Source of the DNA: a virus
Taxonomy: Duplodnaviria > Heunggongvirae > Uroviricota > Caudoviricetes
Strand: one strand, 5' to 3'
IMG/VR virus record: IMGVR_UViG_2734482568_000006
Length of the DNA: 47,553 nucleotides
In this document: in pieces, positions 1 through 47,553 of the stretch
Numbering within the stretch: the first letter of the stretch is position 1
Layout: each line of letters begins with the position of its first letter
Position numbers and translations under genes: made by a program
The notes under the pieces: generated by a model
Told to the model about the DNA's origin: nothing
The model's database searches: none
The model's input: only the letters and a program-made list of their open reading frames with translations

Positions 1-476
1 GGTTATCGCTCGCCACGGGAATATCTGCGGCAGCGGGCTTGTAATGGGTTAAGTGATAACAGATGTCTGGAAATATAGGGGCAAATCCAATATTCGCAAA
101 AACTGGTCGCAGAAAAGTCCTGTTTTCAGCTTGGAAACCCGGTAATCAGAATAATGGATAGGGGAACAAAAATCTCTGTATAGAACGCTCCATTGAGGGA
201 GAGAAAACGTGTCATTTTGACCCGTTCGGTATTCAGAACACACAAAACCGATCGCGGGTCGCTTTCGTGCATAGTTATGCAACGCGCTAAAAACGATTCT
301 GACGCATTTTTTATGTTTACCCTGTTTTTTCTTGTCTTTTTGAGTTTTTTGCGTCAGAGAGCGTCTGAGAGGGCACGTACAACGGGAGTTATGGTAAATG
401 GATCGGGTTTTCGGGAAGGTTCGACAGGATTTGCCGTTGGGTGTAGTGTAAGCGACTGAAAAACAAACGCCCCTGA

Positions 477-1175
477 AATCATGTCCAGATCCGGCAGAAC
501 CAGCCTCATGCGCAGTTCTGGCTGGTTTTTGACGTTGATCGCGAGGGGGCAGCGATTGACTGGAGCGACCGGAACGCTCCCGCGCCGAACATCACCGTAA
601 AAAATCCTGTGAACGGTCATGCTCACCTGCTCTACGCGCTCAATATCGCCGTGAGAACCGCGCCGGACAGCTCGGTTAAGGCGCTGAAATACGCCGCTGC
701 GATTGAACGTTCGCTGTGTGAGAAACTTTGTGCTGATGTGAACTACAGCGGACTGATTTGTAAAAATCCGTTCCACCTGGAATGGCAGGTGATGGAGTGG
801 CGAGAGGAAGCCTATACCCTCGATGAACTGGCTGATTATCTCGATTTGAGCGCCTCAGCGCGCCGTAGCATCGATAAACATTACGGGATGGGGCGAAACT
901 GCCACCTGTTCGAAATGACGCGCAAATGGGCTTACAGGGCGATTCGTCAGGGCTGGCCCGAATTCTCACAGTGGCTTGATGCCGTGATTCAGCGTGTCGA
1001 AATGTACAACTCATCGCTTCCCGTTCCGCTTTCACCGCCTGAATGTCGGGCTATTGGCAAGAGCATTGCGAAATACACGCACAGGAACTTCACGCCGGAA
1101 ACTTTCGCACAGTATGTGGCTGATACGCACACATTAACGTACGTTTTCGTTCCATTGGCCCTCCCCCCCCGATAA
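477..1175 (+). pseudogene. Replication-initiator-like gene fragment (plasmid Replicase / PriCT-1-like C-terminal part), 5-prime disrupted
   Basis: Translation contains FDVDREGAAIDW, NGHAHLLY and GRNCHLFEMTRKWAYRAI motifs typical of plasmid/phage replicase-primase proteins. The frame is closed by a stop at 474-476 and all three frames have stops between 449 and 476; the first canonical start in frame is GTG at 609, downstream of the FDVD motif. Confidence 0.4.
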
Positions 1176-1413
1176 CGACCCAGGTAGCGCGCCGTATTCC
1201 CCCCGCCGGCCGTTTTCTTCGACATGTACATCAGGCGCGGAACTCATCGGGGCGCGGGAATGAAATCCCATTCAGACTCCGGATAGATTCAAGCAAGCCC
1301 ACTTATCGTCAAAATCGGTGTTGCAAAAACGGGAGTGACCATAGATCCGTTTTCCAAGCGGACCCCATAATATCGGCTGGTAAACATCACTCGCTAGTGC
1401 ATTCTTTTTGTTG

Positions 1414-1432
1414 GTAATGATAATCATTTACA
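1414..1432. promoter_or_regulatory. Fur-box-like operator upstream of the ChaN-like gene
   Basis: Sequence gtaatgataatcatttaca closely matches the Fur consensus GATAATGATAATCATTATC and lies about 75 bp upstream of the start at 1508. Confidence 0.5.
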
Positions 1433-1507
1433 TTCATTCTTTGATGTTTTATCATAATTAATGTTTTGTCAATAAATATATGGAAACATATTGTTTCAGA
1501 TGGGAAT

Positions 1508-2383
1508 ATGAGAAAGTTCATCCTTATTTCTATGATAACGTTAGCTAGTGTTAGTCTGGGAGCCTGCAGACAGAATGTCACCATAAAGCAGGATGCGCCA
1601 GGGCAGAAAGCTTTCCTGACTGACGGGCAGATTTACGATTTGCACAGTGGCAAAATTATTTCTAGCAGCGAGCTTTTGGCGGATCTTGCTACCGCTCGAC
1701 ATCTTATTATTGGTGAAAAACACGATAATGCCGAGCATCATCAGATTGAGCTTTGGCTTATTCAAAATTTGCTCATCCAGCGACCACAGGGGAGTGTGTT
1801 GCTTGAGATGTTGACGTCAGAGCAACAGCCCCGAGTTAACCAAGTTAAATGTTGGCTGAAAGATAATCCTGTGGTTCGAGATAGCCGTGTTCAGGAACTA
1901 CTTAACTGGCAAAAAGGGTGGTCCTGGGAGATGTATGGCGACATCGTCATGCAGCTATTACGTGGGCCTTACCCGCTGCTCAATGCCAACATTGGCCGGG
2001 AGCAGATGTTGGCACTGTACAAAAAAAACGAATTTCCTAAAGGAAAAAAATCCACTGCACCTGTGGTACAAGAAGCTCTGCGTGAAACCATCATATCTAT
2101 GCATGAAGGCAACCTTGAAAGCCAGCAACTGACGTCAATGCTCTCTATTCAGCAGCAGCGGGATCGCTACATGGCCCGCCAGCTTCTGAGTGCCCCGGTA
2201 CCGTCGTTGTTGATTGCAGGTGGTTATCACGCGTCAAAAAGCATGGGCGTACCGTTACACATGGAAGATCTTGCCACCGGCACCCATCCAGTGGTGTTGA
2301 TGCTTGCAGAAAAAGGAATGAACATCACAGTAGATCATGCTGACTACGTGTGGTTTGTAGCGCCAGATACAACAAAAAGGTAA
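1508..2383 (+). CDS. ChaN-like (haem-binding uptake, Tiki/ChaN family) lipoprotein
   Basis: Internal start MRKFILISMITLASVSLGAC gives a lipoprotein signal with lipobox; GEKHDNAEHH motif is typical of the ChaN/Cofac_haem_bdg family. Start chosen inside the 1466..2383 ORF. Confidence 0.6.
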   Translation: MRKFILISMITLASVSLGACRQNVTIKQDAPGQKAFLTDGQIYDLHSGKIISSSELLADLATARHLIIGEKHDNAEHHQIELWLIQNLLIQRPQGSVLLEMLTSEQQPRVNQVKCWLKDNPVVRDSRVQELLNWQKGWSWEMYGDIVMQLLRGPYPLLNANIGREQMLALYKKNEFPKGKKSTAPVVQEALRETIISMHEGNLESQQLTSMLSIQQQRDRYMARQLLSAPVPSLLIAGGYHASKSMGVPLHMEDLATGTHPVVLMLAEKGMNITVDHADYVWFVAPDTTKR

Positions 2384-2390
2384 ACCATGG

Positions 2391-3167
2391 ATGATGAATA
2401 TTCTCCACTTCTCACAGTCGGTAAAATGGAGCAGCTGGTTTATCTGTTCTCTACTGCTTCATGGACTGATTTTCCTTGCGTTTATCTGGCGTTTTTCCGA
2501 AGTTCAGCCCGCTATGTCTCCTGCACCGGCGATCATGCTGCAATGGGCAGAAATTATAGAGGCTCCTTCTTCTCCACTTTCGCTTCCGGTGGGAATCGCT
2601 CAACAGGAGTCCGCAGTGACAGAAGAAAAGCAACAAACTGAGGACAGACAACAACGTCCTGTCACTGAAGACAGTGATGCAACCATTGAAATAACTAGGA
2701 AGAAAAAGTCATCCGATGGAGAAAAGAAAAAGACACGTCCACCTCGTAAGATAAAGGCTCAAACCAGCGACAGCAACCCCACAGCCGTTTCCAGTAATGC
2801 TGCACCTCAGGCTCTGGTCGAATCGTCCCGTATTGCTGCGCCTTTTAACAGTGACTCAACAAAGCGAGATAATTCTGAGGCATCTTGGGAAAGCAGAGTA
2901 AAAGGCCACCTAAACCGTTATAAACGTTACCCTGGCGATGCCAGAAAACGTGCACGAACCGGCACAGCCGTCGTGACTTTTACCGTAAACACGGAAGGCA
3001 CTATTGTCAGTAGTTTCTTGGAAATCTCTTCAGGAACCCTTTCTCTTGACCGCGAAGCTATTGCTGTTTTAGAACGCGCTCAACCACTTCCCAAACCACC
3101 GCCTGAAATATTGGAGGGAGGATTATTTAAAGTAAAAATGCCGATTACCTTTAAGTTGAAGGAGTAA
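2391..3167 (+). CDS. TonB-family energy transducer (paralog)
   Basis: N-terminal TM segment with Ser/His (SLLLHG), charged Lys/Pro-rich linker, and a C-terminal TonB_C-like domain (GTAVVTFTVNTEGTIVS ... LPKPPPE). Confidence 0.7.
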   Translation: MMNILHFSQSVKWSSWFICSLLLHGLIFLAFIWRFSEVQPAMSPAPAIMLQWAEIIEAPSSPLSLPVGIAQQESAVTEEKQQTEDRQQRPVTEDSDATIEITRKKKSSDGEKKKTRPPRKIKAQTSDSNPTAVSSNAAPQALVESSRIAAPFNSDSTKRDNSEASWESRVKGHLNRYKRYPGDARKRARTGTAVVTFTVNTEGTIVSSFLEISSGTLSLDREAIAVLERAQPLPKPPPEILEGGLFKVKMPITFKLKE

Positions 3168-3335
3168 AGGGATAATTGGCCGTTCAAGTTCATTTAACTG
3201 AAATTTAATTTTCATTTTTATGCTGAACATTTTATCAAACTTTTCCACTGTCGAAAAAATCAAAAAGACAGTAGAACATAATTAATAAACAAATAGTTAT
3301 ACTTATCTTTATTAATATTATACCCAAGGAAATTT

Positions 3336-5597
3336 ATGAACGTTATAAAACTGGCTATCGGCTCAGGCATATTATTGCTCAGCTGCGGTGCTTACTCACA
3401 ATCCATCAGTGAAAAAACTAATTCCGACAAAAAAGGAGCGGCAGAATTCAGTCCGCTCAGCGTTTCTGTCGGGAAGACGACCAGTGAGCAGGAAGCTCTC
3501 GAGAAAACAGGCGCGACCAGTTCCCGGACAACGGACAAAAACCTGCAATCACTTGACGCAACAGTGCGTAGTATGCCTGGTACTTATACTCAAATAGATC
3601 CTGGTCAGGGAGCAATCAGTGTGAATATTCGAGGCATGAGCGGATTTGGTCGTGTAAACACTATGGTCGATGGTATTACCCAGAGTTTTTACGGAACCTC
3701 TACCTCCGGAACAACGACGCATGGTTCAACTAACAATATGGCTGGCGTACTTATAGATCCTAACTTACTGGTAGCAGTTGATGTTACACGCGGTGACAGC
3801 AGTGGCTCTGAAGGGATCAACGCCCTTGCCGGTAGTGCAAATATGCGTACTATTGGCGTTGACGATGTAATATTTAACGGTAATACATATGGCCTTCGTT
3901 CACGTTTCTCTGTCGGTAGTAATGGGCTGGGACGCAGCGGAATGATCGCCCTTGGTGGAAAAAGCGACGCTTTTACGGATACGGGAAGCATTGGCGTTAT
4001 GGCTGCTGTGAGCGGCAGTTCTGTGTACTCTAATTTCTCAAATGGTTCTGGAATTAACAGCAAAGAGTTTGGTTATGATAAATATATGAAGCAGAACCCC
4101 AAATCCCAACTGTATAAAATGGATATCAGACCAGACGAATTTAACAGCTTCGAACTTTCCGCTCGAACCTATGAAAATAAATTTACACGTCGTGATATAA
4201 CCAGTGACGACTATTACATTAAATATCATTACACCCCTTTTTCTGAATTAATTGACTTTAACGTAACGGCCAGTACCAGTCGCGGTAATCAAAAGTATCG
4301 TGATGGCTCGCTGTATACTTTCTACAAAACCTCAGCGCAAAATCGTTCTGACGCGCTGGATATCAACAATACCAGCCGGTTCACTGTCGCGGACAATGAC
4401 CTGGAGTTTATGCTGGGCAGCAAACTGATGCGTACCCGCTATGACCGGACCATTCACTCAGCGGCGGGCGACCCGAAAGCGAATCAGGAATCGATCGAGA
4501 ACAATCCGTTCGCACCCTCCGGCCAGCAGGATATTTCAGCGCTGTATACCGGGCTGAAGGTTACGCGCGGCATCTGGGAGGCAGATTTCAATCTCAACTA
4601 CACACGTAACAGGATCACAGGGTACAAGCCCGCCTGCGATTCACGCGTTATCTGCGTGCCACAGGGTAGCTACGATATTGACGATAAAGAGGGTGGCTTC
4701 AACCCTTCAGTTCAGCTTTCTGCTCAGGTAACACCATGGCTTCAGCCGTTCATTGGCTACAGCAAATCCATGCGCGCCCCGAACATCCAGGAGATGTTCT
4801 TCTCTAATTCAGGAGGCGCATCCATGAACCCATTCCTGAAGCCTGAACGTGCAGAAACCTGGCAGGCGGGTTTTAACATTGATACCAGAGATTTACTGGT
4901 CGAACAGGATGCCCTGCGCTTTAAGGCTCTGGCGTACCGCAGCAGGATCCAGAACTACATCTACAGCGAGTCTTATCTGGTTTGTTCTGGAGGTCGTAAA
5001 TGCAGTATGCCTGAGGTGATTGGCAATGACTGGGAGGGCATTAGCGATGAATACAGCGACAATATGTACATCTACGTTAACTCGGCAAGCGACGTTATCG
5101 CAAAGGGCTTCGAACTGGAGATGGATTATGATGCAGGTTTTGCTTTTGGCCGACTCTCTTTCAGCCAGCAGCAAACAGACCAGCCAACCTCCATCGCCAG
5201 CACCTACTTTGGCGCAGGGGATATGACCGAACTGCCCAGAAAATACATGACGCTGGATACTGGTGTTCGCTTCTTCGATAACGCGTTGACCCTGGGCACT
5301 ATCATAAAATACACAGGCAAGGCTCGTCGCCTGTCGCCTGATTTTGAGCAGGACGAACATACCGGCGCAATAATCAAACAGGATTTGCCGCAGATCCCAA
5401 CGATTATCGATCTCTATGGTACTTACGAGTACAACCGCAACCTAACACTGAAACTTTCGGTACAAAACCTGATGAACAGAGATTATTCGGAGGCGCTGAA
5501 TAAGCTCAACATGATGCCAGGTCTTGGTGACGAGACCCACCCAGCCAATTCCGCGCGTGGCAGAACATGGATATTTGGCGGGGACATTCGTTTCTGA
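3336..5597 (+). CDS. TonB-dependent outer-membrane receptor
   Basis: 753 aa with signal peptide, plug-like N-terminal region, long beta-barrel-like body and terminal aromatic residue (..GGDIRF); adjacent to the TonB paralog and ChaN-like gene. Confidence 0.85.
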   Translation: MNVIKLAIGSGILLLSCGAYSQSISEKTNSDKKGAAEFSPLSVSVGKTTSEQEALEKTGATSSRTTDKNLQSLDATVRSMPGTYTQIDPGQGAISVNIRGMSGFGRVNTMVDGITQSFYGTSTSGTTTHGSTNNMAGVLIDPNLLVAVDVTRGDSSGSEGINALAGSANMRTIGVDDVIFNGNTYGLRSRFSVGSNGLGRSGMIALGGKSDAFTDTGSIGVMAAVSGSSVYSNFSNGSGINSKEFGYDKYMKQNPKSQLYKMDIRPDEFNSFELSARTYENKFTRRDITSDDYYIKYHYTPFSELIDFNVTASTSRGNQKYRDGSLYTFYKTSAQNRSDALDINNTSRFTVADNDLEFMLGSKLMRTRYDRTIHSAAGDPKANQESIENNPFAPSGQQDISALYTGLKVTRGIWEADFNLNYTRNRITGYKPACDSRVICVPQGSYDIDDKEGGFNPSVQLSAQVTPWLQPFIGYSKSMRAPNIQEMFFSNSGGASMNPFLKPERAETWQAGFNIDTRDLLVEQDALRFKALAYRSRIQNYIYSESYLVCSGGRKCSMPEVIGNDWEGISDEYSDNMYIYVNSASDVIAKGFELEMDYDAGFAFGRLSFSQQQTDQPTSIASTYFGAGDMTELPRKYMTLDTGVRFFDNALTLGTIIKYTGKARRLSPDFEQDEHTGAIIKQDLPQIPTIIDLYGTYEYNRNLTLKLSVQNLMNRDYSEALNKLNMMPGLGDETHPANSARGRTWIFGGDIRF

Positions 5598-5665
5598 TGA
5601 CAATTTCCGCTAGGTTCAGACAATACGTTTTCTCTCTTATGTCAATTTTATTGCAGGAACGAAAA

Positions 5666-6841
5666 ATGAATATTTTCACTTTATCCAAAGCACCGCTATA
5701 CCTGTTAATTTCACTATTTTTACCCACGATGGCCATGGCTATCGATCCACCTGAACGCGAACTTTCGCGATTTGCCCTGAAAACGAATTACCTTCAGTCC
5801 CCTGATGAAGGCGTCTATGAACTGGCGTTTGATAATGCCAGTAAAAAGGTGTTTGCAGCAGTCACCGATCGTGTAAATCGTGAAGCCAATAAAGGCTATC
5901 TGTATTCGTTTAATTCAGATTCGCTGAAAGTCGAAAATAAATACACGATGCCATACCGGGCATTTTCGCTGGCGATAAATCAGGATAAACATCAGCTCTA
6001 TATCGGACACACCCAGTCAGCGTCCCTGCGTATCAGTATGTTTGACACCCCAACCGGCAAACTGGTAAGAACCAGCGACAGGTTAAGTTTTAAAGCGGCA
6101 AACGCTGCAGATTCGCGTTTTGAGCATTTTCGCCATATGGTTTACAGCCAGGATTCCGATACCCTGTTTGTGAGTTATAGCAATATGCTGAAAACGGCCG
6201 AGGGCATGAAGCCTCTGCATAAGCTGTTAATGCTCGACGGGACGACGCTTGCCTTAAAAGGCGAGGTTAAGGATGCTTACAAAGGTACAGCGTATGGTCT
6301 GACGATGGATGAAAAAACACAGAAAATCTACGTTGGCGGAAGAGATTACATCAACGAAATTGATGCGAAAAATCAGACGCTGCTGCGTACCATCCCGTTG
6401 AAAGATCCGAGACCACAAATCACAAGTGTGCAGAATCTGGCGGTGGACTCCGCTTCTGACCGTGCCTTTGTGGTGGTATTCGACCATGACGATCGTTCCG
6501 GTACAAAAGATGGACTCTATATTTTTGACTTACGCGACGGTAAACAGCTTGGCTATGTGCACACAGGAGCCGGAGCTAACGCGGTGAAATACAATCCGAA
6601 ATATAACGAACTGTATGTCACCAACTTCACTAGCGGCACCATCAGCGTAGTGGATGCCACCAAATACAGCATCACCCGTGAATTTAACATGCCGGTCTAC
6701 CCAAACCAGATGGTGTTGTCGGACGATATGGATACCCTTTACATTGGCATCAAAGAAGGCTTTAACCGCGATTGGGATCCTGATGTGTTTGTGGAAGGAG
6801 CTAAAGAACGTATTCTGAGCATTGATTTGAAAAAGTCGTGA
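5666..6841 (+). CDS. YVTN-family beta-propeller protein (YncE-like), secreted
   Basis: Internal start MNIFTLSKAPLYLLISLFLPTMAMA gives a signal peptide; repeats such as LYVTNFTSGTISVVDA match the YVTN beta-propeller repeat. YncE-like proteins are commonly encoded next to TonB-dependent receptors. Confidence 0.6.
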   Translation: MNIFTLSKAPLYLLISLFLPTMAMAIDPPERELSRFALKTNYLQSPDEGVYELAFDNASKKVFAAVTDRVNREANKGYLYSFNSDSLKVENKYTMPYRAFSLAINQDKHQLYIGHTQSASLRISMFDTPTGKLVRTSDRLSFKAANAADSRFEHFRHMVYSQDSDTLFVSYSNMLKTAEGMKPLHKLLMLDGTTLALKGEVKDAYKGTAYGLTMDEKTQKIYVGGRDYINEIDAKNQTLLRTIPLKDPRPQITSVQNLAVDSASDRAFVVVFDHDDRSGTKDGLYIFDLRDGKQLGYVHTGAGANAVKYNPKYNELYVTNFTSGTISVVDATKYSITREFNMPVYPNQMVLSDDMDTLYIGIKEGFNRDWDPDVFVEGAKERILSIDLKKS

Positions 6842-7115
6842 TCGGGGGGAAAAAACATGGGATAAAAACTCCGTTATTCCACTAAACTGGCCGGACTAGG
6901 AAAAGCAAACATCTCTGTCCTGCCGGTACGCCTGTTACGCCGCTCCATGAGGCTGAGGAATCTCCAGAAAACGAGACAGGCACAGCATTGTACGATCAAC
7001 TGATTTGTGCCAATAATTAAATGAAATCACAGCTATGCCTGTTCATGGGGTTCTAGGCCGGAACCCCAGATTTTTCCGATTGTTTGTTTTCTAACTGATT
7101 ATTCAGTAGTTTTAG

Positions 7116-7152
7116 AGGGCTGACGCTCAGTGGAACGAAAACTCACGTTAAG
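7116..7152 (+). repeat. Tn3-type terminal inverted repeat copy (solo)
   Basis: agggctgacgctcagtggaacgaaaactcacgttaag matches the 38-bp Tn3 IR (GGGGTCTGACGCTCAGTGGAACGAAAACTCACGTTAAG) except at the outer few bases. Confidence 0.7.
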
Positions 7153-7181
7153 AGGTTTTGACTATGATAAAAGTCAAAGTA

Positions 7182-7219
7182 GGGGTGAGTTTGGATATGG
7201 AAATTATTGTACTATAAGG
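7182..7219 (+). repeat. Degenerate Tn3-family IR copy
   Basis: ggggtgagtttggatatggaaattattgtactataagg is about 34/38 identical to the IR at 7334-7372 and in the same orientation. Confidence 0.55.
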
Positions 7220-7333
7220 AGAGCATGAAAACCCCTGGGGCAGTCACTGAATGAGGGACCAGCAGCGGTAAAATAACCAGCATAATTTCTGCATGGTCGA
7301 TTTTTATACCGTGACAGGCTGTTTTTTATACTT

Positions 7334-7372
7334 GGGGTCAGTTTGGATATCGAAAATTATTGTACGTTAAGG
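7334..7372 (+). repeat. Tn3-family terminal inverted repeat abutting the tnpA 3-prime end
   Basis: ggggtcagtttggatatcgaaaattattgtacgttaagg has the GGGG...ACGTTAAG ends typical of Tn3-family IRs; the tnpA fragment stop lies within it, as in Tn3. Confidence 0.7.
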
Positions 7373-7828
7373 TTGTTTTTTGACCTTGTCGATCTTAACT
7401 GATCTCAAACGACGAAACTTACCTGAAGTCGGTATCCGGCTGTTTTTCCAGATATAATCGCCTGTCAGATTGATATGTTCCCAACCTAATGGTGATAAAT
7501 GCGATAATAGTTGAGCATTTATTTTCATGCCCTTACGCTTCAGAGCATCAACCGCTCTTTCCATGTAAACTGTGTTCCATAAGGAAATAGCCGCCGTCAA
7601 TAAAGTCAATCCACTGGCGCGATAACTTTGATTTTCCGGTTTCCGATCTCTAATCTCCCCCAATCGATGCATGAATACAGCACGGGCCAGAGCATTACGG
7701 GCTTCTCCTTTGTTCAGCCCGGCCTGGACACGTCGCCGCAATGCCGGATCCCGAAACCAGTCCAGCATAAACAGTGTTCGTTCTATACGGCCAATCTCTC
7801 TCAGAGCTTTAGCCAACCCATTTTGTTT
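7367..7828 (-). pseudogene. tnpA: Tn3-family transposase, C-terminal fragment (5-prime part removed by the IS66 insertion)
   Basis: Translation [30 protein letters not shown]...[18 protein letters not shown] matches the conserved C-terminus of Tn3-family TnpA; the ORF runs into the IS66 end at 7829. Confidence 0.8.
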
Positions 7829-8330
7829 GTAAGCGTGCAGCAAGAACCGTATTGACGGGAATGTGTTATTCAGTCGGCAGTGCTACGCGCCAGGGGAGCA
7901 GTTCGCCGACCCGGTTTATCGGCCAGTCGGCTATGACGTCAAGGACATAGCGGAGGTAGCTTTCTGGCTCCACTCCGTTCAGTTTGCACGTCCCGATCAG
8001 GCTGTACAGCAGCGCTCCCCGCTCTCCTCCATGATCCGAACCGAAGAACAGGTAGTTTTTGCGGCCCAGACTGACCATCCGCAACGCATTTTCAGCGATG
8101 TTATTGTCCGCCTCAGCCCAGCCATCATCTGCATAGTACGTCAGCGCCGGCCACTGGTTCAGGGCATATGCGAACGCTTTCGCCAGTTCTGAGTGTCGCG
8201 ACAGGGTTTTCATCTTTTCACGCAGCCAGCTTTCCAGGGATTTCAGCAGCGGTTTCGTTTTCAACTGACGTTCGGCAAGGCGCTGTTTCAGCAGGAAGAT
8301 GTCGTCAGAAGAGATGTCGTTCATAAGCCC
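7829..8330 (-). mobile_element. IS66-family element, distal fragment (terminal IR plus 3-prime part of tnpC)
   Basis: Terminus begins GTAAGCG (7829-7835), recalled as the IS66-family end motif, followed inward by the tnpC 3-prime end. The partner part (tnpA, tnpB) is at 47035-47553 on the far side of the prophage. Confidence 0.7.
7866..8324 (-). pseudogene. tnpC: IS66-family transposase TnpC, C-terminal fragment (about 150 aa of about 520)
   Basis: DDGWAEADNNIAENALRMVSLGRKNYLFFGSDHGGERGALLYSLIGTCKLNGVEPESYLRYVLDVIADWPINRVGELLPW matches the conserved IS66 TnpC C-terminus; the upstream frame is closed by a stop at about 8380. Confidence 0.8.
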
Positions 8331-8431
8331 GTATTTTACCGGGCTTATTCTGTGACAACCAGGATAAAGAGATTTACAGCATGGTCAGGGAGGTCAGCAG
8401 CCGCTTAGGCTGTCTATAGCGCGGCGATTTT

Positions 8432-8497
8432 TTTGATACCGATTTGCATTTCATTTGATACCGCTGAAAAACGCCGATACGCAACTTATTTGATACT
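8432..8497 (+). repeat. Prophage end (Mu attR-equivalent) with three closely spaced TTTGATAC(C/T) repeats
   Basis: tttgataccg at 8432-8441 and 8454-8463, tttgatact at 8489-8497; inverted copies occur at the other end (46875-47030). Confidence 0.5.
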
Positions 8498-8542
8498 AAA
8501 TCGGCGCTTTTCTTTTGAGTTTTAGAATGAGTTTTTAAGCGT

Positions 8543-9280
8543 TCATTCACTCTCTTTCAAACCAGTTTTAACTGTTTGTGGTTTTGGGTAAGGCTGGACT
8601 TTGAATAGCTTTGTGTTAAGGCGTTTTCTGGCTCTCTTGTCCAGAAACCGGATGTAACGAAACTGACGGAATTTATGAACACTGGCTCTGTCGATATTAG
8701 CCCGCAGATGTTCACCTCGCTGTCCTCCTCGTTTGATTGCATTCTTGCAAATCTCGTGATACCACTCGCCATCAAGTTCATAGAATGTTGTTTCATGACT
8801 GCCTACATAATCAAAATTGCTTGCCTGGTACACGACACCAAGACAGCCACAACGCTCATCTGCAAACGACTGAACCCACTGCACCTGCGGATAAAGTTGT
8901 CTGATTAGTTTGAGCGCGTAACTGATTGCCCTTGATTCGGAGTTTCTCGGCATACAGTCATGCAGCCATAACCGGTTAAGCTCCATATATTCGCGGTTCT
9001 GCGTGCCAGTTACGACGCGTGCACCATTGTTTGGATTAAGGGCATAACCCCATTGCATTACGCCAACCAGCTCCCGTTCTGAAAATATGCCCAGATGAAG
9101 GTAGGAATTATTTACGAAACGATGGCTGTAATGTTTATTGACGACGACCAGCCGGGCCAGCCAGCAACTTATTGTCTCAACCCGTAACTCACGGGAGCCA
9201 TAACCGACGATATTGTCGTTATAGTGAATAAGTTCAGGCGTGCTGATGATACGGGATGTAACTTGCTTTCTGTTCCCCAC
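8543..9280 (-). CDS. mom: Mom-like DNA modification protein (start uncertain, probably GTG at 9280)
   Basis: Position at the prophage end directly downstream of and overlapping a Com-like zinc-finger gene, as in Mu; size about 245 aa from the first in-frame GTG after the com region. The ORF track gives a longer 310-aa frame from 9475. Confidence 0.55.
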
Positions 9281-9434
9281 GACAGGATTTCCTTGTGTAT
9301 GTGGGGTGCTCTGTGGCGCTCTGAGATGTGATTTGATTGAGGGTTTTACAGCGCGGACATTTAACTTCCAGATAACTGAAGCTGGCTCGTGCCAGTAGCT
9401 TGTTACAATGTCGGCACCGTATGTTTCGATACAT
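9234..9434 (-). CDS. com: Com-like zinc-finger translational activator of mom
   Basis: [32 protein letters not shown] resembles Mu Com (..IRCKNCNKLLFKA..IEIRCPRCK..). AGGAGG lies 10 nt upstream of the ATG at 9434, and the 3-prime end overlaps the mom frame. Confidence 0.7.
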
Positions 9435-9570
9435 GGCCGCATAACCTCCTGCTTTGTTGTTGATATCTTTATCACTCAATCGATCGACAAAAACGATCGA
9501 TTTGATTTATTTAATTGATACAACAAATAACACGAAATGTCATTAGCGAAAATTTATGAGTTTGATCACT
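9435..9570 (-). promoter_or_regulatory. Candidate mom-operon promoter region with clustered GATC (Dam) sites
   Basis: GATC at 9482-9485, 9495-9498 (within cgatcgacaaaaacgatcg) and 9564-9567, upstream of com. Mu Pmom is controlled by Dam methylation of upstream GATC sites. Confidence 0.4.
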
Positions 9571-9690
9571 AATTTTAAACGGTGCTGTAACGCATAAGTG
9601 CTGAATGATTGTACATTTGAATACCGCAAAGCAAACAAATCAACTAATTTATAGAAGTCAATTGGTTAATTGCCAGCGTAAGAGGCTGCT

Positions 9691-18083: not shown

Positions 18084-19197
18084 AGCTGATCCCCTGTTTT
18101 TTCATCTGCTGGCGAATAAAGGCATCAACATCGTCACCGGAACCACCCCGGCCCTTACTGTCCGGCTCTGCCGGAACGATAAAGCCGTCACGCGGTGCCA
18201 GTACCAGCCGGGTGACTTCCCCGTTATGTTCATCAAGTAAAAACTCCACCTGACAGACCAGCAGTTCAGTCTGTTCTATACCGAAACGCAGGGCTGAAAC
18301 ACCGGTCAGCAGATTGACATCCCATAACCGGCCATCATCCCGGAACCAGCCACGCACGGTGGCAGAAAACCGTTCTGAACGGGCAATCGCACGGCGCATT
18401 TCACGCAGGGCACGCTGCCGTGCACCGGTGGTGTCTGTCTGTTGATCGGCGAGGATGATTTTCGACCGGTAGCGGCCGATCTGCTCATCACTGATGACGC
18501 CCACAGGTGCTGCCAGACGGGCGGCGGATTCGCTGTCTCCCCGTTTGCCACCACCGCGCCCGTGTCCCCGGACACGGTATTCGCTGTATCGTCCTCGCCA
18601 GTCCGTGTTGTAATCGGCATCAAGCAGGTTATCTCCCAGCACCAGTCTGTCCGTCTGCTGGCTTCCTGCCTGGGTGAACACCAGATCGCCGTCAGCATTA
18701 CTGGTCACCAGCACCCCGCGATGCCGGGCAGCACGGGTCAGCGCATCCGCCACGGTTTCTGAGTTTTCCAGCGTAAAAGAGCTGAAGGGGCGTGCAGCCG
18801 TGTCGTCGTTAACCTGCCAGCGCACGGCTATCCCGAAGGGCGCACATAAATCTGCGGCAATCTGTGCCAGCGTCCGGTTGCGCCACTGGCTGCCGGGATG
18901 GATGGCGGCACAGTCCACCAGGTCGCCGGTTTTATCCCGACCGCTGATGCTGATCTGATGACGGGTTGCACTGATCCGCTGACTGACCTGATCCAGCCAG
19001 CCACTGATGACCGTCTGCCCGTTAATTCTGAGCGTCAGGGACTGACCGGTTCGCAGGGCTGAGGGGATGCGCTCACCGGGCAGCATCAGCCCCAGTTCAA
19101 ACGACCCGGCCAGATGCTCCAGCGAGCGACGGACGCTGACCGTCAGCCAGCCGGAAAAAATACTGCCACCGATATACAGTTCAATCCTGCTGCTCAC
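18073..19197 (-). CDS. Baseplate hub / tail protein (Mu gp44, gene P position)
   Basis: 374 aa, synteny immediately after the gp43-position gene. Confidence 0.6.
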   Translation of the reverse strand: MSSRIELYIGGSIFSGWLTVSVRRSLEHLAGSFELGLMLPGERIPSALRTGQSLTLRINGQTVISGWLDQVSQRISATRHQISISGRDKTGDLVDCAAIHPGSQWRNRTLAQIAADLCAPFGIAVRWQVNDDTAARPFSSFTLENSETVADALTRAARHRGVLVTSNADGDLVFTQAGSQQTDRLVLGDNLLDADYNTDWRGRYSEYRVRGHGRGGGKRGDSESAARLAAPVGVISDEQIGRYRSKIILADQQTDTTGARQRALREMRRAIARSERFSATVRGWFRDDGRLWDVNLLTGVSALRFGIEQTELLVCQVEFLLDEHNGEVTRLVLAPRDGFIVPAEPDSKGRGGSGDDVDAFIRQQMKKQGISFDE

Positions 19198-20539
19198 TGA
19201 TCACCTCCACGCTGCGGCCACCCGGAACAAAAACCGGATCGGGGATATTGTTTCTGCGGACAAAATACTGCCAGCGACTGCTGTTGCCGGTGGCACGGTA
19301 CAGCGTGACCAGTGCCGGTTCGGTGGTGCGAACCATGACCTGAAAAGCACCGGGAAGATGCACGCTCCGTGTGGTTAAATCTTCTGTCAGCGCAAGCCCT
19401 GCATCACGTAATGCAAGGGCAGTCCCGGTATAGCCCTGTGCGGACAGATCCAGCACCTGTTGTTCCATGGCATCGCTCAAATCCCGGTTGATACGCTGCA
19501 CATCAGCAGAACTTTCCAGCCAGGCCAGTCCGCCCGAACGGTCAGTATCCTGAACGTGCGTCGTATTCTGCCGGATGACCTGATCCAGCAGTTTTCCGAG
19601 CGTCTGTGCCTGCGACACCAGGGTTGCACTCTGCATCACGCTCCGCAGCAGACGGATATTTTTCTGTGCCGCAGGCGTCAGGCCAATCAGGCGCTGTGGA
19701 TCATCCTGTTCGCTGAGGGTGTAACGCAGGGAGGAAAGTGTGCGGTACAGCTGCGGCATGGCCTGCTCTGCCATGCTGTCACGGTTTGTGGTCAGGCTGC
19801 CGGACGGCGTTCCGGCTTTTCCGGTCAGAGACAGGGAAGGATCGCCGGGCAGCCCGGTCAGCACGGCAAACATTCCGGCCAGCGATTCAGCCATGCGACG
19901 GGGCGCATTAATCAGGGCGGCGGCATTGCCTTTCAGGGCAGTAAAACTGGCCGTAAAGGCACTGATATCCTGCACAATCCCCATCCCCGAAACGGCATTC
20001 TCCAGTGCATCAATCTTATCGCTGATGGTGTCGGTCATGGCCTGTACATCATGCAGACCGTCTGAAATCACCGTCCAGCCGTCTGAAAGCGTGTTAAACA
20101 GCTGATTCATTGCTGAGCCGCTTTTCTGCTCCAGCGCAGCTGCCGTATCTTCTGCCACCGCAGGGGCGGTATCGTCACTGGCGGGGATCACGTTGATCGT
20201 GAACTCAACCGTTCCCTGCTCGCTGGCGTTATAACGGCTTTCAAAGCTGTTTATCAGCACGTTTAACGTGCCGTAATCCGGGTGCATCAGTTCACCGGCA
20301 CCGGGTGCACGCAGCGCATCACGCAGGCGGCTTCGCTGTGTCTGAAGATCGTCTCCGGTCACCAGAACCGTGAATGTGAACTCCGGGAGTTTTGGCCCCA
20401 GATCATCCGCACCGCCGCTTTCACGCAGTGGGTATTCACGGCGCACAATGTTACGTCCGCCCCGTTCCCGCTGCTCCTGATAAACCAGGAACGGTACGCC
20501 ACGAAAGGAGCCACGCCCCGGCGTGTCAGTAGAGGCCAT
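19181..20539 (-). CDS. Tail protein at the Mu gp43 (gene N, DNA circularisation) position
   Basis: 452 aa directly downstream of the tape measure gene. Confidence 0.6.
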   Translation of the reverse strand: MASTDTPGRGSFRGVPFLVYQEQRERGGRNIVRREYPLRESGGADDLGPKLPEFTFTVLVTGDDLQTQRSRLRDALRAPGAGELMHPDYGTLNVLINSFESRYNASEQGTVEFTINVIPASDDTAPAVAEDTAAALEQKSGSAMNQLFNTLSDGWTVISDGLHDVQAMTDTISDKIDALENAVSGMGIVQDISAFTASFTALKGNAAALINAPRRMAESLAGMFAVLTGLPGDPSLSLTGKAGTPSGSLTTNRDSMAEQAMPQLYRTLSSLRYTLSEQDDPQRLIGLTPAAQKNIRLLRSVMQSATLVSQAQTLGKLLDQVIRQNTTHVQDTDRSGGLAWLESSADVQRINRDLSDAMEQQVLDLSAQGYTGTALALRDAGLALTEDLTTRSVHLPGAFQVMVRTTEPALVTLYRATGNSSRWQYFVRRNNIPDPVFVPGGRSVEVISEQQD

Positions 20540-22583
20540 AGTTCCCTCCGTTCCAGACGTTCACATCCAGGCCATGCTGTGCGGTATCATCCACATCAAT
20601 ACTGCGCGCCCGCCAGCCTTCAGGGGCAACAAGCTCCACCCGTGCGGCGGTTTTCGCGGTGGCCTGTCCGCCGTTTTCGTCACTGCCGCCACGCAGTTTC
20701 TGCCAGGCCTGCGTCAGCCAGCCCCCCAGATAATCACCGAGATAGCTGCCCACCGTGGAACCAATGGCAACCCCGACCGGACCGGCAGCCGCCCCCAGCG
20801 CGCCACCGGCGATACTTCCGGCAAGGGAACCCACGGCACCGGCTTTATCGGCTGCACTGGCGCTGCTGTCCAGCAGTACAGGAGCCGCCATGGCACCGGC
20901 CCACAGGGCACCACCACCCAGCCGACCGGCACCACGGAACAGCCCGGCAAAACGCCCCAGCCCCATGCGGTTTCCGGCCGCCGTTAGCAGACCACCGGCA
21001 CGGCTCATCATACGACCGAAGAAGCCCTGTTTACCGGCACTCTCCGCCAGTTGCTCACCGGCAGTCACGACGGTCGTGACACCCCGTCCACGTCCGGGGC
21101 CGCGTTTTTTACGGCCGCGCACGGTTTTGCCGTCACCGCTGACCACCACATCCCCGCCACCTGAGGCCAGGCCACCCGCAGGCCAATTGGTGACCAGCAC
21201 GGGCTGAACGGCAGCCGGATTTACCCCGGTAAGGAAATTCAGGAACCGGCCAGCGCGTCCGGGCTGCGTTCCCGGTACAGTGGTCTGCGGTTTGCGGAAG
21301 GGCGACGTCAGCACGGAGGTCATCGCCATGCCATAGCGTAAGGGGGTTGCGCCGAGACGTAATGCCCCCGTCCCCGCAAACCTGAGCACCTTCAGCGCAC
21401 GGGAGGCGAGATACATATACATCAGGTACTTTGCGGCGGTCTGCGCACCCTGACCAATGCGATCCAGCGCATCGCCATAACCGGCGTCGCGCAGTGCCTG
21501 AAGCGTTTCCCTGACTTTCTGAATGACCCGGTAAAAGCCGGTCGCAGCGTCTCTGGCATACTCAAATCCCTGATTCAGGGCTGAGGCCGTCTGTGTGGCC
21601 AGCTTATCCTGTAAGCCGCTTTTCTGTGCCGCATCAGCATAATCCAGAAAGCCTTTCAGGCTCTTTTTCAGGCTGTCAAACGGTCCCTTTGCCATCACCT
21701 CGCGGGCAAATCCGTCCCAGACATCGCCCATCATGGACGTCATTCCCGTCCAGGAATTCATGGCGTTTTTCTGGGCACCTTTTGCCTGTTCGGCCATCAC
21801 CTGAAATAACAGGCGAATGCTGTCCGGTCCCAGTTTTCCTTTCTCGCCTTTCTCACGGATGATCTTCTGGTTTACACCCAGCTTATCGGCCAGCAACTGG
21901 TAAACGTTAATCCCGTATCCGGTCAGAATATTGGCGTCCGCTGCCTGGATACTCTGGCGGGCAAACATCTGTTTGAGTTGCAGGGACGCACCCTGTGCAT
22001 CTGACAGTGACCAGCCGTGATAGCCGCCCTGATCCTGAAGCATGGTAATAAAGCGACGGGCTTCCCTGTCACTCATACCGAACCCGCGACTGGAGGCGTA
22101 TTCCTGCATAACCCCCGCCAGCCCCCAGGTGGTGTCTTTGGCGTTCTGTACCGCCCAGGCTTTCACTGCTTCCGTTTTTGCCGTATCGCCATGATTAATG
22201 GCGTTGAGACGCAGAATATAGTTCTCCATCTCTGCGGCCGGGCGGATAAAGGCTTTATTAAACCCGTAGACCGCAGCCCCTCCCGCCAGCATCCCGTAAA
22301 GGTTGCTTATCCGCCCGATGGTGCCGGTAATGCTGCCCTGAAGGCGGTCAAAATCTGACGTCACCGTGCGGATACTGCCACGAACACCGGCAAGCGTTCG
22401 CTGCATACGGGAGCCGACAAGTTCTGTCTCCTGACCGGCACGACGTGCTGCATTTCCAAGACCACCCAGCCCCGTCCTGCCGGAACGGGAGAATGCCCCC
22501 AGCTCCTGTGACCACTGGCGGGATTTGGCAGAAATATTGCCGAGTAAATCGACAATCAGGGAGGCTTTCAGGTTTTTTGCCAT
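20526..22583 (-). CDS. Tail tape measure protein
   Basis: 685 aa, Gly/Ala-rich with helical N-terminal part; position between tube/chaperone and baseplate genes. Confidence 0.8.
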   Translation of the reverse strand: MAKNLKASLIVDLLGNISAKSRQWSQELGAFSRSGRTGLGGLGNAARRAGQETELVGSRMQRTLAGVRGSIRTVTSDFDRLQGSITGTIGRISNLYGMLAGGAAVYGFNKAFIRPAAEMENYILRLNAINHGDTAKTEAVKAWAVQNAKDTTWGLAGVMQEYASSRGFGMSDREARRFITMLQDQGGYHGWSLSDAQGASLQLKQMFARQSIQAADANILTGYGINVYQLLADKLGVNQKIIREKGEKGKLGPDSIRLLFQVMAEQAKGAQKNAMNSWTGMTSMMGDVWDGFAREVMAKGPFDSLKKSLKGFLDYADAAQKSGLQDKLATQTASALNQGFEYARDAATGFYRVIQKVRETLQALRDAGYGDALDRIGQGAQTAAKYLMYMYLASRALKVLRFAGTGALRLGATPLRYGMAMTSVLTSPFRKPQTTVPGTQPGRAGRFLNFLTGVNPAAVQPVLVTNWPAGGLASGGGDVVVSGDGKTVRGRKKRGPGRGRGVTTVVTAGEQLAESAGKQGFFGRMMSRAGGLLTAAGNRMGLGRFAGLFRGAGRLGGGALWAGAMAAPVLLDSSASAADKAGAVGSLAGSIAGGALGAAAGPVGVAIGSTVGSYLGDYLGGWLTQAWQKLRGGSDENGGQATAKTAARVELVAPEGWRARSIDVDDTAQHGLDVNVWNGGNYGLY

Positions 22584-22710
22584 GGGTTACTGCTTCGTTC
22601 TGAGAATTTTTTCGGTCTGTCGGCAGTGCCGGTAAAGCTGCGATAAGGGGAGGTTAAGCGCCCACTCCGGGCCGCTTTTTGTCACCATCCCCAGCACAAT
22701 TGCGGCTTCT

Positions 22711-23187
22711 TCAATCTGATCCCGGCACTGCATCTGGTCGCCCCCGTTCAGCGACCAGCTTTCCGGCCATCGCGGAATCAAGCAGGCTTACTGCCGCCAT
22801 CAGTCGGGAGAGATCGCGCTCGCTGAGCTGTCCTATCTGACGCGGAGACAATGGCCCCTCAATCTGGCCGACAGCGGCAATCTGACGGCGCAGCAGCGCA
22901 ATGCCGCGCAGTGCCGGTGAGGCCACAAGAACCGGACCGTTTCGGGTTTCCATAAGACGCTCGGCCTCGCTCTCCGCATCAATGCTGTCTTTTGCCGTCA
23001 GTTCGCGGAAGGTGACGCGGTATTCACGGGATTCCCCGAACGGCAGACCGTCGAGCAGATCCACATAGCCGTTCGCCAGTTGTTCAGCCAGCCCGGCGGT
23101 GCGGGGATCGCCGTCTTCAAGTGCATCCCGGATAGCCTCCATCACGGCCTCGTCAGAAACCGCCGTTTTTTTCTTACGTGTGCTCAT
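22711..23187 (-). CDS. Tail assembly chaperone candidate (Mu gp41 position)
   Basis: 158 aa acidic protein between tail tube and tape measure genes. Confidence 0.45.
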   Translation of the reverse strand: MSTRKKKTAVSDEAVMEAIRDALEDGDPRTAGLAEQLANGYVDLLDGLPFGESREYRVTFRELTAKDSIDAESEAERLMETRNGPVLVASPALRGIALLRRQIAAVGQIEGPLSPRQIGQLSERDLSRLMAAVSLLDSAMAGKLVAERGRPDAVPGSD

Positions 23188-23201
23188 TACATTTTTCCTG
23201 A

Positions 23202-23567
23202 TTACTGGACACGGGTACTGGTGGCGCTGGCGAACTTCGCGGAGATATCACCACCACCGTCAAGCGAGGCCGGTTCACTGCTCCAGGCCTTCGTCATCAT
23301 GTGGACTTCACCGGTATCGGCCACGAACTCAATCGTGACCGCAGTCCAGGTGTTGATTTCATCGGCAGCCGGTGAACCTTCTCCGCCCGCCGGGAATTTA
23401 CAGTCCAGCGTCGCCTCACGGGGTTTCTCGCGATAGCCGTAAACTTTCGCGCCTTTCACCACTTCACGCTCAAAGCCGGACGGGGAGAACGTGGCCCCCT
23501 CAAGGGTGTCGTACTCCTGCCCGTTCACACGGATGGTGGCCGTGCCCTGATACTGTTTTCCGCTCAT
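23202..23567 (-). CDS. Tail tube protein (Mu M-like)
   Basis: 121 aa directly downstream of the sheath gene. Confidence 0.7.
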   Translation of the reverse strand: MSGKQYQGTATIRVNGQEYDTLEGATFSPSGFEREVVKGAKVYGYREKPREATLDCKFPAGGEGSPAADEINTWTAVTIEFVADTGEVHMMTKAWSSEPASLDGGGDISAKFASATSTRVQ

Positions 23568-23575
23568 GCCTTACC

Positions 23576-25078
23576 TCACAAAATGAAACGGATCTGCGCG
23601 GCCATGAAGCGGAACTGGTTAACCAGATCCGGTGTACACATCACATCCAGACGGTTACGGTCTTTTGTGTTGCGCTCCACGAGCAGATTCTTTTTAAAGG
23701 TGTCCAGATTTTCGACCAGTCCCAGATCCACCCATTCTTCCCCCAGCGAAATTAACTGAAGTTTCATGATCTCCGGTGTCACGATATTCTGACCGGCACG
23801 AACGGGCGTCCCGTCATCAGCCAGTTTATGGCGCGGAAAACGCTGCGTGATAAAGGTGCGCAGGGAATAACGCAGATATGACAGGGTGTAGATGGTTTCC
23901 ACATCCAGATAGCTGGGATCGATTTCGCCGTATGCATTCTGACGGTACATCGTCACCTGACGTTCAATCTGCACCACATCCGCGGCCGCGACGGTCACCG
24001 TGGACATGCCGGTATAAAGCAGGCTGTTTCGCTCTTCCCGCGTCAGACGATCCGGTGCTTCAGGTGCCATACGGGCAGGCAGCGCCAGTGTCTGTAATGG
24101 TCGGGCCGGATCCGTTGACAGGGAGGGCGCACAGACCGCACAAATGGAGGCAGCCCAGACATAATCCGGCTCTGGTGCTTTAGGAATAGAAGTGCAGGTA
24201 AACAGGAAGTCATTACGGGATTCACCAAAACTGGTTGCCGTACCGAAGGTGCCGGTATGCGCCATCCAGACCATACCGTCCGACATTTTTACCGGTCCCC
24301 AGCGTTTCAGCAGTTCATCCGCCAGAATTTTGAGATTTGCCGCATCCTTATAGGGCATGACGATGTAGTTGTACTGACGATTCCCCATCCCTGAGACGCT
24401 ACGGGTGATATCGGGGTTTGTTGCCTTCTGTGTTGGCGCGACGAGCTCCAGCGTAAGACCGGCCGGTGTAGTTTCACCGTCATAATAGTTCACCCGTAAA
24501 TCATGAGCTGAGCATTCACCGATAAAGCGGGCGTTAACCCCCATGCTGCCTTTAAGTCCTTCAGCATTATCACCACTGACTTCAGCTGCGATAGCAGTGA
24601 ATGGCGCATCAGTGTCAGCGTTAATGACCTTAGCCAGCTCTTCCACAAGCTCTTTACCTTTTTTCCCCTTACTGACGGGCAGGAGGTAACGGCGACCGCC
24701 GATGTAAACACTTAACACCCCGTCTGCCAATGCTGTTCCAATGATATTCATCACGCATGCCCTGGACTGACCTGTTCCAGCCCCCTGTGCAATGGCATAT
24801 AACTCTGTGTCAGGGTTAATGGCGATAAATTCCTCTACCATCAGTGCAATCATGGAACCTCGCCCCCAGAGTTCTCTTGCTTGTGAAGCTCGGGTAATAC
24901 GTACTGGTACATCAAGCTGACCGCGCCCCTGAATGGTAGTGTCTTTCATTGCAGCCTGACCAAACAACAGTACCGCCTGACGCTGTGGTGGAGTGCCGGT
25001 CACGGCCATTGAATTATTGATTTCAATCTGTACCAGCGGAATGCGATTGTTATCGCCGATATAATCAAAGTTAATCAT
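23576..25078 (-). CDS. Contractile tail sheath protein (Mu L-like)
   Basis: 500 aa, synteny and size. Confidence 0.85.
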   Translation of the reverse strand: MINFDYIGDNNRIPLVQIEINNSMAVTGTPPQRQAVLLFGQAAMKDTTIQGRGQLDVPVRITRASQARELWGRGSMIALMVEEFIAINPDTELYAIAQGAGTGQSRACVMNIIGTALADGVLSVYIGGRRYLLPVSKGKKGKELVEELAKVINADTDAPFTAIAAEVSGDNAEGLKGSMGVNARFIGECSAHDLRVNYYDGETTPAGLTLELVAPTQKATNPDITRSVSGMGNRQYNYIVMPYKDAANLKILADELLKRWGPVKMSDGMVWMAHTGTFGTATSFGESRNDFLFTCTSIPKAPEPDYVWAASICAVCAPSLSTDPARPLQTLALPARMAPEAPDRLTREERNSLLYTGMSTVTVAAADVVQIERQVTMYRQNAYGEIDPSYLDVETIYTLSYLRYSLRTFITQRFPRHKLADDGTPVRAGQNIVTPEIMKLQLISLGEEWVDLGLVENLDTFKKNLLVERNTKDRNRLDVMCTPDLVNQFRFMAAQIRFIL

Positions 25079-25356
25079 CAGGACGTCCCCTTATCTGATG
25101 CTGCGGTTTTTTCAGCCACCGCCGCAGTTTTTTCTGCTACCGCTCCCGCTGGTTTTGCCGCCGCGCCGGTATTAGCAGTTGTGGCAGCCGGGGCAGGCTC
25201 CGCCGTTTTATCCACCACAATGACGTCGCCATCATTAAGACGGCGGCACCAGAACGGAGTGAAGGGTTTCTCTTCCCCGTCCTGAGAGAGCGGAGTCATC
25301 GTGTCGGGATCGCGGATCAGGCATCCCGGCGCAGGTTTAATAAAAATGGTTGTCAT
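25078..25356 (-). CDS. Hypothetical structural protein (Mu gp38 position)
   Basis: 92 aa with Ala/Thr-rich tail; translationally coupled within the structural block. Confidence 0.45.
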   Translation of the reverse strand: MTTIFIKPAPGCLIRDPDTMTPLSQDGEEKPFTPFWCRRLNDGDVIVVDKTAEPAPAATTANTGAAAKPAGAVAEKTAAVAEKTAASDKGTS

Positions 25357-25359
25357 CTG

Positions 25360-25923
25360 TTATTCCTCTGACAGTCCGGCGTTTTCACCGGCGGCAGTTG
25401 CACCAGGCAGACGGATGTGTGCCTTAAATTCCGGCGTGCCTTCCGGTTCGGTAAAGGTTTCGTAATGGCGCAGGAAATCATCCAGCGAGCTGATATCCGT
25501 CAGCGGGTCGATCATTTCCTCGCATGAGAAATACAGGGCGTACATCACGGCACCGCTGCCTGCCTGCGTTTCGGTGTAACCGTTGACCGCCTTTTCAAAG
25601 TAAAGCGGTGAGGTTTTTTCTGCTCTGAAGCCGTCCAGCACGGTAATCAGGCGGGCCACAATCTGATAAAGCCCGGGACGGCTGACCTCACGGCCATTGA
25701 GCATGTCGCCGATGACGTAGAACACCCAGTGACTGACCAGACGCCCACGGGTACGCCCTTCACCGGCACCCAGCCAGGCAACATAGATAGCCGGGGCGTT
25801 AATCAGCATGGTGCGCAGTACGCTGTCGCTCCAGTCGCCGGGATGTGTGTCAACAGACACCAGTTCATTCCCGAAATACTCACGGATACGGGCGATGTAC
25901 GCCTGCTCGGTTTCCGTAATCAT
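25360..25923 (-). CDS. Head-tail connector/completion protein candidate (Mu gp37 position)
   Basis: Synteny only. Confidence 0.5.
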   Translation of the reverse strand: MITETEQAYIARIREYFGNELVSVDTHPGDWSDSVLRTMLINAPAIYVAWLGAGEGRTRGRLVSHWVFYVIGDMLNGREVSRPGLYQIVARLITVLDGFRAEKTSPLYFEKAVNGYTETQAGSGAVMYALYFSCEEMIDPLTDISSLDDFLRHYETFTEPEGTPEFKAHIRLPGATAAGENAGLSEE

Positions 25924-26339
25924 ATAAAGCCCTTCTGGTTGCGCCCGAACACCGCCGCATCAGACTGCACCTGCGGTAAATCCCCGGATTCAGGGGCCGC
26001 ACCGTCTGTATCCACGCCGACCGGCACGTTACCGTTCATGACATCTTTCAGCCAGGCCAGCGCCTCACGGTAACGGTCACGCGCCTGATCGGATGCCCGC
26101 TGATCGCACAGGTAATAAAAGGCAATCGTGCAGCAATGCTGAACAAGGACCGCCGGAACCACCGCCAGCGGCAGCGTGTAACGGGAAGACAGATAGCTGT
26201 CGATAAGGGCAGACGCGTCCGTCAGTGCCCGGTTCAGCTTGCGCGTGTCCGGTTCATCCGAACGGGGCACGGCCAGTAATGGCCTGAGCAAATCCTCGCG
26301 GTAACGTGCCCGCATATCGGTTTCGGTGGCGTAATTCAT
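25920..26339 (-). CDS. Head-tail joining protein candidate (Mu gp36 position)
   Basis: Synteny only. Confidence 0.5.
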   Translation of the reverse strand: MNYATETDMRARYREDLLRPLLAVPRSDEPDTRKLNRALTDASALIDSYLSSRYTLPLAVVPAVLVQHCCTIAFYYLCDQRASDQARDRYREALAWLKDVMNGNVPVGVDTDGAAPESGDLPQVQSDAAVFGRNQKGFI

Positions 26340-26695
26340 GCGCGCGCCTTTTTCGCCTGTCTGGCGTTATTGCCGGTCTTTTTCCGGGGAGCATCCTGTA
26401 CGGTTTCGGCTTCGGCTAAATCTGCACCGGTCTCTGCATGAACCACACCCGCCACGGCTCCCGCATCATCACCAGGCGTCTGTAGTATTCGTACAGTGAG
26501 GCATGGCTCCGCTTCCAGTCGGGCAAGCTGCTCCGGGGTGACGTCAACCTGCTGGCGTCCCCGCATGAACAGGAACCCCGCACGACGAAAATGCGTACGA
26601 CTGCAACGCACTTCTGCCAGTACCGTGACAGGACTGTCACCACTGACCTGAAGGCCTGAATCATCTGTTGCTGCCACAGTGTGATGTTCATTCAT
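26336..26695 (-). CDS. Hypothetical head protein (Mu gp35 position)
   Basis: Synteny only. Confidence 0.45.
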   Translation of the reverse strand: MNEHHTVAATDDSGLQVSGDSPVTVLAEVRCSRTHFRRAGFLFMRGRQQVDVTPEQLARLEAEPCLTVRILQTPGDDAGAVAGVVHAETGADLAEAETVQDAPRKKTGNNARQAKKARA

Positions 26696-26738
26696 ATTTG
26701 CCCTCCGCAGGGGCCGGGCCGTAAGCCCGGCTCACCGT

Positions 26739-27686
26739 TTACAGATAATCCGCGACAACCAGCTCCAGCTTGCCCTTCATCTCGTTAGAGACTGTGGCGT
26801 TACCGTCTGCGAACAGCTCGCGCTCCAGCAGCTGCACCGCCTGTTTTTCCAGCGAGGTGGGGACAACAATATGGGTGGGTTTGATGCCGAGTTTGCGGCC
26901 ACCGTCAGCCTTAAAGTCACGCATGGCTGACCAGCCGTGCCACAGCGCATCCAGCGTCAGCGGTGACTGCATCATGTAGGCCATCTGCCAGAAGCCGTAG
27001 CCCACATTGCGACGGGCGGAAGCACCGAACACAAACTCGTTATCAGTAAACGCACGGCCTTCATCGACTTTTGTCTGGGCAACCAGTTCGGCTTTGCGGC
27101 GATCCTGATAAATCAGCGGTTTTACCGCGCGGGAGCAGTCAAGCAGATACCAGGCCGGGCCGCTGTAATCCGCCTGTGCACCGACAGAGCCGGTTTTTGC
27201 CACAAACATATTGCTGACCATCTGTGCATCACCGGAGCCATCCACTTTGGGGTAAACAGGGTGTTCGGTATCAAAGAAGTTCTGGCCGTCATAGCAGGCC
27301 GCATTCAGACCATCACGCAGTGCAGCAAAGACCAGTTCATCCGGTTGTGCCGCAGCGGCACGACCCATTTCCTGGAATAACGGGGAGTAGATGCCGAGAT
27401 TGTCGTCTTCAAAGTCATCGCGGCTAATGGCAACGGTGCCTTCAAAGGTTTTGTTCACGATGGCGTAGCCATAGGCTTTCATCTTCTCGATGACGCGGGA
27501 GCCGATCCACTCACGGAACTGCGGGAACTGCCCCAGCCAGCCGTAGGTGTTGGATTTCGAGGTGGACGGCACGGTCATCGCAATTTTCTGGTACTGCGAC
27601 GGAGCCATGGACATCCCGGCCTGAAAATCAGAACGGTAGCCCGTCATCAGGGCGGTGATCATCGCCGGTGTAATCGGGGTAGGCAT
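26739..27686 (-). CDS. Major capsid protein (Mu T-like)
   Basis: 315 aa directly downstream of the protease/scaffold gene. Confidence 0.8.
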   Translation of the reverse strand: MPTPITPAMITALMTGYRSDFQAGMSMAPSQYQKIAMTVPSTSKSNTYGWLGQFPQFREWIGSRVIEKMKAYGYAIVNKTFEGTVAISRDDFEDDNLGIYSPLFQEMGRAAAAQPDELVFAALRDGLNAACYDGQNFFDTEHPVYPKVDGSGDAQMVSNMFVAKTGSVGAQADYSGPAWYLLDCSRAVKPLIYQDRRKAELVAQTKVDEGRAFTDNEFVFGASARRNVGYGFWQMAYMMQSPLTLDALWHGWSAMRDFKADGGRKLGIKPTHIVVPTSLEKQAVQLLERELFADGNATVSNEMKGKLELVVADYL

Positions 27687-28819
27687 TATTGCATTTCCTC
27701 TTTCATTTTCAGGAACTCGGCTTCGGTTTTACCCAACAGACGTGCGGCGGCGATATCTTCAGCCGACAGCACAGCGGTGGCGGTCTTTTTATCCGGCACG
27801 GTTACGGTGTCGGTCTGAAGAGTGGTCAGAGCCGCAACCGGCTGGCGGGCGTCAAGCTGTGCAGAAAGTGCCGCGACGCCAATCTGTTGTCCGAGTCCTT
27901 CCATGTATCCGCGTTCGCTTTTGAAAATGCGTCCTTCGGACTCGGCCTTATCCAGCAACTGCTCCAGCGTGGTGCTGCCGTGTTGTGCCGACAGCGCGGC
28001 ATATTCGGTACGCAGGGCGTTATACGTCTCAACGGGCACATATTTCGTCAGATCAATAGTGCCGCCAGTTGGTGTGCCTTTTGCGGTTTCCAGTTCTGCC
28101 GACAGGCTGGCAACCTGCGTTTTCAGGGTGTCGTGCGCATCCGCACGGGTTTTGATCCCGGTAAGGGCAGACAGCGCCGCCGTGCCCAGTTCCGGTGTAA
28201 ATTCGTCACCGTCAGCCACGGTCAGACCGAGCGCCGTCAGCAACTGGCGTAATTGCTCATTCATGGGGGATTGCTCCTGAGAAGGGGAAACGACATAGAG
28301 ATCATCAGCACTGAGTGCCGCGACAGGGTTCATACCCGTAATACCCGGATCATTCGTCAGGGAAGCCATGCGCAACAGGTAGGGTTCCCCGGTGTCAGCG
28401 AAATAATGCATATATGCAGACAGATAGGCATATTCACGGTCATCAATATGTTTTTGTGCCTGTGGTGTCCATTCAGGTTTAATGAAAATCCCCTGACCCT
28501 CACGCCATTCGATGTTTTCCGGCTTAACCCATCCTGCAGCAATAGCCTTGAATCCGTTTTTCTGCGCATTCACGGAGTGATGGTCATAATCAATCAGTAA
28601 CGGCTGATGCAGGGCGGAAAGCCCGGCTTTCATCCGGTTACAGGCGGATTCGTTAATCAGCCAGCCTTCAGTCGGTTTTTCCGGGCGACCGTCACGGGCC
28701 TTTACCCGACCGGCTGGCAGTAACTGACACCATCCGTCGCCGGATGCAGTCAGCGAAGCTGAAAGCACGGCTAAACCGGAGGGGCGATTTGCGTCTTTTG
28801 GGTGATTTTCTGTCTTCAT
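27686..28819 (-). CDS. Head maturation protease / scaffold protein (Mu I-like)
   Basis: 377 aa with coiled-coil-rich C-terminal half; position upstream of the major capsid gene. Confidence 0.75.
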   Translation of the reverse strand: MKTENHPKDANRPSGLAVLSASLTASGDGWCQLLPAGRVKARDGRPEKPTEGWLINESACNRMKAGLSALHQPLLIDYDHHSVNAQKNGFKAIAAGWVKPENIEWREGQGIFIKPEWTPQAQKHIDDREYAYLSAYMHYFADTGEPYLLRMASLTNDPGITGMNPVAALSADDLYVVSPSQEQSPMNEQLRQLLTALGLTVADGDEFTPELGTAALSALTGIKTRADAHDTLKTQVASLSAELETAKGTPTGGTIDLTKYVPVETYNALRTEYAALSAQHGSTTLEQLLDKAESEGRIFKSERGYMEGLGQQIGVAALSAQLDARQPVAALTTLQTDTVTVPDKKTATAVLSAEDIAAARLLGKTEAEFLKMKEEMQ

Positions 28820-28996
28820 ACCGGCAGCATAAGCCGGGTATTTTTGGGGCTGGTTTTGCGGGACTTCAGAAAGTGCTGACAGGGGGGGAATGAGAAAGGC
28901 GCTTCACGCAGATTTTAAAGCCCGTTAAATACAGGTTAGAAAATCACGACACGCGCCTGAAGGGGGTAAGGTAATACGTTTGCATACCTTAAACCA

Positions 28997-29470
28997 TTAC
29001 GGCGTTTCTGTGGCCTTTTTAAAGCGTTTTCTGATTTCGTCCATGATCTCCTGTTCTGCCACCTGATCAAAGCCCATATACGGACGTGCGCCAATGGCCG
29101 CCGGTCCCGGTGGCATACCAGGCAGGCCACCCCACTGATGAATGGCTGCATAAGGTTCATTTGATCCAATCAGCGCCCAGGTATCGCCATAATCCGTGGT
29201 CAGGCGGCGGGCCAGATCGCCGTTCAGCGTCAGGATTTTGCCGGGCGTGTATCCCTTACGGGTACGCCACTCACGGTAAGGATCTGACCAGTCATGCCAG
29301 CGTTCACCATCCGGCTCTTTTTCCTGCTCAAACGCCATTTCTGACGATGACAGAAGACTCGCCGCCACACTGCGGGCCAGGTCTTTTCCGCCGCCCACAA
29401 ACTGAAGCCGGGCAAACACTCGCTGGAGACGCGTAACGTCAACAACGACAGCTGCATCAATGGATGACAT
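28997..29470 (-). CDS. Virion morphogenesis protein (Mu G-like)
   Basis: 157 aa between the F-like and I-like genes. Confidence 0.7.
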   Translation of the reverse strand: MSSIDAAVVVDVTRLQRVFARLQFVGGGKDLARSVAASLLSSSEMAFEQEKEPDGERWHDWSDPYREWRTRKGYTPGKILTLNGDLARRLTTDYGDTWALIGSNEPYAAIHQWGGLPGMPPGPAAIGARPYMGFDQVAEQEIMDEIRKRFKKATETP

Positions 29471-29509
29471 ATTGCCTCCGCATAAAGGATGAATATAAAA
29501 TAAACAGGC

Positions 29510-29589
29510 GGTCAGTGTACGCTTAACTGGTAAAGTCGGTGCCTGCCTCCGGGTGGATCATGTATGCGGGTTCGACCCCCGCCACTGAC
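29510..29589 (+). ncRNA. tRNA-like structured element (T-arm plus 7-bp acceptor-type stem; not a canonical cloverleaf by eye)
   Basis: gtcagtg at 29510-29516 pairs with cactgac at 29582-29588; gcggg-ttcgacc-cccgc at 29565-29581 forms a T-arm-like hairpin with a TTCGA loop. It is antisense to the phage late genes, in the F-G intergenic gap. Confidence 0.3.
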
Positions 29590-29591
29590 CG

Positions 29592-30923
29592 TTAATCAAT
29601 TTGTCCTTCCAGCACCTCAAGCATTCCGCCCCGGATATCCGATTTCAGCTTATCCATATTGATAACCCGGTAAGCATTCACAATCACATCCAGTTTGTCG
29701 GGCTGACGTTTCAGACTGTACGGTGCATTAACGGCAATCTGCACACTGCCATCCTGATTTTCCACGATATACATCAGATTGTTGTGCCGTTTGTCCCACA
29801 GTACCGCTTTTGGCCTTGCCAGCATTGCCGGTAAGCGCCCGAAGTCCTCCGGCGTCAGAGCGATGCCGTCATTCTGATGTTTCACACTGTCCGCATGGAG
29901 CACATTTTTACCGCTCATCGCCAGCAGGCGGGCCGGTGGCGTTCCCGTCCGGCTTTCCACTGCCTGCGCAATGCTTTCAGTCATAAAGCCCAGCGTGCGG
30001 ATATCGTTACCACCTCGCCGGGTCTGCATGATGTTTTTTGCCCAGATGCGGAACGCCAGCTGCCGCTCCGGGCTGTTGTTCATCTCCTGAACCACCATTT
30101 CCCGTAACGCCGGGCTTTTCACCTCGATCAGTTTGCGGATCAGCGCCTGGTCTGTGCCGAACGCTGCCGAGCCGGGGTTATATGACCAGCCCACATCCGG
30201 TGTCATGGTTCTGGCGCCATCTGAATATGTGGTCACCGGCATTTCTCTGACTTCTCCGGTCTGTTTATCCACGCCAGCCTCAACATTGCGGGTGGAGAGA
30301 TGATCCTCACCGGATGAAACGGATAACCCCATTGCATCCAGACGGGCCTGAGACAATGGCCGCACACGGCAGCGGCAGTTCCAGCCATTGGGCGGGTAGT
30401 GTGTTTTCCAGAACGGATCGTCATAGCGGAATACCAGACCGTTAAGGGCGGAATGCGACGGGCGGGTACGGCTGTCCATGACCGCCACATACTGCCAGAA
30501 CGGATGCGTGTCCGTGTTGTTCATCATCTGCGTGTAACGCCCGGCATTGTAAGCCACACGGGTGTTCACGTTGTAAATCAGCGCCAGACGACGGGGACTG
30601 CCCTGCTGCACTTCTTCCGCGTTACCGTCGCTGTCCACCACAATCTGCTTTCCCCACCATCCCAGCTTTTGCAGGCGTGGCGTCAGTGTGCGGATAAATT
30701 CTTTCTGTGAAATCCCCTCATCAATGGCCCGCTGCACTTCGGCCTGTAATGTGGTTACCACATCCAGCCGTGCCGTTTTTGCTGCCGTGAATGAGCGGGC
30801 ATGAACATCCGCGTCTGTTTCGAACCAGTTCCAGCTGATATGCGCCCCTTTGGCGCGGAAGTATGCCACCGTCTCTTTTGAGGGAAGCGTGGCGGCATAA
30901 CCTAAATCAATCCCCTGAGCCAT
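29592..30923 (-). CDS. Head morphogenesis protein (Mu F-like)
   Basis: 443 aa directly downstream of the portal gene. Confidence 0.8.
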   Translation of the reverse strand: MAQGIDLGYAATLPSKETVAYFRAKGAHISWNWFETDADVHARSFTAAKTARLDVVTTLQAEVQRAIDEGISQKEFIRTLTPRLQKLGWWGKQIVVDSDGNAEEVQQGSPRRLALIYNVNTRVAYNAGRYTQMMNNTDTHPFWQYVAVMDSRTRPSHSALNGLVFRYDDPFWKTHYPPNGWNCRCRVRPLSQARLDAMGLSVSSGEDHLSTRNVEAGVDKQTGEVREMPVTTYSDGARTMTPDVGWSYNPGSAAFGTDQALIRKLIEVKSPALREMVVQEMNNSPERQLAFRIWAKNIMQTRRGGNDIRTLGFMTESIAQAVESRTGTPPARLLAMSGKNVLHADSVKHQNDGIALTPEDFGRLPAMLARPKAVLWDKRHNNLMYIVENQDGSVQIAVNAPYSLKRQPDKLDVIVNAYRVINMDKLKSDIRGGMLEVLEGQID

Positions 30924-32496
30924 CCAGCATCCCCTTCATTTCCGCAGCAAACATGGCATCACTGAGCAGCGTCATCAGGCGGGAATCATCCATTTCACGG
31001 TAAAGGGCAGGCAGGTCTGCCAGTGCCTCCGCCAGCCCCCGCGTTCTGATGACATCAATGACCGGCTCCAGCACCGGATCGATGGCCTCCTGTAAGCGGC
31101 GGGCAGGCACCGCGTCCCCCATGTCGTCCAGTTCATCACGCGGCGTGTTTTTCGCTTCCGGCAGTCGGGCTGAAAGCGCCGTCTGTTCTGTCTTTTCCTG
31201 TTTTTCCGGTAGCGTTTCCCTGTCAGGCATGGCCGGTTCATTACTGCTCTGACGGACACGGAATATGGCTTCACCGGGCGTGGGCTGTGGAATACCGGTC
31301 TGATCCCGTACCCAGGGATCAGGAATATCCATCCCCGCACTGAGTTGCATCACCGCACTGGCTATTTTGGTGATATCCCCCGGTTCTTTGGTCTGGAAAC
31401 AGATACGCGGCAGGCGACGGATATCAATGGCGTGGGCGGTGTTCAGGGCATACAGCGGATACACCAGATCGCGGTTCAGGGTTGCAGCCAGCTGGCGTAA
31501 ATCAGAATCCCTGATTTCCCGGCGCACCTCGTTATGCACCTCACCCAGCGAGCGCGCGCCTTTGTCTCCGGCTTCTGTGGTCAGCGTGCCGCCGAGTATT
31601 GCTTTGGAGATGGAACGCTCACCCCACGAAATCATGGTTTCAAACGGATCGGCCTGACCGTTCGCTGCCGCCTGAAACTCCAGCGACATCCCGGCCGGGA
31701 TGATCCCGCCTGTACGTCGCCCGATATCCATCACCGCCCGCATCAGGGCACTTTTCTGCTCCGGTGTTGCCCCGGACGGGTATTTCCCGACCTTCATTGG
31801 CAGGCCGTACACCTCCAGAAATTCCGCCAGATCGCGCACGGAATAGTTTTTGAAAATGAACGGCCAGATAAGCGTTCTGACAAGCCCCGTCGCACCACCG
31901 TAGCCGGTGCGTGAACGCGACTGATGCACTATCCAGCCAAAGGGCTGAAACGCCACCCCGGCATGGCTGCCGTCACGCAGCCGCAGTTCGCTCAAATCAT
32001 CCGGGTTAAGGCAGAAATGCCCGCTGTCACGCCAGCGGATGGCGCGGATGATGTGCATTTTACCGAGCATCCCGTGCTCAATTTCCATGCAGGAATAGCC
32101 CTTCAGGATGGCATCCGTGGCGTCAAACAGCATGGCATCAAACCAGTCTGCGGAATGCAGATATTCGTCGAGCATTTCCGCGTCCTTTTTCTCATTCGCG
32201 CTGGCGTTCGGTGGCGGCTCAATACTCCATGGCACCCCCTGAATGGCAAGACGTCGCTTGCCCAGCTCCGCAAAAAGGTGGGTGTCCTTTTCTTCAATAT
32301 CAGCGGCCAGATCGGACTGGGCAATCAGATCGCCACGTTCAGCCCCGCGAAGGCACTGCGCCGCCCGGTTCGGGGTGATACCCGAAGCCGGATGTTCAAT
32401 ATAACGGCTGGCAATCTGCGGAATATCCAGCGCGGCACTCTGCATCTCCGGGTCAAAGGAGAAAGGTTTTCCGTCAGTATCAATGATGCGTCCCAC
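30907..32496 (-). CDS. Portal protein (Mu gp29/H-like)
   Basis: 529 aa directly downstream of the terminase large subunit gene. Confidence 0.8.
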   Translation of the reverse strand: MGRIIDTDGKPFSFDPEMQSAALDIPQIASRYIEHPASGITPNRAAQCLRGAERGDLIAQSDLAADIEEKDTHLFAELGKRRLAIQGVPWSIEPPPNASANEKKDAEMLDEYLHSADWFDAMLFDATDAILKGYSCMEIEHGMLGKMHIIRAIRWRDSGHFCLNPDDLSELRLRDGSHAGVAFQPFGWIVHQSRSRTGYGGATGLVRTLIWPFIFKNYSVRDLAEFLEVYGLPMKVGKYPSGATPEQKSALMRAVMDIGRRTGGIIPAGMSLEFQAAANGQADPFETMISWGERSISKAILGGTLTTEAGDKGARSLGEVHNEVRREIRDSDLRQLAATLNRDLVYPLYALNTAHAIDIRRLPRICFQTKEPGDITKIASAVMQLSAGMDIPDPWVRDQTGIPQPTPGEAIFRVRQSSNEPAMPDRETLPEKQEKTEQTALSARLPEAKNTPRDELDDMGDAVPARRLQEAIDPVLEPVIDVIRTRGLAEALADLPALYREMDDSRLMTLLSDAMFAAEMKGMLDGSGD

Positions 32497-34163
32497 TACC
32501 AGCCCCCCCGATCAAATTCATGATATGCCTCATCGTCATCACGATAACCGCCCTCCATTGCCCGCGACCGCTCCTGTAGCGCCTGACAGGCTGATTCATC
32601 CAGGATGAAGCCCTCCATGTATGACGCCCGGTTTGCCATACAGAGCGCCACGGCAAAATCACCATGGCGGCGGGCGTTCGCAGCCGTTGCGTTCTGGTCC
32701 TTCGTGCGCCCCTTGTCGATTTGCGGGATACCATTCACTACCTTCACATGGCGCAAATCATCAAGCGTGGTCTGATGGCGGGCGACGAGGATATTCTGAT
32801 CTTCAAACTCGGCTTTCAGTTTTGGCATCCACTCGCCGTACCACTTCGGCGACAACATCACGCAGTCGATGATGTCCGGGCCAAAGGCCAGCAGTGCGGC
32901 CTCTGCCAGATAGCCGCCGTTACCGGTGGCGTCGAACGCCGCACCGACCAGCGCCGGAACGCGGGTCAGGATGTACATCATCACCTGTTCCTGCTGGGCA
33001 TACGGCAGGTTGCGCAGCTCCACGCGAAACACCTCGCGCTTTGCCAGGGATTCGGTGATTTCCAGCAGCACAAAGCAGGACAGGTCACCGGTGCGGGCAA
33101 AGTCTTCCCCGAAGCTGAAGCGGGAACGGGGATTTAATTTCTCTAAAAGCGGTTTTAAATGTTCTTCACACCAGGTTAAAACTTCCGATTCACGCAGCCA
33201 TGCGGCACGGCTGATGAAGTTGTCCGGGGCTTCAAACGTCAGAATCGGGATGTCGCGGATCATCGCCATTTCAATAAGCGCGTGGGGGATATAGGCACCG
33301 CCGGATTTTTTCGGGATACAGCCGTATTCCTCGTCGGCATCCTCACGGGTCGGGGCGTTTTTGTAGAGATCATCACGCCATTTCTGCTCGCTTTCCGGTG
33401 ACCATTCCTGATCGGTGACGTAACAGATACGACGGTACAGCCCGTCCGCAATGGCATCATCCAGGGTTATGCGGTGGACGCTGTAATCCTTGCGCCCCTC
33501 GCGGGCTTCCTGAATGTACTGATTAAACAGATTATCGACGCCGTTATGCGTGGAGATAATACGCACGCGCGCGCCCCACATAGTGAGCGCCATTGCCGCC
33601 TTGAGAAGCTCATCCAGTGACTCGTGGAACGCGGCTTCATCAATCACCACATCCCCCTGAAGGCCGCGCAGGTTTGACGGACGGGAAGACAATGCCTGAA
33701 TTTTGAATCCACTGTTCGGAAAGCGGATCATGTAGGTCAAAATTTCTTCTTTTTTATCCCGATCCCAGAATGTCTGCTCATACACATCAGCATCTGCCAG
33801 CTGGTTAAAGGCACGGGAGAACAGCGCGCAGGCAGAAATATATTCCAGCGCCATCTCCTGCTTTGATCCCACATAAAACACATTGCGGCCACCACGACGC
33901 TTCGGTTTTGCAGCAGTAATGACGTTACGCCCGGCTTCCGCCCAGGTAAGACCGGTGCGGCGGGATTTCTCCGCGATGCAGACCTGACTTTCATCTGCAA
34001 ACCAGCGGGCCTGATAATCCAGAAACACCGGCATATCACCGGGCAAATCAAGGCTGTCCGGCACATCCACGCCCAGCAGGGCTTTTTCACCTGACAGATC
34101 AATTTTGCGGGGAGGCGTCATTTGCATCAGTGAAGGCGACGTTTCTCTGGCTTTGTTCATCAT
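32496..34163 (-). CDS. Terminase large subunit (Mu gp28-like)
   Basis: 555 aa with ATPase-like N-terminal and nuclease-like C-terminal halves; upstream of portal. Confidence 0.85.
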   Translation of the reverse strand: MMNKARETSPSLMQMTPPRKIDLSGEKALLGVDVPDSLDLPGDMPVFLDYQARWFADESQVCIAEKSRRTGLTWAEAGRNVITAAKPKRRGGRNVFYVGSKQEMALEYISACALFSRAFNQLADADVYEQTFWDRDKKEEILTYMIRFPNSGFKIQALSSRPSNLRGLQGDVVIDEAAFHESLDELLKAAMALTMWGARVRIISTHNGVDNLFNQYIQEAREGRKDYSVHRITLDDAIADGLYRRICYVTDQEWSPESEQKWRDDLYKNAPTREDADEEYGCIPKKSGGAYIPHALIEMAMIRDIPILTFEAPDNFISRAAWLRESEVLTWCEEHLKPLLEKLNPRSRFSFGEDFARTGDLSCFVLLEITESLAKREVFRVELRNLPYAQQEQVMMYILTRVPALVGAAFDATGNGGYLAEAALLAFGPDIIDCVMLSPKWYGEWMPKLKAEFEDQNILVARHQTTLDDLRHVKVVNGIPQIDKGRTKDQNATAANARRHGDFAVALCMANRASYMEGFILDESACQALQERSRAMEGGYRDDDEAYHEFDRGGW

Positions 34164-34408
34164 GCTTTACCTGTCAGAATGCTTTTGATTCGGGACTCAA
34201 GCTCTTCAGTCATCACGTCCACGCCGCTCAACTCATCAGTGGCAGCCTCTGCCAGCAGCGAATGCAGTTGTTCCAGGGATATTTCCCCGGCAATGCTGAG
34301 TTCAGTCAACTCACGACATACCTTTATGGTTTCAGGAGGTAACTGTGTTGCAAGACTGAATGCTTTCTGATGGGCACTGCTCATCAGTGAGCGGTTATCT
34401 GTTGCCAT
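34160..34408 (-). CDS. Small protein (82 aa) sharing the C-terminal tail of the upstream gp27-like protein
   Basis: C-terminus ATDELSGVDVMTEELESRIKSILTGKA parallels VTDELRGVDGMSEQIEFRIRQMLLGKA at the end of 34419-35000; its stop overlaps the terminase large subunit start (ATGA). Confidence 0.45.
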   Translation of the reverse strand: MATDNRSLMSSAHQKAFSLATQLPPETIKVCRELTELSIAGEISLEQLHSLLAEAATDELSGVDVMTEELESRIKSILTGKA

Positions 34409-34418
34409 GATTCACCTC

Positions 34419-35000
34419 CTACGCCTTACCCAGCAGCATCTGCCTGATACGGAATTCGATCTGCTCGCTCATGCCATCCACGCCGCGCAACTCATCGGTG
34501 ACCGCATTCGCCATCTCTTCAGCAAATGCGGCCCGGATTTCTTTTTCACGCTTAATGCTGCGCTCGGCGGCACTTTCTGCACGCTGTGCCGACAGGAGGA
34601 TGTCCTTAATAAGGCGCATATCCACATCGCTGTCGCTGTTCAGGGATTCGGTGGCGGCACGCAGACGGCGGTACATCAGGGCACGGGACATCTCCAGAAT
34701 CAGTGCCGTGGTTTCACCGGTCGGCTTATCCCCCAGTTCGGCCATCATGGCTTTTGTCTGCTCGCGTAAATCACGCAGATTACGGGCAATCAGCTCATTA
34801 CGGGAGGCTTCCCGGCTGATGGCCGCCGGTGAGAGCTGCTGCTCTTCCGGCAGACCTGCTTCACGGATCAGACGGTTGATTTCCTCGCGGATCTGGACCT
34901 GCGTCAGACGTTTTTCACGCAGCATTTCCAGCAGCGGCTTACGGATGCTGTCGGGGAGCAAATCCACCTTGCGTACACGGCCACGCGCTGGCTTATCCAT
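34419..35000 (-). CDS. Terminase small-subunit candidate (Mu gp27 position)
   Basis: 193 aa, helical, basic N-terminus; position immediately upstream of the terminase large subunit region. Confidence 0.5.
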   Translation of the reverse strand: MDKPARGRVRKVDLLPDSIRKPLLEMLREKRLTQVQIREEINRLIREAGLPEEQQLSPAAISREASRNELIARNLRDLREQTKAMMAELGDKPTGETTALILEMSRALMYRRLRAATESLNSDSDVDMRLIKDILLSAQRAESAAERSIKREKEIRAAFAEEMANAVTDELRGVDGMSEQIEFRIRQMLLGKA

Positions 35001-35002
35001 CG

Positions 35003-35293
35003 TTACCCCCTTGCGCGTGGTTTCTTCACACCCGGAACGGTGGCGCGGCCTTCCGCCACATCCTGACCCCGGCCGGTCAGTTCAGCGATGAAATAACCGT
35101 TAACAAGCGTGCGCTTACGCACCAGTCCCTGCTCGGCAAGCCAGGCAATGTGGGTATGAACGGTGTCGCGGGACACGCGGTGACCGTAATCATCCAGGCA
35201 GTCCTGAAGCACGGATTCGCCCAGTTCGCCGTTGTAATCCGCCAGCGACCGCAGAATGACAAGACGCTGATCTTCAGTAATGAAATCACTCAT
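35003..35293 (-). CDS. Hypothetical protein, possible winged-helix DNA-binding (Mu gp26 position)
   Basis: 96 aa, basic C-terminus; coupled to the downstream gp27-like gene. Confidence 0.4.
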   Translation of the reverse strand: MSDFITEDQRLVILRSLADYNGELGESVLQDCLDDYGHRVSRDTVHTHIAWLAEQGLVRKRTLVNGYFIAELTGRGQDVAEGRATVPGVKKPRARG

Positions 35294-35597
35294 TGTGTTT
35301 TTTCCTTACAGCCTGCTCCAGCAGCAGTTCGTTCTGATGGGAGACGGATTTCAGGGTGGCATTGGTGGCCTTAAGCTCACCGCGCAGGGTGGTGATTTCG
35401 ATATTGAGTCTGTTCACCTCCTGCTGCGTGGGCAGGCCGGAAATCCGGCTCTCCACCCGCTCAACCCGGTCGGAGAGTTTTTCAAAGGCCTCGCGGGGGA
35501 CAAAGGTTTTGCGCATCAGCGCCATGAAGATCCCCCCGGCTGTGGCCGTTGCCGACAGGATCGGCACGACATAATCTTTAACGATGCTGACCCACAT
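35286..35597 (-). CDS. Membrane protein at the Mu gp25 position (releasin/holin-like lysis protein candidate)
   Basis: N-terminal TM segment (VVPILSATATAGGIFMALM) then coiled coil; lies within the lysis cassette. Confidence 0.45.
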   Translation of the reverse strand: MWVSIVKDYVVPILSATATAGGIFMALMRKTFVPREAFEKLSDRVERVESRISGLPTQQEVNRLNIEITTLRGELKATNATLKSVSHQNELLLEQAVRKKHNE

Positions 35598-35805
35598 GAC
35601 CGGCCTCCATGATGTTCTGGCAGTTCACACAACGGATGGCATCCGGCACGGCAACCAGACGGGCAGCCGGAATGTCACCCCCGCAGTCCGCGCATACACG
35701 CCTGCCCGGTGTCTCCGCCACCCGGCGCTTACGTGTCAGCCGGTCACAAAGGGCGCGTTCTGTTGCACGCTCCATGACTGCCTGAGCACAATCTGAATCA
35801 TCCAT
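35578..35805 (-). CDS. TraR/DksA-family C4 zinc-finger protein
   Basis: CADCGGDIPAARLVAVPDAIRCVNCQ matches the TraR/DksA zinc-finger signature; start placed at MDDSDCAQ. Confidence 0.65.
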   Translation of the reverse strand: MDDSDCAQAVMERATERALCDRLTRKRRVAETPGRRVCADCGGDIPAARLVAVPDAIRCVNCQNIMEAGHVGQHR

Positions 35806-35815
35806 ACCTTTTTCC

Positions 35816-36187
35816 TTACTTCGTCTTTCCTGCCGGAACAGCAGTCGTTCCGGCCATATCAGTAAATTCATGCTGTCGCTGTGTCTCCAGACGGCGGATG
35901 CTGGCCTTGTCCACGTTGCAGTTTTTAATCACCGCCAGCAGTTGCAGGTTGTAAGTGACCGATGCACCAAACGTGAACGGCTGCGGCGCGGGAGGGACCA
36001 GGCAGTCAGCCAGCCATTCAGCGGGGATCGGCACCGGCTTCACCGGCACGTATTTCACAGACGGCCCGCCGCACCCGGTCAGCCACATCATCAGGCACAG
36101 GCACAGCGGCAGCAGGCACCGTTGCCAGTGACCGGCGGACAATGCTCTGCTGTTCCTCGCTGTGCTGCATGTTCTGCTGTTTTTCAT
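35816..36187 (-). CDS. Outer-membrane spanin (o-spanin) lipoprotein candidate, overlapping the i-spanin gene
   Basis: Lipobox LTGC followed by Pro-rich sequence (VKPVPIPAEW); gene overlaps the 3-prime part of the i-spanin frame. Start uncertain. Confidence 0.45.
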   Translation of the reverse strand: MKNSRTCSTARNSRALSAGHWQRCLLPLCLCLMMWLTGCGGPSVKYVPVKPVPIPAEWLADCLVPPAPQPFTFGASVTYNLQLLAVIKNCNVDKASIRRLETQRQHEFTDMAGTTAVPAGKTK

Positions 36188-36368
36188 TCGTGGCCGCCTT
36201 GCTGATTTGTGAAATGAGTTGCAGGGTGCGTTGCTGGTTTGCCAGCACCAGACGGGCTTCGTCCCGTTCACGCACAAGCACATGATTATTGTCCTCAAGG
36301 CGCTGCGTCTTCTGGTGCATTCCCCATACCACGGCAGCCAGCACGCTCATCACCCCCAGCGCCGCCAT
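36018..36368 (-). CDS. Inner-membrane spanin (i-spanin) candidate
   Basis: Hydrophobic N-terminus (MAALGVMSVLAAVVWG) followed by coiled-coil region, directly downstream of the endolysin. Start uncertain; the long ORF-track frame overlaps the endolysin. Confidence 0.45.
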   Translation of the reverse strand: MAALGVMSVLAAVVWGMHQKTQRLEDNNHVLVRERDEARLVLANQQRTLQLISQISKAATNEKQQNMQHSEEQQSIVRRSLATVPAAAVPVPDDVADRVRRAVCEIRAGEAGADPR

Positions 36369-36480
36369 ACAGCCTCCGGCAATCAGGGCCGGTAAGGGAT
36401 TGTTCACCGCAGACACAGCACACCCCGCAGCAGCACAACGGCACACAGCAGCGCAATCATGAGCGGTCGCCAGAAGCGGT

Positions 36481-36981
36481 TCAGACTTTCGGCAAATCGT
36501 AACGACATAACCATTCATCCGCCGAACGGCGGGCCTCAAGACCGGGGAGTTTTACCCCCTTTGAATAAATCCAGCGGATATACTGCTTACAGGACGCGGG
36601 CATCTGCCCGGCATTGATAAGGCGCAGGAGCGTGGAGTTGCGAAAGTTCGTTTCACCGGCCCAGAAAATCCAGGAGGCCAGCGCCACCGTCTGACCACGG
36701 GTAAGCGGCACCTGAACATGACGATCGATAGCCGCAAAGGCCCATTTCATGTCCTTTTCCAGCAGCTCCAGACACTCTTCATCAGTTTTTGTCATCCCCG
36801 GTTTCACATCCGGGCCGGTATGGCCGTAACAGATGGTGGGGGTGCCGGTGGGATCAATGTACGTGGTGTTTTCTTTCCCTTCCCAGTAGCCGGTGTAGTG
36901 CGTGGCAATGGTGAACGTCCCGGCTCCGGCCAGAACAAGGGCAATCAGCTTTTTACGCAGGGGTGCGGGGAGTTTTGGCAT
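36481..36981 (-). CDS. SAR endolysin (phage lysozyme with N-terminal signal-anchor-release domain)
   Basis: N-terminal weakly hydrophobic segment (LIALVLAGAGTFTIATHY) followed by lysozyme-like core (EGKENTTYIDPTGTPTICYGHTG). Confidence 0.8.
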   Translation of the reverse strand: MPKLPAPLRKKLIALVLAGAGTFTIATHYTGYWEGKENTTYIDPTGTPTICYGHTGPDVKPGMTKTDEECLELLEKDMKWAFAAIDRHVQVPLTRGQTVALASWIFWAGETNFRNSTLLRLINAGQMPASCKQYIRWIYSKGVKLPGLEARRSADEWLCRYDLPKV

Positions 36982-37052
36982 TGTTACGCTGTCTCATGGT
37001 GTTCTCTGAGTCAGCGTAACCGTGAGGAAAAGGGGGCAGGATTTGCGGAATA

Positions 37053-37475
37053 TCAGAAAAGCCGTGGCTGCGTGCGTTCCTGATGCAGGCGACGCTGGTT
37101 GCGGATAACGGAGTAAATCTGCGTCTCTGACATCTGGTAGTGGCGGCGCAGGGTTTCAATTTTTTCGCCCTGGCTCCAGCGGGAAAAAATTTCATTATTG
37201 CGCAGTTCGGTGAAAAGGGATTCACCGACCGGGAGATAATAACCACGCCCGCCCATGTACCCGGCCTGTGCGGCTGCAACCTTACGGGCAAGCATTCCCG
37301 CCTGAGCAGGTTCAATCCCCTGACGGTGCAGTTCAGCACTGATCACATCAACCAGGTCCCGCAGCGTGCCGGGCCAGTTCTTTTTCAGCTCATCATCAGG
37401 AATATCATCCAGACGGTCAATCAGCGCGTGCAGCTGTTCGCTGTCACCAAACATGCTCATCTGTGTTTCAGCCAT
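37053..37475 (-). CDS. Mor/C-family transcriptional activator (C-like by position and length)
   Basis: C-terminal half GGRGYYLPVGESLFTELRNNEIFSRW...YQMSETQIYSVIRNQRR resembles the Mu Mor/C DNA-binding region; 140 aa; preceded by an intrinsic terminator. Confidence 0.7.
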   Translation of the reverse strand: MAETQMSMFGDSEQLHALIDRLDDIPDDELKKNWPGTLRDLVDVISAELHRQGIEPAQAGMLARKVAAAQAGYMGGRGYYLPVGESLFTELRNNEIFSRWSQGEKIETLRRHYQMSETQIYSVIRNQRRLHQERTQPRLF

Positions 37476-37504
37476 ACCCGCCTCCGGTCATCATTACACA
37501 GGGC

Positions 37505-37541
37505 AAGTTTAAAATAAAAATCCCGCGCTGTGGCGGGATTT
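37505..37541 (-). terminator. Rho-independent terminator between the gemA-like and Mor/C-like genes
   Basis: Minus-strand RNA forms aaatcccgc/gcgggattt stem (9 bp) followed by a U-rich run (ttattttaaactt). Confidence 0.5.
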
Positions 37542-37545
37542 GGGG

Positions 37546-38058
37546 TTAACGGGGGAATGATTTTTCATACAGCCTGCAAACACGCTCATAACTCATCACT
37601 GCACGTTCCGACATATCCAGGGCTGCCAGCATTTTGCGGCGGTGCCAGCGTTTGAGACGCTCCAGCACATCAGAGGCCAGCGCGGGTTGTTGCTCCAGCC
37701 ACTGCCAGTTAGCCACACCTTCGCCGTCGTTCTGCGCGGCCGTCTGCGATTTCACCCAGCGGTTAAGGGCCGTTTCCCCGCCATCAGAGATAAATCCCTG
37801 CCGGTGCATCACTTTCCAGATGGCGCGAATTTTGGCGGTCACCGTACCCGGTTTTAAGGCCCGGTTAACCGGCTTCTGACGCACTTTAAAACCGCGTTTT
37901 TTGAAAACATCCAGCACGCGGGATAACTCACCGGGTGACATATCACGGCAACTGGATTTGCCGGTGGCTGCCAGCAGCGCGGATGTATAGGTATCATGGT
38001 CAAGCTGTAGATCGCGTTTTGCGACATGTATTAAGGTAATCAGGGAAGCGCGATTCAT
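37546..38058 (-). CDS. gemA: GemA-like protein (Mu gp16 / DUF1018 family)
   Basis: LITLIHVAKRDLQLDHDTYTSALLAATGKSSCRDMSPGELSRVLDVFKKRGF matches the conserved N-terminal signature of Mu gp16-like proteins. Confidence 0.6.
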   Translation of the reverse strand: MNRASLITLIHVAKRDLQLDHDTYTSALLAATGKSSCRDMSPGELSRVLDVFKKRGFKVRQKPVNRALKPGTVTAKIRAIWKVMHRQGFISDGGETALNRWVKSQTAAQNDGEGVANWQWLEQQPALASDVLERLKRWHRRKMLAALDMSERAVMSYERVCRLYEKSFPR

Positions 38059-38070
38059 TATCGTGGCTCC

Positions 38071-38100
38071 ATAAAAAATGGGCGGTGTTACCGCACCGCC
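38071..38100 (-). terminator. Rho-independent terminator upstream of gemA
   Basis: Minus-strand RNA ggcggtg-cggtaa-caccgcc hairpin followed by cattttttat. Confidence 0.5.
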
Positions 38101-38128
38101 ATGTCAATTAACATAAAAGGAAAAATCT

Positions 38129-38368
38129 ATGTCAGATATAAAAAATGCACTTGATGTTGCCGCATTCACAATGGCTGGAAATCTTATGGTAACCCTGTTC
38201 GATAAGGGGCTGATTTCCCGTGAGGAGGCAATACATATTATCAATCTCGCTCAAAAAAACTCTACCCCGGAAAATGCAGAAGATATCCAGGATGGCTCAT
38301 ATATTAATACCGACTGGCATTTCGACAATCTCCGGGCCTGTATGGGGATTACCGCTGAAAAAGATTAA
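38129..38368 (+). CDS. Hypothetical protein (79 aa) on the strand opposite to the phage early genes
   Basis: ATG with aaaagg RBS; 3-prime end overlaps the convergent minus-strand gene by 20 bp. Confidence 0.45.
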   Translation: MSDIKNALDVAAFTMAGNLMVTLFDKGLISREEAIHIINLAQKNSTPENAEDIQDGSYINTDWHFDNLRACMGITAEKD

Positions 38369-38636
38369 AAATTTTTGCATAATGTTCAGATGTAAGAATT
38401 GCTGAACCATCAACACCGAGCCTACGGCGAACGTATTCCTCGCGGGCTATTTTATTATCCAGAGATACAGCATCCTTAATCAGGTTAATCTCCCGCTCCA
38501 TTATCAAAAGGGCTTCTCTGGCTGCAAGATTTTCTTTTATCGCATATTCGATAATGTCCCGCATACGTTCAAGCATGCCGATTTTAGCCAGTTCTTCGTC
38601 GATAGATTTAGGCGCAAATTTGATTTCTTTTTCCAT
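38349..38636 (-). CDS. Hypothetical helical protein (about 95 aa)
   Basis: Start placed at MEKEIKF, immediately after the stop of the upstream cysteine-rich ORF. Confidence 0.45.
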   Translation of the reverse strand: MEKEIKFAPKSIDEELAKIGMLERMRDIIEYAIKENLAAREALLIMEREINLIKDAVSLDNKIAREEYVRRRLGVDGSAILTSEHYAKIFNLFQR

Positions 38637-38637
38637 A

Positions 38638-38781
38638 TTATTCATCCTCACAATTTATACATGCAGTGTCGTCGCCCATATCGCAGTGGTTACATTTTAT
38701 CTCACCACAATGTGGGCACTCTTTCAGATACTCCGGGTCCTCATTTCCACAGGTGGGACATTCAACAATTTGCTCATCCAT
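38638..38781 (-). CDS. Cysteine-rich zinc-ribbon-like small protein (47 aa), absent from the ORF track
   Basis: MDEQIVECPTCGNEDPEYLKECPHCGEIKCNHCDMGDDTACINCEDE with four CxxC pairs; start overlaps the upstream gene end (ATGGATGA) and the stop abuts the next start. Confidence 0.4.
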   Translation of the reverse strand: MDEQIVECPTCGNEDPEYLKECPHCGEIKCNHCDMGDDTACINCEDE

Positions 38782-39106
38782 TATGTATCCCCTGTAATTC
38801 CGGCAAGGCCGAAAGATGGCACCAGTGCGTCACCTGTCCGTCCTCATCTTCAAGGCAGGCTCCGGTTTCTTCATCAATAAAAAAGCCTTCATACCCCATA
38901 TGGCCGATGCGCAGTTCCTGTTGGTCACCATACTGAACAATCAGCACGACAGCCTCCATATCAGGCGGAAATGCGTCATCCAGTGAATGCCAGGGATAAC
39001 CGCGCAAATCCCCGAAATAAACGCCGGTCAGCGTTCCGCCACAGAGCGGCATTCCGGCGGCACACACAAGAGGTTCATCTGATTCAACAAATAAGGTCGT
39101 TATCAT
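38774..39106 (-). CDS. Hypothetical protein (110 aa)
   Basis: Translationally coupled within the early accessory operon; no recognised domain. Confidence 0.45.
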   Translation of the reverse strand: MITTLFVESDEPLVCAAGMPLCGGTLTGVYFGDLRGYPWHSLDDAFPPDMEAVVLIVQYGDQQELRIGHMGYEGFFIDEETGACLEDEDGQVTHWCHLSALPELQGIHNG

Positions 39107-39654
39107 GGCGTTAACTCCCGTAATACAGCGTCCTCGGCAGTCCGGCGACGGTAATAAACTGCGTGAGCAGAATGTTCAGATATTCCAAACTTTTCGCCAA
39201 TTTCCCGGAATGACAGACGGCGTGGGTAATCGGAATCACGCAGCTCACGTATAAGACGTACATCATCATCAGATATGCGCGTGCCGGGGCGTAACTCTCC
39301 GCACTTTGTTAATCCAGCACCAATCATTCCTGCCCGACATCTGACAGAATCTTTATTACGTCCGAGATATTCTCCCATTTGCTGGCAGGTCATTGTTCTG
39401 GCATTTTTTCGAATAAACTTATCTTCATCAGGTGTAAATCTTGGGTGTTTATATTTCAGTAACTCCGGGTATGAACTGCGCAATACACCAGTCCGGTTAT
39501 ATACAGCCCAGACAGTTCTTTTTATTCTGGCAGCAATATCCTTAACCGGGGTGGATGAATAAAGCGCAATCAGCAGCGCATCTTCTTCAGGTGTCCACGG
39601 ACGGACATGAGCGGGGGCGCGACCTTTTAGTCCCATGGGTTGTAATTTCATCAT
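39103..39654 (-). CDS. Putative DNA-binding regulator with Mor/C-like C-terminal helix-turn-helix
   Basis: C-terminus DDVRLIRELRDSDYPRRLSFREIGEKFGISEHSAHAVYYRRR resembles the Mor/C-type HTH; N-terminal WTPEEDALLIALY motif. Confidence 0.45.
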   Translation of the reverse strand: MMKLQPMGLKGRAPAHVRPWTPEEDALLIALYSSTPVKDIAARIKRTVWAVYNRTGVLRSSYPELLKYKHPRFTPDEDKFIRKNARTMTCQQMGEYLGRNKDSVRCRAGMIGAGLTKCGELRPGTRISDDDVRLIRELRDSDYPRRLSFREIGEKFGISEHSAHAVYYRRRTAEDAVLRELTP

Positions 39655-39657
39655 GCA

Positions 39658-40173
39658 TCACCCCCTGACTCGCTTTTCAGCAGCATAAAACTCATCAGAC
39701 AGTATTTCGGTCATTTTCTGTTTTGCGGGTTTTACGCCGCACTGAAGGTAAATCACATCGTCAACGCAGAACCACTTCACAGGGCCAAACAGGATTGCCG
39801 AGAAATCAATACCCAACCAGAACAACAGCGCATCGGTTCTGGCATACGTGACGGGCGAATATTCACGCCACAGACTGTTCAGTTCATCAGAGGCAACACG
39901 CAGGGTTTTAGGGATACGTGATGTGCGCGGTGTGCAGCTCCAGCCATTCGACGCAGTCGGTTTTCGCCATAAGTCGCGATGAAAAGGATATTTGTCCTCC
40001 GTAAAACGCAGTCCCTTAAAGTAAAATCCACTGATACCGGATACAAATACCGACCGGCACGCAACATTCAGCACGGCCTCAAGGCGTTTTGCCTCATCCT
40101 TAACTTTCTGGCAGTCCTGCTGGTATTTTTGCCACGCAGCCAGCGCGGAAGGGTTTGATGTTTTAAAGAACAT
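39658..40173 (-). CDS. Hypothetical protein (171 aa)
   Basis: Coupled to flanking genes; no recognised domain. Confidence 0.45.
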   Translation of the reverse strand: MFFKTSNPSALAAWQKYQQDCQKVKDEAKRLEAVLNVACRSVFVSGISGFYFKGLRFTEDKYPFHRDLWRKPTASNGWSCTPRTSRIPKTLRVASDELNSLWREYSPVTYARTDALLFWLGIDFSAILFGPVKWFCVDDVIYLQCGVKPAKQKMTEILSDEFYAAEKRVRG

Positions 40174-40706
40174 TACGCCACCTCCGCAGATATCCCGGCA
40201 GGCGCTGCTGTCCGGTCAACAATCAGGTAGCGCAGAACATGTTCAGTGATATTCCAGCCGCTTAAACCGCAGATAATGACGCCCAGGCGTATGTCGATAT
40301 ACGCCATCACAAACTGGGGCACGCCTTCTTTCATGGCCTGCTCATCAACTTCAGCCACCACATAAACGGTTTCACAGGTCAGAACGCCCTGAGCAAATTC
40401 CCACGCCATCGACGGAATATCATGCCCCTCAATCCATGGCAGGGATTTTCTGAAGCCGCACCACTGAACATCATCAGCCGCAGATTCCTGGCTGCATTTG
40501 CGACGAACCGGCTGCACCGGGCGGGGACGCGGAATATCATAAAAACCGTTACATTCCGTCAGCACGCCTGCATCAACCGCATCACGCAGAAAATAAACCA
40601 TGGAGGATGGCGGCATATTCATTTTTTCAGCCAGTACACCGCAGGTCAGGCGGCCATAAATACACAGCCAGTTTTTAACCCCTTCAAGCACTTTTGCATC
40701 AATCAT
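40173..40706 (-). CDS. Hypothetical protein (177 aa), possible N-terminal winged helix
   Basis: First gene after gam; weak HTH-like N-terminus. Confidence 0.45.
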   Translation of the reverse strand: MIDAKVLEGVKNWLCIYGRLTCGVLAEKMNMPPSSMVYFLRDAVDAGVLTECNGFYDIPRPRPVQPVRRKCSQESAADDVQWCGFRKSLPWIEGHDIPSMAWEFAQGVLTCETVYVVAEVDEQAMKEGVPQFVMAYIDIRLGVIICGLSGWNITEHVLRYLIVDRTAAPAGISAEVA

Positions 40707-40851
40707 GATTTATTTCCCCACCACATTATTAATGACGATATAAACGTATTTCATATTTCTTAACCCTTATTTTCTGTTTTCAGGCGCAAGCAGTCCCCTG
40801 ACGCGAGCGCCATAATTAAAATGAAGTGATATTTAATTGATTAATGCGGTG

Positions 40852-41382
40852 TTATTTATTCAGTCCGGCGTCCTGTTCAAAAGGCTCGACATAAAAACTT
40901 TCAGCGCCTTTATTCACCTTGATACCGGCAATGCCTTTCACAGCATCCGGCTCCGCCAGGACGGCTTCCTTGTTCACTTCCTCTTTCGTGCGGATGAAAC
41001 GCTCAAGCCCCATACGGCGCAGCATTTCAATCACACCTTCCACATCACGGCTGACGCTGCATGATGGCGTTCCCAGCCGCCATGACACCGTTCCGGTGGT
41101 CAGATTGGCTGTTTTGGTTTTGCCGCCGTTCGTCAGCTCATCACGGTTGGTTTTGCACCAGTCCTGAATCCCTTTAAAAAGCACTTTGATTTGCTTTTTA
41201 AGATTTTCAATCTGCGGCGTATAACGGGCGGTGATTTCTGCCACTTCGTCATTCATCGCCGTTTCCAGGCGCAGCGCCTCTCGCTGAATATCTCCCAGGG
41301 TGCGGATATCACGGCTGACTTCTTCCCGGGTCTGCGGTGCCGCCTCGGCTGCGGCCTTTAATTTTGTAACGCGTTTAGCCAT
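40852..41382 (-). CDS. gam: Gam host-nuclease inhibitor (Mu Gam / Ku-like DNA end-binding protein)
   Basis: IRTLGDIQREALRLETAMNDEVAEIT...ELTNGGKTKTANLTTGTVSWR...FIRTKEEVNKEA closely parallels Mu Gam. Confidence 0.85.
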   Translation of the reverse strand: MAKRVTKLKAAAEAAPQTREEVSRDIRTLGDIQREALRLETAMNDEVAEITARYTPQIENLKKQIKVLFKGIQDWCKTNRDELTNGGKTKTANLTTGTVSWRLGTPSCSVSRDVEGVIEMLRRMGLERFIRTKEEVNKEAVLAEPDAVKGIAGIKVNKGAESFYVEPFEQDAGLNK

Positions 41383-41393
41383 TTTGTTTTTCC

Positions 41394-41687
41394 TTATTGC
41401 AGTGTGCCTGATGCTTTATGCACGCGGTGGCGTTTAATGATGGCATCCGCTCCAAAAGACTGTGCAGATGCCTGAAATTCCGCTGAGAGAAACTGAATAA
41501 TTGCAGGACTGTGATACTGGAGAATACTTGCATAAACGTCACAGAGTGACGTCGGCCTGTTATCCGTATCACGTTCTGTTTTCACATCCACTCCAATCTT
41601 TTCATGCACTTCAACACAGTCATTGCCTGCCAACTTTTCGTCATGCGAAACATGATTAAATTCAAAAATAACGCGTACTTTGCTCAT
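41394..41687 (-). CDS. Hypothetical small protein, paralog 1 (about 97 aa)
   Basis: Starts MSKVRVIFEFNHV, paralleling the adjacent gene N-terminus MSKVVRIIFEYKEDV. Confidence 0.45.
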   Translation of the reverse strand: MSKVRVIFEFNHVSHDEKLAGNDCVEVHEKIGVDVKTERDTDNRPTSLCDVYASILQYHSPAIIQFLSAEFQASAQSFGADAIIKRHRVHKASGTLQ

Positions 41688-41691
41688 GGAA

Positions 41692-41964
41692 TTACCCCTG
41701 TTGATTAAATTCATTACCGTTAATAACCCCGGAAGCCATGCCTCTGTCTTTCATGAATGCACTGGCTTTCATTGCCACAAACTCTGCGAAGTTTCTGCTT
41801 TCTGCCAGCATAACCACCCCAAAAATCATGGCGGGTCCATTATCTTTCTTCTTTATTCCGGTTGAACGTATATCCAGACTTACCCCTCTGTGCGTGCTGC
41901 CATCAGAGTTTTTGCAGATAACATCTTCCTTGTATTCGAAAATAATGCGTACGACTTTACTCAT
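41692..41964 (-). CDS. Hypothetical small protein, paralog 2 (90 aa)
   Basis: Shares N-terminal motif with 41394-41687; tandem arrangement. Confidence 0.45.
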   Translation of the reverse strand: MSKVVRIIFEYKEDVICKNSDGSTHRGVSLDIRSTGIKKKDNGPAMIFGVVMLAESRNFAEFVAMKASAFMKDRGMASGVINGNEFNQQG

Positions 41965-42242
41965 CCTCTGGTCCTCGTTCTGTTTGGATAACTGACCCGG
42001 CGTCTAACCTCACGGCAGAACCGAATCATGGCATTAAAGGCTTCTTCCTCCGTCACCGCTTCCGGTATCCCCGGAACCAGTAACTGCTCCTGTTCATCAC
42101 GTCCATGACGCGCCATAACCTCAATCACATGCCGTACCGTGGCAGGCTTTCCGGCAACTATCGGCAATGCACCTTCCGGCAGGACGTAACCAAACTCAAT
42201 AAGACCACTCGACCACGCCCATGCAATGAGATTTTTTTTCAC
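41961..42242 (-). CDS. Hypothetical early protein (93 aa)
   Basis: Position in the semi-essential early region; coupled starts and stops. Confidence 0.4.
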   Translation of the reverse strand: MKKNLIAWAWSSGLIEFGYVLPEGALPIVAGKPATVRHVIEVMARHGRDEQEQLLVPGIPEAVTEEEAFNAMIRFCREVRRRVSYPNRTRTRG

Positions 42243-42243
42243 C

Positions 42244-42510
42244 TCACACCTCCCAGTAAACCGTGCAGCCGCTGATGCGGGTGGCCTTCACACGGCGGCG
42301 CAGGCCGTTGGTCTGTATGGTGATTTCAATTTCACCGGTTCCCTGCACGTTGCCTACCGGCGGCGTGGTTTTCAGTGCAAAACGTTGCGGATAGCGCTTA
42401 CTGCGTTCCAGTACCGCACCGGCAAGTTCGGTCAGACGGCGCGCGCTGTTCAGGGAGTCGAATAAATTCATTTTGTTACCGCAGGATTGCATATTCATAT
42501 AACACCTCAT
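42244..42510 (-). CDS. Hypothetical early protein (88 aa)
   Basis: Position only. Confidence 0.4.
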   Translation of the reverse strand: MRCYMNMQSCGNKMNLFDSLNSARRLTELAGAVLERSKRYPQRFALKTTPPVGNVQGTGEIEITIQTNGLRRRVKATRISGCTVYWEV

Positions 42511-42738
42511 TTAGCTGACTTGTTTCGCACCAACAGAACGGCATATTCCGCTGTAAACTTCTGTCGCACCTTCGCGATCAAGTCCGGCAGATATCACCAT
42601 TCGTGTGCGGTCATTAAATTCAAAAAGTAAATCGCCACATTCTTTATTTTCGGCCAGTGAAATCACCTTCACGTTATCGAAATTAACCAGGTAAAAGCGT
42701 CCGTAAATATCAGGAATATTAAATACCGCCATAATCAC
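42511..42738 (-). CDS. Hypothetical early protein (75 aa), at the position of Mu kil
   Basis: Immediately downstream of B, coupled (overlapping stop/start). Confidence 0.4.
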   Translation of the reverse strand: MIMAVFNIPDIYGRFYLVNFDNVKVISLAENKECGDLLFEFNDRTRMVISAGLDREGATEVYSGICRSVGAKQVS

Positions 42739-43676
42739 ACCTGTGAGAGTAATTCAGGGTTGGTATAAACCTCTTTAAAGGCCGCATTAATATGTTTTTC
42801 TGTCAGCGCCGCGCCTTCACCGCTGGCGGTGAGCCACGCCTGGTTAAGCGTATGTGTCAGAACGCGTAACGCTCCCGGCTTTTCAGCGATAGCCTGCATG
42901 ACGGCCAGCTCGGCCTCACCACTGATCCCCCACGCCATGGCAATGGCCAGCACATCCGCCTTTTTGGCCTTGCGAAGTTGTTTTGTACGGGCAAGACGGC
43001 TGAACAGGCGCGATAAATCATCAAAGGCGCGGCGTCCACCTTTAAACAATCCGCGCGGGTTACCAATAAGCACCATCCCGATCCCCGTGGCGTCCTGAAT
43101 TGCCCGGAGTTGCTCCAGACCGTCAATACCAAGATGATCCGCCTCATCCACAATCACCAGTCCACGCGTTCCCATCAGGCGACGGCGGATGGCGCGGGAT
43201 AATGCCCCTTTGTTCGCGCGGGTGTAATCAATCCCCAGCGCATCGGCCAGCTCCAGCAGACACTCCGTGACGCTGGAGTGCGCGGGTGACAGGGTGATCA
43301 TCCAGGTGTTTGGTTGCTCCTGGCAGTAATTACGGGCAGTGGCCGTTTTACCCACACCCGGTACGCCCACAATAACGTTAATACAGCCCATCAGGCGAAC
43401 CGCCTGAAACAGTGCGCGCAGCTCCTGGACTGTCTGAGTTTCCACAAACTGCGGCGGTTCCGGCAGTGCGCTTTGTTTATTCCAGTTCTCATACCAGGAG
43501 CGCAGGGAAGCAGCCACAGCAGCGTTATCGCCTTTATATTTTCCCTTACGGAAAGCCGATAATGTGCCGTCGGAAATTCCCGCCTCTCTGGCGATGGCAT
43601 ACTGCGTCAGTACGCCGCCATCAATAAGTTCATCAATGGTCTTGATTACATCGTTAATATCGGTCATATTATTCAC
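42735..43676 (-). CDS. B: Transposition ATPase B (MuB-like AAA+ target-DNA activator)
   Basis: ALPEPPQFVETQTV ... GVPGVGKT ... WMITLSP ... LSRAIRRRL ... VIVDEADHLG parallels Mu B throughout. Confidence 0.85.
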   Translation of the reverse strand: MNNMTDINDVIKTIDELIDGGVLTQYAIAREAGISDGTLSAFRKGKYKGDNAAVAASLRSWYENWNKQSALPEPPQFVETQTVQELRALFQAVRLMGCINVIVGVPGVGKTATARNYCQEQPNTWMITLSPAHSSVTECLLELADALGIDYTRANKGALSRAIRRRLMGTRGLVIVDEADHLGIDGLEQLRAIQDATGIGMVLIGNPRGLFKGGRRAFDDLSRLFSRLARTKQLRKAKKADVLAIAMAWGISGEAELAVMQAIAEKPGALRVLTHTLNQAWLTASGEGAALTEKHINAAFKEVYTNPELLSQV

Positions 43677-43749
43677 CTCGCTTGAGACAGCATTCTCCGA
43701 GACTGAAACCTCAAATAACCTGAGTCACCCCTCGGGTTATTTTTTTATT

Positions 43750-45837
43750 TCAGGCCAGCGGATCACTTTCTTTTAATTTCGCTTCGAGCAGTTGCAATCC
43801 CCGCTGGAAATTACGCTCGTATTCTTCATCAGGTTCATCGTCAGCGACCGGTTGCTGAACGGTCACCGTATTACCCACAGGGCGGTATATGTTTTCCAGC
43901 CAGGGCTCCTGCGGCTTGTGCTCCAGCACGTTGACAACCTCATCCTCGGCATCACGGATTTTTTCCTCTGCGCGTTTACGCATGCCTTTAAGGCGCTGCT
44001 GCTGTTTGTAGTATTCCGCGCTGACAGGGAAGGCTTCGCGTTTATTGCCGTCCCATACCGCCTCGCAAATCACGCTGCCATCCGGGCGGCGCACGGTAAT
44101 TCGTTCGGCATCATGAATGTCATAGCTGATAAGTACCTTACGGCCATGCTCGTCACGCAGCTCGGGCGCGTAGTAAATATTATTCAGCCAGCGTATTTCA
44201 CAGCGTCTTACAGGGCGCTCCACCATCGGCCGGAACATATCCCGCAGTTCAACATCGGACAGCCATTCAATTTCCGTGTCCTCTTCCGCCAGGCGTTTTT
44301 TTCTGAACTCCGCCGGGCTGTAATGTTTACCGTTCGGCTTCATGGGTAATTCATCGTGCGGCCGGTTGTTGTACCACTCAACACCGTCACGAATGGCATC
44401 AATCAGTTCAGACCAGGACGGTAAATCACGCATCGCTGACTGCTGCCGGGCGTTCAGCCGTTTGCCCTGTTGCAGGGCACTGAATGCCGAGCGTAAATCG
44501 CGGTTGGTTTTACGTAACGTCTCGCGATCTGCTCCTTTCCCGAAATAGGTGCGGTATTTACGGGCTATGCGCATCGGTAATGTGCGGTTAAGCCGTTCGA
44601 TAATGCCCCGTCCCTGCGGATTACCGGCAATCCCTGTCGGGTGATTAATCCCCAGTCGTGGCAGTATCCCCACAATCTCCTTATCCAGGACGTCGGCGGT
44701 TTCCCCGGAGCCATTATCCGAGTAATACAGAAACGGTTTGCCATGATGGCGAATACCGTGCTGTATGGCACCGGCTACGGCGAAAACATTTTCAGCCAGG
44801 TCAAGGCTCCAGCCCACCACAAAGCGCGTGCCACCGTCGATAACAAAGGTCACTTCCGGTGCGAATGGCCGCCCGTGAACCGGGTGCGCGCATTTCAGCT
44901 TCATGCCGTGACCGTCACCAATCCAGACATAATTCACCGGCATTCTGGACCAGTCGCGGCGCGTGAATCCCTCAAGCTGACGGTATTCACTGCCAGTTAC
45001 CCGGCCTTTTTGTTTCACCACTTCCGGCAGTTTCTTCATTGCGCGGCGAATGGTGTCATAAGAGGGCATGATATCGAGCATATAAGGCTCATCAGCGTGC
45101 CGGTGCTGCCATTCAGCAACAAAATCCTCGTAAGCCTCGGTCATTGGTCGGCCGTTTGACTGGCGATACTGCGCCAGAAATTCGGGCAGCCAGTTAATAT
45201 CTTCGGCTTTTATTTCCTGGCGTTTACCCGGTGCCAGTAAAAGCAGGCGTTCAGCGGCGTTCTGTGCCTTGTTAAAGGCCGCAATCCAGCGTTTCAGCGT
45301 GATTTCACTCAACGCGCGGCTGTTTCCCTTTTTGGCGTTCGCCGTCTCAACCATTGCCACAATGCGCTCGTCCAGTTGTGATCGTGCCAGGCTGTTAACG
45401 AGGAACCGGATAGCTTTAGCGCAGCTGAAACCGGGTTGTTGCGTGAATTTCAGCACCTCACTGACGATCGCAATGCGTGCGTCTGCCACCTGGCGCTGGT
45501 TTTCAGTCAGGGCATTGAGGCGTTCGACCATCAGTTGTGGTGATCCGCGATATGCCTCCACCGCATCAACCACGGCAGACGAGCGTCTGGCCTTTGTCAC
45601 CACCGGAGCCGGTGATTCATCGGCTTTTTGCGTCATCAGTTGCAGGGCATAACGTTCGCGTAATGCCTGCTGTGTCACTTCAGGTAAACAGTCAATGCTG
45701 TATTCAAAACCTTTAGCGCCTTTCTTGCGGCGTCTGCTGGTTTCGCTGGTTGCATACTTCCTGATTGAATAGCGAACGCCTTGCTCCGTTCCCGGCATCC
45801 CCGGTAATCCAACCAGTTCTTTAACTGAAGCAAACAT
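43750..45837 (-). CDS. A: DDE transposase A (MuA-like)
   Basis: 695 aa between ner and B with MuA-like architecture (N-terminal winged-helix end/enhancer-binding region, central catalytic core). Confidence 0.9.
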   Translation of the reverse strand: MFASVKELVGLPGMPGTEQGVRYSIRKYATSETSRRRKKGAKGFEYSIDCLPEVTQQALRERYALQLMTQKADESPAPVVTKARRSSAVVDAVEAYRGSPQLMVERLNALTENQRQVADARIAIVSEVLKFTQQPGFSCAKAIRFLVNSLARSQLDERIVAMVETANAKKGNSRALSEITLKRWIAAFNKAQNAAERLLLLAPGKRQEIKAEDINWLPEFLAQYRQSNGRPMTEAYEDFVAEWQHRHADEPYMLDIMPSYDTIRRAMKKLPEVVKQKGRVTGSEYRQLEGFTRRDWSRMPVNYVWIGDGHGMKLKCAHPVHGRPFAPEVTFVIDGGTRFVVGWSLDLAENVFAVAGAIQHGIRHHGKPFLYYSDNGSGETADVLDKEIVGILPRLGINHPTGIAGNPQGRGIIERLNRTLPMRIARKYRTYFGKGADRETLRKTNRDLRSAFSALQQGKRLNARQQSAMRDLPSWSELIDAIRDGVEWYNNRPHDELPMKPNGKHYSPAEFRKKRLAEEDTEIEWLSDVELRDMFRPMVERPVRRCEIRWLNNIYYAPELRDEHGRKVLISYDIHDAERITVRRPDGSVICEAVWDGNKREAFPVSAEYYKQQQRLKGMRKRAEEKIRDAEDEVVNVLEHKPQEPWLENIYRPVGNTVTVQQPVADDEPDEEYERNFQRGLQLLEAKLKESDPLA

Positions 45838-45839
45838 AA

Positions 45840-46070
45840 TTACGCGACCTTACGAATGTAGCGGCTGGGCCAAATCTCCTCGGGCGGCACCCCCAGGCAT
45901 TCCGCGATAATCCCCTCATACTTGGGAACATGGCGGTATACCGCGTTGTACAGATTGTTCTGACCCACGCCAGCTTTACGGGCCAGCGCCCTCATGCTTC
46001 CTTCTCTGGCTCTGACTTCCCCCAAAATTCTTTGAGGATGCCAATCAGGCTTAACTTCATTTCTCGCCAT
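45840..46070 (-). CDS. ner: Ner-like DNA-binding early regulator
   Basis: MARNEVKPDWHPQRILGEV ... EEIWPSRY parallels Mu Ner (..DWH.., ..EVIWPSRY..). Confidence 0.85.
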   Translation of the reverse strand: MARNEVKPDWHPQRILGEVRAREGSMRALARKAGVGQNNLYNAVYRHVPKYEGIIAECLGVPPEEIWPSRYIRKVA

Positions 46071-46255
46071 GATTCATCTATCCTAAAAAGTTACGAAATT
46101 TGATAACTAAACTTAGTTATCAAGTTTGATATAAGTATTGATCCACTTCTGCTTCATGTAAAGCAAAAAAAACATCTTTCTTTTGTCTATTGTGGATCAA
46201 TGGTTGCTGACAACACTAAAAGTTAATAATTTCAAATTGATAGGAAGAAAAGAAA
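46071..46255. promoter_or_regulatory. Divergent early promoter/operator region between repressor and ner
   Basis: Perfect 24-bp palindrome ttgataactaaacttagttatcaa (46090-46113) and 10-bp inverted repeats attgatccac / gtggatcaat (46128-46137, 46183-46192), both containing GATC. Confidence 0.5.
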
Positions 46256-46801
46256 ATGAACAAGCAAACAACAACATCTCTTTCTTTTCCTGGTGGTAGA
46301 AAAGAAAGCATTGCTGAGCGTCTGAAAAGGCTGATTGGCTCCCGCAGCGTCAGAGCTGCAGCAAGAGATTGGGGGCTTTCATTTTCAACACTAAACAATT
46401 ATCTGTCTCGTGGCACTGAGCCATCCTTAAGTGTCGCCCTTCAGATTGCGTCTATCGAAGGAGTAAGTGTTGAGTGGCTATGTGGATTCAGTGATGCATC
46501 ACAAGTGAATCGGTGTGAGATCAAGGAAAATCAAGATGAAAGCAAGAAGATAATTATGACGATTATCAGCGCACTTGATGAAAAAGACTTAGAGCAGCTA
46601 TCGAAAAATTTGGTTCTGAATGGAGCCAAGTACTTAGCTCGGTTGTTAGAGCCTGAAAATCAAGATCTAATCCGCTTAGAAGGAAGGAAAAGAATAGCTG
46701 CATTACAGCTTGAAGGTATGTCTGACGAACGCGTCAGAGAGATTTTGGAAGAAACTGAGAGAAGTCGCAAATCTAACGCGGTAGAACCAAAAGCGGGTTA
46801 A
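46256..46801 (+). CDS. Prophage repressor (HTH, at the position of Mu c)
   Basis: Divergent from ner; LSFSTLNNYLSRGTEPSLSVALQIASIEGVSVEWL looks like an XRE/CI-type helix-turn-helix. Confidence 0.6.
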   Translation: MNKQTTTSLSFPGGRKESIAERLKRLIGSRSVRAAARDWGLSFSTLNNYLSRGTEPSLSVALQIASIEGVSVEWLCGFSDASQVNRCEIKENQDESKKIIMTIISALDEKDLEQLSKNLVLNGAKYLARLLEPENQDLIRLEGRKRIAALQLEGMSDERVREILEETERSRKSNAVEPKAG

Positions 46802-46874
46802 TAGCATTAGCCCGCATTTTGCACTATATCGAGTATTTCGCATTGTTTGGAACGCCTTAAAAGACTAAAACCAC

Positions 46875-47030
46875 AGTATCAAATGAGTTGCCGATTTTAT
46901 AATAAATGACTAATTATTGCACAATCGGTATCAAATAGACCTTATCCGCACATCTAGCCATCACCTGTTTTATTTCAGTATCTTACAGGTGATTTCACCT
47001 CCTTTCACTAAACCCCTTGTCGGTATCAAA
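46875..47030 (-). repeat. Prophage end (Mu attL-equivalent) with three spaced copies of the terminal motif
   Basis: cggtatcaaa at 47021-47030 and 46926-46935, cagtatcaaa at 46875-46884: offsets of roughly 0, 95 and 146 bp from the end, like the spacing of Mu L1/L2/L3. Confidence 0.5.
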
Positions 47031-47034
47031 TGAT

Positions 47035-47358
47035 TCACCTGGTTATATGTCGCCAGTCGATACCTTCCAGCAGCATCGCCAGCTGCGCCTGTGTAAGGAA
47101 CACTTTGCCATCACGGGCTGACGGCCAGGCGAAGCGCCCACGCTCCAGCCGTTTGGTCAGGAGGCACAGTCCGTCACTGGTGGACCACAGCAGTTTAACC
47201 TGACTGCCGCTGCGGCCCCGGAAAATGAAAACATGGCCGGACATGGGATCGTCTTTCAGCGCCGTCTGTACTTTCGCAGCCAGGCCGTTGAAGCCATTTC
47301 TCATATCGGTGATACCGGCAACCAGCCAAATTTTGATCCCGGAAGGTAACGGGATCAT
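47035..47358 (-). CDS. tnpB: IS66-family accessory protein TnpB (orf2)
   Basis: MIPLPSGIKIWLVAGITDMRNGFNGLAAKVQ...GHVFIFRGRSGSQVKLLWSTSDGLCLLTKRLERGRF is the typical IS66 Orf2 sequence; its start overlaps the upstream orf1 stop (ATGA). Confidence 0.85.
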   Translation of the reverse strand: MIPLPSGIKIWLVAGITDMRNGFNGLAAKVQTALKDDPMSGHVFIFRGRSGSQVKLLWSTSDGLCLLTKRLERGRFAWPSARDGKVFLTQAQLAMLLEGIDWRHITR

Positions 47359-47553
47359 CGCTTCAGTTCCTGTATCAGCAGAGTCAGGAGCTTTTCGCTG
47401 ACATTGCCATTGAAGCGGAGCGTCCCGTGCCGGAACGTTACCTCACAGCTGATACTGAGGGTTTTCGGGTCCTCTGCGAGCGATTCTGGCTGTTCGGCAG
47501 CTGCATCGAGAGTCACAGGAAGTAGCTGGGGGCTCTCTGAAGAAGGTAATAGC
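47355..47553 (-). CDS. tnpA: IS66-family TnpA (orf1), 3-prime part; the gene continues beyond the window edge
   Basis: Frame ends ..HGTLRFNGNVSEKLLTLLIQELKR with the stop overlapping the tnpB start; no start codon within the window. Confidence 0.55.
   Translation of the reverse strand, partial: LLPSSESPQLLPVTLDAAAEQPESLAEDPKTLSISCEVTFRHGTLRFNGNVSEKLLTLLIQELKR

Follow-up and report, generated by a model that had tools for sequence, protein, structure and literature searches.

The plasmid-borne cjrABC-senB operon, a probable iron-repressed uptake system, and its chromosomal relatives with either oligopeptidase B or SenB

A near-consensus Fur box followed by four co-directional genes, at 1414-6841 of the 47.5-kb stretch of DNA analyzed here (the window), raises the question of what these genes bring into the cell and whether they can do so by themselves. 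The initial annotation described them as an apparently self-contained iron or haem acquisition module, with a setting suggestive of horizontal acquisition; that interpretation was upheld in part. With an identity of 99% or more to the published sequence, the segment is the named, plasmid-borne cjrABC-senB locus of E. coli and Shigella, which is not new and had already been described (Smajs & Weinstock 2001; Huang et al. 2020; Micenkova et al. 2019), although the initial annotation had not recognized it as such. The best explanation for the locus as a whole, which we consider very probable, is an iron-repressed uptake operon whose cargo would be an iron-bearing ligand.

Over 5.6 kb, the region showed 99.8-99.9% nucleotide identity to many E. 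coli plasmids, on which the copies are annotated as ChaN lipoprotein, TonB, TonB-dependent receptor and senB. Of 5,426 complete E. coli genomes, 527 carried the operon, and 550 of its 552 places in those genomes were on plasmids. It was also found on Shigella pINV at 99.4% nucleotide identity, and Shigella boydii p600657_208 matched the window over the whole module in a single piece (Table 1). The copies on pINV of Shigella/EIEC and on pUTI89/pRS218-type plasmids of ExPEC shared the same genes, Fur box and module boundaries. The operon serves widely as a marker, both for pUTI89-like ExPEC virulence plasmids and for Shigella/EIEC pINV. In mice it contributes to infection of the urinary tract; it also makes its hosts more sensitive to complement and provides the route by which the narrow-spectrum colicins Js and Z enter.

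Table 1. Features of the cjrABC-senB module and its borders (window coordinates).
Feature	Position	Strand	Size, score or basis
Terminal inverted repeat, presumably Tn1000-like, 38 bp; truncates the rep pseudogene	1134..1171	-	Pair I1, outer end towards module
cjrABC-senB module common to ExPEC-type plasmids and Shigella pINV	1171..7045	+	p600657_208 alignment, 99.4%
Fur box GGTAATGATAATCATTTAC	1413..1431	+	16/19, match to 19-bp consensus
Putative sigma-70-like promoter: -35 TTTACA 1427-1432, 17-nt spacer, -10 TATCAT 1450-1455	1427..1455	+	10/12
cjrA, ChaN/PF04187-family lipoprotein	1508..2383	+	291 aa
cjrB, TonB paralogue: N-terminal anchor, charged linker, TonB_C domain	2391..3167	+	258 aa
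cjrB-cjrC spacer, AT-rich	3168..3335	+	168 bp; oligopeptidase B gene position in closest chromosomal relatives
cjrC, TonB-dependent outer-membrane receptor (colicin Js/Z receptor)	3336..5597	+	753 aa
Junction, Cedecea-like (cjrABC) to Phytobacter-like (senB) ancestry	5617..5646	+	L005 / L009 homology ends
senB/tieB, Sec-signal YncE-family seven-bladed beta-propeller	5666..6841	+	391 aa
First terminator-like hairpin after senB, 9-bp stem then T run	7046..7078	+	
Tn3-like terminal inverted repeat, 38 bp	7114..7151	+	Pair I1, outer end towards module

The Fur box stood as annotated, with intact reading frames downstream. It was the sole site with three or fewer mismatches in the 47.5-kb window, no such site arose in 100 shuffles, and the sequence at 1400-1510 was identical in the pECOED and pEcoUTI1d copies. 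The best plus-strand promoter candidate upstream of cjrA has its -35 element overlapped by the Fur box and would be expected to drive the operon. No further Fur box at 13/19 or better and no promoter-like site at the scan threshold was found in the cjrB-cjrC and cjrC-senB gaps. Because the intergenic gaps held no plus-strand terminator-like site, the only one before 7046 being a weak hairpin within cjrC, the four genes are probably transcribed as one unit; the hairpin after senB, immediately beyond the end of the Shigella-shared module, may act as its terminator. Under iron-replete conditions, Fur on its box would block the promoter -35 element, and iron limitation would allow transcription of all four genes. 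In Shigella, the operon is reportedly under temperature/VirB control. Across the family, a Fur-like site (at least 14/19, at most 300 bp upstream of the first gene) preceded 51 of 74 loci, compared with 4% of random windows. A Zur box as an alternative regulator was rejected, as Zur boxes showed no enrichment upstream of the family loci. A functional Fur box and iron repression are described in PMC7412671, citing Smajs & Weinstock 2001, the title of which includes "temperature-regulated". An Rfam scan of the whole window returned no RNA family at the gathering threshold.

The ChaN-type lipoprotein, private TonB, receptor and periplasmic propeller proposed initially were all borne out by the four products. 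CjrA scored 118.9 bits against PF04187 ChaN (Pfam cut-off 27.7), its signal peptide ends in the lipobox LGA-C20, and database copies are annotated "ChaN family lipoprotein"; residues 38-281 matched the C. jejuni ChaN structure 2G5G (E=1.1e-30). The residues GEKH (69-72), H77, H78, E81, E100, R164, H199, GGYH (238-241, including Y240 and H241) and H251 were at least 95% conserved in 76 CjrA family members. The mechanical cjrA reading frame starts at TTG 1466, and the annotated ATG 1508 is favoured because of the annotated starts and the orthologue lengths of 287-292 aa. The annotated ATG 5666 is likewise favoured for senB, whose mechanical frame starts at 5567, with orthologues of 389-391 aa. 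The TonB_C domain of CjrB exceeded the cut-offs of both PF03544 (42.6 bits) and TIGR01352 (69.9 bits). CjrC carried Plug PF07715 (40.1 bits) and barrel PF00593 (124.7 bits) domains, again above cut-off, and cjrC was 99.6-99.9% identical in nucleotides to plasmid copies. A candidate TonB box in CjrC, FSPLxVS, of which F38, S39 and P40 were invariant in 12 relatives, may pair with CjrB.

SenB has a Sec signal and a YncE-type fold. It matched PDB YncE 3VGZ at E=2.7e-22, and its AlphaFold model (pLDDT 87.2, pTM 0.85) had YncE as its top four PDB matches (E~1e-24, TM 0.86-0.88, 22% identity). Its score against the NF052280 YncE model, 158.2 bits, was far from the equivalog cut-off of 400; SenB represents a paralogous subfamily and not the YncE orthologue. 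In E. coli K-12 pqqU (yncD)-yncE, a YncE-family propeller gene also adjoins a TonB-dependent receptor gene, although the two genes there are transcribed divergently and the substrate imported by PqqU is PQQ. Deletion of yncE gave no PQQ phenotype (bioRxiv 10.1101/2022.06.07.495086).

The description of the module as self-contained did not hold. The N-terminal anchor of CjrB, CSLLLHGLIFLAF, reads S20-x3-H24 in the translation, and an S-x3-H motif is needed for TonB coupling to ExbBD. The window gave no match to ExbB or ExbD, and none of the reading frames beside the cluster encodes an inner-membrane transporter, a periplasmic binding protein or a haem oxygenase. Colicin Z entry requires cjrBC and the chromosomal exbB and exbD, with tonB dispensable (PMC6668396), and colicin Js also depends on cjrBC according to PMC7412671, citing Smajs & Weinstock 2001.

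Comparison with 80 species-level chromosomal loci placed the operon in a wider family, for which 221 loci were detected altogether. The ChaN-TonB-receptor core was present in about 76 of the 80 loci, a secreted oligopeptidase B (OpB) in 39 and SenB in 16, and OpB and SenB occurred together in none. This association of the core with either OpB or SenB, never both, among the 80 relatives is new here. The OpB gene, the product of which bears a signal peptide, lies between tonB and the receptor gene. The ChaN-TonB-OpB-receptor operons (Cedecea, Hafnia, Serratia, Rahnella, Yersinia nurmii, Photorhabdus) reached 70/70/88% identity to CjrA/B/C, with Cedecea the closest relative (CjrC identity 82-88%); they have a Fur box upstream and the core gene order of the plasmid operon, from which they differ by the presence of OpB and the absence of senB. 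The ChaN-TonB-receptor-SenB operons (Phytobacter, Klebsiella aerogenes, Raoultella, Yokenella, Leclercia, Buttiauxella and others) have the same four-gene architecture as the plasmid operon, a Fur box upstream, and SenB proteins 66-85% identical to that of the plasmid. For their first three proteins, identity to CjrA/B/C is only about 45/36/51-64%; the plasmid operon is therefore no simple copy of the SenB lineage.

Homology to the Cedecea-like locus L005 stopped at 3172, resumed at 3277 and ended at 5616, and DNA homology to the Phytobacter locus L009 began at 5647. As judged from these alignments, the plasmid operon combines Cedecea-like cjrABC, without the peptidase, and Phytobacter-like senB. 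A tblastn search of the window for an OpB remnant yielded no match with E under 0.3 and none at all within the cjrB-cjrC gap; with no decayed pseudogene found, the OpB gene is cleanly absent. The idea that SenB is a stripped-down OpB propeller was rejected at the sequence level, as BLASTP gave only a weak signal-peptide match (E=0.008). Nothing relevant was found in the literature searched tying oligopeptidase B to TonB-dependent receptors and Fur, or under the name "tieB".

Some relatives carry exbBD. We take the gene order in C. jejuni to be Cj0177 (ChaN)-Cj0178 receptor with exbB-exbD-tonB; there, likewise, genes for a ChaN lipoprotein, a TonB-dependent receptor and a dedicated Ton complex occur together, in a system with a proposed role in transferrin/lactoferrin use. 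Janthinobacterium relatives have the same set, arranged ChaN-ExbB-ExbD-TonB-receptor. The plasmid operon differs from the C. jejuni system in having no exbBD and in having senB.

These components suggest a working model. CjrC would form a 22-strand plugged outer-membrane gate energized by the co-encoded CjrB, not by TonB, and the energy would reach CjrB as proton-motive force through the chromosomally encoded ExbB-ExbD motor. CjrA and the Sec-exported SenB would be accessory envelope components of the same system. The cargo, which would be haem or else iron bound to a peptide or protein, would be taken to the periplasm and might then be passed to chromosomally encoded inner-membrane transporters. 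Published work has shown Fur/iron repression, and also that colicins Js and Z use CjrC, CjrB and ExbBD to enter; of iron uptake through this system, Huang et al. 2020 wrote that it "remains to be further confirmed". Against the model, those authors located CjrA in the inner-membrane fraction and found that operon expression weakens the outer membrane, indicating that side effects unrelated to transport exist.

On the cargo, the haem assignment of the initial annotation stands as a hypothesis, with observations on both sides. CjrA belongs by match to the ChaN haem-binding family, and the top NCBIfam models for CjrC were TIGR01785 and TIGR01786 (TonB-hemin; TonB-hemoglobin/transferrin/lactoferrin). 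Among its PDB matches, 9oaa_T ranked first (280 bits), followed by HasR, ShuA, TbpA and PhuR. The plug-apex residue His129 aligned with HasR His189 (the equivalent of ShuA His86), with a His at or beside that column in 12 of 12 aligned relatives, and the FRAP-like MRAP479 and NPNL-like NPFL498 boxes were invariant in the family. Uptake specific to haem/haemoglobin, with CjrC extracting and importing haem and CjrA binding it like C. jejuni ChaN, would fit these observations. However, CjrC fell below the cut-offs of both haem/haemoglobin models (254 against 316.85 bits; 217.6 against 323.75 bits), and although these models ranked best, it reached the curated cut-off of none of the substrate-specific receptor models. 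A His between the two boxes was absent in all 12 family members, the position of HasR His603 being Gly in CjrC. Haem oxygenase, periplasmic binding protein and ABC transporter genes were unlinked in the window and in the chromosomal loci with listed neighbours, and no haem phenotype for the operon was reported in the literature searched. We therefore regard haem-specific uptake as possible but rather unlikely. Similarity has misled before: NMB1497 (TdfH/CbpA), the nearest named relative by annotation, was wrongly taken for a haem user and acquires zinc from calprotectin (PMC3814407). Serratia CjrC orthologues are automatically named after it, which would point to piracy of zinc from calprotectin, as carried out by Neisseria TdfH (CbpA). 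That function is extremely improbable here, as the promoter, in this operon and in its relatives, bears a Fur box rather than a Zur box, expression is reported as iron-repressed (PMC7412671, citing Smajs & Weinstock 2001), and CjrC falls about 150 residues short of 9oaa_T (901 aa), the closest relative with a solved structure. 9oaa_T appears to be TdfH-like, and the residues missing from CjrC would correspond to extracellular loops.

The role of SenB bears on the same question. On Shigella pINV, a distance of 3.4 kb separates the operon from ospD3, which we take to be sen/ShET2. This position, the database name "enterotoxin production-related protein TieB" and statements in the pRS218 paper would suit senB as an enterotoxin or enterotoxin-production factor, and would make the cluster first of all a toxin/virulence locus, not a transporter. 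We find this very unlikely, because SenB is a Sec-signal YncE-type propeller in which domain searches found no toxin-like domain, and because its chromosomal orthologues are the fourth gene of Fur-box-preceded operons. Given the OpB-or-SenB pattern and the recombinant plasmid operon, SenB looks like an uptake-system component and not an enterotoxin, and the comparative pattern argues against listing it as one in virulence-gene catalogues. The pattern could also be read as a degenerate form of protease-assisted import, in which an iron-carrying peptide or small protein enters via the receptor and its dedicated TonB, as ferredoxin does via FusA/FusB, and OpB processes the periplasmic cargo, with SenB instead on the plasmid. 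The signal-peptide-bearing OpB in chromosomal relatives, Cedecea included, its mutual exclusivity with SenB and the Fur boxes across the family favour such a scheme, although the exclusivity could merely be lineage history. Oligopeptidase B is known to cut only short peptides, which counts against it, as does the lack of sequence similarity between SenB and OpB. In its favour, the Cjr system resembles FusABCD and YddB-PqqL in pairing a receptor with its own TonB paralogue, which protein bacteriocins exploit (PMC6793856, PMC13253070, PMC6668396), and in being regulated by iron, and the Cjr relatives add a periplasmic protease. However, the protease of Fus/YddB-PqqL-type systems is M16, whereas that of the Cjr relatives is an S9 oligopeptidase and the window has no protease; FusA and YddB were absent from the CjrC PDB matches at E<=1e-3, with no sequence relation detectable at that threshold, and CjrC, at 753 aa, is shorter than the ~100-kDa FusA (PMC12702245). 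Protease-assisted import is accordingly a tentative proposal that we consider unlikely. Equally doubtful is its extension to the whole Cjr family as a Fur-controlled importer of an iron-bearing peptide or small protein, not of free haem or a siderophore, with the OpB form common in enterobacterial chromosomes, SenB replacing OpB elsewhere, the plasmid operon a recombinant of both, and "enterotoxin" a misnomer for a periplasmic cargo-handling component. The OpB-or-SenB pattern, together with Fur boxes throughout, gives a concrete, testable lead on the CjrC cargo.

The surroundings of the module agreed with the suggestion of horizontal spread beside replication and transposon debris, the operon being plasmid-borne in E. 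coli and Shigella. Upstream lies a truncated replication-initiator pseudogene (609-1175), and downstream lie the 3' part of a Tn3-family tnpA (7367-7843) and an IS66 transposase fragment (7866-8324). At its left boundary (1171), the module meets the outer end of a Tn3-family inverted repeat. A composite transposon was considered and rejected, as both flanking Tn3-family repeats have their outer ends towards the module, which indicates that the module sits between two transposon remnants and is not the cargo of one. The copy in the window differs from known copies in adjoining an IS66 element that a Mu-like prophage has interrupted, a junction absent from the 5,426 complete E. coli genomes. All four reading frames are full-length, and this copy is ordinary apart from a few amino-acid changes relative to the common ExPEC proteins: R64Q in CjrA, L217F in CjrB, and four changes in CjrC clustered at residues 558-630. 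SenB is identical to the ExPEC allele.

By its sequence, the cluster at 1414-6841 corresponds to the known cjrABC-senB operon. Hundreds of E. coli plasmids matched a 5.6-kb portion of the window at 99.8-99.9% identity, and on these the genes are annotated as ChaN family lipoprotein, energy transducer TonB, TonB-dependent receptor and senB ("enterotoxin production-related protein TieB"). The whole cluster was present in 527 of 5,426 complete E. coli genomes (550 of 552 places plasmid-borne), cjrC alone matched 558 PLSDB plasmids, among them 517 from Escherichia, 20 from Shigella and 18 from Klebsiella, and the invasion plasmid (pINV) of Shigella boydii aligned with 1171-7045 in a single piece at 99.4%. 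The system is already known and extremely common, and not new. ExPEC virulence plasmids carry the operon, which plays a part in urinary-tract infection (PMC7412671). The original operon paper (Smajs and Weinstock 2001, J Bacteriol 183:3958), as cited in PMC7412671, is credited with "a functional fur box", repression of expression by iron, and the requirement of cjrBC for colicin Js sensitivity. CjrC is also the receptor for colicin Z, with CjrB, ExbB and ExbD being needed and TonB and the Tol proteins not (PMC6668396).

The Fur box matched the 19-bp consensus at 16 of 19 positions and was the sole site with three or fewer mismatches in the whole 47.5-kb window; no match arose in 100 dinucleotide-preserving shuffles of the window. 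Of the sigma-70-like promoters ahead of the genes, the best (17-nt spacer) has its -35 hexamer overlapped by this box, the classical layout for repression by promoter occlusion. Four intact, full-length ORFs followed in the same direction, bearing out the initial annotation, which had placed a near-consensus Fur box ahead of four co-directional genes for a ChaN-type lipoprotein, its own TonB, a receptor and a propeller. Two mechanically called starts were corrected from annotated copies to the ATG codons at 1508 (cjrA) and 5666 (senB), consistent with orthologue lengths of 287-292 aa (CjrA) and 389-391 aa (SenB).

Features of the cjrABC-senB region, its flanks and the adjoining prophage
Feature	Coordinates	Remarks
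Replication-initiator gene	609-1175	frameshifted, truncated; upstream of module
Tn1000-like (presumed) 38-bp inverted repeat	1134-1171	cuts replication-initiator gene; outer GGGG end faces module
Fur box	1413-1431	GGTAATGATAATCATTTAC
-35 hexamer	1427-1432	TTTACA
-10 hexamer	1450-1455	TATCAT
cjrA	1508-2383	+ strand
cjrB	2391-3167	+ strand
cjrB-cjrC spacer	3168-3335	168 bp, AT-rich
cjrC	3336-5597	+ strand
senB/tieB	5666-6841	+ strand
Tn3-like (presumed) 38-bp inverted repeat	7114-7151	downstream; outer GGGG end faces module
Two repeat-like 38-mers	7182-7219, 7334-7372	direct orientation; beside Tn3 tnpA 3' fragment
Tn3 tnpA 3' fragment (7367-7843)		downstream of module
IS66 transposase, C-terminal part	7866-8324	IS66 sequence resumes at 47048
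Mu-like prophage	~8411-47047	~38.6 kb, minus strand
Mom/Com	8543-9475	prophage
MuB	42735-43676	prophage
MuA transposase	43750-45837	prophage
Repressor-like HTH gene	46256-46801	prophage

CjrA (291 aa) carries a lipoprotein signal ending LGA-C20, scored 118.9 bits against PF04187 (cut-off 27.7) and matched the C. jejuni ChaN structure 2G5G (E=1e-30). Residues conserved in at least 95% of 76 family members (GEKH69-72, H77, H78, E81, E100, R164, H199, GGYH238-241, H251) look like a putative metal or ligand site. The lipobox cysteine is followed by Arg, not Asp (C20-R21-Q22; 1508-1570), and by the E. coli +2 sorting rule, under which a non-Asp residue predicts outer-membrane targeting, CjrA would be sent to the outer membrane. 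Contrary to this prediction, CjrA was recovered in the inner-membrane fraction (Huang et al. 2020). CjrB (258 aa) has a TonB C-terminal domain and S20-x3-H24 in its N-terminal anchor. TonB uses the S-x3-H motif for coupling to ExbBD, and its presence in CjrB agrees with the published requirement for ExbBD. CjrC (753 aa) comprises Plug and barrel domains, with a conserved FSPLxVS motif at the expected TonB-box position and, in the family alignment, two invariant Cys pairs. SenB (391 aa) has a Sec signal peptide (…TMAMA/IDPP) and a YncE-type propeller (PDB 3VGZ, E=2.7e-22), and the four top PDB matches of its AlphaFold model (pLDDT 87, pTM 0.85) were E. coli YncE structures at TM 0.86-0.88. Against the common ExPEC alleles, the differences were R64Q in CjrA and L217F in CjrB, with SenB identical, and four CjrC substitutions (relative to WP_001100763.1) clustered at residues 558-630, within 72 residues (window/ExPEC M558/L, D565/G, Y624/H, M630/I). 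At 558 and 624, the window residue was that of the closest chromosomal relatives.

Scanning a single genome from each GTDB species by pattern yielded 221 loci encoding CjrC relatives, and architectures were assigned to the best 80 by tblastn with one probe per component. The order ChaN-TonB-OpB-receptor, in which OpB is a secreted oligopeptidase B paralogue, was found at 39 loci, two of them also with ExbBD (Cedecea, Hafnia, Serratia, Rahnella, Yersinia nurmii, Photorhabdus, Xenorhabdus, Pantoea), and ChaN-ExbB-ExbD-TonB-receptor at 21, plus two truncated (Janthinobacterium, Massilia). ChaN-TonB-receptor-SenB accounted for 16, one truncated to receptor-SenB (Phytobacter, Klebsiella, Raoultella, Yokenella, Leclercia, Silvania, Pluralibacter, Intestinirhabdus, Buttiauxella), and two Kerstersia loci had the receptor alone. 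OpB and SenB never occurred in one locus among these 80. OpB scored 898-946 bits to the PtrB model, under its 1313-bit equivalog cut-off, and ~890 bits to Serratia OpB structures; it carries an N-terminal signal peptide, and the solved enzymes have none. Signal-peptide OpB lay inside Fur-box-preceded ChaN-TonB-receptor operons at L002, L003, L005, L007 and 35 more of these comparison loci (e.g., L005:5799-7904). The literature searched contained no description of an association of OpB with TonB-receptor/Fur operons. The architecture comparison, likewise not found in the literature examined, provides a modest new lead on the CjrC cargo and the role of SenB.

The initial annotation had read the cluster as a self-contained iron/haem uptake module. 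A Fur-controlled cluster was upheld; self-containment was not, as exbB and exbD were absent from the 47.5 kb searched and no inner-membrane transporter, periplasmic binding protein or haem oxygenase adjoined the cluster among the ORFs checked. The missing exbBD indicated dependence on chromosomal ExbBD, as published for colicin entry, and chromosomal inner-membrane transporters are presumably also required. We consider it very likely that this known Fur-repressed operon serves uptake of an iron-bearing ligand, in which CjrC would act as a gated channel in the outer membrane, powered by CjrB through chromosomal ExbBD, and CjrA and SenB would be envelope accessories. Fur and iron control and colicin entry come from the literature; nutrient import and a single transcript we infer.

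That the cargo is specifically haem is possible, though doubtful. The best NCBIfam models for CjrC were haem/haemoglobin and haemoglobin/transferrin/lactoferrin receptor subfamilies, both scoring below cut-off (254 vs 316.85 and 217.6 vs 323.75 bits). The best solved relative was 9oaa_T, a 901-aa receptor (280 bits), followed by HasR (~101 bits), ShuA, TbpA and PhuR. Plug His129 aligned to HasR His189, and FRAP-like (MRAP479) and NPNL-like (NPFL498) boxes are retained; the HasR His603 position between these boxes is Gly in CjrC, and no aligned family member had a His between them. CjrC orthologues in Serratia are automatically named after NMB1497, which is TdfH/CbpA, the meningococcal calprotectin/zinc receptor, whose history is an explicit warning that haem use is not to be assigned by similarity (PMC3814407). 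A zinc/calprotectin receptor is nevertheless scarcely credible, as Fur-like sites (at least 14/19, within 300 bp 5' of the first gene) preceded 51 of 74 related loci vs 4% of random windows, and Zur boxes were not enriched upstream of the same family set; regulation thus argues for iron and against zinc.

A protease-assisted peptide or protein import system, with OpB exchanged for SenB, would accommodate the mutually exclusive architectures and seems unlikely. An enterotoxin locus, as the plasmid annotation of senB implies, is highly improbable. We argue that SenB is an uptake-system component and not an enterotoxin, based on its conserved place as fourth gene in Fur-box-preceded chromosomal operons, its Sec signal and its YncE fold. 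Many genera with chromosomal SenB operons are environmental or commensal. Near the operon on pINV, at distances of 1.7-3.4 kb, are ospC1 and ospD3, the latter presumably the sen/ShET2 gene, and this nearness may explain the senB name. In E. coli K-12 (L095, NC_000913.3 1520963-1524368), yncE is divergently oriented beside yncD, a TonB-dependent receptor gene whose current annotation is pqqU (outer-membrane transporter of PQQ); this pair is a second example of a YncE-family propeller gene neighbouring one for such a receptor. Deletion of yncE gave no PQQ-uptake phenotype (bioRxiv 10.1101/2022.06.07.495086).

The plasmid operon appeared to be a mosaic. CjrA, CjrB and CjrC were 70, 68-70 and 88% identical to proteins of Cedecea, which has OpB and lacks SenB; SenB was 85% identical to Phytobacter SenB, whereas the Phytobacter receptor shared just 51% with CjrC. 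In a neighbour-joining tree, CjrC was sister to Cedecea davisae within a seven-locus OpB-type clade (split bootstrap 100/100). DNA homology to the Cedecea-like locus covered 1622-3172 and 3277-5616, and homology to Phytobacter started at 5647. These identities, the tree and the homology blocks indicated that the plasmid operon is a Cedecea-like cjrABC that lost OpB, joined to a Phytobacter-like senB with the seam at ~5617-5646. An unsampled donor natively having the same arrangement is a further possibility. Tblastn of the window found the OpB gene cleanly absent, with no remnant, and the cjrB-cjrC spacer occupies the peptidase position. An Enterobacter cloacae plasmid, pM12X01451 (NZ_CP017473.1, L094), carried a ~91%-identical four-gene unit with other flanks, adjoining rclR, and another promoter region with a Fur-like AATGATAATAGGTTTCATT still upstream; this divergent unit indicated that the recombination predates the spread in E. 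coli and Shigella. Its cjrB-cjrC spacer was different and shorter. Within the very AT-rich spacer of the window, the imperfect inverted pair CTGAAAT-ttaa-TTTTCAT (~3197-3214) is similar to the VirB-box motif, RWG(G)AAAT, and could relate to the temperature/VirB control of the operon in Shigella.

The cluster does sit beside replication and transposon debris, as first noted, with the replication-initiator pseudogene, Tn3-family repeats, and tnpA and IS66 fragments flanking it. We take the two flanking repeats to be Tn1000-like and Tn3-like from Tn3-family ends; as their outer ends both face the module, transposon remnants bracket it, and it is not the cargo of one. The left repeat ends exactly where the pINV homology starts. 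The prophage was inserted in the IS66 element, and this junction was covered by none of the 5,426 complete E. coli genomes; the closest relatives of the prophage in the plasmid collection were only 82-93% identical. Its ends read TATAGCG... and ...GGTTATA, with CATTTGATACCG motifs repeated at both; Mu ends are TG...CA.

Follow-up and report, generated by a model that had tools for sequence, protein, structure and literature searches.

Work on DDE transposition takes bacteriophage Mu as its reference, and the Mu system is widely employed as a tool in vitro; to our knowledge, end recognition has been dissected for Mu itself only. The DNA analysed here, a stretch of 47,553 nucleotides referred to as the window, contains a Mu-like transposable prophage with a short motif repeated near both of its ends. 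The locus raises the question of where exactly the prophage ends, and of which protein reads the repeats close to its termini.

Extent and termini of the prophage

The prophage occupies positions 8415-47047 of the window on the minus strand (38,633 bp), with the repressor-proximal (L) end at 47047 and the mom-proximal (R) end at 8415. It is a near relative of Sp18, the Mu-like prophage of E. coli O157:H7 Sakai, whose DNA is packaged, like that of Mu, without circularisation (PMC2669165). Relatives are found in 232 of 5426 complete E. coli genomes at many differing loci, a scatter that is expected of a transposing phage. In the window, both outer flanks consist of the IS66-family element ISEc8, which is broken exactly at 8414/8415 and 47047/47048; intact ISEc8 is restored on deleting 8415-47047 together with one copy of TGTC, the flanks fitting only with a 4-bp overlap.

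Relatives inserted elsewhere yield the same boundaries: all 20 independent mom-end junctions lose similarity directly outside TATAGCGCGG (terminal TATA), and at the L end seven junctions cease to match outside TGTAACCAGG (Sakai type) or TATAACCAGG (window type, at three different loci). For one of these relatives (L015), in which the prophage is expanded by IS66-family elements and the mom end lies beyond the fetched range, the L junction alone was used. Read inward, the mom end is TATAGCG (that is, ...CGCTATA-3') in 20 of 20 junctions, and the R end finishes in ...TA-3' in Sp18, in Klebsiella phage Kp4866-3, in Yersinia phage vB_YpM_5 (hereafter YpM_5) and in the class 2 prophages described below, as apparently also in SuMu, whose R end appears to begin TATA. 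The L end is more variable, with TA in the window lineage (TATAACC, at three sites), in the Salmonella relatives L034 and L035, in YpM_5 and in class 2, and with TG in Sakai-type Sp18 (TGTAACC).

Every insertion for which both junctions could be read (seven of seven) is flanked by a 4-bp target duplication, the repeats being TGTC, TAAA, CGAA, CATA, TAAT, AACA and TTCA. The set comprises six Sp18-type insertions (in ISEc8, sorM, citF, creC, dcuC and sgrR) and the class 2 insertion L037, with junctions taken from window positions 8411-8418 and 47044-47051 and from L001, L002, L003, L004, L014 and L037. The empty sites in ISEc8 and in citF of E. coli K-12 match only at a 4-bp overlap; for dcuC, the comparison with K-12 gave no matching empty site at up to three mismatches, whatever the overlap. 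A duplication of 5 or 6 bp with shifted phage boundaries was considered and rejected, mismatched repeats being needed in most insertions. The records of SuMu and Kp4866-3 carry a few bases of flanking, perhaps host, DNA.

The ends so defined provide a rule for delimiting such prophages in STEC genomes, namely TRTA...TATA ends plus a 4-bp repeat, where the L end is TRTAACC... and the mom end is ...GCGCTATA. Existing annotations deviate from it slightly, by a few bases; in L001, for example, Sakai Sp18 is placed at 372-39130, against 371-39125 by this rule.

The ISEc8 copy that hosts the prophage seems to be damaged: the tnpC reading frame starting at 8324 (7866-8324) encodes only 152 aa, and its similarity to the DDE domain of IS66 is limited to the C-terminal part. 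The tnpB gene (47035-47358) is intact. Further out, the left flank (1466-6841) holds a haem/iron uptake cluster with a ChaN-like haem-binding protein, a TonB-like protein, a TonB-dependent receptor and a β-propeller protein.

A motif repeated at both ends

The exact 10-mer TTTGATACCG stands on the plus strand at 8432 and 8454 and on the minus strand at 46926-46935 and 47021-47030; the third copy of each end is imperfect, TTTGATACTA at 8489 with two mismatches and TTTGATACTG at 46874-46883 with one. The 8-mer TTTGATAC is exact in all six end copies, both imperfect third copies included, and the repeated end motif can be written as (A)TTTGATAC(C/T)(G/A). The original prediction, which had listed three copies at the mom end (8432, 8454, 8489) and inverted copies at the repressor end, is borne out in these respects, the latter copies having measured offsets of 0, 95 and 147 bp. 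It was also right in assigning a motif cluster to either end of the prophage; the true termini are 8415 and 47047, not 8432 and 47030.

In the window, the exact 10-mer occurs five times where 0.09 copies are expected, and the 8-mer seven times where 1.25 are expected; not one of 100 dinucleotide-preserving shuffles reaches either count. Six of the seven 8-mer copies lie no more than 175 bp from the prophage termini and all six are oriented inward, the first motif copy beginning exactly 17 nt inside either terminus. Counted inward, the motif takes up positions 18-27, 40-49 and 75-84 at the R end, and 18-27, 113-122 and 165-174 at the L end. The seventh copy (27266-27275, minus strand), again an exact TTTGATACCG, is located within the major head gene (coding context NFFDTEHP), and the bases upstream of it fit the 22-bp consensus given below in part; it probably reflects chance or coding constraint and has no obvious role.

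The six end copies close 22-bp units (Table 1) with the consensus nnnnGCrAyTyATTTGATACyG. These units are bipartite, the inner half being strongly and the outer half weakly conserved. L3 and R3 are especially similar, outer halves included (GCAACTyATTTGATACT).

Table 1. Coordinates of the putative end sites, target-site duplication and neighbouring genes in the window
Feature	Position	Strand	Description	Remarks
R1	8420..8441	+	22-bp putative A-binding site, inward 6-27, CGCGGCGATTTTTTTGATACCG, motif 8432-8441	Register of Mu R1
R2	8442..8463	+	22-bp putative site, inward 28-49, ATTTGCATTTCATTTGATACCG, motif 8454-8463	22 bp after R1, like Mu
R3	8477..8498	+	22-bp putative site, inward 63-84, ATACGCAACTTATTTGATACTA, direct, motif 8489-8498	8-mer exact
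L1	47021..47042	-	22-bp putative site, inward 6-27, CCAGGTGAATCATTTGATACCG, motif 47021-47030	Register of Mu L1
L2	46926..46947	-	22-bp putative site, inward 101-122, GGATAAGGTCTATTTGATACCG, motif 46926-46935	
L3	46874..46895	-	22-bp putative site, inward 153-174, ATCGGCAACTCATTTGATACTG, motif 46874-46883	
Hairpin and U-run	8466..8512	-	Follows mom; R3 motif in loop	RNA fold -23.4 kcal/mol, z = -3.4
mom	8543..9280	-	mom gene, reading frame intact, marks R end	72% nucleotide identity to Mu mom/com
MuB-like ATPase	42735..43676	-	AAA+ transposition ATPase, after A	Pfam Phage-MuB_C and AAA_22
A transposase	43750..45837	-	695 aa: Iα-like N-terminus, Iβ-like end-binding domain, DDE core, Mu-transposase C-terminal domain	
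Ner-like protein	45840..46070	-	Small helix-turn-helix protein, reading frame intact	Counterparts in relatives are PF13693 HTH_35
Repressor	46256..46801	+	HTH_3/CI-type helix-turn-helix	Pfam HTH_3 E = 2e-4, just under gathering cutoff
Target duplication, mom side	8411..8414	+	TGTC	Empty site reconstructed against intact ISEc8
Target duplication, repressor side	47048..47051	+	TGTC	ISEc8 empty site; 4-bp rule in six more insertions

The R3 motif falls in the loop of a hairpin which, from its predicted fold, is likely the mom terminator and, with A and U runs on its flanks, likely a bidirectional one. A scan for consensus terminators did not report this hairpin after mom, its loop being large; direct folding found it. 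Since R3 sits in the terminator loop, its conservation inside the Sp18 group alone is uninformative, and the case for R3 as a candidate site comes from Kp4866-3, YpM_5 and class 2.

An extra degenerate element, GGAGGTGAAATCACCTGTAAGATACTG, lies between L1 and L2 (46976-47002; L end inward 46-72). It resembles L1 with a 4-nt insertion, is accompanied by a CACCTGT/ACAGGTG inverted repeat, and has no counterpart in the relatives from Salmonella and Klebsiella. In Kp4866-3, YpM_5 and class 2, the spacer between L1 and L2 is similar to that of Mu (CCGGGAGGA..ATTGGAT..CGGGA), the A-binding motifs being different, whereas the Sp18 spacer is unlike the Mu type (spacers compared: L010 27-70; L009 about 460-510; L037 331-375; L005 30-70).

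Conservation of the sites and covariation with the transposase

The 7-mer TTGATAC starts at inward positions 19/41/76 (R) and 19/114/166 (L) in Sp18 (window and Sakai), at 19/41/76 (R) and 19/123/165 (L) in YpM_5, at 19/41/75 (R) and 19/89/131 (L) in Kp4866-3, whose A protein is 57% identical, and at 19/113/165 (L) in the Salmonella prophage L034. In all of them the copies are direct, and the spacers between sites diverge. Site by site, the position of R1 is kept in YpM_5, Kp4866-3 and the class 2 phage, that of the R2 motif (40-49) in four lineages, and that of the R3 motif (75-84) in YpM_5, Kp4866-3 and class 2; the 7-mer starts at 113/114 for L2 in L034 and Sakai, and at 165/166 for L3 in L034, YpM_5 and Sakai.

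The class 2 prophages, namely L032 and L037 (Shigella and E. coli) and L036 (Salmonella), encode A proteins about 64-74% identical and have TTCAAGATAAC in place of TTTGATACC at every end site; at the R end the copies start 18, 40 and 75 positions in, and the L end has three copies (end regions: L032 2741-2900; L036 1746-1900; L037 305-460 and 34840-34923). Their R3 position bears the swapped motif as TTCAAGATAAA. A scan of genome contigs with the A protein gave two loci, both of the class 2 lineage; a word-based protein search with A, which returned partial N-terminal fragments only, was used for alignment and for finding contigs. The N-terminal 300 residues of A were aligned for six transposases, four of the TTTGATAC type and two of the TTCAAGATAAC type; fixed differences between the classes are concentrated at 133-190, within the Iβ-like domain, and residues 86-130 and 191-300 are near-identical between the two. 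The motif covaries with the transposase segment 133-190 in this handful of lineages. The outer half of L1, GAAGAGGTGA, is common to the Salmonella representatives of both classes, and in the more distant SuMu and Kp4852-3 the sequence TTTTGCAY takes the same register.

The transposase and neighbouring genes

Over its whole length the A protein shares 23% identity with MuA, a value that drops to 12-14% in the region aligned with MuA Iβ and Iγ. Pfam recognises in it HTH_Tnp_Mu_1 (the Iα-type N-terminal domain) and Mu-transpos_C, with weak integrase-core signals only. In a sequence search against solved structures it matches MuA Iα and retroviral integrases, the latter in their catalytic cores; in the same search, the MuA core was not matched. 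Residues 80-300, in an AlphaFold model of moderate confidence, fold like the Iβ end-binding subdomain of MuA, and on this model the end-binding domain of A is structurally homologous to that of MuA although hardly any sequence identity is left; the structural match was made for the Iβ-like part. Among the listed matches, the closest phage relatives of A are Kp4866-3 (57%), SuMu (43%), Kp4852-3 (41.5%) and the Pseudomonas D3112 group (30%); Mu is absent among the best 60 of 246 tblastn matches at E ≤ 1e-5.

The Pfam hits of the repressor do not include the Mu c family. Compared with Sakai, the A protein of the window is 94-100% identical except for residues 1-85 (Iα, enhancer-binding; 45583-45837), where identity is 68%, and the repressor and L-end DNA (46560-47047) is about 80% identical or unalignable; judged from sequence, this looks like an exchange of immunity/enhancer modules of the kind that distinguishes Mu from D108.

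Elsewhere in the prophage (10769-12823 and 12909-13481), beside the Gin-like serine invertase, there is a 684-aa gene with sialate O-acetylesterase (SASA) and DUF6645 domains, which is annotated in the fetched Sp18-type relatives as well. In relatives, the RefSeq annotation has a 'tRNA-OTHER' where the head-morphogenesis genes adjoin those for virion morphogenesis (L002 20698-20777; L004 21435-21515; the corresponding window region is about 29470-29590); ARAGORN found zero tRNAs across the whole window.

What binds the end sites

Taking position, orientation and conservation of the repeats together, the six sites are almost certainly the functional equivalent of the Mu att sites in a divergent transposable phage, that is, a feature of the kind to be expected there, and they are very probably bound by the prophage's own A transposase as counterparts of Mu L1-L3 and R1-R3. 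The six inward motif copies would then be the conserved inner halves of six 22-bp A-binding sites. The Iβ-like subdomain of A, with its specificity residues around 133-190, would read the inner half ATTTGATACCG at 18-27, and the Iγ-like region and linker, located downstream, would read the weakly conserved outer half. A molecules at R1, R2 and L1, aided by the accessory sites L2, L3 and R3, would pair the ends into a transpososome; the rve-type DDE core would nick after the terminal ...TA-3' (in most Sp18 relatives the L end has CA instead), and A would join the 3' ends, with a 4-bp stagger, to a target supplied by the MuB-like ATPase. The analysis itself establishes the exact termini, the enrichment, placement and orientation of the motif, its conservation and covariation with a transposase segment, the Iβ-like fold and the 4-bp duplication; binding by A, the allocation of the half-sites to subdomains and the order of assembly are what we infer. 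In the strand-transfer complex of TnsB, for which the domain names of MuA are used, Iγ and the linker contact positions 5-19 of the end and Iβ contacts positions 20-30 (PMC9371665). The latter range fits a motif at 18-27 as an Iβ half-site, and the assignment of Iβ to the inner half is made by analogy with the structures of TnsB and MuA.

In Mu, other proteins act near the ends, and the repeats might instead be bound by one of these, be it the repressor or Ner at operators, a host factor (IHF, HU or Fis) or the terminase at a pac element. The L1-L2 spacer does hold further repeats (AGGTGA and CACCTGT/ACAGGTG), and it is between L1 and L2 that the pac site of Mu is located, which would favour a ligand other than the transposase. 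A pac element or an operator, though, needs one end only, whereas the motif is found at both, the copies at one end being inverted with respect to those at the other and the distance to the terminus being exactly 17 nt in either case; besides, a 22-bp R1-R2 tandem in the Mu register is specific to transposase sites, the motif switches along with transposase segment 133-190, and window and Sakai share the same motif despite differing in their immunity regions (c-end DNA and A residues 1-85). We therefore regard a ligand of this sort as very unlikely. Chance is an even poorer explanation: the terminal DNA is rich in A and T, where short motifs tend to come up repeatedly, and the repeats could in principle be a compositional feature devoid of function, but none of the 100 shuffles attains the observed motif counts, a result that excludes a chance origin, and between lineages with diverged spacers the site positions differ by no more than one or two bases. 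Such a reading is exceedingly improbable.

Binding by A could also be confined to the exact copies R1, R2, L1 and L2, with the copies at 8489 and 46874 being fortuitous or relics, and the former nothing but a part of the terminator. The core of the Mu transpososome consists of L1, R1 and R2, the remaining sites being accessory; the two copies in question carry two and one mismatches, respectively, and a stable hairpin followed by a U-run has R3 in its loop. Yet both copies contain the 8-mer TTTGATAC unaltered; YpM_5 retains R3 at 75-84, as does Kp4866-3, whose sequence after the R end differs from that of Sp18, and in class 2 the R3 position bears the swapped motif TTCAAGATAAA; three lineages retain L3 at 165/166, and the outer halves of L3 and R3 are alike. 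A restriction to four functional sites is accordingly improbable, and six A-binding sites is the reading retained here.

An abundant, EHEC-associated relative of Mu has kept the end architecture of Mu almost to the base, and in its close sister lineages the recognition motif has changed along with a short segment of the Iβ-like domain, which offers a testable map of how end specificity is encoded and, possibly, orthogonal transposase/end pairs for engineering. It can further be proposed, tentatively and as a reading that falls just short of being the probable one, that the Sp18 group (E. coli, Shigella, Salmonella, Klebsiella, Yersinia) is a distinct mechanistic variant, with a 4-bp stagger, acceptance of 3'-TA, and graded pairs of Iβ segment and half-site (TTTGATACC, TTCAAGATAAC, TTTTGCAY) at identical positions. 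If true, nature would have provided a series of orthogonal transposition systems of the Mu type, their specificity determinant mapped to about 55 residues. The literature searched gave no description of the Sp18 group as such a variant, and nothing on Sp18 end sites, on the motif or on a 4-bp duplication in Mu-like phages, an earlier description being possible.

Comparison with Mu and other transposition systems

The ends of Mu were scanned with the published 22-bp MuA consensus YGTTTCAYTNNAARYRCGAAAR, which matched L1 (6-27), L3 (151-172), R2 (28-49) and, on the opposite strand, R3 (56-77); R1 (6-27) and L2 (about 110-131) are discernible in the Mu sequence by inspection. As in the window prophage, Mu has three sites per end, bipartite and with a better-conserved inner half. 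R1 (6-27), R2 (28-49), contiguous with R1 as 22-bp units, and L1 (6-27) are in identical register in the two phages; L2 and L3 lie about 95 and 147 bp inside L1 here, against 104 and 145 bp in Mu, so that L3 agrees within 2 bp and L2 is 9 bp nearer to the terminus. The Mu-like asymmetric spacing that had been proposed for this locus is therefore real, with R1 and R2 contiguous, L1 set apart from L2 and L3, and R1, R2 and L1 in the register of Mu. R3, however, is direct here and inverted in Mu; an inverted copy of the Mu type was sought and is absent from Sp18, YpM_5 and Kp4866-3.

The same search that retrieves L1, L3, R2 and R3 in Mu finds no match to YGTTTCAYTNNAARYRCGAAAR in the window at up to three mismatches, in keeping with the earlier claim that the motif is not that of Mu, and the recognition sequences are indeed unrelated (ATTTGATACCG here, RCGAAAR in Mu). 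As the Mu consensus is unmatched and A diverges from MuA in the end-binding region, a transposase of different end specificity, as originally suggested, is the natural reading; the identity of 12-14% in that region supports it. The termini differ too: the mom end has TA in place of TG/CA, as have both termini of the window lineage. So does the duplication, 4 bp instead of 5. Genes for a DDE transposase and a MuB-like ATPase adjoin the L end as in Mu, and recognition by an Iβ/Iγ-type domain is probable.

Sp18 thus has what characterises Mu-type att sites: target duplications at many sites, an asymmetric layout of repeats, A and MuB-like genes, and an end-binding domain that is, on the model, of the Iβ/Iγ type. 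The traits of Mu in the strict sense (Mu, D108, SfMu), i.e. consensus sites, TG...CA termini, a 5-bp duplication, an inverted R3 and a transposase close to MuA, are all absent from it. SuMu (Haemophilus; A 43%) and Kp4852-3 (Klebsiella; A 41.5%) belong to the same transposase clade as Sp18 and resemble it in having the motif core at 21-25 and R1-R2 spacing of 22 bp, but differ in the motif itself (TTTTGCAY), in an inverted copy downstream of R2 in SuMu, and in TG...CA at both ends of Kp4852-3.

Target duplications are 5 bp in Mu, 6 bp in B3 and 6 bp in transposable prophages of Leptospira (PMC8705779). Some of the latter likewise depart from TG...CA and have TA-TA ends, yet they differ from Sp18 in the 6-bp duplication and in their hosts and transposases, which are unrelated; a case of 4-bp duplication is not mentioned in that report (PMC8705779). 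As to Tn7-like elements, no TnsA-, TnsC- or TnsD-type gene was seen beside A, which is followed by the MuB-like ATPase, the rest being phage genes in annotated relatives; moreover, in the TnsB arrays of Tn7 and CAST the conserved half is the Iγ half, whereas in Sp18 it is the inner, presumed Iβ half. To sum up, the end sites are not a new kind of feature but a clear variant of the Mu type, in which an unrelated recognition sequence is set in a near-identical scaffold, with a direct R3, TA termini and a 4-bp duplication.

Follow-up and report, generated by a model that had tools for sequence, protein, structure and literature searches.

A probable Mu-type com-mom operon, with proposed RNA and Dam/OxyR control, at the end of a Mu-like prophage

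The question raised by this locus is whether two overlapping genes in a viral sequence reproduce the control circuit of the mom operon of phage Mu, i.e. a methylation-sensitive promoter combined with Com-dependent translation. The sequence is IMG/VR record IMGVR_UViG_2734482568_000006 (Caudoviricetes), and its whole 47,553-nucleotide stretch is referred to here as the window. The original prediction, made from the letters of the window, described a Com-like gene, a Mom-like gene with a non-AUG start and a cluster of Dam sites upstream. Our analysis indicates that the locus is probably a working operon of the Mu com-mom type, with proposed RNA and Dam/OxyR control, and that it forms the final transcription unit of a Mu-like prophage (Table 1). 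The module is already known, being annotated in RefSeq and present in a common Escherichia coli prophage. The present work is mainly a clean confirmation, and its small added value is comparative: enterobacterial Mu-like phages have kept both the 13-bp pair of Dam sites and the two RNA helices.

Table 1. Coordinates of the genes, RNA elements, DNA elements and candidate promoter signals in the window
Feature	Position	Strand	Remarks
com	9434..9234	(-)	ATG 9434 to TGA 9234, 66 aa; zinc-ribbon RNA-binding translational activator by homology
Shine-Dalgarno AGGAGG of com	9445..9450	(-)	10 nt before ATG 9434; read from sequence
mom	9280..8543	(-)	GTG 9280 to stop 8543, 245 aa; GNAT-fold adenine-modifying enzyme by homology
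Com-binding motif GAGCGCCACAGAGCACC	9321..9305	(-)	perfect match to SELEX consensus (GAGNNCC-N3-GAGNNCC)
Short Com hairpin	9319..9306	(-)	loop CACAGA (6 nt) on a GCGC/GCAC stem; one C.A mismatch in this copy
Translation inhibition (start-codon) hairpin	9306..9275	(-)	CCCCAC (9306..9301), 20-nt loop, GUGGGG (9280..9275)
Inverted repeat AATCGATCG-N7-CGATCGATT	9478..9502	.	carries GATC 9482 and 9495, 13 bp apart
OxyR-type half-site ATCGtttttgtCGAT	9497..9483		formed by the two proximal Dam sites
Second OxyR-type half-site ATTTgttgtatCAAT	9528..9514	(-)	31 bp upstream of the first; no GATC
Third GATC	9564..9567	.	69 bp from the pair, outside the conserved block
Candidate promoter, model 1	9473..9465	(-)	-10-like GATAAAGAT (Mu: TAAGAT); predicted start about 9458
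Candidate promoter, model 2	9543..9515	(-)	ATGACA (9543..9538), 17-nt spacer, TATCAA (9520..9515); start about 9508; read from sequence
Possible C-like activator box ATTTTCGCTAA	9543..9553	(-)	candidate; 22 nt upstream of TATCAA
Mor/C-family activator gene	37475..37053	(-)	Pfam PF08765, E 6.7e-31; between gemA and the lysozyme gene

The genes and their prophage

A Mu-like prophage of 38.6 kb, read on the minus strand, occupies positions ~8415..47047 of the window. It encodes Gam, GemA, one Mor/C-family activator, lysozyme, head and tail proteins and a transposase, all examined genes are full length, and TTTGATAC repeats are present at both of its ends. The com-mom operon is the last operon of the prophage, beside the transposase-binding repeats at its end. 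Of 5426 complete E. coli genomes, 233 contain DNA at least 90% identical to positions 8400..9700, and 101 loci encoding Mom relatives, 57 of them with com, were collected from genomes and viral contigs. The DNA around the prophage is that of an IncF-type plasmid, with an IS66 fragment on either side; the two fragments are not contiguous.

The product of com matches the Pfam family PF10122 (Zn_ribbon_Com; profile search, E 7.5e-13, 48.2 bits against a cut-off of 22.9) and shares 45% identity with Mu Com in a pairwise alignment. It contains an N-terminal CCCC zinc ribbon, its zinc cysteines Cys7/10/26/29 being aligned with Cys6/9/26/29 of Mu. No relative of Com was found by a sequence search of the PDB, and a scan of NCBIfam gave nothing useful for either Com or Mom. 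The Shine-Dalgarno sequence of com is nearly invariant among the haplotypes, the sole variant being AGAAGG in haplotype L043.

Mom matches PF25680 over the full length of the model (positions 1-202 of 202; E 7.8e-78, 261.2 bits against a cut-off of 27.1) and is 78% identical in pairwise alignment to the 231-aa Mu Mom counted from the GTG of Mu; this alignment had been proposed as the check on the Mom-like protein, and no unrelated family emerged. The closest solved structure is that of Mu Mom (PDB 8bv8, E 2.4e-123). Mu Mom makes N6-carbamoylmethyl-adenine with Gly-tRNA(Gly), and the residues relevant to its activity are W48, H58, Y59, R111, S124, D149, R151, Y159 and W181 (241-aa numbering; PMC13219725, a 2026 paper). 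All nine are identical in the Mom of the window. By homology, this enzyme would be expected to place a carbamoylmethyl group onto N6 of adenine in phage DNA via Gly-tRNA(Gly), and so to confer protection from restriction. Comparison with relatives gave a dN of 0.008 and a dS of 0.17 for com and a dN/dS of 0.06-0.07 for mom, values that indicate strong purifying selection on both genes.

The two genes overlap by 47 nt (9280..9234), which, together with the two Pfam matches, bears out the description of a Com-like zinc-finger gene overlapping the 5' end of a Mom-like gene. The predicted non-AUG start of mom inside com was borne out as well: GTG 9280 is the sole ATG, GTG or TTG codon in the mom frame within com, and by alignment it is homologous to the GUG start of Mu. 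RefSeq/PGAP annotates exactly the same com and mom coordinates in identical E. coli copies, under the names Com family and Mom. In the window copy, the mom frame is also open upstream to GTG 9475 and ATG 9442, both 5' of the com ATG, giving an ORF of 310 aa. This ORF was rejected as an extended Mom, and the upstream extension is regarded as incidental, because a stop codon closes the frame in 97%-identical relatives; ATG 9442 lies, moreover, only 2 nt from the Shine-Dalgarno sequence.

RNA elements at the mom start

In Mu, the target of Com is a short hairpin with a 6-nt loop and CC(N)2-3GAG, for which SELEX gave the consensus NGAGNNCC(N)2-3GAGNNCCNN, and this hairpin adjoins a translation inhibition hairpin, the stem of which contains the GUG start (PMC6483171). 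In the window, the Com-binding motif occurs as a single match in 47.5 kb, both strands included, compared with 0.08 expected. The start-codon hairpin lies directly 3' of this motif; its 3' arm, GUGGGG, contains the mom GTG start, and its 20-nt loop carries the mom Shine-Dalgarno sequence AAGGA (9294..9290). The minimum free energy of the start-codon hairpin is -14.3 kcal/mol, with an unremarkable z-score of only -1.44, and the hairpin is predicted in all of the 17 distinct relatives of the Mu/enteric type.

In an alignment of 13 diverged but related sequences, in which the DNA is dual-coding, 96.6% of cells in the RNA helices pair, whereas 23-61% do so in slid-partner controls, and double changes are seen in 4 pairs. 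Compensatory changes are present at all four stem pairs of the Com hairpin. In the start-codon helix, 100% of cells are paired (13 of 13 sequences); only the sixth pair varies, and it covaries (C:G in eight sequences, U:A in four and U:G in one). The column at 9306 has a second partner, at the 5' end of the Com hairpin (G:C in eight, A:U in four and G:U in one). As modelled, this column can join either helix, which would fit a switch.

In the proposed mechanism, the mom GTG at 9280 and its Shine-Dalgarno sequence would be locked in the hairpin at 9306..9275, and Com, made from the same mRNA, would bind the CC-N3-GAG hairpin at 9321..9305, directly 5' of the start hairpin. Binding of Com should then open the mom start because nucleotide 9306 can pair in either helix. 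The single SELEX match, the adjoining hairpin that would sequester the start and the covariation of both helices thus lend comparative support to the predicted Com-dependent translation. A search of Rfam returned no family for the com-mom RNA elements.

A different arrangement was observed upstream of mom genes that lack com, the products of which are ~67-70% identical to the Mom of the window. These genes are preceded by a conserved structured leader of ~100-140 nt, which pairs the Shine-Dalgarno sequence and shows compensatory changes, and for which Rfam likewise contains no family. This leader, standing in the place of com, may merit separate study.

GATC sites, OxyR-type half-sites and candidate promoters

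Three GATC sites (9482, 9495 and 9564 on the plus strand) are spread over 86 bp, at a distance of 48-133 nt ahead of the com ATG, in agreement with the predicted cluster of three sites within about 90 bp. As was also predicted, two of them lie within a repeat: the proximal pair, both CGATCG, is part of a 9-bp inverted repeat. In the window, GATC-N9-GATC occurs once compared with 0.77 expected, and another cluster of three GATC sites within 100 bp is present elsewhere. Because one such pair per window is the chance level, the case for the pair rests on comparison. Among 36 distinct regions upstream of com, the same 13-bp pair was found in Mu and its close relatives, in L051, L053 and L006/L016/L017, in the prophage type of the window, in L048, L049 and L050, and in the Edwardsiella lineage L005, and it was absent from marine and other lineages. 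The pair was also found upstream of the com-less mom genes L004 and L007. Its recurrence in about nine diverged lineages, ahead of either com or mom, argues, at the level of sequence comparison, that the pair is more than chance.

Within the prophage type, the GATC block is invariant in all 11 haplotypes, and the next 25 nt are variable. The third site (9564) is missing in the O157-type haplotypes, which have a different upstream flank, and it is probably irrelevant and not part of the element. The view of the GATC cluster as a control element is thus retained for the proximal pair and abandoned for the site at 9564, which is located outside the conserved block.

The 13-bp distance between the paired GATC sites is, in sequence terms, the spacing of an OxyR half-site. 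When scored against the consensus ATAGnTnnnAnCTAT, written (G)ATCG-N7-CGAT(C), at a threshold of at least 7 of 10 per half, the two half-sites gave 7/10 and 7/10 at an offset of 31; no other such match was found in the window at offsets of 21, 22, 31, 32 and 33, a set that was picked partly after the value of 31 had been seen. Mu gives the same scores and the same 31-bp offset (ATAGaaaacgaCGAT plus ATCGgtaatacaGAT) and also admits a reading with an offset of 22, so that the exact OxyR geometry is uncertain. An OxyR footprint at the Mu mom promoter was reportedly obtained by Bolker and Kahmann in 1989. Dam and OxyR govern Pmom of Mu, where C binds downstream of two PvuI (CGATCG) sites (PMC3378877, PMC4461284).

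By analogy, the OxyR-type site of the window (9528..9483), with two half-sites 31 bp apart and two Dam sites, would be bound by OxyR when the DNA is un- or hemimethylated, and RNA polymerase would be blocked; full Dam methylation would release this block. The predicted methylation-sensitive promoter is supported in this respect, by the GATC pair and by a two-half-site arrangement like that of Mu, although less directly than the translational control. The timing of late expression would probably be supplied by the single C-like activator of the prophage. Its gene product shares 40% identity with Mu C and 28% with Mu Mor, and it is presumed to activate the late promoters. It was the only Mor/C-family gene found among the candidates scanned, whereas Mu has both Mor and C.

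A sigma-70 consensus scan detected no promoter on the com strand; TATCAA was missed because the sixth position of this -10 hexamer is A. Two placements were considered. Model 2 has about an even chance of being correct. Its hexamers are kept across both upstream haplotypes and in all 11 haplotypes, and it would place the OxyR-type site at -20..+26 and the GATC pair at about +11 to +27. Three other late-promoter candidates (window positions 37049, 28862 and 12894) have CCGCAAA-N22/23-TAYGCT/TATTCT in common, and the spacing of ATTTTCGCTAA from TATCAA was for this reason counted in favour of model 2. The ATTTTCGCTAA box matches ATTTCCGCAAA, the box at 12894, at 9 of 11 positions, and at com it is present in the window copy only, the O157-type copies having CATTGTTGA in its place. 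The O157-type prophage has the same activator and late-promoter boxes as that of the window, the box being kept at two of the other late promoters and present as the variant AACGCAAA at the third, yet its com promoter lacks the box, and this absence was counted against model 2.

Model 1 is a reasonable candidate that we hold to be somewhat improbable. Its distance to the com ATG resembles the 22-nt leader of Mu, L048-L050 carry good hexamers (TATACT or TATAGT) at the position of its -10 element, and it would place the GATC pair at about -39 to -23. Among the 95-97% identical relatives, however, this segment is hypervariable, and it is not kept in the L033-type or in L040. The remaining probability belongs to placements other than these two.

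Under either model, the layout differs from that of Mu. In Mu, where the tin7 mutation at -14 fixes the promoter register, the site begins at position -121 relative to the com ATG, and the 75 nt after it comprise the C site, the -10 element TAAGAT and the 22-nt leader. In the window, the OxyR-type site starts at -94 and is followed by 48 nt, so that it lies ~26 bp closer to com, where the C-binding site of Mu is located. The Mu placement, with an OxyR site upstream of a separate C site and core promoter, was not found. There is no room downstream for a C site, a promoter and a leader, and therefore the Dam/OxyR element must overlap the promoter or the leader. The same compact layout is shared by L005 and L048-L050 (site start at -94 to -100, with ~48 nt after it).

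Two other roles for the CGATCG palindrome were examined and rejected: that of a plus-strand terminator, since no plus-strand gene runs into it, and that of a C-like activator box, since the other late promoters have CCGCAAA in common instead. The palindrome might also be the operator of a dimeric regulator that is not OxyR, for example the C-like activator, a repressor of the phage or another host protein, with GATC as a by-product and Dam playing no role. We consider this improbable: the perfect arms of the 9-bp inverted repeat are tidier than typical OxyR half-sites, and on model 1 the element occupies the place at which the Mu activator C binds, but the unit conserved across lineages is GATC-N9-GATC and not the full palindrome, Mu has this unit where the literature puts Dam/OxyR control of the mom promoter, and none of the other late promoters of the prophage, which share CCGCAAA, contains CGATCG.

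It is also quite unlikely that Dam acts directly, without OxyR, with GATC methylation in the -35/spacer or early transcribed region altering the binding of RNA polymerase or an activator and coupling expression to the hemimethylated state that follows replication. IS10 pIN provides a precedent for such a direct effect of Dam methylation, and, whichever promoter model is taken, no more than ~40 bp separate the GATC pair from the predicted start. This explanation would, however, leave unaccounted for the conserved, GATC-free second half-site at its Mu-like 31-bp offset, and the homologous Mu system works through OxyR (PMC3378877). That the prophage is defective and the module only a silent relic in it, neither expressed nor regulated any more, is very improbable, because, despite the position of the prophage between IS66 fragments in plasmid DNA, both ORFs are intact with a dN/dS of 0.06-0.07, the regulatory block is invariant in 11 haplotypes and the examined prophage genes are full length. 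Taken with the conserved RNA and DNA elements, the homology of the two proteins supports, on comparative grounds, the overall prediction that the logic of the Mu mom operon is reproduced here.

Comparison with Mu and other Dam/OxyR-controlled systems

The closest known system is com-mom of Mu, which has the same gene order and overlap, a mom GUG start inside com, the same CC-N3-GAG Com-binding hairpin beside a start-codon hairpin, and a GATC pair of the same 13-bp spacing, set in an OxyR-type element whose two half-sites are offset by 31 bp. [quoted passage not shown] The two systems differ in several respects. The Mu promoter DNA cannot be aligned by BLAST to that of the window, two GATC sites look functional in the window compared with three in Mu, and the Mu C-site segment (~30 bp between GATCGATT and the -10 element) is missing. 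In the window, the start-codon hairpin has a loop of 20 nt, with an inner stem on the Shine-Dalgarno sequence; that of Mu has a loop of 11 nt.

Sp18-type Mu-like prophages of E. coli O157 and its relatives share com, mom, the RNA elements and the GATC block with the window at 95-97% identity. These prophages have other DNA in the upstream flank, from ~9529-9545 outward, and a different candidate C-box, and the 25 nt before the com Shine-Dalgarno sequence are variable. In FluMu, Pnm1 and B3, the prophage end encodes a DNA-modifying enzyme, and the Com homolog encoded in front of it is presumably its regulator (PMC3299994); that enzyme is a Dam-like methyltransferase of relaxed specificity, whereas the enzyme of the window is Mom.

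The agn43 and P22 gtr genes provide the parallel for the DNA element. In both, GATC pairs 13 bp apart lie inside OxyR half-sites, as in the window, with ~31-32 bp from one half-site to the other and an overlap between site and promoter (gtr GATC3/4 at -46/-33; PMC2909390). The GATC pairs of P22 gtr, at -110/-97 and -46/-33, have the same arrangement as the 13-bp pair described here (PMC2909390). Unlike agn43 and gtr, the site of the window has GATC sequences in one half-site only; agn43 and gtr are phase-variable host or lysogenic-conversion genes.

The compact promoter layout, as we infer it, is the one point of interest in this comparison. It is conceivable, although we think it rather unlikely, that the segment holding the C-binding site of Mu was lost in this prophage lineage, in L005 and in L048-L050, and that the Dam/OxyR element has thereby come to lie on the core promoter or in the leader, as in agn43 and gtr, turning com-mom into an epigenetic on/off switch. 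If so, com-mom might show phase variation in lysogens or might depend little on the late activator, in contrast to a late promoter that is merely modulated from upstream. The comparison points to two promoter layouts for the operon, the Mu type and the compact type, and the compact type, with the Dam/OxyR element on the promoter itself, would be a testable variation on a classic regulatory circuit.

Insertion site and ends of the prophage

The Mu-like prophage is flanked on both sides by IncF-type plasmid DNA encoding senB/TieB, a TonB-dependent receptor, and ChaN, and is bracketed by two non-contiguous IS66/ISEc8 fragments (see table). A plasmid location was found for only 2 of the 285 places of this com-mom in E. 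coli. Both prophage ends are flanked by TGTC, and no clean 5-bp duplication was seen at the ends (~8415 and 47047). The TTTGATAC(C) repeats present at both ends are likely to be transposase-binding sites. A copy of the TTGATAC repeat overlaps TATCAA, the candidate -10 element of the com promoter, but this overlap is probably due to chance. In E. coli O157:H7 Z852 (L103, 2940500–2982000), the copy of this Mu-like prophage is bordered by a tape measure gene at one end, with tail assembly and major tail genes beyond the opposite end; since these tail genes belong to another prophage and are present on both sides, the Mu-like prophage was inserted within that prophage.

Features of the window and of the comparison loci
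Feature	Position (strand)	Remark
Plasmid flanks	1–8414, 47048–47553	IncF type
IS66/ISEc8 fragments	7866–8324; from 47048	tnpC C-terminus; tnpB
TTTGATAC(C) repeats	8432–8496, 46866–47030	both prophage ends
TTGATAC copy	9514–9520	overlaps TATCAA
Hypervariable stretch	9435–9481	includes the variable 25 nt, upstream of com
Mosaic breakpoint	~9529–9545	upstream of conserved block
Extended mom frame	9442–9475 (-)	GTG 9475, ATG 9442
Late-promoter candidates (n = 3)	37049, 28862, 12894 (-)	upstream of the lysozyme gene, the protease gene, and the DUF6645 tail gene
Mor/C-family gene	37053–37475 (-)	activator
Com-less mom leaders	L070, L072, L013	examples; directly 5' of mom

Candidate late promoters and their probable activator

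The late-promoter candidates share the motif (T/C)CCGCAAA-N22/23-TAYGCT/TATTCT, which is retained in the O157 prophage, where the variant AACGCAAA is found at the DUF6645 gene. This motif probably serves as the box to which the C-like activator binds. The gene for this activator, which is preceded by a terminator-like hairpin located after gemA, encodes a protein that shares 40% identity with Mu C and 28% with Mor. No second Mor/C-family activator gene was found among the candidates scanned, whereas Mu has both Mor and C.

Leader of mom genes lacking com

In the loci whose mom lacks com (L012–L015, L018, and L069–L102), a 5' leader ~100–140 nt long, conserved and structured, lies immediately upstream of mom; in some copies this leader is directly preceded by a tRNA gene (L087, 1010–1081). 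The leader consists, in order, of GGGYG, a variable hairpin, YRCCC, and GGTCAYGAGYAC...TTGGAGTRC, and the start codon of mom, ATG or TTG, lies 9–10 nt past the last element. RNAalifold predicted an outer stem and a second stem that pairs the Shine-Dalgarno sequence, with compensatory changes in the stems (UA 10/CG 2 and CG 9/UA 3). No family reached the gathering score in an Rfam search with this leader. The predicted structure may represent an alternative translational control of mom.

Variation around com and the mom start

Among copies 95–100% identical, the 25 nt that separate GATCGATT from the com Shine-Dalgarno sequence are hypervariable; one copy, L040, carries an additional CAACAA. Copies in the same identity range have either of two mutually unrelated upstream flanks, which meet the conserved block at a mosaic breakpoint just upstream of it. 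The identical com product in RefSeq (WP_014334043.1) is labelled 'DNA-binding transcriptional regulator' by PGAP, whereas Com is an RNA-binding translational activator in the experimental literature (PMC6483171).

The mom frame is open across the whole of com, giving a 310-aa ORF. This open frame is limited to copies identical to the window; relatives 97% identical carry a stop, and the extension is therefore incidental. In com-mom of the Symbiopectobacterium/Pantoea persica type (L006, L017, and L052), mom starts with AUG and the hairpin is GUCUCCG...CGGAGAC, with the Shine-Dalgarno sequence within its 3' arm. This hairpin shares the logic of that of Mu but differs from it in sequence.

Follow-up and report, generated by a model that had tools for sequence, protein, structure and literature searches.

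The window, as we call the whole stretch of 47,553 nucleotides that was analysed, carries a Mu-like prophage of the Sp18 type. Its late genes lie on the minus strand, and the locus of interest sits among them, as listed here together with the Mor gene of the window.

26739-27686, minus strand: T major head protein gene (Pfam)
27686-28819, minus strand: I protease gene (Pfam)
28997-29470, minus strand: gene G (Phage_tail_S, virion morphogenesis; Pfam), the neighbour on the promoter side of the RNA gene described below
29592-30923, minus strand: gene F (Phage_Mu_F and MuF_C; Pfam), with the stop codon adjoining the RNA gene on its 3' side
30907-32496, minus strand: portal gene (Pfam)
37053-37475, minus strand: Mor gene

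Between the start of G (29470) and the stop of F (29592) there is a gap of 121 bp. The original prediction placed a tRNA-like structured element in this gap, antisense to the late operon, and that placement is borne out by the Rfam tRNA model, by the RefSeq annotation of identical copies as 'tRNA-OTHER' and by covariation. The element is oriented on the plus strand, antisense to both F and G, and the F stop codon tta (29592-29594) directly abuts the 3' strand of its terminal helix. A search of the full window with the family model found no second copy, the next best match scoring 12 bits. The RNA is about 83 nt in size and its parts are the following.

29509-29591, plus strand: tRNA-shaped RNA, tRNA positions -2 to 74, with G1 at 29511 and C73 at 29590 (RF00005, family model R1, PGAP)
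29509-29517, plus strand: 5' strand of the terminal helix, two extra pairs and a 7-bp acceptor-like stem, pairing with 29583-29591
29518-29520, plus strand: invariant U8 A9 C ahead of the D arm
29521-29536, plus strand: D arm, stem GCTT/AAGT, loop AACTGGTA with A14, G18G19 and A21 (aligned to the Rfam tRNA consensus)
29539-29561, plus strand: capped arm in the place of the anticodon arm (minimum free energy fold and arm folds of all variants)
29539-29541 with 29559-29561, plus strand: closing pairs of the capped arm, GUG with CAU
between these closing pairs and the CUGCC/GGUGG stem, plus strand: 1x2 internal loop of the capped arm
29543-29547 with 29552-29556, plus strand: inner stem of the capped arm, CUGCC with GGUGG
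29548-29551, plus strand: UCCG tetraloop of the capped arm
29562-29565, plus strand: 4-nt variable loop GTAT
29566-29582, plus strand: T arm, GCGGG-TTCGACC-CCCGC
29583-29591, plus strand: 3' strand of the terminal helix, with no CCA after it

The 9-bp stem cggtcagtg/cactgaccg and the T-arm-like hairpin with a TTCGA loop that had been picked out by eye are both present as described, with the helix at least 9 bp long. The same reading had found neither a D arm nor an anticodon arm that could be folded. A canonical D arm (GCTT-AACTGGTA-AAGT, with G18G19) is in fact present. The reading was right about the anticodon arm, in whose place stands the hairpin CUGCC-UCCG-GGUGG closed by GUG/CAU. The tertiary nucleotides of the D and T arms (U8, A14, G18G19, A21 and T54-Psi55-C56-R57-A58) are those of a tRNA and are invariant across the family, apart from an A58C allele at 12 loci, which disrupts a conserved residue of the T-loop and may be either harmless or inactivating.

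Scans with ARAGORN and Rfam gave an answer that depends on the threshold. ARAGORN at default settings reports no tRNA, and the whole-window Rfam search at the gathering threshold returns no match at all. With relaxed filters only, the Rfam tRNA model RF00005 scores 31 bits against a gathering threshold of 29 at 29511-29590 on the plus strand (E-value of 8e-5 in a 301-nt search), and it aligns with the gap region from end to end, with 24 nt replacing 18 model positions (position 26 and the anticodon arm). ARAGORN at an 80% threshold (-ps80) calls a 'tRNA-???' with a 2-nt anticodon. A cmscan of 29400-29700 against all 4227 Rfam families at E<=10 gave only tRNA and a match to STnc480 at 29480-29515 (E = 4.8), which we attribute to chance. 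In RefSeq, PGAP annotates the identical sequence as 'tRNA-OTHER' with the same coordinates in many E. coli genomes. FORC_069 is one lysogen with the allele of the window. The call is absent in O157:H7 genomes, where G57 to A is the sole change and one that still fits the rule of a purine at position 57, and it is also absent for the Sp18 element of strain Sakai. Annotation of the element across E. coli genomes is inconsistent or absent. Taken as a single sequence the plus strand folds modestly better than chance (-35.7 kcal/mol, z = -2.26, with 3 of 200 shuffles as good), and it is the comparative evidence that is decisive.

The silence of ARAGORN and of Rfam at gathering, together with a PGAP call that is lost after one base change, could be taken to mean that the gap holds a decaying tRNA pseudogene or a gene-finder over-call without function. 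A tRNA origin is indeed plausible. The element has a 23-nt T-arm/acceptor string in common with the tRNA-Ile(UAU) genes of large phage contigs, which are its nearest decoding relatives, and the RNA probably descends from a phage tRNA. What speaks against decay is how the element has changed in its relatives. We collected the family by pattern scans of viral and metagenome contigs, plus loci reached via the G protein, and obtained 25 distinct sequences (28 with the covariance model). We aligned 16 distinct sequences with MAFFT; pairing in the cloverleaf (8+4+3+5 pairs) reaches 95%, and both partners have changed in 12 of its 20 pairs. The second alignment, of 28 distinct sequences placed on the covariance model by a procedure that favours the structure, has 96.4% of cells paired and changes to both partners in 14 of 20 pairs; none of 500 shuffles reaches these values, and slid partners are only 40-56% paired. 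The MAFFT alignment gives the same picture, and RNAalifold, run on it independently, predicts the same cloverleaf helices and the inner hairpin of the arm. The paired bases are conserved in related phages.

Compensatory changes occur in every helix. The D stem has double changes in three of its four pairs across the family, the T stem is 100% paired with two covarying pairs, and the closing pairs of the replacement arm covary as well (columns 34-68, 35-67 and 46-66), so that the arm is a conserved covarying hairpin and not debris. The element is also far better conserved than the coding DNA on either side. When the window is compared with two related loci (L008 and L019), the F and G genes are 73-76% identical in DNA while 62-63 of 64 positions agree in the conserved halves of the RNA, and the element is kept across divergence of F down to 32-54% amino-acid identity. 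The pseudogene or over-call reading is largely refuted by these comparative data, and we regard it as highly improbable. The suggestion of a degenerate tRNA in the original prediction, if decay is meant, is likewise contradicted by the strong conservation and the compensatory changes. A maintained gene for a non-decoding, tRNA-shaped RNA is the account in which we have high confidence.

Watson-Crick covariation alone is equally compatible with either strand, and the working structure could in principle lie on the minus strand, as stable intercistronic hairpins in the late mRNA that act as a processing site, a stabiliser or a translation spacer between F and G. The reverse complement does fold (-29.9 kcal/mol), at 35-40 nt upstream of the G start codon. 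This fold is no better than that of shuffled sequence, however (z = -0.82, with 44 of 200 shuffles as good), and the alignment contains 55 G.U cells against 5 A.C cells, so the reverse complement is only 87.5% paired where the plus strand is 96.4% paired. The family model R1 scores 92.9 bits on the plus strand and 7.1 bits on the minus strand, and the D- and T-loop consensus can be read on the plus strand only. From the G.U excess, the lower pairing of the minus strand, the model scores and the loop motifs, the RNA strand is read as plus. In addition, some copies of the element lie outside any such operon, in the satellites described below, and Mu and one related locus (L064) manage with F and G genes that overlap or abut. 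A role on the minus strand is accordingly very unlikely, and the structured processing site in the late transcript that the original prediction offered is disfavoured with it, since the 55 G.U pairs would be lost. The option of a tRNA-like RNA, offered alongside it, still stands; the regulatory role attached to that option is a hypothesis only.

The ends of the molecule differ from those of a tRNA. The usual tRNA terminus, in which a 7-bp acceptor stem is followed by a free discriminator and a 3' CCA, is absent, and CCA is encoded after the terminal helix neither in the window nor in the family copies. Pair -2:74 forms in all 25 variants (A-U in 10, C-G in 6, U.G in 6 and U-A in 3), and pair -1:73 forms in 18 of the 25; RNAalifold predicts both. 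Since these pairs extend the acceptor helix, the discriminator is buried and the helix reaches at least 9 bp. One class of the family, class A below, has the additional pairs -3:75 and -4:76. Since selection maintains -1:73 and -2:74, the extra terminal pairs appear to belong to the working molecule.

This bears on the possibility that the RNA is a true substrate of the tRNA pathway. RNase P and a 3' nuclease would then mature it, CCA would be added, and a synthetase such as HisRS, by way of G-1:C73, would charge it, after which it would be put to a non-ribosomal use or act as a synthetase sink. The canonical body and an Rfam tRNA score above gathering are what such a substrate would be expected to have, and E. 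coli is able to mature phage tRNAs without an encoded CCA. Of the 25 variants 11, the window among them, have G:C at -1:73, together with G1-C72 and U2-A71, as in E. coli tRNA-His. The covariation of -2:74 in all 25 variants makes sense only if these nucleotides stay in the working molecule, though, and in many members -1:73 is U:A, A:U, G.U or unpaired, so the histidine identity is not conserved. Furthermore, the predicted transcription start leaves no single-stranded leader for RNase P. We therefore consider processing and charging as a tRNA improbable. A tRNA-His-like identity was set aside, as the G:C pair is not conserved and -2:74 covaries too. The alanine identity element G3.U70 is absent as well, with 3:70 being C-G or U-A.

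The other working end of a tRNA is missing too. A 5-bp anticodon stem ending in a 7-nt loop, with U33 and an anticodon, is nowhere to be seen, and the arm folds of all family variants contain neither a 7-nt anticodon-type loop nor a conserved triplet. Instead, the arm measures 23-35 nt across the variants: 3-5 closing pairs lead through an internal loop or bulge to an inner stem with a cap. The closing pairs covary in the normal 27-43 register in all variants, the internal loop or bulge is specific to the class, and the sequence of the inner stem is free. Terminal loops are 3-5 nt in classes A and B and 6-18 nt in class C, and none is conserved. The cap is usually a tetraloop of the sequence UUCG, UCCG or GCAA. 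UUCG is found on several unrelated stems (it is the arm tip in L008 and L019) and UCCG in the window; UAAC, UCAA, UCAG, UAUC, CUA and UAGUC occur as well. The one copy called 'tRNA-Tyr' by RefSeq, in a satellite, has the palindromic hairpin CAGCCU-GUAC-AGGCUG at this place. We considered the arm tip of classes A and B as an antisense or kissing loop and dropped the idea, the tips being UNCG or GNRA-type tetraloops on unrelated stems. The RNA is unable to decode and, in its sealed form, unable to be aminoacylated; stated from the anatomy of the molecule as a whole, decoding is ruled out and the ends argue against charging. The absence of both an anticodon loop and a free acceptor end is what sets this RNA apart from tRNA.

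The distribution of the element is that of an accessory gene. In phages it is invariably found antisense to F, immediately beyond the 3' end of that gene, and in the F-G gap wherever G is present. It is retained where F is 50-54% and G 43% identical to the window in amino acids (L007, L025 and L080), and it occurs in an environmental contig (L086) next to an F-like fragment at 33% identity. It is missing from Mu itself, where F and G overlap without a gap, from L064, where they abut, and likewise from L066-68. Some relatives thus carry the element and others do without it, their flanking core genes being contiguous, as is expected of a moron, an accessory gene placed between the core genes of a phage. 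At the DNA level the prophage is matched by Mu, D108 and SfMu only inside G, at about 70% identity. The family is small and mostly enterobacterial: 227 of 5426 complete E. coli genomes (about 4%) carry a member, mostly Shiga-toxin-producing strains, and a scan of species-representative genomes for the T-arm string matched only Leminorella grimontii. No neighbouring gene travels with the element.

The family falls into three classes, which we defined by the 3' side of the D stem and the proximal part of the arm.

Class A: GUC-G-GUGC...AUCAU
Class B: GCAU-AAA...UCAY-AUGU
Class C: GCAC-C...GGGAUGU

The Sakai Sp18 element belongs to class B. Each of the three classes is found with a G gene about 97-100% identical to that of the window and also with one about 72-74% identical, and in one locus (L010) a G gene 96% identical in DNA nevertheless stands beside another arm class. 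The cassette classes do not track the phylogeny of the genes on either side. What is swapped is a segment that begins immediately after the G ribosome-binding site and reaches into the last dozen or so codons of F, and on this comparison of sequences the three classes appear to move between phages like specificity alleles.

A second setting for the element was found outside the phages. Several E. coli genomes and gut metagenome contigs have two or three copies in tandem after a Mor-family gene, in the sense orientation, and the three-copy arrays contain one copy each of classes A, B and C. The STEC17-183 array belongs to an 8.2-kb island, with about 150 bp between it and the right end; the island is inserted in mdtP and bounded by the 24-bp direct repeat AAAAAGGCATACAAAAAGGCATAC. 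The genes of the island (integrase, Ash-family protein, Icd-like proteins, RepA-type helicase, SSB, PerC and Mor) are the set of a P4-like satellite. Its Mor is 44% identical to that of the window, and this resemblance suggests that the helpers of the satellite are Mu-like phages. The arrays also show, as far as gene context can, that the RNA may work outside the F-G context, and since they lie outside F-G they weaken purely cis explanations.

Integrative elements often target tRNA genes, and the finding of the element in both phage and satellite, with class swapping that shows frequent recombination, raises the question of a site that acts as DNA, such as a satellite attachment site, a recombination hotspot or a packaging signal. 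We give this reading almost no credence. The attachment repeat of the satellite is an unrelated 24-mer, the repeat given above, for which the role of attachment site was rejected; no element was seen inserted into the tRNA-like sequence; and covariation that preserves base pairs, G.U included, is a signature of RNA.

How the RNA might be transcribed can be approached from the sequence between G and the terminal helix, where a consensus scan found a promoter-like site.

29472-29501, plus strand: promoter-like site of the sigma-70 type (consensus scan; 9 of 12 consensus matches)
29472-29477 and 29496-29501, plus strand: -35 box TTGCCT and -10 box TAAAAT, with an 18-bp spacer

The scan gave one site where 0.5 is expected, which is weak on its own. 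Most enteric F-G copies retain the -10 box TAAAAT, 8-11 nt ahead of +1 and in surroundings that vary; it reads TACAAT in L089 and TAGGAT or TATATT in the distant L007 and L080, and there is no clear -10 hexamer in L074. Both L007 and L080 have TTGCAT -35 boxes. On the opposite strand the -35 box coincides in part with the G ribosome-binding site, which confounds its conservation, and the AU-rich -10 may have a second use there in the G leader. The start predicted 7-9 nt after the -10 box falls at about 29508-29509 (position -2/-3), the first paired base of the helix, and because the predicted start coincides with the helix base the transcript is predicted to be leaderless. A scan of 29300-29800 found no terminator; in L007 and L080 a hairpin and then a U-rich stretch follow the RNA. 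The strict scan found no promoter upstream of the satellite array. These features no more than suggest an independent transcription unit.

A convergent promoter at this place would also suit a cis-antisense regulator of the late operon, comparable to the sar RNA of P22. Firing over the G ribosome-binding site, and with full complementarity of its product to the F-G junction, it could lower the expression of F or G. This would come about by transcriptional interference, or by RNase III cutting the duplex that had formed, and the tRNA shape would serve for stability only. The geometry fits to some extent. The -35 box overlaps the Shine-Dalgarno sequence and start codon of G, the RNA spans the whole intercistronic spacer, the phage copies are always at the F-G junction, and satellite copies of all three classes could pair with the junction of a helper. 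Antisense pairing does not need tRNA-specific tertiary nucleotides, however, and U8, A14, G18G19 and the T-loop are invariant; the tight fold and tetraloop tips leave no open loop to start pairing; and the RNA itself does not overlap the G ribosome-binding site. In the satellites, moreover, the RNAs lie in sense after mor and have no F-G target in cis. On balance we consider cis-antisense regulation unlikely.

A comparison with known structured RNAs places the element among the tRNA-like non-coding RNAs of viruses and mobile elements. In carrier and shape it is like the tRNAs of phages (RF00005), with which it shares the cloverleaf body, the D-loop G18G19 and the T-loop UUCRA, and it differs from them, including those that evade defences (PMC11555353), in having no anticodon loop, no CCA and a 9-bp sealed terminal helix, and in being a single antisense copy inside the late operon of a temperate transposable phage. 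Some phage tRNAs help to evade tRNA-cleaving defences (PMC11555353), but with no anticodon loop, a sealed helix and no CCA the element cannot replace a cleaved host tRNA.

In its upper half the element also resembles tmRNA (SsrA): both have the acceptor helix, T arm and D-loop elements of tRNA, and a long helix in place of the anticodon arm. Unlike tmRNA it has no mRNA-like domain, no G3.U70 (3:70 is C-G or U-A) and no free CCA end. Neither ARAGORN nor Rfam gave a tmRNA match, and in an RNA of only about 83 nt the combination of a G3.U70 domain, tag reading frame and pseudoknots is absent. Ranquet and colleagues reportedly found in 2001 that the tRNA function of SsrA affects Mu prophage repression, and a link of the element to this role is speculation.

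The P4 CI RNA and the C4 RNAs of P1 and P7 are likewise small structured RNAs of prophages or P4-type elements, closed by a long terminal helix, and their maturation involves RNase P. They act via exposed loops that pair with target mRNAs, whereas the element has the D/T tertiary motifs of tRNA and tetraloop-capped tips. The cmscan of 29400-29700 gave no match to the C4 family at E<=10, and the element does not have the features of a C4 RNA.

Small RNAs of the mascRNA type are cut from longer transcripts by RNase P and RNase Z and are then given CCA, in contrast to the leaderless primary transcript with a sealed helix that we predict here, and the carrier of the element is a bacterial prophage or satellite. 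Like these RNAs and the viral decoys that mimic the elbow (PMC4810234), the element is non-decoding and keeps the elbow, by which factors that recognise elbows would see it. An acceptor helix of more than 7 bp is also found in tRNA-Sec and the 8/4 and 9/3 'allo-tRNAs' (PMC5389517). Those keep an acceptor/T branch of 12 or 13 bp, a free discriminator with CCA and a real anticodon (PMC5389517), while the branch of the element is 9+5 = 14 bp, its discriminator is paired and it has no anticodon.

The reading that we find best overall, and hold to be somewhat probable, is that of an independently transcribed, non-decoding mimic of the tRNA body that acts as a decoy or ligand. The RNA gene, with a promoter of its own, would sit like a moron, antisense between F and G. 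RNA polymerase would start at the base of the helix and so leave no leader, and the 3' end would be trimmed back to the helix. The molecule keeps the body and the elbow (U8, A14, G18G19, A21, the D stem, the T stem, the UUCRA T-loop and the short variable loop) with both working ends closed. Such a stable L-shaped RNA could use its body and elbow for mimicry, so that a factor sensitive to tRNA shape would bind it as a decoy or ligand. Candidate targets would be an enzyme that processes or modifies tRNA, a host-defence nuclease or toxin directed at tRNA, or a protein of the phage or satellite. Among the factors that recognise the tRNA elbow are RNase P, the ribosome, T-boxes and many proteins (PMC4810234).

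The decoy function is read from the anatomy. The accessory nature of the element, the allele-like classes and the presence in satellites point to a role in conflict between mobile elements and hosts, and phage tRNAs already matter in such conflicts (PMC11555353). A specific decoy-in-conflict mechanism is nonetheless a tentative proposal, which we think has less than an even chance of being right. More doubtful still is its fuller version, in which the three interchangeable classes form an RNA-only conflict module that Sp18-type Mu-like phages carry with one class each and P4-like Mor satellites with all three, the RNAs being competitive ligands that can be neither cleaved nor charged. The module could possibly block a tRNA-directed immune nuclease or toxin, block a part of tRNA processing, or provide class-specific recognition signals between helper and satellite.

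What was already known of this element is the automated 'tRNA-OTHER' flag. In the literature we found no description of the RNA, the sealed architecture, the classes, the satellite arrays or a small RNA between ECs4971 and ECs4972, and the one paper that mentions Sp18 together with a small RNA concerns another RNA.

Phage tRNAs rescue translation after host defences have cut tRNAs. A mimic made of the body only would, if the reading is true, be a different tool, as a sealed mimic could be bound and yet be neither used nor destroyed. The arrays next to a Mor homologue suggest a satellite of Mu-like phages that had not been described before. Element, classes and arrays may together offer a small, testable system for the uses of tRNA-shape recognition in the conflicts of mobile elements.

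In an E. coli chromosome, mdtP is split by an island with a 24-bp direct repeat, AAAAAGGCATACAAAAAGGCATAC, at both of its borders. The island and the prophage gene with which one of its genes is compared are as follows.

L069 12565-20820 (NZ_CP075652.1 about 2238564-2246819, E. coli STEC17-183): 8.2-kb island
window 37053-37475 (- strand): Mor-family activator of the prophage itself

The island encodes an integrase, Ash, Icd-like proteins, a RepA helicase, SSB, PerC and a Mor homologue, together with three tRNA-like genes. It looks like a P4-type satellite for which a Mu-like phage would be the helper. Its Mor homologue is 44% identical to the Mor of the window, and among the window proteins the prophage Mor is the only one matched by the satellite proteins tested. 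Short direct repeats of the GTGAAA type are clustered at L069 20188-20255, between the satellite mor and the first tRNA-like gene; a regulator or a replication protein might bind at these repeats.

When compared with L003 2774-2977, the first satellite copy in strain JNEC-KY179 (L005 2878-2977) is a chimera of the copy b body and the copy a 5' end, so recombination between repeats has left this array with two copies instead of three. The same two-copy form is found in two metagenome contigs (L095 and L098).

RefSeq annotation of the family is inconsistent across loci. No RefSeq tRNA feature is given for the G57A allele (T-loop UUCAACC; L105 301-421, O157:H7 Wll001), nor for the class B copy of Sakai Sp18 (L106, between ECs_4971 and ECs_4972). 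A distinct allele, A58C (T-loop UUCGCCC; L035-type loci), is present in 12 viral-contig loci and disrupts a T-loop base that is normally invariant.

Another intergenic region of the late genes contains a block that resembles Mu.

window 28820-28996: the 177 bp that separate G from the I protease gene

Inside it lies a 27-nt block, CGTGATTTTCTAACCTGTATTTAACGG (late strand), with 23 of 27 positions identical to the G-I gap of Mu at an equal offset. The Mu record annotates the gyrase cut site within that gap, and the block of the window may belong to a gyrase site or to a late promoter.

Looking at the origin and the range of the family, two groups of loci are informative.

L013 3775-3867: tRNA-Ile(UAU) gene
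L016 1307-1384: tRNA-Ile(UAU) gene
L028 789-866: tRNA-Ile(UAU) gene
L086 118-199 and 752-835 (- strand): two divergent tRNA-like copies, environmental contig Ga0209599_10049188

The first three are genuine tRNA genes, each within a tRNA cluster on a large phage contig. They have in common with the family an exact 23-nt string, TATGTGGGTTCGACCCCCACCAC, and score 44-47 bits on the family covariance model, which makes them possible ancestors of the family. Between the two copies of the environmental contig sits a short ORF resembling the C-terminal part of F, and in one copy the arm is capped by UUCG and the terminal helix spans at least 11 bp. These copies suggest that the range of the family is wider than the enteric Sp18 group.

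Follow-up and report, generated by a model that had tools for sequence, protein, structure and literature searches.

The terminase genes and the reading frame between them

The window analysed in this study, the whole stretch of 47,553 nucleotides of viral DNA, carries the terminase genes of a Mu-like phage on its minus strand. The small terminase gp27 (193 aa; 34419..35000, minus strand) was identified by PF11985 (3.1e-33) and by phrog_426, 'terminase small subunit' (1.8e-54), and shares 56% identity with Mu gp27, a terminase small subunit according to RefSeq. No significant match came from a PDB sequence search with the gp27 profile, and a search of the literature collection covered here on the terminase biochemistry of Mu gp27 found nothing relevant. 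The AF2 model of gp27 is poor (pLDDT 53) and was read for secondary structure only; it places helices at residues 58-89, 95-120 and 128-171 and, at low confidence, shows the C-terminal tail as a helix, a break at 172-178 and a further helix at 179-189. The large terminase TerL (554-555 aa; 32496..34163, minus strand; phrog_2, 5e-43) is 72% identical to Mu gp28.

Between gp27 and TerL, inside the late head operon, lies an ORF of 82 aa (34160..34408, minus strand) with the sequence quoted in the preliminary description. That description allowed for the frame lacking any translation signal; direct reading of the sequence revealed a strong Shine-Dalgarno (SD) sequence, AGGAGGTG (34413..34420, minus strand), which overlaps the TAG stop of gp27 and is located 4 nt upstream of the ATG. 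The overlap of the ORF's stop with the TerL start, also described there, was confirmed: the minus strand reads GCA TGA TGA AC, in which TGA overlaps the TerL ATG (GCA TGA TG, 34158..34163, minus strand). Variants reading GCT TGA TG identify the second ATG as the TerL start. The same junction connects gp27 and TerL in phages that do not carry the small ORF, and GGTAAAGC(A/C)TGATGAA is common to the 82-aa locus, L001, L038 and L047. The 82-aa gene is real, and its frame is unbroken in 13 of 13 distinct haplotypes. A read-through fusion with gp27 was ruled out, as the ORF is read in frame +1 with respect to gp27. A promoter-like site was not found in 33900-35400. Transcription of the late head operon would include the 82-aa gene, which would be translated from its own strong SD and whose termination would be coupled to TerL initiation.

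A family of small ORFs at the same position

The 82-aa protein belongs to a family of small ORFs that we label X, the E. coli form of which is phrog_30922 (residues 2-82 on positions 2-82 of the 82-position profile, E=6.9e-52). X is found between gp27 and TerL only in Mu-like prophages of Escherichia and Salmonella. Its N-terminal domain (residues 1-51; 34256..34408, minus strand) has three predicted helices and is homologous to 65-aa ORFs that occupy the same slot in Salmonella (BLASTP E=4e-7) and to a 67-aa ORF in that slot in E. coli; a profile search with X recovered 25+ Salmonella clusters at 1e-16 to 1e-27. Throughout the family the slot is the gp27-TerL interval, with the SD immediately behind the stop of gp27, and this stop-SD-ATG layout is also seen in Salmonella (TGAGGTGGCTATG) and in the E. 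coli loci of types C and D defined below. The Salmonella ORFs also share the stop overlapping the TerL ATG. However, all Salmonella forms and P0012 are tail-less (65-67 aa) and end in ..VKKV or ..RRGKT, whereas the 82-aa E. coli form alone has a gp27-like tail, amounting to 31 extra gp27-derived residues.

An exhaustive phmmer search of 1.8 billion representatives with the 82-aa protein returned only its own E. coli family, a 67-aa variant and two long repetitive proteins. PADLOC, NCBIfam and Pfam searches with X gave no meaningful match, PADLOC none for the 82-aa protein, and a Foldseek comparison of the X model with PDB structures nothing below E=2.9. IMG/VR matches L097-L099 (residues 34-81) were rejected as chance matches: they lie on high-GC contigs, within a 492-aa ORF that is unrelated. 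In the AF2 model of the 82-aa protein, helices at residues 5-20, 25-39 and 45-60 are followed by a low-pLDDT linker (60-65) and a tail helix (68-79). The product would be a small helical domain joined by a flexible linker to a TerS-type C-terminal amphipathic helix. Unlike Mu gp27, the 82-aa protein has neither the N-terminal DNA-binding, helix-turn-helix-like region (PF11985, N-domain profile) nor the long central helices of the oligomerisation core (short helices in AF2, no sequence similarity), and it gave no match to PF11985 at E<=0.1.

Four arrangements of the cassette were distinguished: A has no extra gene, B carries X with the tail, C carries tail-less X and in D X is deleted, with just its first 11 nt kept. 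The preliminary description proposed a check of other Mu-like genomes. Among 5426 complete E. coli genomes, 25 have type B, and with it the 82-aa gene, and 206 have type A; the gene is absent from Mu, D108, SfMu and other sequenced Mu-like phages. The B-type lysogens E. coli 102651 and TOE17 match a 381-bp query across the gene at 100%. The only matches of a tblastn search of 50,697 phage records were gp27 tails, in two records of Stx phages into which a Mu-like phage is inserted. Because type A does without the gene in 206 genomes against 25 and type D has lost X, the 82-aa gene appears from these comparisons to be dispensable.

The C-terminal tail and the origin of the chimera

The preliminary description reported that the C-terminus of the 82-aa protein closely matches that of gp27. 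Indeed, residues 52-82 (LAEAATDELSGVDVMTEELESRIKSILTGKA; 34163..34255, minus strand) align with gp27 residues 163-193 (MANAVTDELRGVDGMSEQIEFRIRQMLLGKA; 34422..34514, minus strand) at 18/31 identical and 24/31 positive positions and no gaps (BLASTP, E=3e-10); 15 identities fall within the 27 residues originally compared. The phrog_30922 profile matches gp27 residues 162-193 with E=6e-8, and hhalign relates the tail to the gp27 family with 96% probability. Chance similarity was therefore ruled out by the BLASTP and profile matches. Kinship of the whole protein with gp27 was also ruled out, as the tail alone aligns; a profile comparison (hhalign) of the X N-terminal domain with the gp27 family detected no similarity (E=0.31).

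The authentic gp27 tail contains many family-invariant alignment columns and is highly conserved, also in distant members (..ILGIA/..LLGKA). The last 31 residues of the 82-aa protein contain its C-terminal motif (..TDEL.G.D.M.E.LE.RI...L.GKA), and the overlap between stop and TerL start is precisely the one seen at canonical gp27-TerL junctions. X retains 11 of 14 invariant tail positions, all those of the terminal helix included, where the conserved face consists of E68, L70, E71, I74, L78 and G80-K81-A82. In contrast to Mu gp27, the tail is altered at invariant or near-invariant positions (G176->V, S178->T, V167->A, R172->S) and its constraint is relaxed; natural variants alter further such positions (G62S; L70P in P0006).

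At the nucleotide level, the captured tail is 77% identical to the A-type gp27 tail and only 67% to the tail of the neighbouring gp27. The tail and the TerL N-terminus form a block that is 76% identical to the A-type gp27-tail/TerL junction over 98% of its length and colinear with it, and its flanks show high identity in the aligned sequence. The first ~17 codons of TerL (34113..34163, minus strand) vary between the four aligned arrangements and were inherited with the tail; likeness to the other types resumes at CCCCGCAAAATTGATCTG (PRKIDL). In these codons pN/pS is 0.57, versus 0.08 in the TerL core. The variable cassette runs from gp27 codons ~180-193 across the slot to TerL codons 1-17; gp27 and TerL are 96-97% identical at the protein level. 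Since the captured tail and the start of TerL (~17 codons) are colinear with the A-type junction, the 82-aa gene is, as judged from sequence, an in-frame recombination chimera of an X N-terminal domain and a captured, diverged gp27 tail.

Comparison of the arrangements shows, at the level of the aligned genes, both the anatomy of this chimera and the steps of its origin. Within the variable terS/terL cassette of an E. coli Mu-like prophage, an illegitimate recombination event joined two parents in frame. In the left parent, gp27 was followed by an X-family ORF (65-67 aa, three helices); the right parent had the canonical arrangement, with the stop of the gp27 tail overlapping the TerL start. 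The join put X residues 1-~51 ahead of gp27 residues ~163-193 and retained the tail-stop/ATG junction and first ~17 TerL codons of the right parent. A gp27 donor with the X-tail signature DVMTEELE was not found in IMG/VR and one genome per species; this degenerate DNA pattern matched known B-type contigs and chance sequences alone.

The partial duplication that had also been considered comes nearest to these observations. The gp27 tail has indeed been copied, but the copy derives from another allele's tail and not from the tandem neighbour. A local tandem duplication would have copied the 3' end of gp27 at the site itself, with the 50 N-terminal residues formed de novo or through decay, and could account for two tail-coding segments lying in direct orientation 259 bp apart. 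However, it is at odds with the greater nucleotide identity to the A-type allele, with the tail-less N-domain homologues in Salmonella and E. coli C-type loci and with the lack of any N-domain match in the gp27 profile comparison. This origin is therefore disfavoured and, in our estimation, highly improbable.

Constraint on the tail and its possible role at the terminase

In lambda and P22, the C-terminus of TerS binds the N-terminal region of TerL (PMC9611059). By analogy, we infer that docking on TerL in Mu-like phages is mediated by the gp27 tail. As predicted for the 82-aa protein, the binding segment of lambda gpNu1 and P22 gp3 is flexible, and in these phages gene order sets the interacting ends side by side, as in the variable cassette; there is no sequence relationship. 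The preliminary description suggested that the 82-aa protein could compete with or modulate terminase assembly. This is structurally plausible, because the conserved helix residues are kept behind a flexible linker and because of the lambda and P22 precedent. The tail helix would most likely occupy the gp27-tail site on TerL. Compared with oligomeric gp27, the 82-aa protein would be a monovalent competitor or placeholder of low avidity, and its effect on packaging would be modest at most. On balance, we slightly favour a chimeric accessory gene, made by recombination, whose product is probably a weak competitor or placeholder at the TerS-tail site on TerL.

This preference is weakened by a tail omega not significantly below neutral, by the changes at invariant positions and by a docking role that is argued from analogy. 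The 82-aa gene is weakly constrained (whole-gene omega ~0.54; binomial p=0.046 vs neutrality). Its captured tail has 6 nonsynonymous and 4 synonymous segregating sites (omega ~0.47), which alone is not significantly below neutral (p=0.20), whereas the true gp27 tail has 12 synonymous and 0 nonsynonymous sites; gp27 as a whole has a pN/pS of 0.01 (13 haplotypes). Amino acid change is far freer in the captured tail than in the true one (Fisher p=0.003). X itself is a real but fast-evolving protein, as indicated by the Salmonella forms (pN/pS 0.39 at pS 0.36).

This pattern of constraint is as compatible with a decaying relic as with a modulator, and we rate a pure recombination scar only slightly below a weak competitor or placeholder in likelihood. 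According to this tentative but serious alternative, the tail has no protein-level function and persists through the TerL initiation region and the coupling frame: its last codons (..GGT AAA GCN TGA TG) carry the translation initiation region of TerL, an open frame up to that stop preserves translational coupling, and any selection acts on the X N-terminal domain or on TerL expression only. The tail omega, not distinguishable from neutral, and the sharp difference from the true tail agree with this, as do the junction GGTAAAGCNTGATGA, conserved whichever ORF ends there, the substitutions at gp27-invariant positions including the L70P and G62S variants, the in-frame deletions of the metagenomic variants P0003 and P0004, which cluster at the fusion point, and the existence of tail-less X genes and of related phages from which X is wholly deleted. 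However, the terminal helix still has all its invariant residues at ~23% nucleotide divergence from the closest gp27 tail, every haplotype has an intact frame, and the tail omega does not exceed that of the X N-terminal domain, which is conserved across genera. Furthermore, the TerL initiation region would need only ~20 nt, yet 93 nt are still recognisable.

A stronger role, in which X is an adaptor or third terminase subunit that bridges or licenses the gp27-TerL contact and is required for packaging, is very unlikely. It would draw on the A-like TerL N-terminus of type B, whose cognate A-like helix sits on the adjoining X and not on gp27, which bears the C/D-cassette terminal helix (IEFRIRQML). 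The pairing of the TerS C-terminus with the TerL N-terminus in lambda and P22 and the strong SD driving X immediately upstream of TerL would also suit such an adaptor. But the pairing is not strict, as a single TerL N-terminus type in Salmonella (MSD[DE]QKRLVALT.P) is combined with several gp27 terminal-helix variants; B-type gp27 retains the conserved helix face with zero nonsynonymous change, and the X tail is weakly constrained.

Small proteins that bind TerS have been described, namely TerI of a Listeria prophage, Ppi of SaPIs and RppA of PICIs, and Gpi of PLE targets TerL (bioRxiv 10.1101/2025.02.27.640495). The putative likeness is that the 82-aa protein is also small and could act on terminase assembly by subunit contact. 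In contrast, TerI, Ppi, RppA and Gpi come from competing elements, either satellites or a prophage gene that is active in lysogeny, and are not known to mimic a TerS tail, whereas the 82-aa gene is located within the phage's own late operon, where no promoter-like site was found in 33900-35400. It is tempting to speculate that the captured tail is functional and that the 82-aa protein is a natural tail-only TerS mimic docking on TerL, although we consider this unlikely. Such a mimic might serve as a placeholder, hiding the TerS site of newly synthesised TerL until oligomeric gp27, bound to pac DNA, takes its place. Alternatively, it might interfere with A-type Mu-like prophages in the same host, to whose gp27 tail that of X is more similar than to the one of its own phage. 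It would represent a self-encoded terminase modulator that arose by domain capture, a mechanism undescribed among known terminase-targeting proteins.

The 82-aa gene is a natural construct in which an unrelated scaffold displays no more of a gp27-type TerS than its 31 C-terminal residues; its product would be made in step with TerL. Four cassette arrangements in nearly isogenic phages make the docking role testable; they bear on allele specificity between tail and TerL N-terminus and on interference of a monovalent tail with packaging. Should the tail be inert, the locus would still be a clean, datable example of phage mosaic recombination making a chimeric ORF inside an essential operon.

The 82-aa ORF between the terminase genes

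The window holds a complete-looking E. coli Mu-like prophage. Its late genes lie on the minus strand and run from lysozyme through the spanin genes, a TraR/DksA-like, a DUF2730 (gp25-like) and a gp26-like gene to gp27 (34419..35000), the 82-aa ORF (34160..34408), TerL (32496..34163) and portal (30907..32496). gp27 is a Mu-type small terminase (PF11985, 3e-33; phrog_426, 2e-54; 56% identity to Mu gp27), and the 555-aa TerL matches phrog_2 (5e-43) and is 72% identical to Mu gp28. No Pfam-A or NCBIfam match at E<=0.1 was obtained for TerL, though its PHROG terminase matches are clear; RefSeq labels it only 'hypothetical protein', as PGAP does the 82-aa ORF. RefSeq/PGAP calls a 'tRNA-OTHER' between the MuF-like and the virion-morphogenesis genes of the identical prophage, on the opposite strand (window about 29511-29598, equal to locus L002 10883-10970); ARAGORN and Rfam gave no match in the window. 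A 291-aa predicted protein from a Logan contig, P0016, joins the gp26-like winged-helix protein and gp27; the fusion, seen in one assembly, probably reflects stop-codon loss or a sequencing error.

The 82-aa ORF carries its own translation signal, a near-consensus Shine-Dalgarno sequence (AGGAGGTG) that lies 4 nt 5' of its ATG and overlaps the gp27 TAG stop. Its TGA shares bases with the TerL ATG (GCA TGA TG), an overlap already seen in the preliminary description. This ATG is the second of two in frame and is the TerL start, since the first is TTG in several haplotypes. No promoter-like site was seen near the gene.

The proposed likeness of its C-terminus to the gp27 tail (residues 163-193) was borne out by BLASTP, in which residues 52-82 align without gaps (18/31 identical, 24/31 positive, E=3e-10), and the PHROG profile of its own family also matches the tail (E=6e-8). 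With a family alignment, AF2 (mean pLDDT 72) predicted three helices, at 5-20, 25-39 and 45-60, then a linker of low confidence (60-65) and, at 68-79, a terminal helix. The poor gp27 model (pLDDT 53) has the same pattern of helix, break (172-178) and helix (179-189). Searches for fold relatives and PDB sequence relatives returned none. The 82-aa protein is not itself a small terminase, as the N-terminal and core features were looked for and not found.

Chimeric origin of the gene

The 82-aa protein belongs to phrog_30922 and the small-ORF family that we call X, and on sequence grounds its N-terminal half is part of this older family. In Mu-like prophages of Salmonella, the gp27-TerL slot is filled by a 65-aa ORF (MQQKYDWYALLS.AHEQAF...CR.AVEK.IASG...VKKV), again with a Shine-Dalgarno sequence after the gp27 stop and a stop overlapping the TerL ATG. 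This ORF aligns with the 82-aa protein over residues 4-46 of the latter (E=4e-7). A profile search recovered >25 Salmonella clusters and the E. coli forms, and no member outside these two genera. None of the 65-67-aa X forms has a gp27-like tail, and the X N-domain profile shows no similarity to gp27 (E=0.31); the 96% hhalign probability reached with the tail included is tail-driven. Among five Salmonella haplotypes, X has a pN/pS of 0.39 (pS 0.36) versus 0.07-0.08 in gp27 and the TerL core, and is therefore a real, if fast-evolving, accessory protein.

The preliminary description had also considered a partial duplication. A gp27 tail was indeed captured, but a local tandem copy is highly improbable: the 93-nt tail-coding stretch shares 77% of its nucleotides with the A-type gp27 tail but only 67% with the same-genome gp27 tail 259 bp upstream, and X homologues without the tail exist. 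The tail and TerL N-terminus together match the A-type gp27-tail/TerL block at ~76% of nucleotides over 98% of its length (206 genomes), with no intermediates found, and the junction GGTAAAGC(A/C)TGATGAA has the form of the canonical gp27-TerL junctions of loci L001, L038 and L047. Flanking aligned sequence is highly similar among types, with gp27 and TerL 96-97% identical at the protein level. The gene is a recombination chimera and not a designed regulator. The simplest history is one illegitimate, in-frame crossover between an X-bearing left parent, up to about X codon 51-55, and an X-less right parent, from about gp27 codon 163. IMG/VR and a set of one genome per species yielded no gp27 with DVMTEELE, the signature of the X tail, and the changes at gp27-invariant positions are therefore probably post-capture. 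The gene offers a clean example of a chimeric ORF created by mosaic recombination.

Arrangements of the gp27/TerL cassette and distribution

Four arrangements were distinguished. In type A (L001, L021-29) gp27 ends ..QLESRIKGILLGKA, its stop overlaps the TerL start (MNNAEELSPLL..) and there is no extra gene. In type B, the window, gp27 ends ..QIEFRIRQMLLGKA and the 82-aa ORF precedes TerL (MNKARETSPSL..). Type C (L005-L010, metagenomic) has B's gp27 tail, a 67-aa ORF (P0012) homologous to the 82-aa protein across ~55 residues with a different C-terminus, a 120-bp spacer and an unrelated TerL N-terminus (MSKRTGEEKIK..). Type D (L015, L020) has B's gp27 tail and C's TerL, and the small gene is deleted except for its first 11 nt. 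Only ATGGCAACAGA is left, which reads as a mini-ORF of 9 codons (MATDWFSYE) extending into the start of TerL (L015 3593-3622; L020 2487-2516; probably also E. coli CI5, NZ_CP011018.1 about 4294312-4294462). The small gene can therefore be lost. Type A departs from B/C/D at about gp27 codon 180 and all types are near-identical again from the TerL motif PRKIDL, so the variable cassette consists of the terminal helix of gp27, the slot between the two genes and ~17 codons at the beginning of TerL.

The gene is absent from Mu, D108 and SfMu and had no match in all other records of the phage collection. When 1.8 billion representative proteins were searched exhaustively with phmmer, its own E. coli family and a single shorter relative were the only hits. 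The gene occurs in 25/5426 complete E. coli genomes (90-100% identity); in 206 genomes of this set the same phage lineage is present with gp27 directly abutting TerL. The gene is dispensable in relatives. A role as essential adaptor appears very unlikely. The junction query matched three places in E. coli JE86-ST05 (NZ_AP022815.1; L102) and two in JE86-ST02; one of the JE86-ST05 places was examined, and its annotation gives both lysozyme and TerL as frameshifted.

Selection and a possible role at TerL

Among thirteen distinct B-type haplotypes, the true gp27 tail has 12 synonymous and no nonsynonymous sites (ratio 0.00) and the captured tail 4 and 6 (ratio ~0.47, p=0.20 against neutral; Fisher p=0.003 between tails). 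The X N-part has 11 and 20 (0.56) and the whole X gene 15 and 26 (0.54, p=0.046). The captured tail is changed at family-invariant gp27 positions (V167->A, G176->V, S178->T) and at a nearly invariant one (R172->S), and natural variants add G62S and L70P. The invariant terminal-helix residues (E, L, E, I, L, G, K, A) are all kept. The ORF is intact in 13/13 haplotypes, and a few metagenomic variants are frameshifted or carry in-frame deletions at the fusion point. Constraint on the gene is weak.

In lambda and P22, TerS binds the N-terminal region of TerL through its C-terminus (PMC9611059). Because of this, and because the gp27 tail is highly conserved across the family and inherited together with the N-terminus of TerL as part of one cassette, we infer that this tail is the TerL-docking element. 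In Salmonella, one TerL N-terminus type is paired with several gp27 helix variants, and tail and TerL are not strictly allele-specific; gp27 and the 82-aa protein should therefore both be able to use the same TerL site. We lean slightly towards a dispensable accessory protein whose captured helix would sit on the TerS-tail site of TerL as a weak, monovalent competitor or placeholder. Somewhat less probably, the gene would be a pure scar, its frame and 3' nucleotides retained solely to serve the TerL initiation region and translational coupling; this fits the selection data almost as well as the accessory competitor does. The modulatory role suggested in the preliminary description is plausible but unproven. 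Functionally, the 82-aa protein could resemble TerI, Ppi, RppA and Gpi as a small terminase-targeting protein (bioRxiv 10.1101/2025.02.27.640495). However, competitors encode those proteins, none of which mimics a TerS tail, whereas the 82-aa gene lies in the phage's own late operon. Besides its worth as an example of mosaic recombination, the gene is mainly of value as a natural reagent with which to map the uncharacterised interface of TerS and TerL in Mu-type phages.

Across Mu-like phages, the ~15-22 TerL residues before PRKIDL (window 34113-34163 and equivalents at all loci) are hypervariable and under relaxed constraint (pN/pS 0.4-0.6; rest of TerL 0.07-0.08). In more distant phages the gp27-TerL slot (L071-L073, L076 about 3561-3790; L081, L083, L089 about 3446-3720) holds other, unrelated small ORFs, either 63-68-aa (MGIKKPTPPKILQYFKYLHLPDRLQ..) or 50-55-aa, hydrophobic and membrane-like, and looks like a general insertion hot spot. 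Two conserved kinds of gp27 C-terminus occur across L001-L089: Mu/Escherichia/Salmonella have ..ELRG.DGMSE.LE.RI...LLGKA, and more distant relatives ..AGLTAETAA.IK.QILGIA. Both kinds share the pattern hydrophobic-x-x-I-x-x-x-[IL]LG-x-A.

Follow-up and report, generated by a model that had tools for sequence, protein, structure and literature searches.

A single C-type late activator gene follows a predicted terminator downstream of gemA in a family of Mu-like prophages

The comparisons reported here indicate that, in this Mu-like prophage of E. coli, the region between gemA and the endolysin gene (lys) is probably best explained as a Mu-like early-to-late junction serving a two-tier programme (early, late), as against the three tiers of Mu. 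Within the 47.5-kb stretch of DNA that was analysed (the window), the minus-strand order is gemA, a predicted terminator, a 140-aa Mor/C-family gene and the endolysin gene (Table 1), and the reading frames of the original prediction, among them that of a 183-aa protein, lie on the minus strand at the coordinates given. The prophage family, which we take to be that of Sp18, a Mu-like prophage in O157 Sakai, was found in 231 of 5,426 complete E. coli genomes (about 4%), and the matches include O157:H7 strains. So far the lytic regulation of this family has been assumed to be Mu-like. If Mor is absent and a C-type activator stands alone behind a terminator, the early/middle/late model of Mu would not be transferable to these phages, which would then offer a simpler natural system for asking how a Mor/C activator first gets switched on, and whether replication-clamp coupling can replace a dedicated middle regulator. 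The single-activator layout itself is a refinement inside a well-known family and brings no new mechanism.

Table 1. Positions in the window of the genes, predicted terminators or hairpins and candidate promoters discussed in the text
Feature	Position	Strand	Details
Third, weaker candidate late promoter	12859-12906	-	Box TTTTGAATTTCCGCAAAAC, −10 TATTCT
Second candidate late promoter, upstream of head protease gene	28826-28872	-	Box TTTCTGAAGTCCCGCAAAACC, −10 TATGCT
Endolysin, first late gene	36481-36981	-	Pfam Phage_lysozyme 1e-36
Candidate late promoter upstream of lys	37013-37059	-	Box TTTCTGATATTCCGCAAATCC, −10 TACGCT
Single Mor/C-family late activator, 140 aa, Mu C orthologue	37053-37475	-	Pfam PF08765
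Candidate P_C	37506-37534	-	−10-like TAAACT 37511-37506; poor −35-like GCCACA 37534-37529
Predicted intrinsic terminator	37508-37541 (stem 37541-37518 + T tract)	-	9-bp stem, 6-nt loop, T tail
gemA, 170 aa	37546-38058	-	Pfam GemA 1.8e-28; 46% identity to Mu GemA
Hairpin GGCGGTG-CGGTAA-CACCGCC + T tract	38071-38100	-	-13.3 kcal/mol; directly 5' of gemA ribosome-binding site
79-aa gene, moron-like	38129-38368	+	phrog_32893 E = 1e-45; annotated in RefSeq
183-aa protein, three Myb/SANT-type HTH repeats, early-region gene	39103-39654	-	PHROG 323

The 140-aa protein matches the Pfam Mor profile PF08765 with 106.9 bits (cut-off 24.9) over profile positions 2-107 of 107, and phrog_532, ‘late transcriptional activator’, at 1.4e-44. 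When the Mor/C profile, Mu Mor and Mu C were run with filters off against every six-frame ORF of 30 aa or more (912 in all), this protein was the sole match and no second Mor/C gene appeared in the window, in keeping with the earlier claim that the region holds only one; mor and the Mu genes E18-E20 are absent from the phage. A survey of about 40 related loci from E. coli, Salmonella and Citrobacter, whose activators are 54-100% identical to the one here, gave one Mor/C match each within ±5 kb, and all of these relatives carry gemA, a single activator gene and lysozyme in that order, so that one Mor/C gene, not the two paralogues of the Mu type, is found in the window and in every related locus. 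Genome contigs searched with a single protein as query yielded no matches, and an alignment-based profile search of them yielded one Citrobacter locus. By sequence and position, Mu C and not Mor is the orthologue of the 140-aa protein, because its identity is 40% to Mu C (over 136 aa) and 28% to Mor, it has the length of Mu C and a conserved GGR-Y-P-G linker, it groups with Mu C in a neighbour-joining tree (no support values) in which Mor falls with the Vibrio and BcepMu activators, and its gene sits immediately upstream of lys. Members of the Mor/C family are short (about 100-150 aa), with an acidic N-terminal half, a basic C-terminal half that holds the helix–turn–helix and a glycine-rich β-strand linker between them, and the 140-aa protein conforms: Mor and C have the same residues at G75, G76, Y80, P82 and G84, and D+E/K+R is 13/7 over the first 70 residues and 7/11 over the remaining 70, much as in Mu C. 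Proteins of the Mor/C family are reported to carry β-clamp-binding motifs, an N-terminal Qx[D/E][L/M]F and a C-terminal QPDLF (PMC12867686). The 140-aa protein has candidate motifs of this type at the positions seen in Mu C, QMSMF near the N-terminus, which fits the general QL[SD]LF consensus, and QPRLF near the C-terminus.

The intrinsic terminator that had been proposed between gemA and the activator gene holds up as a prediction. It begins 5 nt past the gemA stop codon, within a gemA-to-activator spacer of 70 bp, and reads AAATCCCGC-CACAGC-GCGGGATTT followed by TTATTTTAAA, with six G-C pairs among the nine of the stem and the tail UUAUUUUAAA. The RNA fold is -13.5 kcal/mol (z = -4.5; 0 of 200 shuffles as stable), compared with -12.2 for Mu t9.2. 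Since a simple terminator scan returned 10 candidates where chance would give 9 and is not enough alone, the call is based on stem quality, intergenic position, orientation and conservation in relatives. Hairpin and T tract form the best-conserved part of the spacer; the stem is almost invariant among relatives, with compensatory outer pairs in L049 only, and the exact pattern is restricted in IMG/VR to this phage family. No Rfam family matches the terminator, and Rfam and ARAGORN gave no matches in the window. By position the predicted terminator is the counterpart of Mu t9.2. A further hairpin precedes gemA, and its GGCGGTG...CACCGCC arms are kept in Mu and in L010, L040, L044, L047, L048 and L049. 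The 79-aa moron-like gene beyond it, confined to a subset of relatives, diverges from gemA and converges on, and overlaps, a 100-aa early ORF.

Mor/C proteins activate sigma-70 promoters that have no −35 by way of an imperfect dyad centred near −43.5. The candidate activator promoter, P_C, has its −35-like GCCACA inside the hairpin loop and, after a 17-bp spacer, a TAAACT −10-like hexamer that overlaps the terminator T tract; it agrees with the sigma-70 consensus at 7 of 12 positions and was missed by the promoter scan. With no activator, such a promoter would be either constitutive, which would be awkward in a lysogen, or very weak. TA-rich hexamers are expected by chance within a T-rich terminator tail. 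The homologous −10 position reads TAAACT, TATAGT, TATATT or TATACT in four clades, with GATTAT nearby in L049, and the hexamer is conserved across clades while the 5' UTR diverges. A reverse-strand gene is inserted between gemA and the activator gene in L020, L040, L041 and L044-L048, and the block of right arm, T tract and −10 stays beside the activator gene despite moron or IS insertions. In these relatives the gemA-side copy has lost the −10 but still has the hairpin (-13 to -16 kcal/mol) and the T tract; the activator-side copy of L041 and L044-L048 retains the −10 with a hairpin down to -7 to -11 kcal/mol and no U tail, and that of L020 and L040 still folds at -13 to -16 kcal/mol. Because the −10 remains next to the activator gene in spite of gene and IS insertions, these alignments suggest that the spacer is a terminator/promoter composite like Mu t9.2/Pm. 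Another candidate, a Pm-like promoter with −10 TGTAAT (37498-37493) that would put the hairpin dyad at −43.5, was dropped in favour of the conserved TAAACT because it is not kept in the 83%-identical O157-type relatives L009 and L032, where the hexamer reads AACGCG.

Candidate late promoters lie further downstream. The one upstream of lys overlaps the activator stop codon, its box and spacing recur in all clades of relatives, and its box resembles the C site of Mu Plys, TTTCCTGTCACCATAATCC. It shares with the candidate upstream of the head protease gene a box-to-−10 distance of 26, and the combination CTGA-N4-CCGCA occurs on the coding strand only twice, both times at the expected intergenic sites; a weight matrix for late promoters found just its two training sites and so gives no independent promoter count. 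The third candidate precedes a DUF6645 gene, which itself follows the invertase gene. No terminator was found in the window between the activator gene and lys, and consequently any activator transcript would also enter the lysis genes, unlike in Mu and in the Salmonella and Citrobacter relatives. A shared box, CAAATCCYGCC, was considered and rejected: it has three exact matches, but the two that precede the activator gene and lys are the sites from which the pattern was derived, and when up to one mismatch was allowed five occurrences were found against 2.9 expected, which is not above chance.

The 183-aa protein had been credited with a Mor/C-like C-terminal helix–turn–helix (HTH), and here the original prediction fails. 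Of the two proteins aligned with Mor and C, the 140-aa protein belongs to the family and the 183-aa protein does not. The latter has no Pfam Mor match, its only Pfam matches being sub-threshold ones to Myb/AsnC-type HTH domains; BLASTP gave E = 0.09 with Mor and 1.3 with C, a Mor/C profile search at E up to 10 did not match it, and hhalign of its family against Mor/C returned a probability of 4.3%. The profile of its family finds the R2R3 repeats of c-Myb at E = 5e-6, and the AlphaFold model (pLDDT 78.8) has three three-helix bundles and no β linker, the C-terminal HTH being the third of three internal Myb/SANT-like repeats. As in c-Myb R2R3 the HTH repeats are tandem three-helix units; the c-Myb-like W-x-EED start is invariant in repeat 1, and repeat 2 is degenerate (FTPDED in the window). 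Unlike c-Myb the protein is bacterial and phage-encoded, and its third repeat looks nearer to the HTH of AsnC or of sigma region 4. Mor/C proteins combine an N-terminal dimerisation domain, a β linker and one HTH; on profile similarity, repeat number and the missing β linker we reject the 183-aa protein as a relative of Mor; in sequence and predicted fold it is a Myb/SANT-type triple-HTH protein, and as such we place it outside the late-activation circuit. The proposal that the late cascade is wired unlike that of Mu thus holds in so far as one C-type activator stands behind a terminator after gemA with no Mor-to-C pair, and falls in so far as it made the 183-aa protein a second Mor/C-like regulator.

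Other readings of the junction deserve consideration. The spacer may contain no promoter and work purely as an attenuator, the activator being made only by early read-through whose amount sets the late delay. We think this possible but doubtful: it would account for hairpin and T tract being the most conserved elements there, and it sits well with a −10-like hexamer in a T/A-rich tail, where chance hexamers arise, and with a spacer of only 70 bp lacking a usable −35 and a promoter call, but many relatives that carry a 560-740-bp reverse-strand gene together with its own terminator copy still keep the −10 block by the activator gene, and an essential activator is unlikely to depend wholly on transcripts that must pass a convergent gene and two hairpins. 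We also regard it as improbable that the C-type activator switches on its own gene by binding the left arm of the terminator (CCCCAAATCC) as a late-type box, which would make a self-reinforcing one-protein switch. The stretch CAAATCCCGCC (37542-37532) does match the lys-upstream CAAATCCTGCC at 10 of 11 positions, a box like CGGAAAACC is retained upstream of the activator gene in the insertion relatives, and P_C has no −35, as in Mor- and C-dependent promoters; however, box and −10 are 30 bp apart and not the 26 bp of the late promoters (4 bp off), P_C lacks the CCGCA core that marks the late box, and when the best match between P_C and Plys was tested by shuffling in nine clades it reached significance in none (p of 0.06 to 0.9), with inconsistent offsets.

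Similarly unlikely, in our judgement, is the broader proposal that a 34-bp palindromic element doubles as the early terminator and as the control region of a promoter driven by the C-type activator or another factor; were it true, the Mor tier would be replaced by a self-reinforcing, clamp-coupled one-protein switch, and the insertion-split terminator/promoter copies in relatives would be a natural dissection of both functions. Least credible of all is that the 183-aa HTH protein stands in for Mor without being homologous to it and turns on the promoter of the C-type gene. In favour of this, the protein binds DNA by type and is encoded in the early operon, P_C seems to require an activator, and across the complete E. 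coli genomes protein and prophage family co-occur at every site (273 places each). Against such a role, its gene is located in a variable part of the early region and the protein, besides having no similarity to Mor/C, is missing from Salmonella, Citrobacter and other relatives whose sequence upstream of the activator gene is unchanged (L006, L008, L010, L043-L046, L048 and L049) and from L040, all of which share P_C types with the carriers L041 and L047; moreover, a P2-like Citrobacter phage with no Mor/C system encodes a homologue in its early region, and mycobacteriophages have partial homologues where HNH endonuclease or methylase genes are annotated.

We therefore retain the two-tier junction as the preferred reading. 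To judge from conservation among the relatives, early transcripts would mostly end at the predicted terminator, and activator expression would come from residual read-through together with P_C, which overlaps the 3' arm and T tract of the terminator in an arrangement that mirrors Mu Pm/t9.2. The same kind of evidence suggests that the C-type protein would act at late promoters in which the box TTTCTGA-N4-CCGCAAAWCC is followed at 26 bp by a TAYGCT −10; the likely targets precede lys and the head protease gene, and there is probably a third. As candidate β-clamp-binding-type motifs stand at both positions, published work on Mu C leads us to suggest that replication coupling could give the timing that Mor gives in Mu.

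Finally, we consider the junction beside known systems. In Mu the order is gemA-mor-t9.2/Pm-E18-E20-C-Plys-lys. The present phages resemble Mu in having gemA first and a Mor/C-family activator upstream of lys; in a terminator of similar strength that ends the early unit and overlaps the next promoter region (9163-9233 against 9179-9200 in Mu); in candidate late promoters with a recognizable −10, no −35 and a box similar to the Mu C site; and in the GGCGGTG...CACCGCC hairpin 5' of gemA. They differ in having one activator tier and not two, with no mor and no E18-E20, in placing the terminator after gemA whereas Mu places it after mor, in having the −10 within the T tract whereas in Mu it lies about 10 bp past it, and in the missing terminator between the activator gene and lys. 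The layout departs from Mu, yet it is the ordinary single-activator layout of Mu-like phages, and it is less unusual than the earlier account implied, since a single Mor/C activator after gemA is common among them. BcepMu, KS10, the Pseudomonas Fc02/D3112 group, Shewanella MuM16-1, Vibrio 1.028.O and Pasteurella Pmp9 all share one Mor/C gene that ends the early region, usually after gemA, with lysis or head genes next. In BcepMu, KS10 and MuM16-1, unlike here, gemA and the activator gene overlap and are translationally coupled, no terminator lying between them, and the activators of BcepMu and of the Vibrio phage side with Mor whereas the window protein sides with C. In Pasteurella Pmp9 the spacer measures 130 bp and the activator gene is likewise followed by lysis genes, and Vibrio 1.028.O, as here, has a strong terminator hairpin directly 5' of its single Mor gene.

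The gene between gemA and the endolysin gene (lys) of this Mu-like prophage encodes a 140-aa protein (the activator) that, as judged from its sequence, is an orthologue of Mu C. Its identity to C is 40% over 136 residues, that to Mor 28%; it has a C-like length and the family-invariant GG-x3-Y-x-P-x-G linker, and splits its charge between an acidic N-terminal and a basic C-terminal part. Moreover, QMSMF and QPRLF, one at each end of the protein, correspond in position to the β-clamp-binding motifs on which Mu C function was recently shown to depend (PMC12867686). A rough neighbour-joining tree without support values placed the activator family and the Pasteurella Pmp9 protein with Mu C, and Mu Mor with the BcepMu and Vibrio 1.028.O proteins, each the single activator of its phage. 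The activator gene is the only Mor/C gene in the window: of all 912 ORFs of 30 aa or more in the six frames, it alone was matched in unfiltered searches with Mu C, with Mu Mor and with a Mor/C profile. Among about 40 related loci, with activator proteins 54–100% identical, every locus reaching far enough both ways had gemA, one Mor/C gene and then lysozyme, and no locus contained another Mor/C gene inside 5 kb.

Coordinates of genes and candidate promoters in the window
Feature	Position	Strand	Remark
183-aa ORF	39654-39103	-	
79-aa gene	38129-38368		opposite strand to phage early genes
gemA	38058-37546	-	
140-aa Mor-family gene (activator)	37475-37053	-	
Endolysin	36981-36481	-	
P_C −10-like hexamer TAAACT	37511-37506	-	candidate, from conservation
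Late promoter candidate upstream of lys	37059-37013	-	box + TACGCT −10
Late promoter candidate upstream of head protease gene	28872-28826	-	box + TATGCT −10
Third, weaker late promoter candidate upstream of DUF6645 gene (after invertase gene)	12906-12859	-	

The intrinsic terminator proposed to lie between gemA and the activator gene is upheld at the sequence level. Beginning 5 nt past the gemA stop codon, it reads AAATCCCGC-CACAGC-GCGGGATTT and then TTATTTTAAA, with an RNA fold of −13.5 kcal/mol (z = −4.5; 0 of 200 shuffles as stable), compared with −12.2 kcal/mol for t9.2, the early terminator of Mu. Since a generic terminator scan over an 8-kb stretch was not above chance (10 found, 9 expected), we place weight on how good this predicted terminator is as a hairpin and on how well relatives have conserved it. 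The hairpin is nearly unchanged across the E. coli, Salmonella and Citrobacter clades, and in the related locus L049 its outer pairs have changed in a compensatory way (CCCATCCCGC/GCGGGATGGG, −22.3 kcal/mol); a stable hairpin was not found in another relative, L008. In an IMG/VR search the exact pattern was confined to this prophage family. A second hairpin, GGCGGTG-N6-CACCGCC (38071-38100), lies directly 5' of the gemA ribosome-binding site. It is common to Mu (L002, 8193-8212), where it falls inside the annotated 'semi-early promoter', and to many relatives, GemA itself being only 46% identical, and it occurs among relatives only where the start codon of a reverse-strand gene (CAT on this strand) sits just upstream.

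The terminator may also contain the promoter of the activator gene, here termed P_C. When the 90 nt preceding the activator start codon were aligned, 25 distinct sequences resulted, in which the hairpin loop, right arm, T tract and, at one position, a −10-like hexamer (TAAACT in E. coli, TATAGT or TATATT in Salmonella/Citrobacter, TATACT in L008) form a conserved block; the 5' UTR that follows is unrecognisably diverged between clades. The only −35-like sequence, GCCACA, lies 17 bp upstream within the loop, and P_C as a whole matches the promoter consensus at 7 of 12 positions and was not among the promoter scan calls. The gemA–activator spacer (37476-37545 in the window) is an insertion hot spot in relatives. 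A 560–740-bp insert in loci L020, L040, L041 and L044-L048 carries a reverse-strand gene, these genes coding for 106-aa and 143-aa proteins, which by eye appear to begin with a signal peptide, and also for a 111–113-aa protein; in L016 the hairpin loop is interrupted by an IS4-type transposase gene, on either side of which the loop sequence appears to be directly repeated. With each of these insertions the hairpin element is duplicated. In the gemA-side copy, hairpin and T tract are intact (−13 to −16 kcal/mol) but the −10-like hexamer is missing. In the activator-side copy of L041 and L044-L048 the left arm has decayed (−7 to −11 kcal/mol, with no U tail left free), and the hexamer persists together with the T tract and right arm; the corresponding copy of L020 and L040 still folds at −13 to −16 kcal/mol. 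Since terminator and promoter functions look separated in the duplicated copies, we argue that the single-copy element of the window may do both. Mu t9.2 and the middle promoter Pm are likewise composite, the annotated Pm region (9163-9233) containing the terminator (9179-9200).

The late promoter candidates upstream of lys and of the head protease gene share one architecture, TTTCTGA-N4-CCGCAAAWCC followed by the −10, with 26 bp from the first A of AAAWCC to the −10 start. On the coding strand CTGA-N4-CCGCA has no other occurrence, and in all clades of relatives lys is preceded by the box with its spacing. The box resembles the Mu Plys region required for C activation (TTTCCTGTCACCATAATCC at −52 to −34 in the Mu sequence), and the whole fits a C-type activator that would work directly on these candidates. 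The lys-upstream box overlaps the activator stop codon. The protease-upstream −10 ends just 6 nt before the annotated head protease ATG (28817-28831, minus strand); unless the true start codon is further downstream, the mRNA would have no leader. Between the activator gene and lys (36982-37055 in the window) no terminator was found in the E. coli clades, unlike in Mu and the Salmonella/Citrobacter relatives, which have a hairpin there.

As to what turns on the activator gene itself, the most economical reading is that a small fraction of early transcripts would pass the terminator, to which P_C, weak or conditionally active, would add. An activator that switches on its own gene by binding the left arm of the terminator might be expected from the closeness of this arm (CCCCAAATCC) to the late box (CCGCAAATCC), but the left-arm box lies 30 bp from the P_C −10 instead of the 26 bp of the late promoters, and the CCGCA core is missing. 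Moreover, the best 12-nt match between P_C and the lys-upstream sequence never beat shuffled controls in nine clades (p 0.06 to 0.9), with inconsistent offsets. Given the spacing, the missing core and the shuffle test, self-activation is not supported.

For the upstream 183-aa protein the original prediction had claimed a Mor/C-like C-terminal helix-turn-helix (HTH). This likeness (LIRELRD...FREIGEKFGIS vs LIRDLRI...SELTTRYGVT) is generic HTH similarity, with E = 0.09 in a single comparison. The protein has no Pfam Mor match, only sub-threshold matches to Myb and AsnC-type HTHs, and its ORF was unmatched by the Mor/C profile even at E = 10 in the unfiltered six-frame search. A profile of 16 homologues, whose alignment revealed three internal repeats, gave an hhalign probability of 4.3% against the Mor/C alignment and E = 5e-6 against c-Myb R2R3; the AlphaFold model (pLDDT 78.8) consists of three three-helix bundles and linkers, and Foldseek found no significant match to it in the PDB, and none to Mor. 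Wherever the prophage family occurs in complete E. coli genomes, the gene is present too (273 places each), and it is missing from Salmonella, Citrobacter and metagenomic relatives, where the 110-aa gene directly follows gp12; the early region of a P2-like Citrobacter phage contains a homologue with 37% identity. Considering the lack of Mor/C similarity, the patchy presence in relatives and this P2-like homologue, we conclude that it is a cargo-type early gene and not a second Mor/C regulator. Since relatives with and without it have the same type of activator-upstream sequence, it is also unlikely to activate P_C. The predicted departure from Mu wiring stands in so far as one C-type activator lies behind a terminator, and falls where it ran through the 183-aa protein. 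For read-through aided by P_C, timing could be sharpened if the activator, as has been described for Mu C (PMC12867686), depended on clamps loaded during replication.

The window represents a stretch of E. coli chromosome with a Mu-like prophage of ~38.6 kb inserted in sgrR, 99.9% identical to prophages of several complete E. coli genomes and 78–90% identical to those of many STEC strains. Around gemA and the activator gene the minus strand is the coding strand for phage genes, the transcription order being gam, homologues of Mu gp11/gp12, the 183-aa ORF, a 110-aa ORF, a 47-aa zinc-ribbon ORF, a 100-aa Mu gp14 homologue, the opposite-strand 79-aa gene, gemA, activator, endolysin, and the remaining lysis and head genes. 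The 47-aa ORF (38638-38781, minus strand; CxxC...CxxC; phrog_5584, E = 3e-26) falls in a RefSeq annotation gap of a near-identical (99.9%) prophage and is probably an unannotated small gene. The same RefSeq source places a 'tRNA-OTHER' at ~29511-29590 (plus strand) among the head morphogenesis genes; ARAGORN found no tRNA in the window, and Rfam no family at this position. From the invertase gene to com/mom (~9400-12900) there is extra cargo (a 684-aa DUF6645 protein, DUF1378, DUF826 and a reverse-strand ORF), and two GATC sites 13 bp apart upstream of com recall the part of the Mu mom promoter that is under Dam/OxyR control. The gemA–activator module has two allelic forms in E. coli genomes, the window type (~30 genomes at ≥90% identity) and an O157/STEC type (~200 genomes at ~78% DNA identity). 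Since the activator and 183-aa genes both follow this split, whereas the endolysin is 97–98% identical at the protein level, the sequences suggest mosaic exchange at the gemA–activator–lys junction.

Compared with the Mu order gemA-mor-t9.2/Pm-E18-E19-E20-C-terminator-Plys-lys, the window is without mor and E18-E20, and its C orthologue occupies the place of mor, but behind the terminator. Since a single Mor/C activator closing the early region is the usual state of Mu-like phages, the window is a new, previously unstudied case of a known arrangement; its own features are the lack of a terminator from activator to lys in its E. coli clade, the C-type activator, and the predicted terminator/promoter composite insulating the activator from gemA. 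Elsewhere the activator gene overlaps gemA (BcepMu, KS10, Shewanella MuM16-1), the early operon includes gemA and mor (Pseudomonas Fc02), a strong terminator hairpin stands right before the single Mor-family gene (Vibrio phage 1.028.O), or a 130-bp spacer precedes an activator followed by lysis genes (Pasteurella Pmp9).

Follow-up and report, generated by a model that had tools for sequence, protein, structure and literature searches.

By homology and gene order, the locus described here is identified as the prophage version of the gp13-gp14-gp15 block of phage Mu, which lies in the distal semi-essential early region directly before gemA-mor. The locus is part of a stretch of 47,553 nucleotides of viral DNA, called the window in the following, to which all coordinates refer unless a Mu record is named. 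The reading that we lean towards, if only slightly, is that within this Mu-type block gp15 forms a self-contained antisense unit that is nested in the terminal part of the early operon and may gate gemA-mor. Mu is a paradigm phage, and its semi-essential early genes, gp13-gp15 among them, are without an assigned function.

A prophage version of the Mu gp13-gp14-gp15 block

The following features were located, given with the evidence on which each is based:

37546..38058, minus strand: gemA (gp16 family); Pfam GemA match (E 1.8e-28) and RefSeq annotation
38032..38790, no strand: mosaic block; homology break against lineages L004, L005 and L006, and GC shift
38059..38128, no strand: head-to-head spacer of 70 bp between gemA and gp15; holds T_R and both Shine-Dalgarno sequences
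38071..38102, minus strand: T_R, early-sense terminator-like hairpin with a T6 run; terminator scan, fold and conservation
38129..38368, plus strand: gp15-type gene, 79 aa; ORF, PHROG 32893, remote homology to Mu gp15
38349..38636, minus strand: gp14-type gene, 95 aa; ORF, PHROG 6075, 49% identity to Mu gp14
38419..38456, plus strand: T_L, gp15-sense terminator-like hairpin; pairing in register across lineages and codon resampling
38638..38781, minus strand: gp13-type zinc-ribbon gene, 47 aa; ORF, PHROG 5584 (E 3.1e-26)

In the ORF listing the gp15-type ORF runs on the plus strand from an ATG at 38129 to 38368 and encodes 79 aa. The gp14-type ORF on the minus strand (38349..38651) encodes 100 aa if counted from a GTG; RefSeq starts it at the ATG at 38636, which gives 95 aa. 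Both proteins match a PHROG over their full length (the 79-aa protein PHROG 32893, E 1.3e-45; the 95-aa protein PHROG 6075, E 5.4e-44), and in E. coli HH35, which carries a 100% identical stretch, both are annotated RefSeq genes (WP_001280088.1 and WP_000409993.1). On these grounds the two ORFs are real genes and not chance ORFs. All other genes annotated in HH35, from that for the lysozyme through to that for the MuB-like ATPase, lie on the minus strand. An earlier note on this DNA had described a 79-aa plus-strand gene in an otherwise minus-strand region, which the ORFs, the PHROG matches and the HH35 annotation confirm; its convergent 3' overlap with the 95-aa gene, put at about 20 bp, is exactly 20 bp (38349..38368). 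The gp13-type gene is tightly coupled to gp14, and this 47-aa gp13 homolog is missing from the RefSeq annotation of these prophages, HH35 included.

The 95-aa protein has 49% identity to Mu gp14 (E 1e-30), and 41 aa of the 47-aa protein align to Mu gp13 with 88% identity, such that both are clear homologs. For gp15, homology to the Mu protein was found at the profile level only and covers approximately the N-terminal 55 residues. Comparison by hhalign gave 96.9% with an E of 1.8e-10, and the HMM scored Mu gp15 at 20.3 bits and an intermediate allele from lineage L023 at 36 bits. Mu gp15 (PHROG 8747) itself cross-matches PHROG 32893 at E 6e-4, while the L023 allele matches both families. As the 79-aa protein and Mu gp15 gave no significant match in pairwise BLASTP, the homology rests on the profiles, the intermediate allele and synteny. 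By these comparisons the 79-aa gene is a highly diverged, remote homolog of Mu gp15. In a BFVD search the Mu F-134 model ranked fourth with a TMq of 0.59 and an E of 1.8, which is not significant. The gp15 family consists of proteins of 67-92 aa that have the motifs FDVAAFTLAGNLL-TL--KG-IS-EEA and WHLDNL in common and are 31-44% identical across lineages. An AF2 model with a pLDDT of 80 predicts a small acidic four-helix protein.

The homology search of both proteins that had been proposed as a check led to homologs of gp15 and gp14 in Mu and to no family of known function. Pfam, PHROGs, NCBIfam and PADLOC yielded no functional family for either protein; matches to gp13, gp14 and gp15 numbered 0 in PADLOC, with none above threshold in Pfam and NCBIfam. 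The AF2 model of gp14 is helical (pLDDT 86) and had no match among PDB folds at E < 0.4; gp15 likewise matched no solved fold. Weak Hsp70-lid matches from a profile search of PDB sequences (E 0.03-0.1) were rejected as homology and probably reflect a KG-LS-EE motif.

The databases conflict over the strand that encodes gp15 in Mu. RefSeq annotates a complement-strand gene at the same position before gemA in Mu, SfMu and Yersinia phage Tongde. GenBank AF083977.1 places a forward gene, Mu_54 (7960-8127), and a ribosome-binding site inside the gp15 ORF, which would imply that the plus-strand ORF is a non-coding shadow of a true gene on the early strand. The Mu_54 frame indeed has its wobble positions in common with gp15, which is the classic frame of a shadow ORF. 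Yet the gp15 frame is the only one that is open in all 13 of 13 homologous loci, and protein-level conservation falls in this frame. The longest early-sense stop-free runs inside gp15 of the window are 40, 54 and 17 codons long. Across the 13 loci, none of the early-sense frames is open throughout. The gp15-type gene has its own Shine-Dalgarno sequence, a good one being present in every homolog, whereas Mu_54 had no significant PHROG match and scored -0.4 bits against the family profile. The shadow reading is thus almost certainly wrong. On these comparative data the coding strand is settled in favour of gp15, and the forward Mu_54 call merits reconsideration.

A gp14 homolog converges on gp15 in 12 of 12 contexts, with overlaps of 4-98 bp and at identities down to ~31%. 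Across these contexts the two genes are an obligate and conserved convergent pair that is already present in Mu. The spacer between gemA and gp15 measures 68-74 bp in every lineage where gemA follows gp15 (window 70, Mu 70, SfMu 69, L021 74, L023 71, L025 69, L027 71 and L081 68 bp). In the distant members L082 and L083 another gene intervenes before gemA. The module of gp15 and hairpin is not general to phages with gemA, being found at 1 of 47 gemA loci from other species (Klebsiella, L035).

In Mu, gp15 (Mup15, NP_050619.1, complement 7896..8162; F-134 in M64097) neighbours gp13 (E14), gp14 (E15) and gemA (E16). As in the window, it lies head-to-head with gemA across a spacer of ~70 bp, overlaps gp14 tail-to-tail and is accompanied by the same 20-nt hairpin core GGCGGTG...CACCGCC. 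The two loci differ in the gp15 family (PHROG 32893 in the window, PHROG 8747 in Mu), in the C-terminal halves of gp15, which are unrelated and bear a WHxDNL motif in the window type, in the gp14/gp15 overlap (20 bp against 62 bp in Mu) and in the U-tract of T_R, which is strong (T6) in the window and weak in Mu. Unlike Mu, the window also has an Sp18-type E. coli prophage backbone in which gemA and mor are separated by a spacer and a second hairpin, and mor is followed directly by a lysozyme gene, where Mu has the gp18-C block.

The block is 760 bp long (38032-38790) and comprises gp13, gp14, gp15, T_R and codons 1-9 of gemA. Homology to L004, L005 and L006 ends at 38031 and restarts at 38791 or 39097, and the GC content is 39-43% compared with 51-60% in the flanks. 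Among 5426 complete E. coli genomes the block occurs in 14, the flanking prophage type in 232; relatives carry three or four unrelated genes in its place. Judged by this distribution, the block is an AT-rich mosaic alternative that distinguishes the prophage from its common Sp18-type E. coli relatives, and it is evidently dispensable, since most related E. coli prophages lack it.

A moron, in the concept of Hendrix and colleagues, is a gene with its own promoter and terminator that lies between backbone genes and is expressed from the prophage. A moron-like insertion had been suggested for the 79-aa gene, and its opposite orientation, low GC, own Shine-Dalgarno sequence and own terminator-like T_L are in agreement with this idea. 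What does not fit is a foreign single-gene insert: gp15 has a counterpart in Mu, where, as in SfMu and other Mu-type phages, it stands beside gp13 and gp14 in just this order, and presence or absence concerns three genes together with T_R and the 5' end of gemA rather than a single gene.

Hairpins and promoter search around gp15

The hairpin T_L lies on the plus strand 50 nt past the gp15 stop (38419-38456), reads AGCCTACGG...CGCGGGCT with the tail ATTTTATT and is embedded in the gp14 codons I-A-R-E-E-Y-V-R-R-R-L. It was found in register in 10 of 11 lineages and is absent in L082. Pairing is present in 86% of cells, compared with 35-50% in slid controls, and four pairs show compensatory change, a number that none of 500 shuffles attained. 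The pairing exceeds that obtained by resampling synonymous codons in 10 of 11 lineages (P <= 0.03), the rare Arg codon AGG being used where AGG pairs in T_L. Only on the gp15-sense strand does a U-rich tail follow the hairpin. The hairpin is weaker in the window (8/11 pairs, dG ~-10) than in close relatives (9/11, dG -16.8). As far as anatomy is concerned, these data show that T_L is maintained inside gp14 by biased codon choice, beyond the protein-coding constraint. The locus illustrates cleanly how a structural RNA/DNA signal can be overprinted on coding sequence.

The second hairpin, T_R, is located on the minus strand, where positions 38100..38081 read GGCGGTG-CGGTAA-CACCGCC, followed by CATTTTTTAT down to 38071. 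With a 7-bp stem containing 6 GC pairs, a 6-nt loop and the tail CAUUUUUUAU it has the anatomy of an intrinsic terminator; the fold has a dG of -13.3 kcal/mol, and the stem can be extended to 38102/38079 around a one-base bulge. T_R lies 12 nt before the gemA Shine-Dalgarno sequence, and gemA is the first gene downstream of it in the early direction. A rho-independent terminator had been reported immediately after the 79-aa gene. Its strand and its position upstream of gemA were recovered, but the element sits upstream of the gp15 start codon and not after the gene.

Taken by itself T_R does not exceed chance, with 5 terminator-like sites found against 3.8 +/- 1.6 expected and a fold z-score of -1.24. 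It is credible as a real element because a GC hairpin is kept at the same position in 12 of 12 related lineages examined, Mu included. The hairpin is the same in Mu, L023, L025, L027, L035, L080 and L081, has a variant stem in L021 and is built from different stems in L082 and L083. The arms GGCGGTG/CACCGCC do not vary in 8 of 9 lineages, and 94% of the cells in the alignment are paired. Covariation was not significant because the stem hardly varies, which leaves room for sequence-specific recognition. On the early-sense strand nearly all lineages have a T-rich tail after the stem; this tail is variable and is a canonical T6 in the window. T_R furthermore travels with the gp15 block: in relatives without the block gemA is translationally coupled to the gene upstream and the hairpin is missing.

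As judged from the sequence, the promoter of gp15 must lie in or adjoin the 70-bp spacer (38059..38128). The equivalent stretch of the GenBank Mu record bears the feature 'Semi-early promoter, PMID 9454718'. When we scanned both strands of the spacer and the gemA 5' end for sigma-70 -35/-10 elements in 10 lineages, no positionally conserved site was found, so that the leftward transcription of gp15 is a step that we infer. The window contains one 9/12 match inside gemA (37968-37997, plus strand), which is not conserved across lineages. A search of 37400-38900 against Rfam gave nothing above threshold, and our literature search found no strand-specific Mu transcriptome.

Mu has a poor T_R tail (CCCTTTCC), and its early transcript encodes Mor (PMC2582627), such that T_R cannot be an efficient terminator in this phage. 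The hairpin before gemA might thus not be a terminator at all, but a sequence-specific element, either an operator palindrome serving divergent promoters of gp15 and gemA or a stabilising stem-loop at the 5' end of a transcript from a dedicated semi-early gemA promoter. The invariance of its arms in 8 of 9 lineages, despite the divergence of GemA (42-56% identity) and gp15 (31-44%), is in line with such a role. The GenBank semi-early promoter feature (8151-8217) moreover spans the Mu hairpin at 8193-8212, and, as far as the citation in PMC3820752 conveys it, the gem operon was reported to be constitutive in lysogens (Paolozzi & Ghelardini 1992). We nevertheless consider these roles unlikely: a T-rich run follows the stem in the early sense in nearly all lineages, L021, L082 and L083 retain a hairpin with other sequences, the promoter scan provided no conserved sigma-70 promoter, gp15 is acidic and nothing in the block resembles a DNA-binding protein.

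A possible gate before gemA-mor

In its anatomy the gp15 unit thus consists of its own Shine-Dalgarno sequence, the ORF and T_L within gp14, with T_R beyond its 5' end abutting the gemA ribosome-binding site. The junction of gp14 and gp15 is convergent and terminator-less in 12 of 12 contexts, which forces an antisense overlap. To this extent the antisense regulatory arrangement suggested in the earlier note holds; its regulatory part is what we infer.

In the mechanism that we propose, gp15 would be transcribed leftward and independently of the early promoter Pe. Since gp14 and gp15 are never separated by a gap, the early and gp15 mRNAs would share a complementary stretch of ~300 nt or more that extends from T_L to the gp15 start site. 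Mu lysogens show low-level transcription from Pe (PMC3820752). In a lysogen, where Pe is repressed, T_R and the transcription of gp15 would jointly keep leaky early transcripts from extending into gemA and the gene of Mor, the late-gene activator. Upon induction, gp15 would be shut off through collision with heavy early transcription and through antisense pairing, and some of the polymerases would read through T_R. Read-through into gemA-mor may in this way be gated by gp15 and T_R. Since gp15 and gp14 always occur together, the gp15 protein most likely acts on gp14 or jointly with it. These findings yield a concrete, testable hypothesis on the partitioning of transcription between the early operon and gemA-mor. 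We find it rather doubtful that the scheme extends to its strongest form, in which gp14, gp15 and the opposed T_L and T_R would constitute a conserved convergent-transcription switch and a new checkpoint in the Mu-type lytic cascade, with gp15 as the sole early-region gene made in the lysogen and with gp15 transcription and T_R barring gemA-mor until Pe fully fires.

Alternatively, gp15 could be plain moron or lysogenic-conversion cargo, acting for example in superinfection exclusion or anti-defence, in which case its orientation and the terminators would only insulate it and gemA-mor would not be controlled. The AT-richness of the block, the opposite orientation of gp15 with its own T_L and the patchy distribution (14 genomes against 232) would suit such cargo. 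Relatives hold other opposite-strand genes around gemA; in strain M1, for instance, a gene of 113 aa lies between gemA and mor. In transposable phages of Pseudomonas overlapping genes around the early region confer exclusion (PMC9936078). However, gp15 never occurs alone: Mu and lineages with as little as 31-37% identity all have it tail-to-tail with gp14, and the polymorphic unit in E. coli is the three-gene block. PADLOC provided no matches, and T_R, which a simple cargo gene would not need, always accompanies gp15 on the opposite strand. A pure cargo role therefore appears fairly unlikely to us. The strict co-occurrence of gp14 and gp15 and their convergent overlap in 12 of 12 contexts could also be indicative of an antagonistic pair of the toxin-antidote or effector-inhibitor kind. 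Here the lytic cycle would produce gp14 from Pe, and in the lysogen gp15 would counteract leaky gp14 both as protein and as antisense RNA. Both proteins are small and helical in the predicted models, and the low-level Pe transcription in lysogens (PMC3820752) would provide the leak. Neither protein is, however, similar to any toxin, antitoxin or defence family, and database variants of gp15 are frameshifted at an A7 run, which, unless these are sequencing errors, speaks against an essential antidote. We thus regard an antagonistic pair as very improbable and retain the antisense unit with a possible gate as the preferred reading.

Comparison with known systems

The Mu-like Pseudomonas phage Fc02 is likewise transposable, and strand-specific RNA-seq revealed opposite-strand overlapping genes, one of which is expressed in the lysogen (PMC9936078). 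The Fc02 locus differs from the one described here in that it adjoins the repressor and ner and does not lie before gemA; no sequence similarity between the two was found. With morons the gp15 unit shares its compactness, the low GC, an own terminator and a patchy occurrence among related prophages. Unlike morons, gp15 opposes the operon, is always linked to gp14 and T_R, is ancient and present in the type phage, and is exchanged as part of a three-gene block. Convergent-transcription or antisense switches of temperate phages are represented by pR/pL of coliphage 186 and by oop/cII of lambda. As in these systems, the arrangement at the gp14/gp15 junction involves face-to-face units, the RNAs of which would overlap, at a decision point of an expression cascade. 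In contrast to them, it is located far from the immunity region, and its overlap is formed by the 3' ends of two protein-coding genes.

Layout of the locus and identity of its genes

The locus belongs to a Mu-like (transposable) E. coli prophage with its genes on the minus strand and matches E. coli HH35 with 100% identity over 37400-39200. Of the genes annotated from lysozyme to the MuB-like ATPase, all but one lie on the minus strand. The exception is a plus-strand gene of 79 aa, for which the earlier note had described an overlap of about 20 bp with a convergent 95-aa gene. This was confirmed: the two genes have exactly 20 bp in common, and both gave full-length PHROG matches (E 1.3e-45 for the 79-aa and 5.4e-44 for the 95-aa gene).

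Features of the locus
37053-37475, minus: mor (Pfam Mor, E 6.7e-31), followed by the lysozyme gene
37546-38058, minus: gemA (Pfam GemA, E 1.8e-28)
38100-38081, minus: T_R, early-sense terminator-like hairpin GGCGGTG-CGGTAA-CACCGCC, then CATTTTTTAT, then the gemA Shine-Dalgarno sequence
38129-38368, plus: gp15-type gene, 79 aa, ORF with ATG start
38349-38651, minus: gp14-type gene from a GTG start; the ATG at 38636 gives the 95-aa protein annotated by RefSeq
38419-38448, plus (gp15-sense): T_L, terminator-like hairpin, then ATTTTATT
38638-38781, minus: gp13-type zinc-ribbon ORF, 47 aa with four cysteines, homolog of Mu gp13/E14

In HH35, whose sequence is identical here, RefSeq does not annotate the 47-aa ORF.

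Mu gp14 (E15) matches the 95-aa protein with 49% identity (E 1e-30), and the last 41 residues of Mu gp13 (E14) match the 47-aa protein with 88% identity. The Mu sequence also holds an 88-aa ORF on the complementary strand (7896-8162), which overlaps gp14 by 62 bp. It is Mup15/gp15 in RefSeq NC_000929.1, was named F-134 in the 1991 record M64097, and is annotated also in SfMu and Yersinia phage Tongde. Pairwise BLASTP gave no significant match between the 79-aa protein and Mu gp15. Profile comparison of the window family with Mu gp15 yielded a probability of 96.9% (E 1.8e-10, columns 1-56). An HMM of the window-type family scored Mu gp15 at 20.3 bits and the intermediate 92-aa allele of the related locus L023 at 36 bits. 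The PHROG of Mu gp15 (8747) cross-matched that of the window (32893) with E 6e-4, and the L023 allele, whose block is otherwise near-identical to that of the window and shares its hairpin, matched both. Because of this profile, HMM, PHROG and L023 evidence we regard the 79-aa gene as a diverged form of gp15, with an N-terminal half in common with Mu gp15 and a different C-terminal half.

When 1.84 billion representative proteins were searched exhaustively with HMMER, only 9 relatives emerged. Their alignment displays the conserved motifs FDVAAFTLAGNLL-TL--KG-IS-EEA and WHLDNL. The gp15 protein is acidic with a predicted four-helix structure (pLDDT 80), and the gp14 model (pLDDT 86) is helical, built around a single long helix. 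Neither protein matched a family of known function or a defence model, and among solved and predicted folds the matches went no further than generic helical bundles. Within gp15 a run of seven A (38253-38259) lies in the codons for Q-K-N. Three database proteins of 91-92 aa from separate sources (P0008, P0009 and P0010) correspond to a one-A deletion in this run, which leads into the 38220-38405 frame with loss of the WHxDNL motif. These variants could be pseudogenes, sequencing errors or slippage.

For Mu the databases conflict about the coding strand: GenBank AF083977.1 annotates a forward 55-aa "Mu_54" wholly within gp15 (Mu 7960-8127; 3961-4128 of L024, the GenBank Mu locus), whereas NC_000929.1 places gp15 on the complement strand (7896-8162). 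The wobble positions of the Mu_54 frame coincide with those of gp15, the usual frame of a shadow ORF. Across 13 loci the gp15 frame was open in all and no early-sense frame was consistently open; the longest early-sense runs inside gp15 of the window comprise 40, 54 and 17 codons. Mu_54 had no significant PHROG match and scored -0.4 bits against the gp15 family profile, and a good Shine-Dalgarno sequence precedes every gp15 homolog. By this comparative evidence gp15, not Mu_54, is the real gene.

A mosaic block with a conserved convergent pair

Sp18-type relatives of the prophage occurred in 232 of 5426 complete E. coli genomes. Homology to them stops at 38031 (gemA codon 9) and restarts at 38791 or 39097. 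The 760-bp intervening stretch has a GC content of 39-43% (flanks, 51-60%) and was present in only 14 of the 5426 genomes. It contains gemA codons 1-9, the hairpin, the 79-aa and 95-aa genes and the 47-aa ORF. In most E. coli relatives the slot is filled by three or four unrelated minus-strand genes, the last translationally coupled to gemA without a hairpin. The block is dispensable, and by these sequence comparisons the variable unit is a mosaic block rather than a single-gene insertion. The "moron-like insertion" of the earlier note is thus fair as anatomy but wrong as history, the gene being a diverged Mu gp15 within such a block. Its alternative, an antisense arrangement, was right, and the arrangement is moreover conserved.

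Genomic context was available for 12 lineages (the window, Mu, SfMu and the related loci L021, L023, L025, L027, L035 and L080-L083), one of which recurred in 679 blocks of the collection. In all 12, gp15 faces a convergent gp14 homolog: the two genes overlap by 4-98 bp and are never separated. In most lineages gp15 stands head-to-head with gemA, 68-74 bp apart. The conserved gp14 core stops short of the overlap, and the overlapping tail differs in length and sequence. The overlap itself is therefore incidental and the abutment is the conserved feature. Among 47 gemA loci from other species the module was found once (Klebsiella only); it belongs to enterobacterial Mu-type phages and does not extend to all transposable phages.

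Two rearranged forms were seen. In E. coli 2018-166 (L018 2289-2985) an IS1A element lies directly against the start of gp15, and the genes from gemA into the late region, up to that for DNA circularization, are missing. In two viral contigs (L015 and L016, positions 1 to about 385) gp15 is cut at residue 21 and joined to unrelated sequence.

Terminator-like hairpins on both strands

The minus-strand hairpin and tail that the earlier note had reported before gemA exist, but they lie upstream of the start of the plus-strand gene rather than after the gene. By energy alone T_R is unremarkable (z -1.24), and the scan gave 5 terminator-like sites compared to 3.8 expected; we accept T_R as real because of the comparative data. 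Its 20-nt core is identical in the window, L023, L025, L027, L035, L080, L081 and Mu, where the hairpin GGCGGTGTTGCAGCACCGCC directly precedes the gemA ribosome-binding site. L021 has a same-length variant whose changes keep pairing, and L082 and L083 carry other GC-rich hairpins at the equivalent place. T_R travels with gp15 and is absent from prophages without the block. On the early-sense strand the stem is followed by a T-rich run of varying strength: strong in L023, L083 and the window, where it is T6; moderate in L027, L080 and L081; weak in L021, L025 and Mu. In the alignment 94% of cells pair; covariation across the aligned lineages was not significant, since the stem barely varies. 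This invariance leaves room for a sequence-specific role. In GenBank, the Mu hairpin falls within the feature "Semi-early promoter, PMID 9454718" (8151-8217). T_R must be leaky in Mu, since the early transcript reportedly encodes Mor (PMC2582627).

The 70-bp gemA-mor spacer holds a further strong terminator-like hairpin (37518-37541, minus; AAATCCCGC-CACAGC-GCGGGATTT plus TTATTTT, tail to about 37508; dG -13.5, z -4.2), such that gemA is flanked on both sides by early-sense hairpins. The same element occurs in L027, where a perfect TATAAT comes immediately after it; in Mu, gemA and mor overlap, which leaves no such spacer. The spacer is an insertion hot spot: L017 carries a 445-aa putative transposase ORF exactly there (1975-3312), and E. 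coli strain M1 a 113-aa opposite-strand gene (L019 2916-3257, WP_053264796.1).

A second terminator-like element, T_L, is hidden in gp14. It is a hairpin of the form AGCTCGCG...CGCGAGCT with a T-rich run behind it, and lies on the gp15-sense strand 22-85 nt beyond the gp15 stop codon. It is made up of the gp14 codons that specify A-R-D/E and R-R-E/R-L, and 10 of 11 lineages have it in register. In the alignment 86% of cells pair, compared to 35-50% with the partner slid. Four pairs changed on both sides, a number reached by none of 500 shuffles; at columns 17/40 (C-G versus U-A) a synonymous Ala codon change is coupled to an E/R replacement. Resampling synonymous codons with the gp14 protein fixed gave on average 4-7 pairs versus 8-11 observed (P <= 0.03 in 10 of 11 lineages). 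The rare Arg codon AGG occurs where it contributes to pairing. Close relatives have a stronger T_L (dG -16.8) than the window (dG about -10). A TransTermHP-predicted terminator in Mu gp14 (Mu 7839-7873; L024 3840-3874) is the same element; GenBank places it on the forward strand, but the U-run TTTCATTTTG belongs to the complement, the gp15-sense strand.

Possible interplay of the two transcripts and comparison with Mu

The gp15 unit comprises its own Shine-Dalgarno sequence, the ORF and T_L, and the early operon opposite has its own terminator-like element just beyond the gp15 5' end. No conserved sigma-70 promoter was found on either strand. Between T_L and the gp15 start site, early and gp15 transcripts would inevitably be complementary, and we infer reciprocal interference between gp15 and early transcription. 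Low-level transcription from the early promoter Pe is documented in Mu lysogens (PMC3820752). While Pe is quiet gp15 would be expressed, and T_R, helped by oncoming polymerases, would keep leakage into gemA and the gene of the late-gene activator Mor low. Once early transcription runs in full after induction, gp15 would be silenced. The strict co-occurrence of gp14 and gp15 suggests that they may act on each other or together.

In the window the Mor-family gene (36481-37475 region) is directly followed by the lysozyme gene, whereas Mu has gp18-gp20 and a second Mor-family activator, C, between mor and the endolysin gene. The 79-aa gene adds a new, divergent member to the Mu gp15 family, in an arrangement that was already known; modestly new are the terminator-like T_L embedded in gp14, the obligate pairing of gp14 with gp15 and the conflict between databases over the coding strand.
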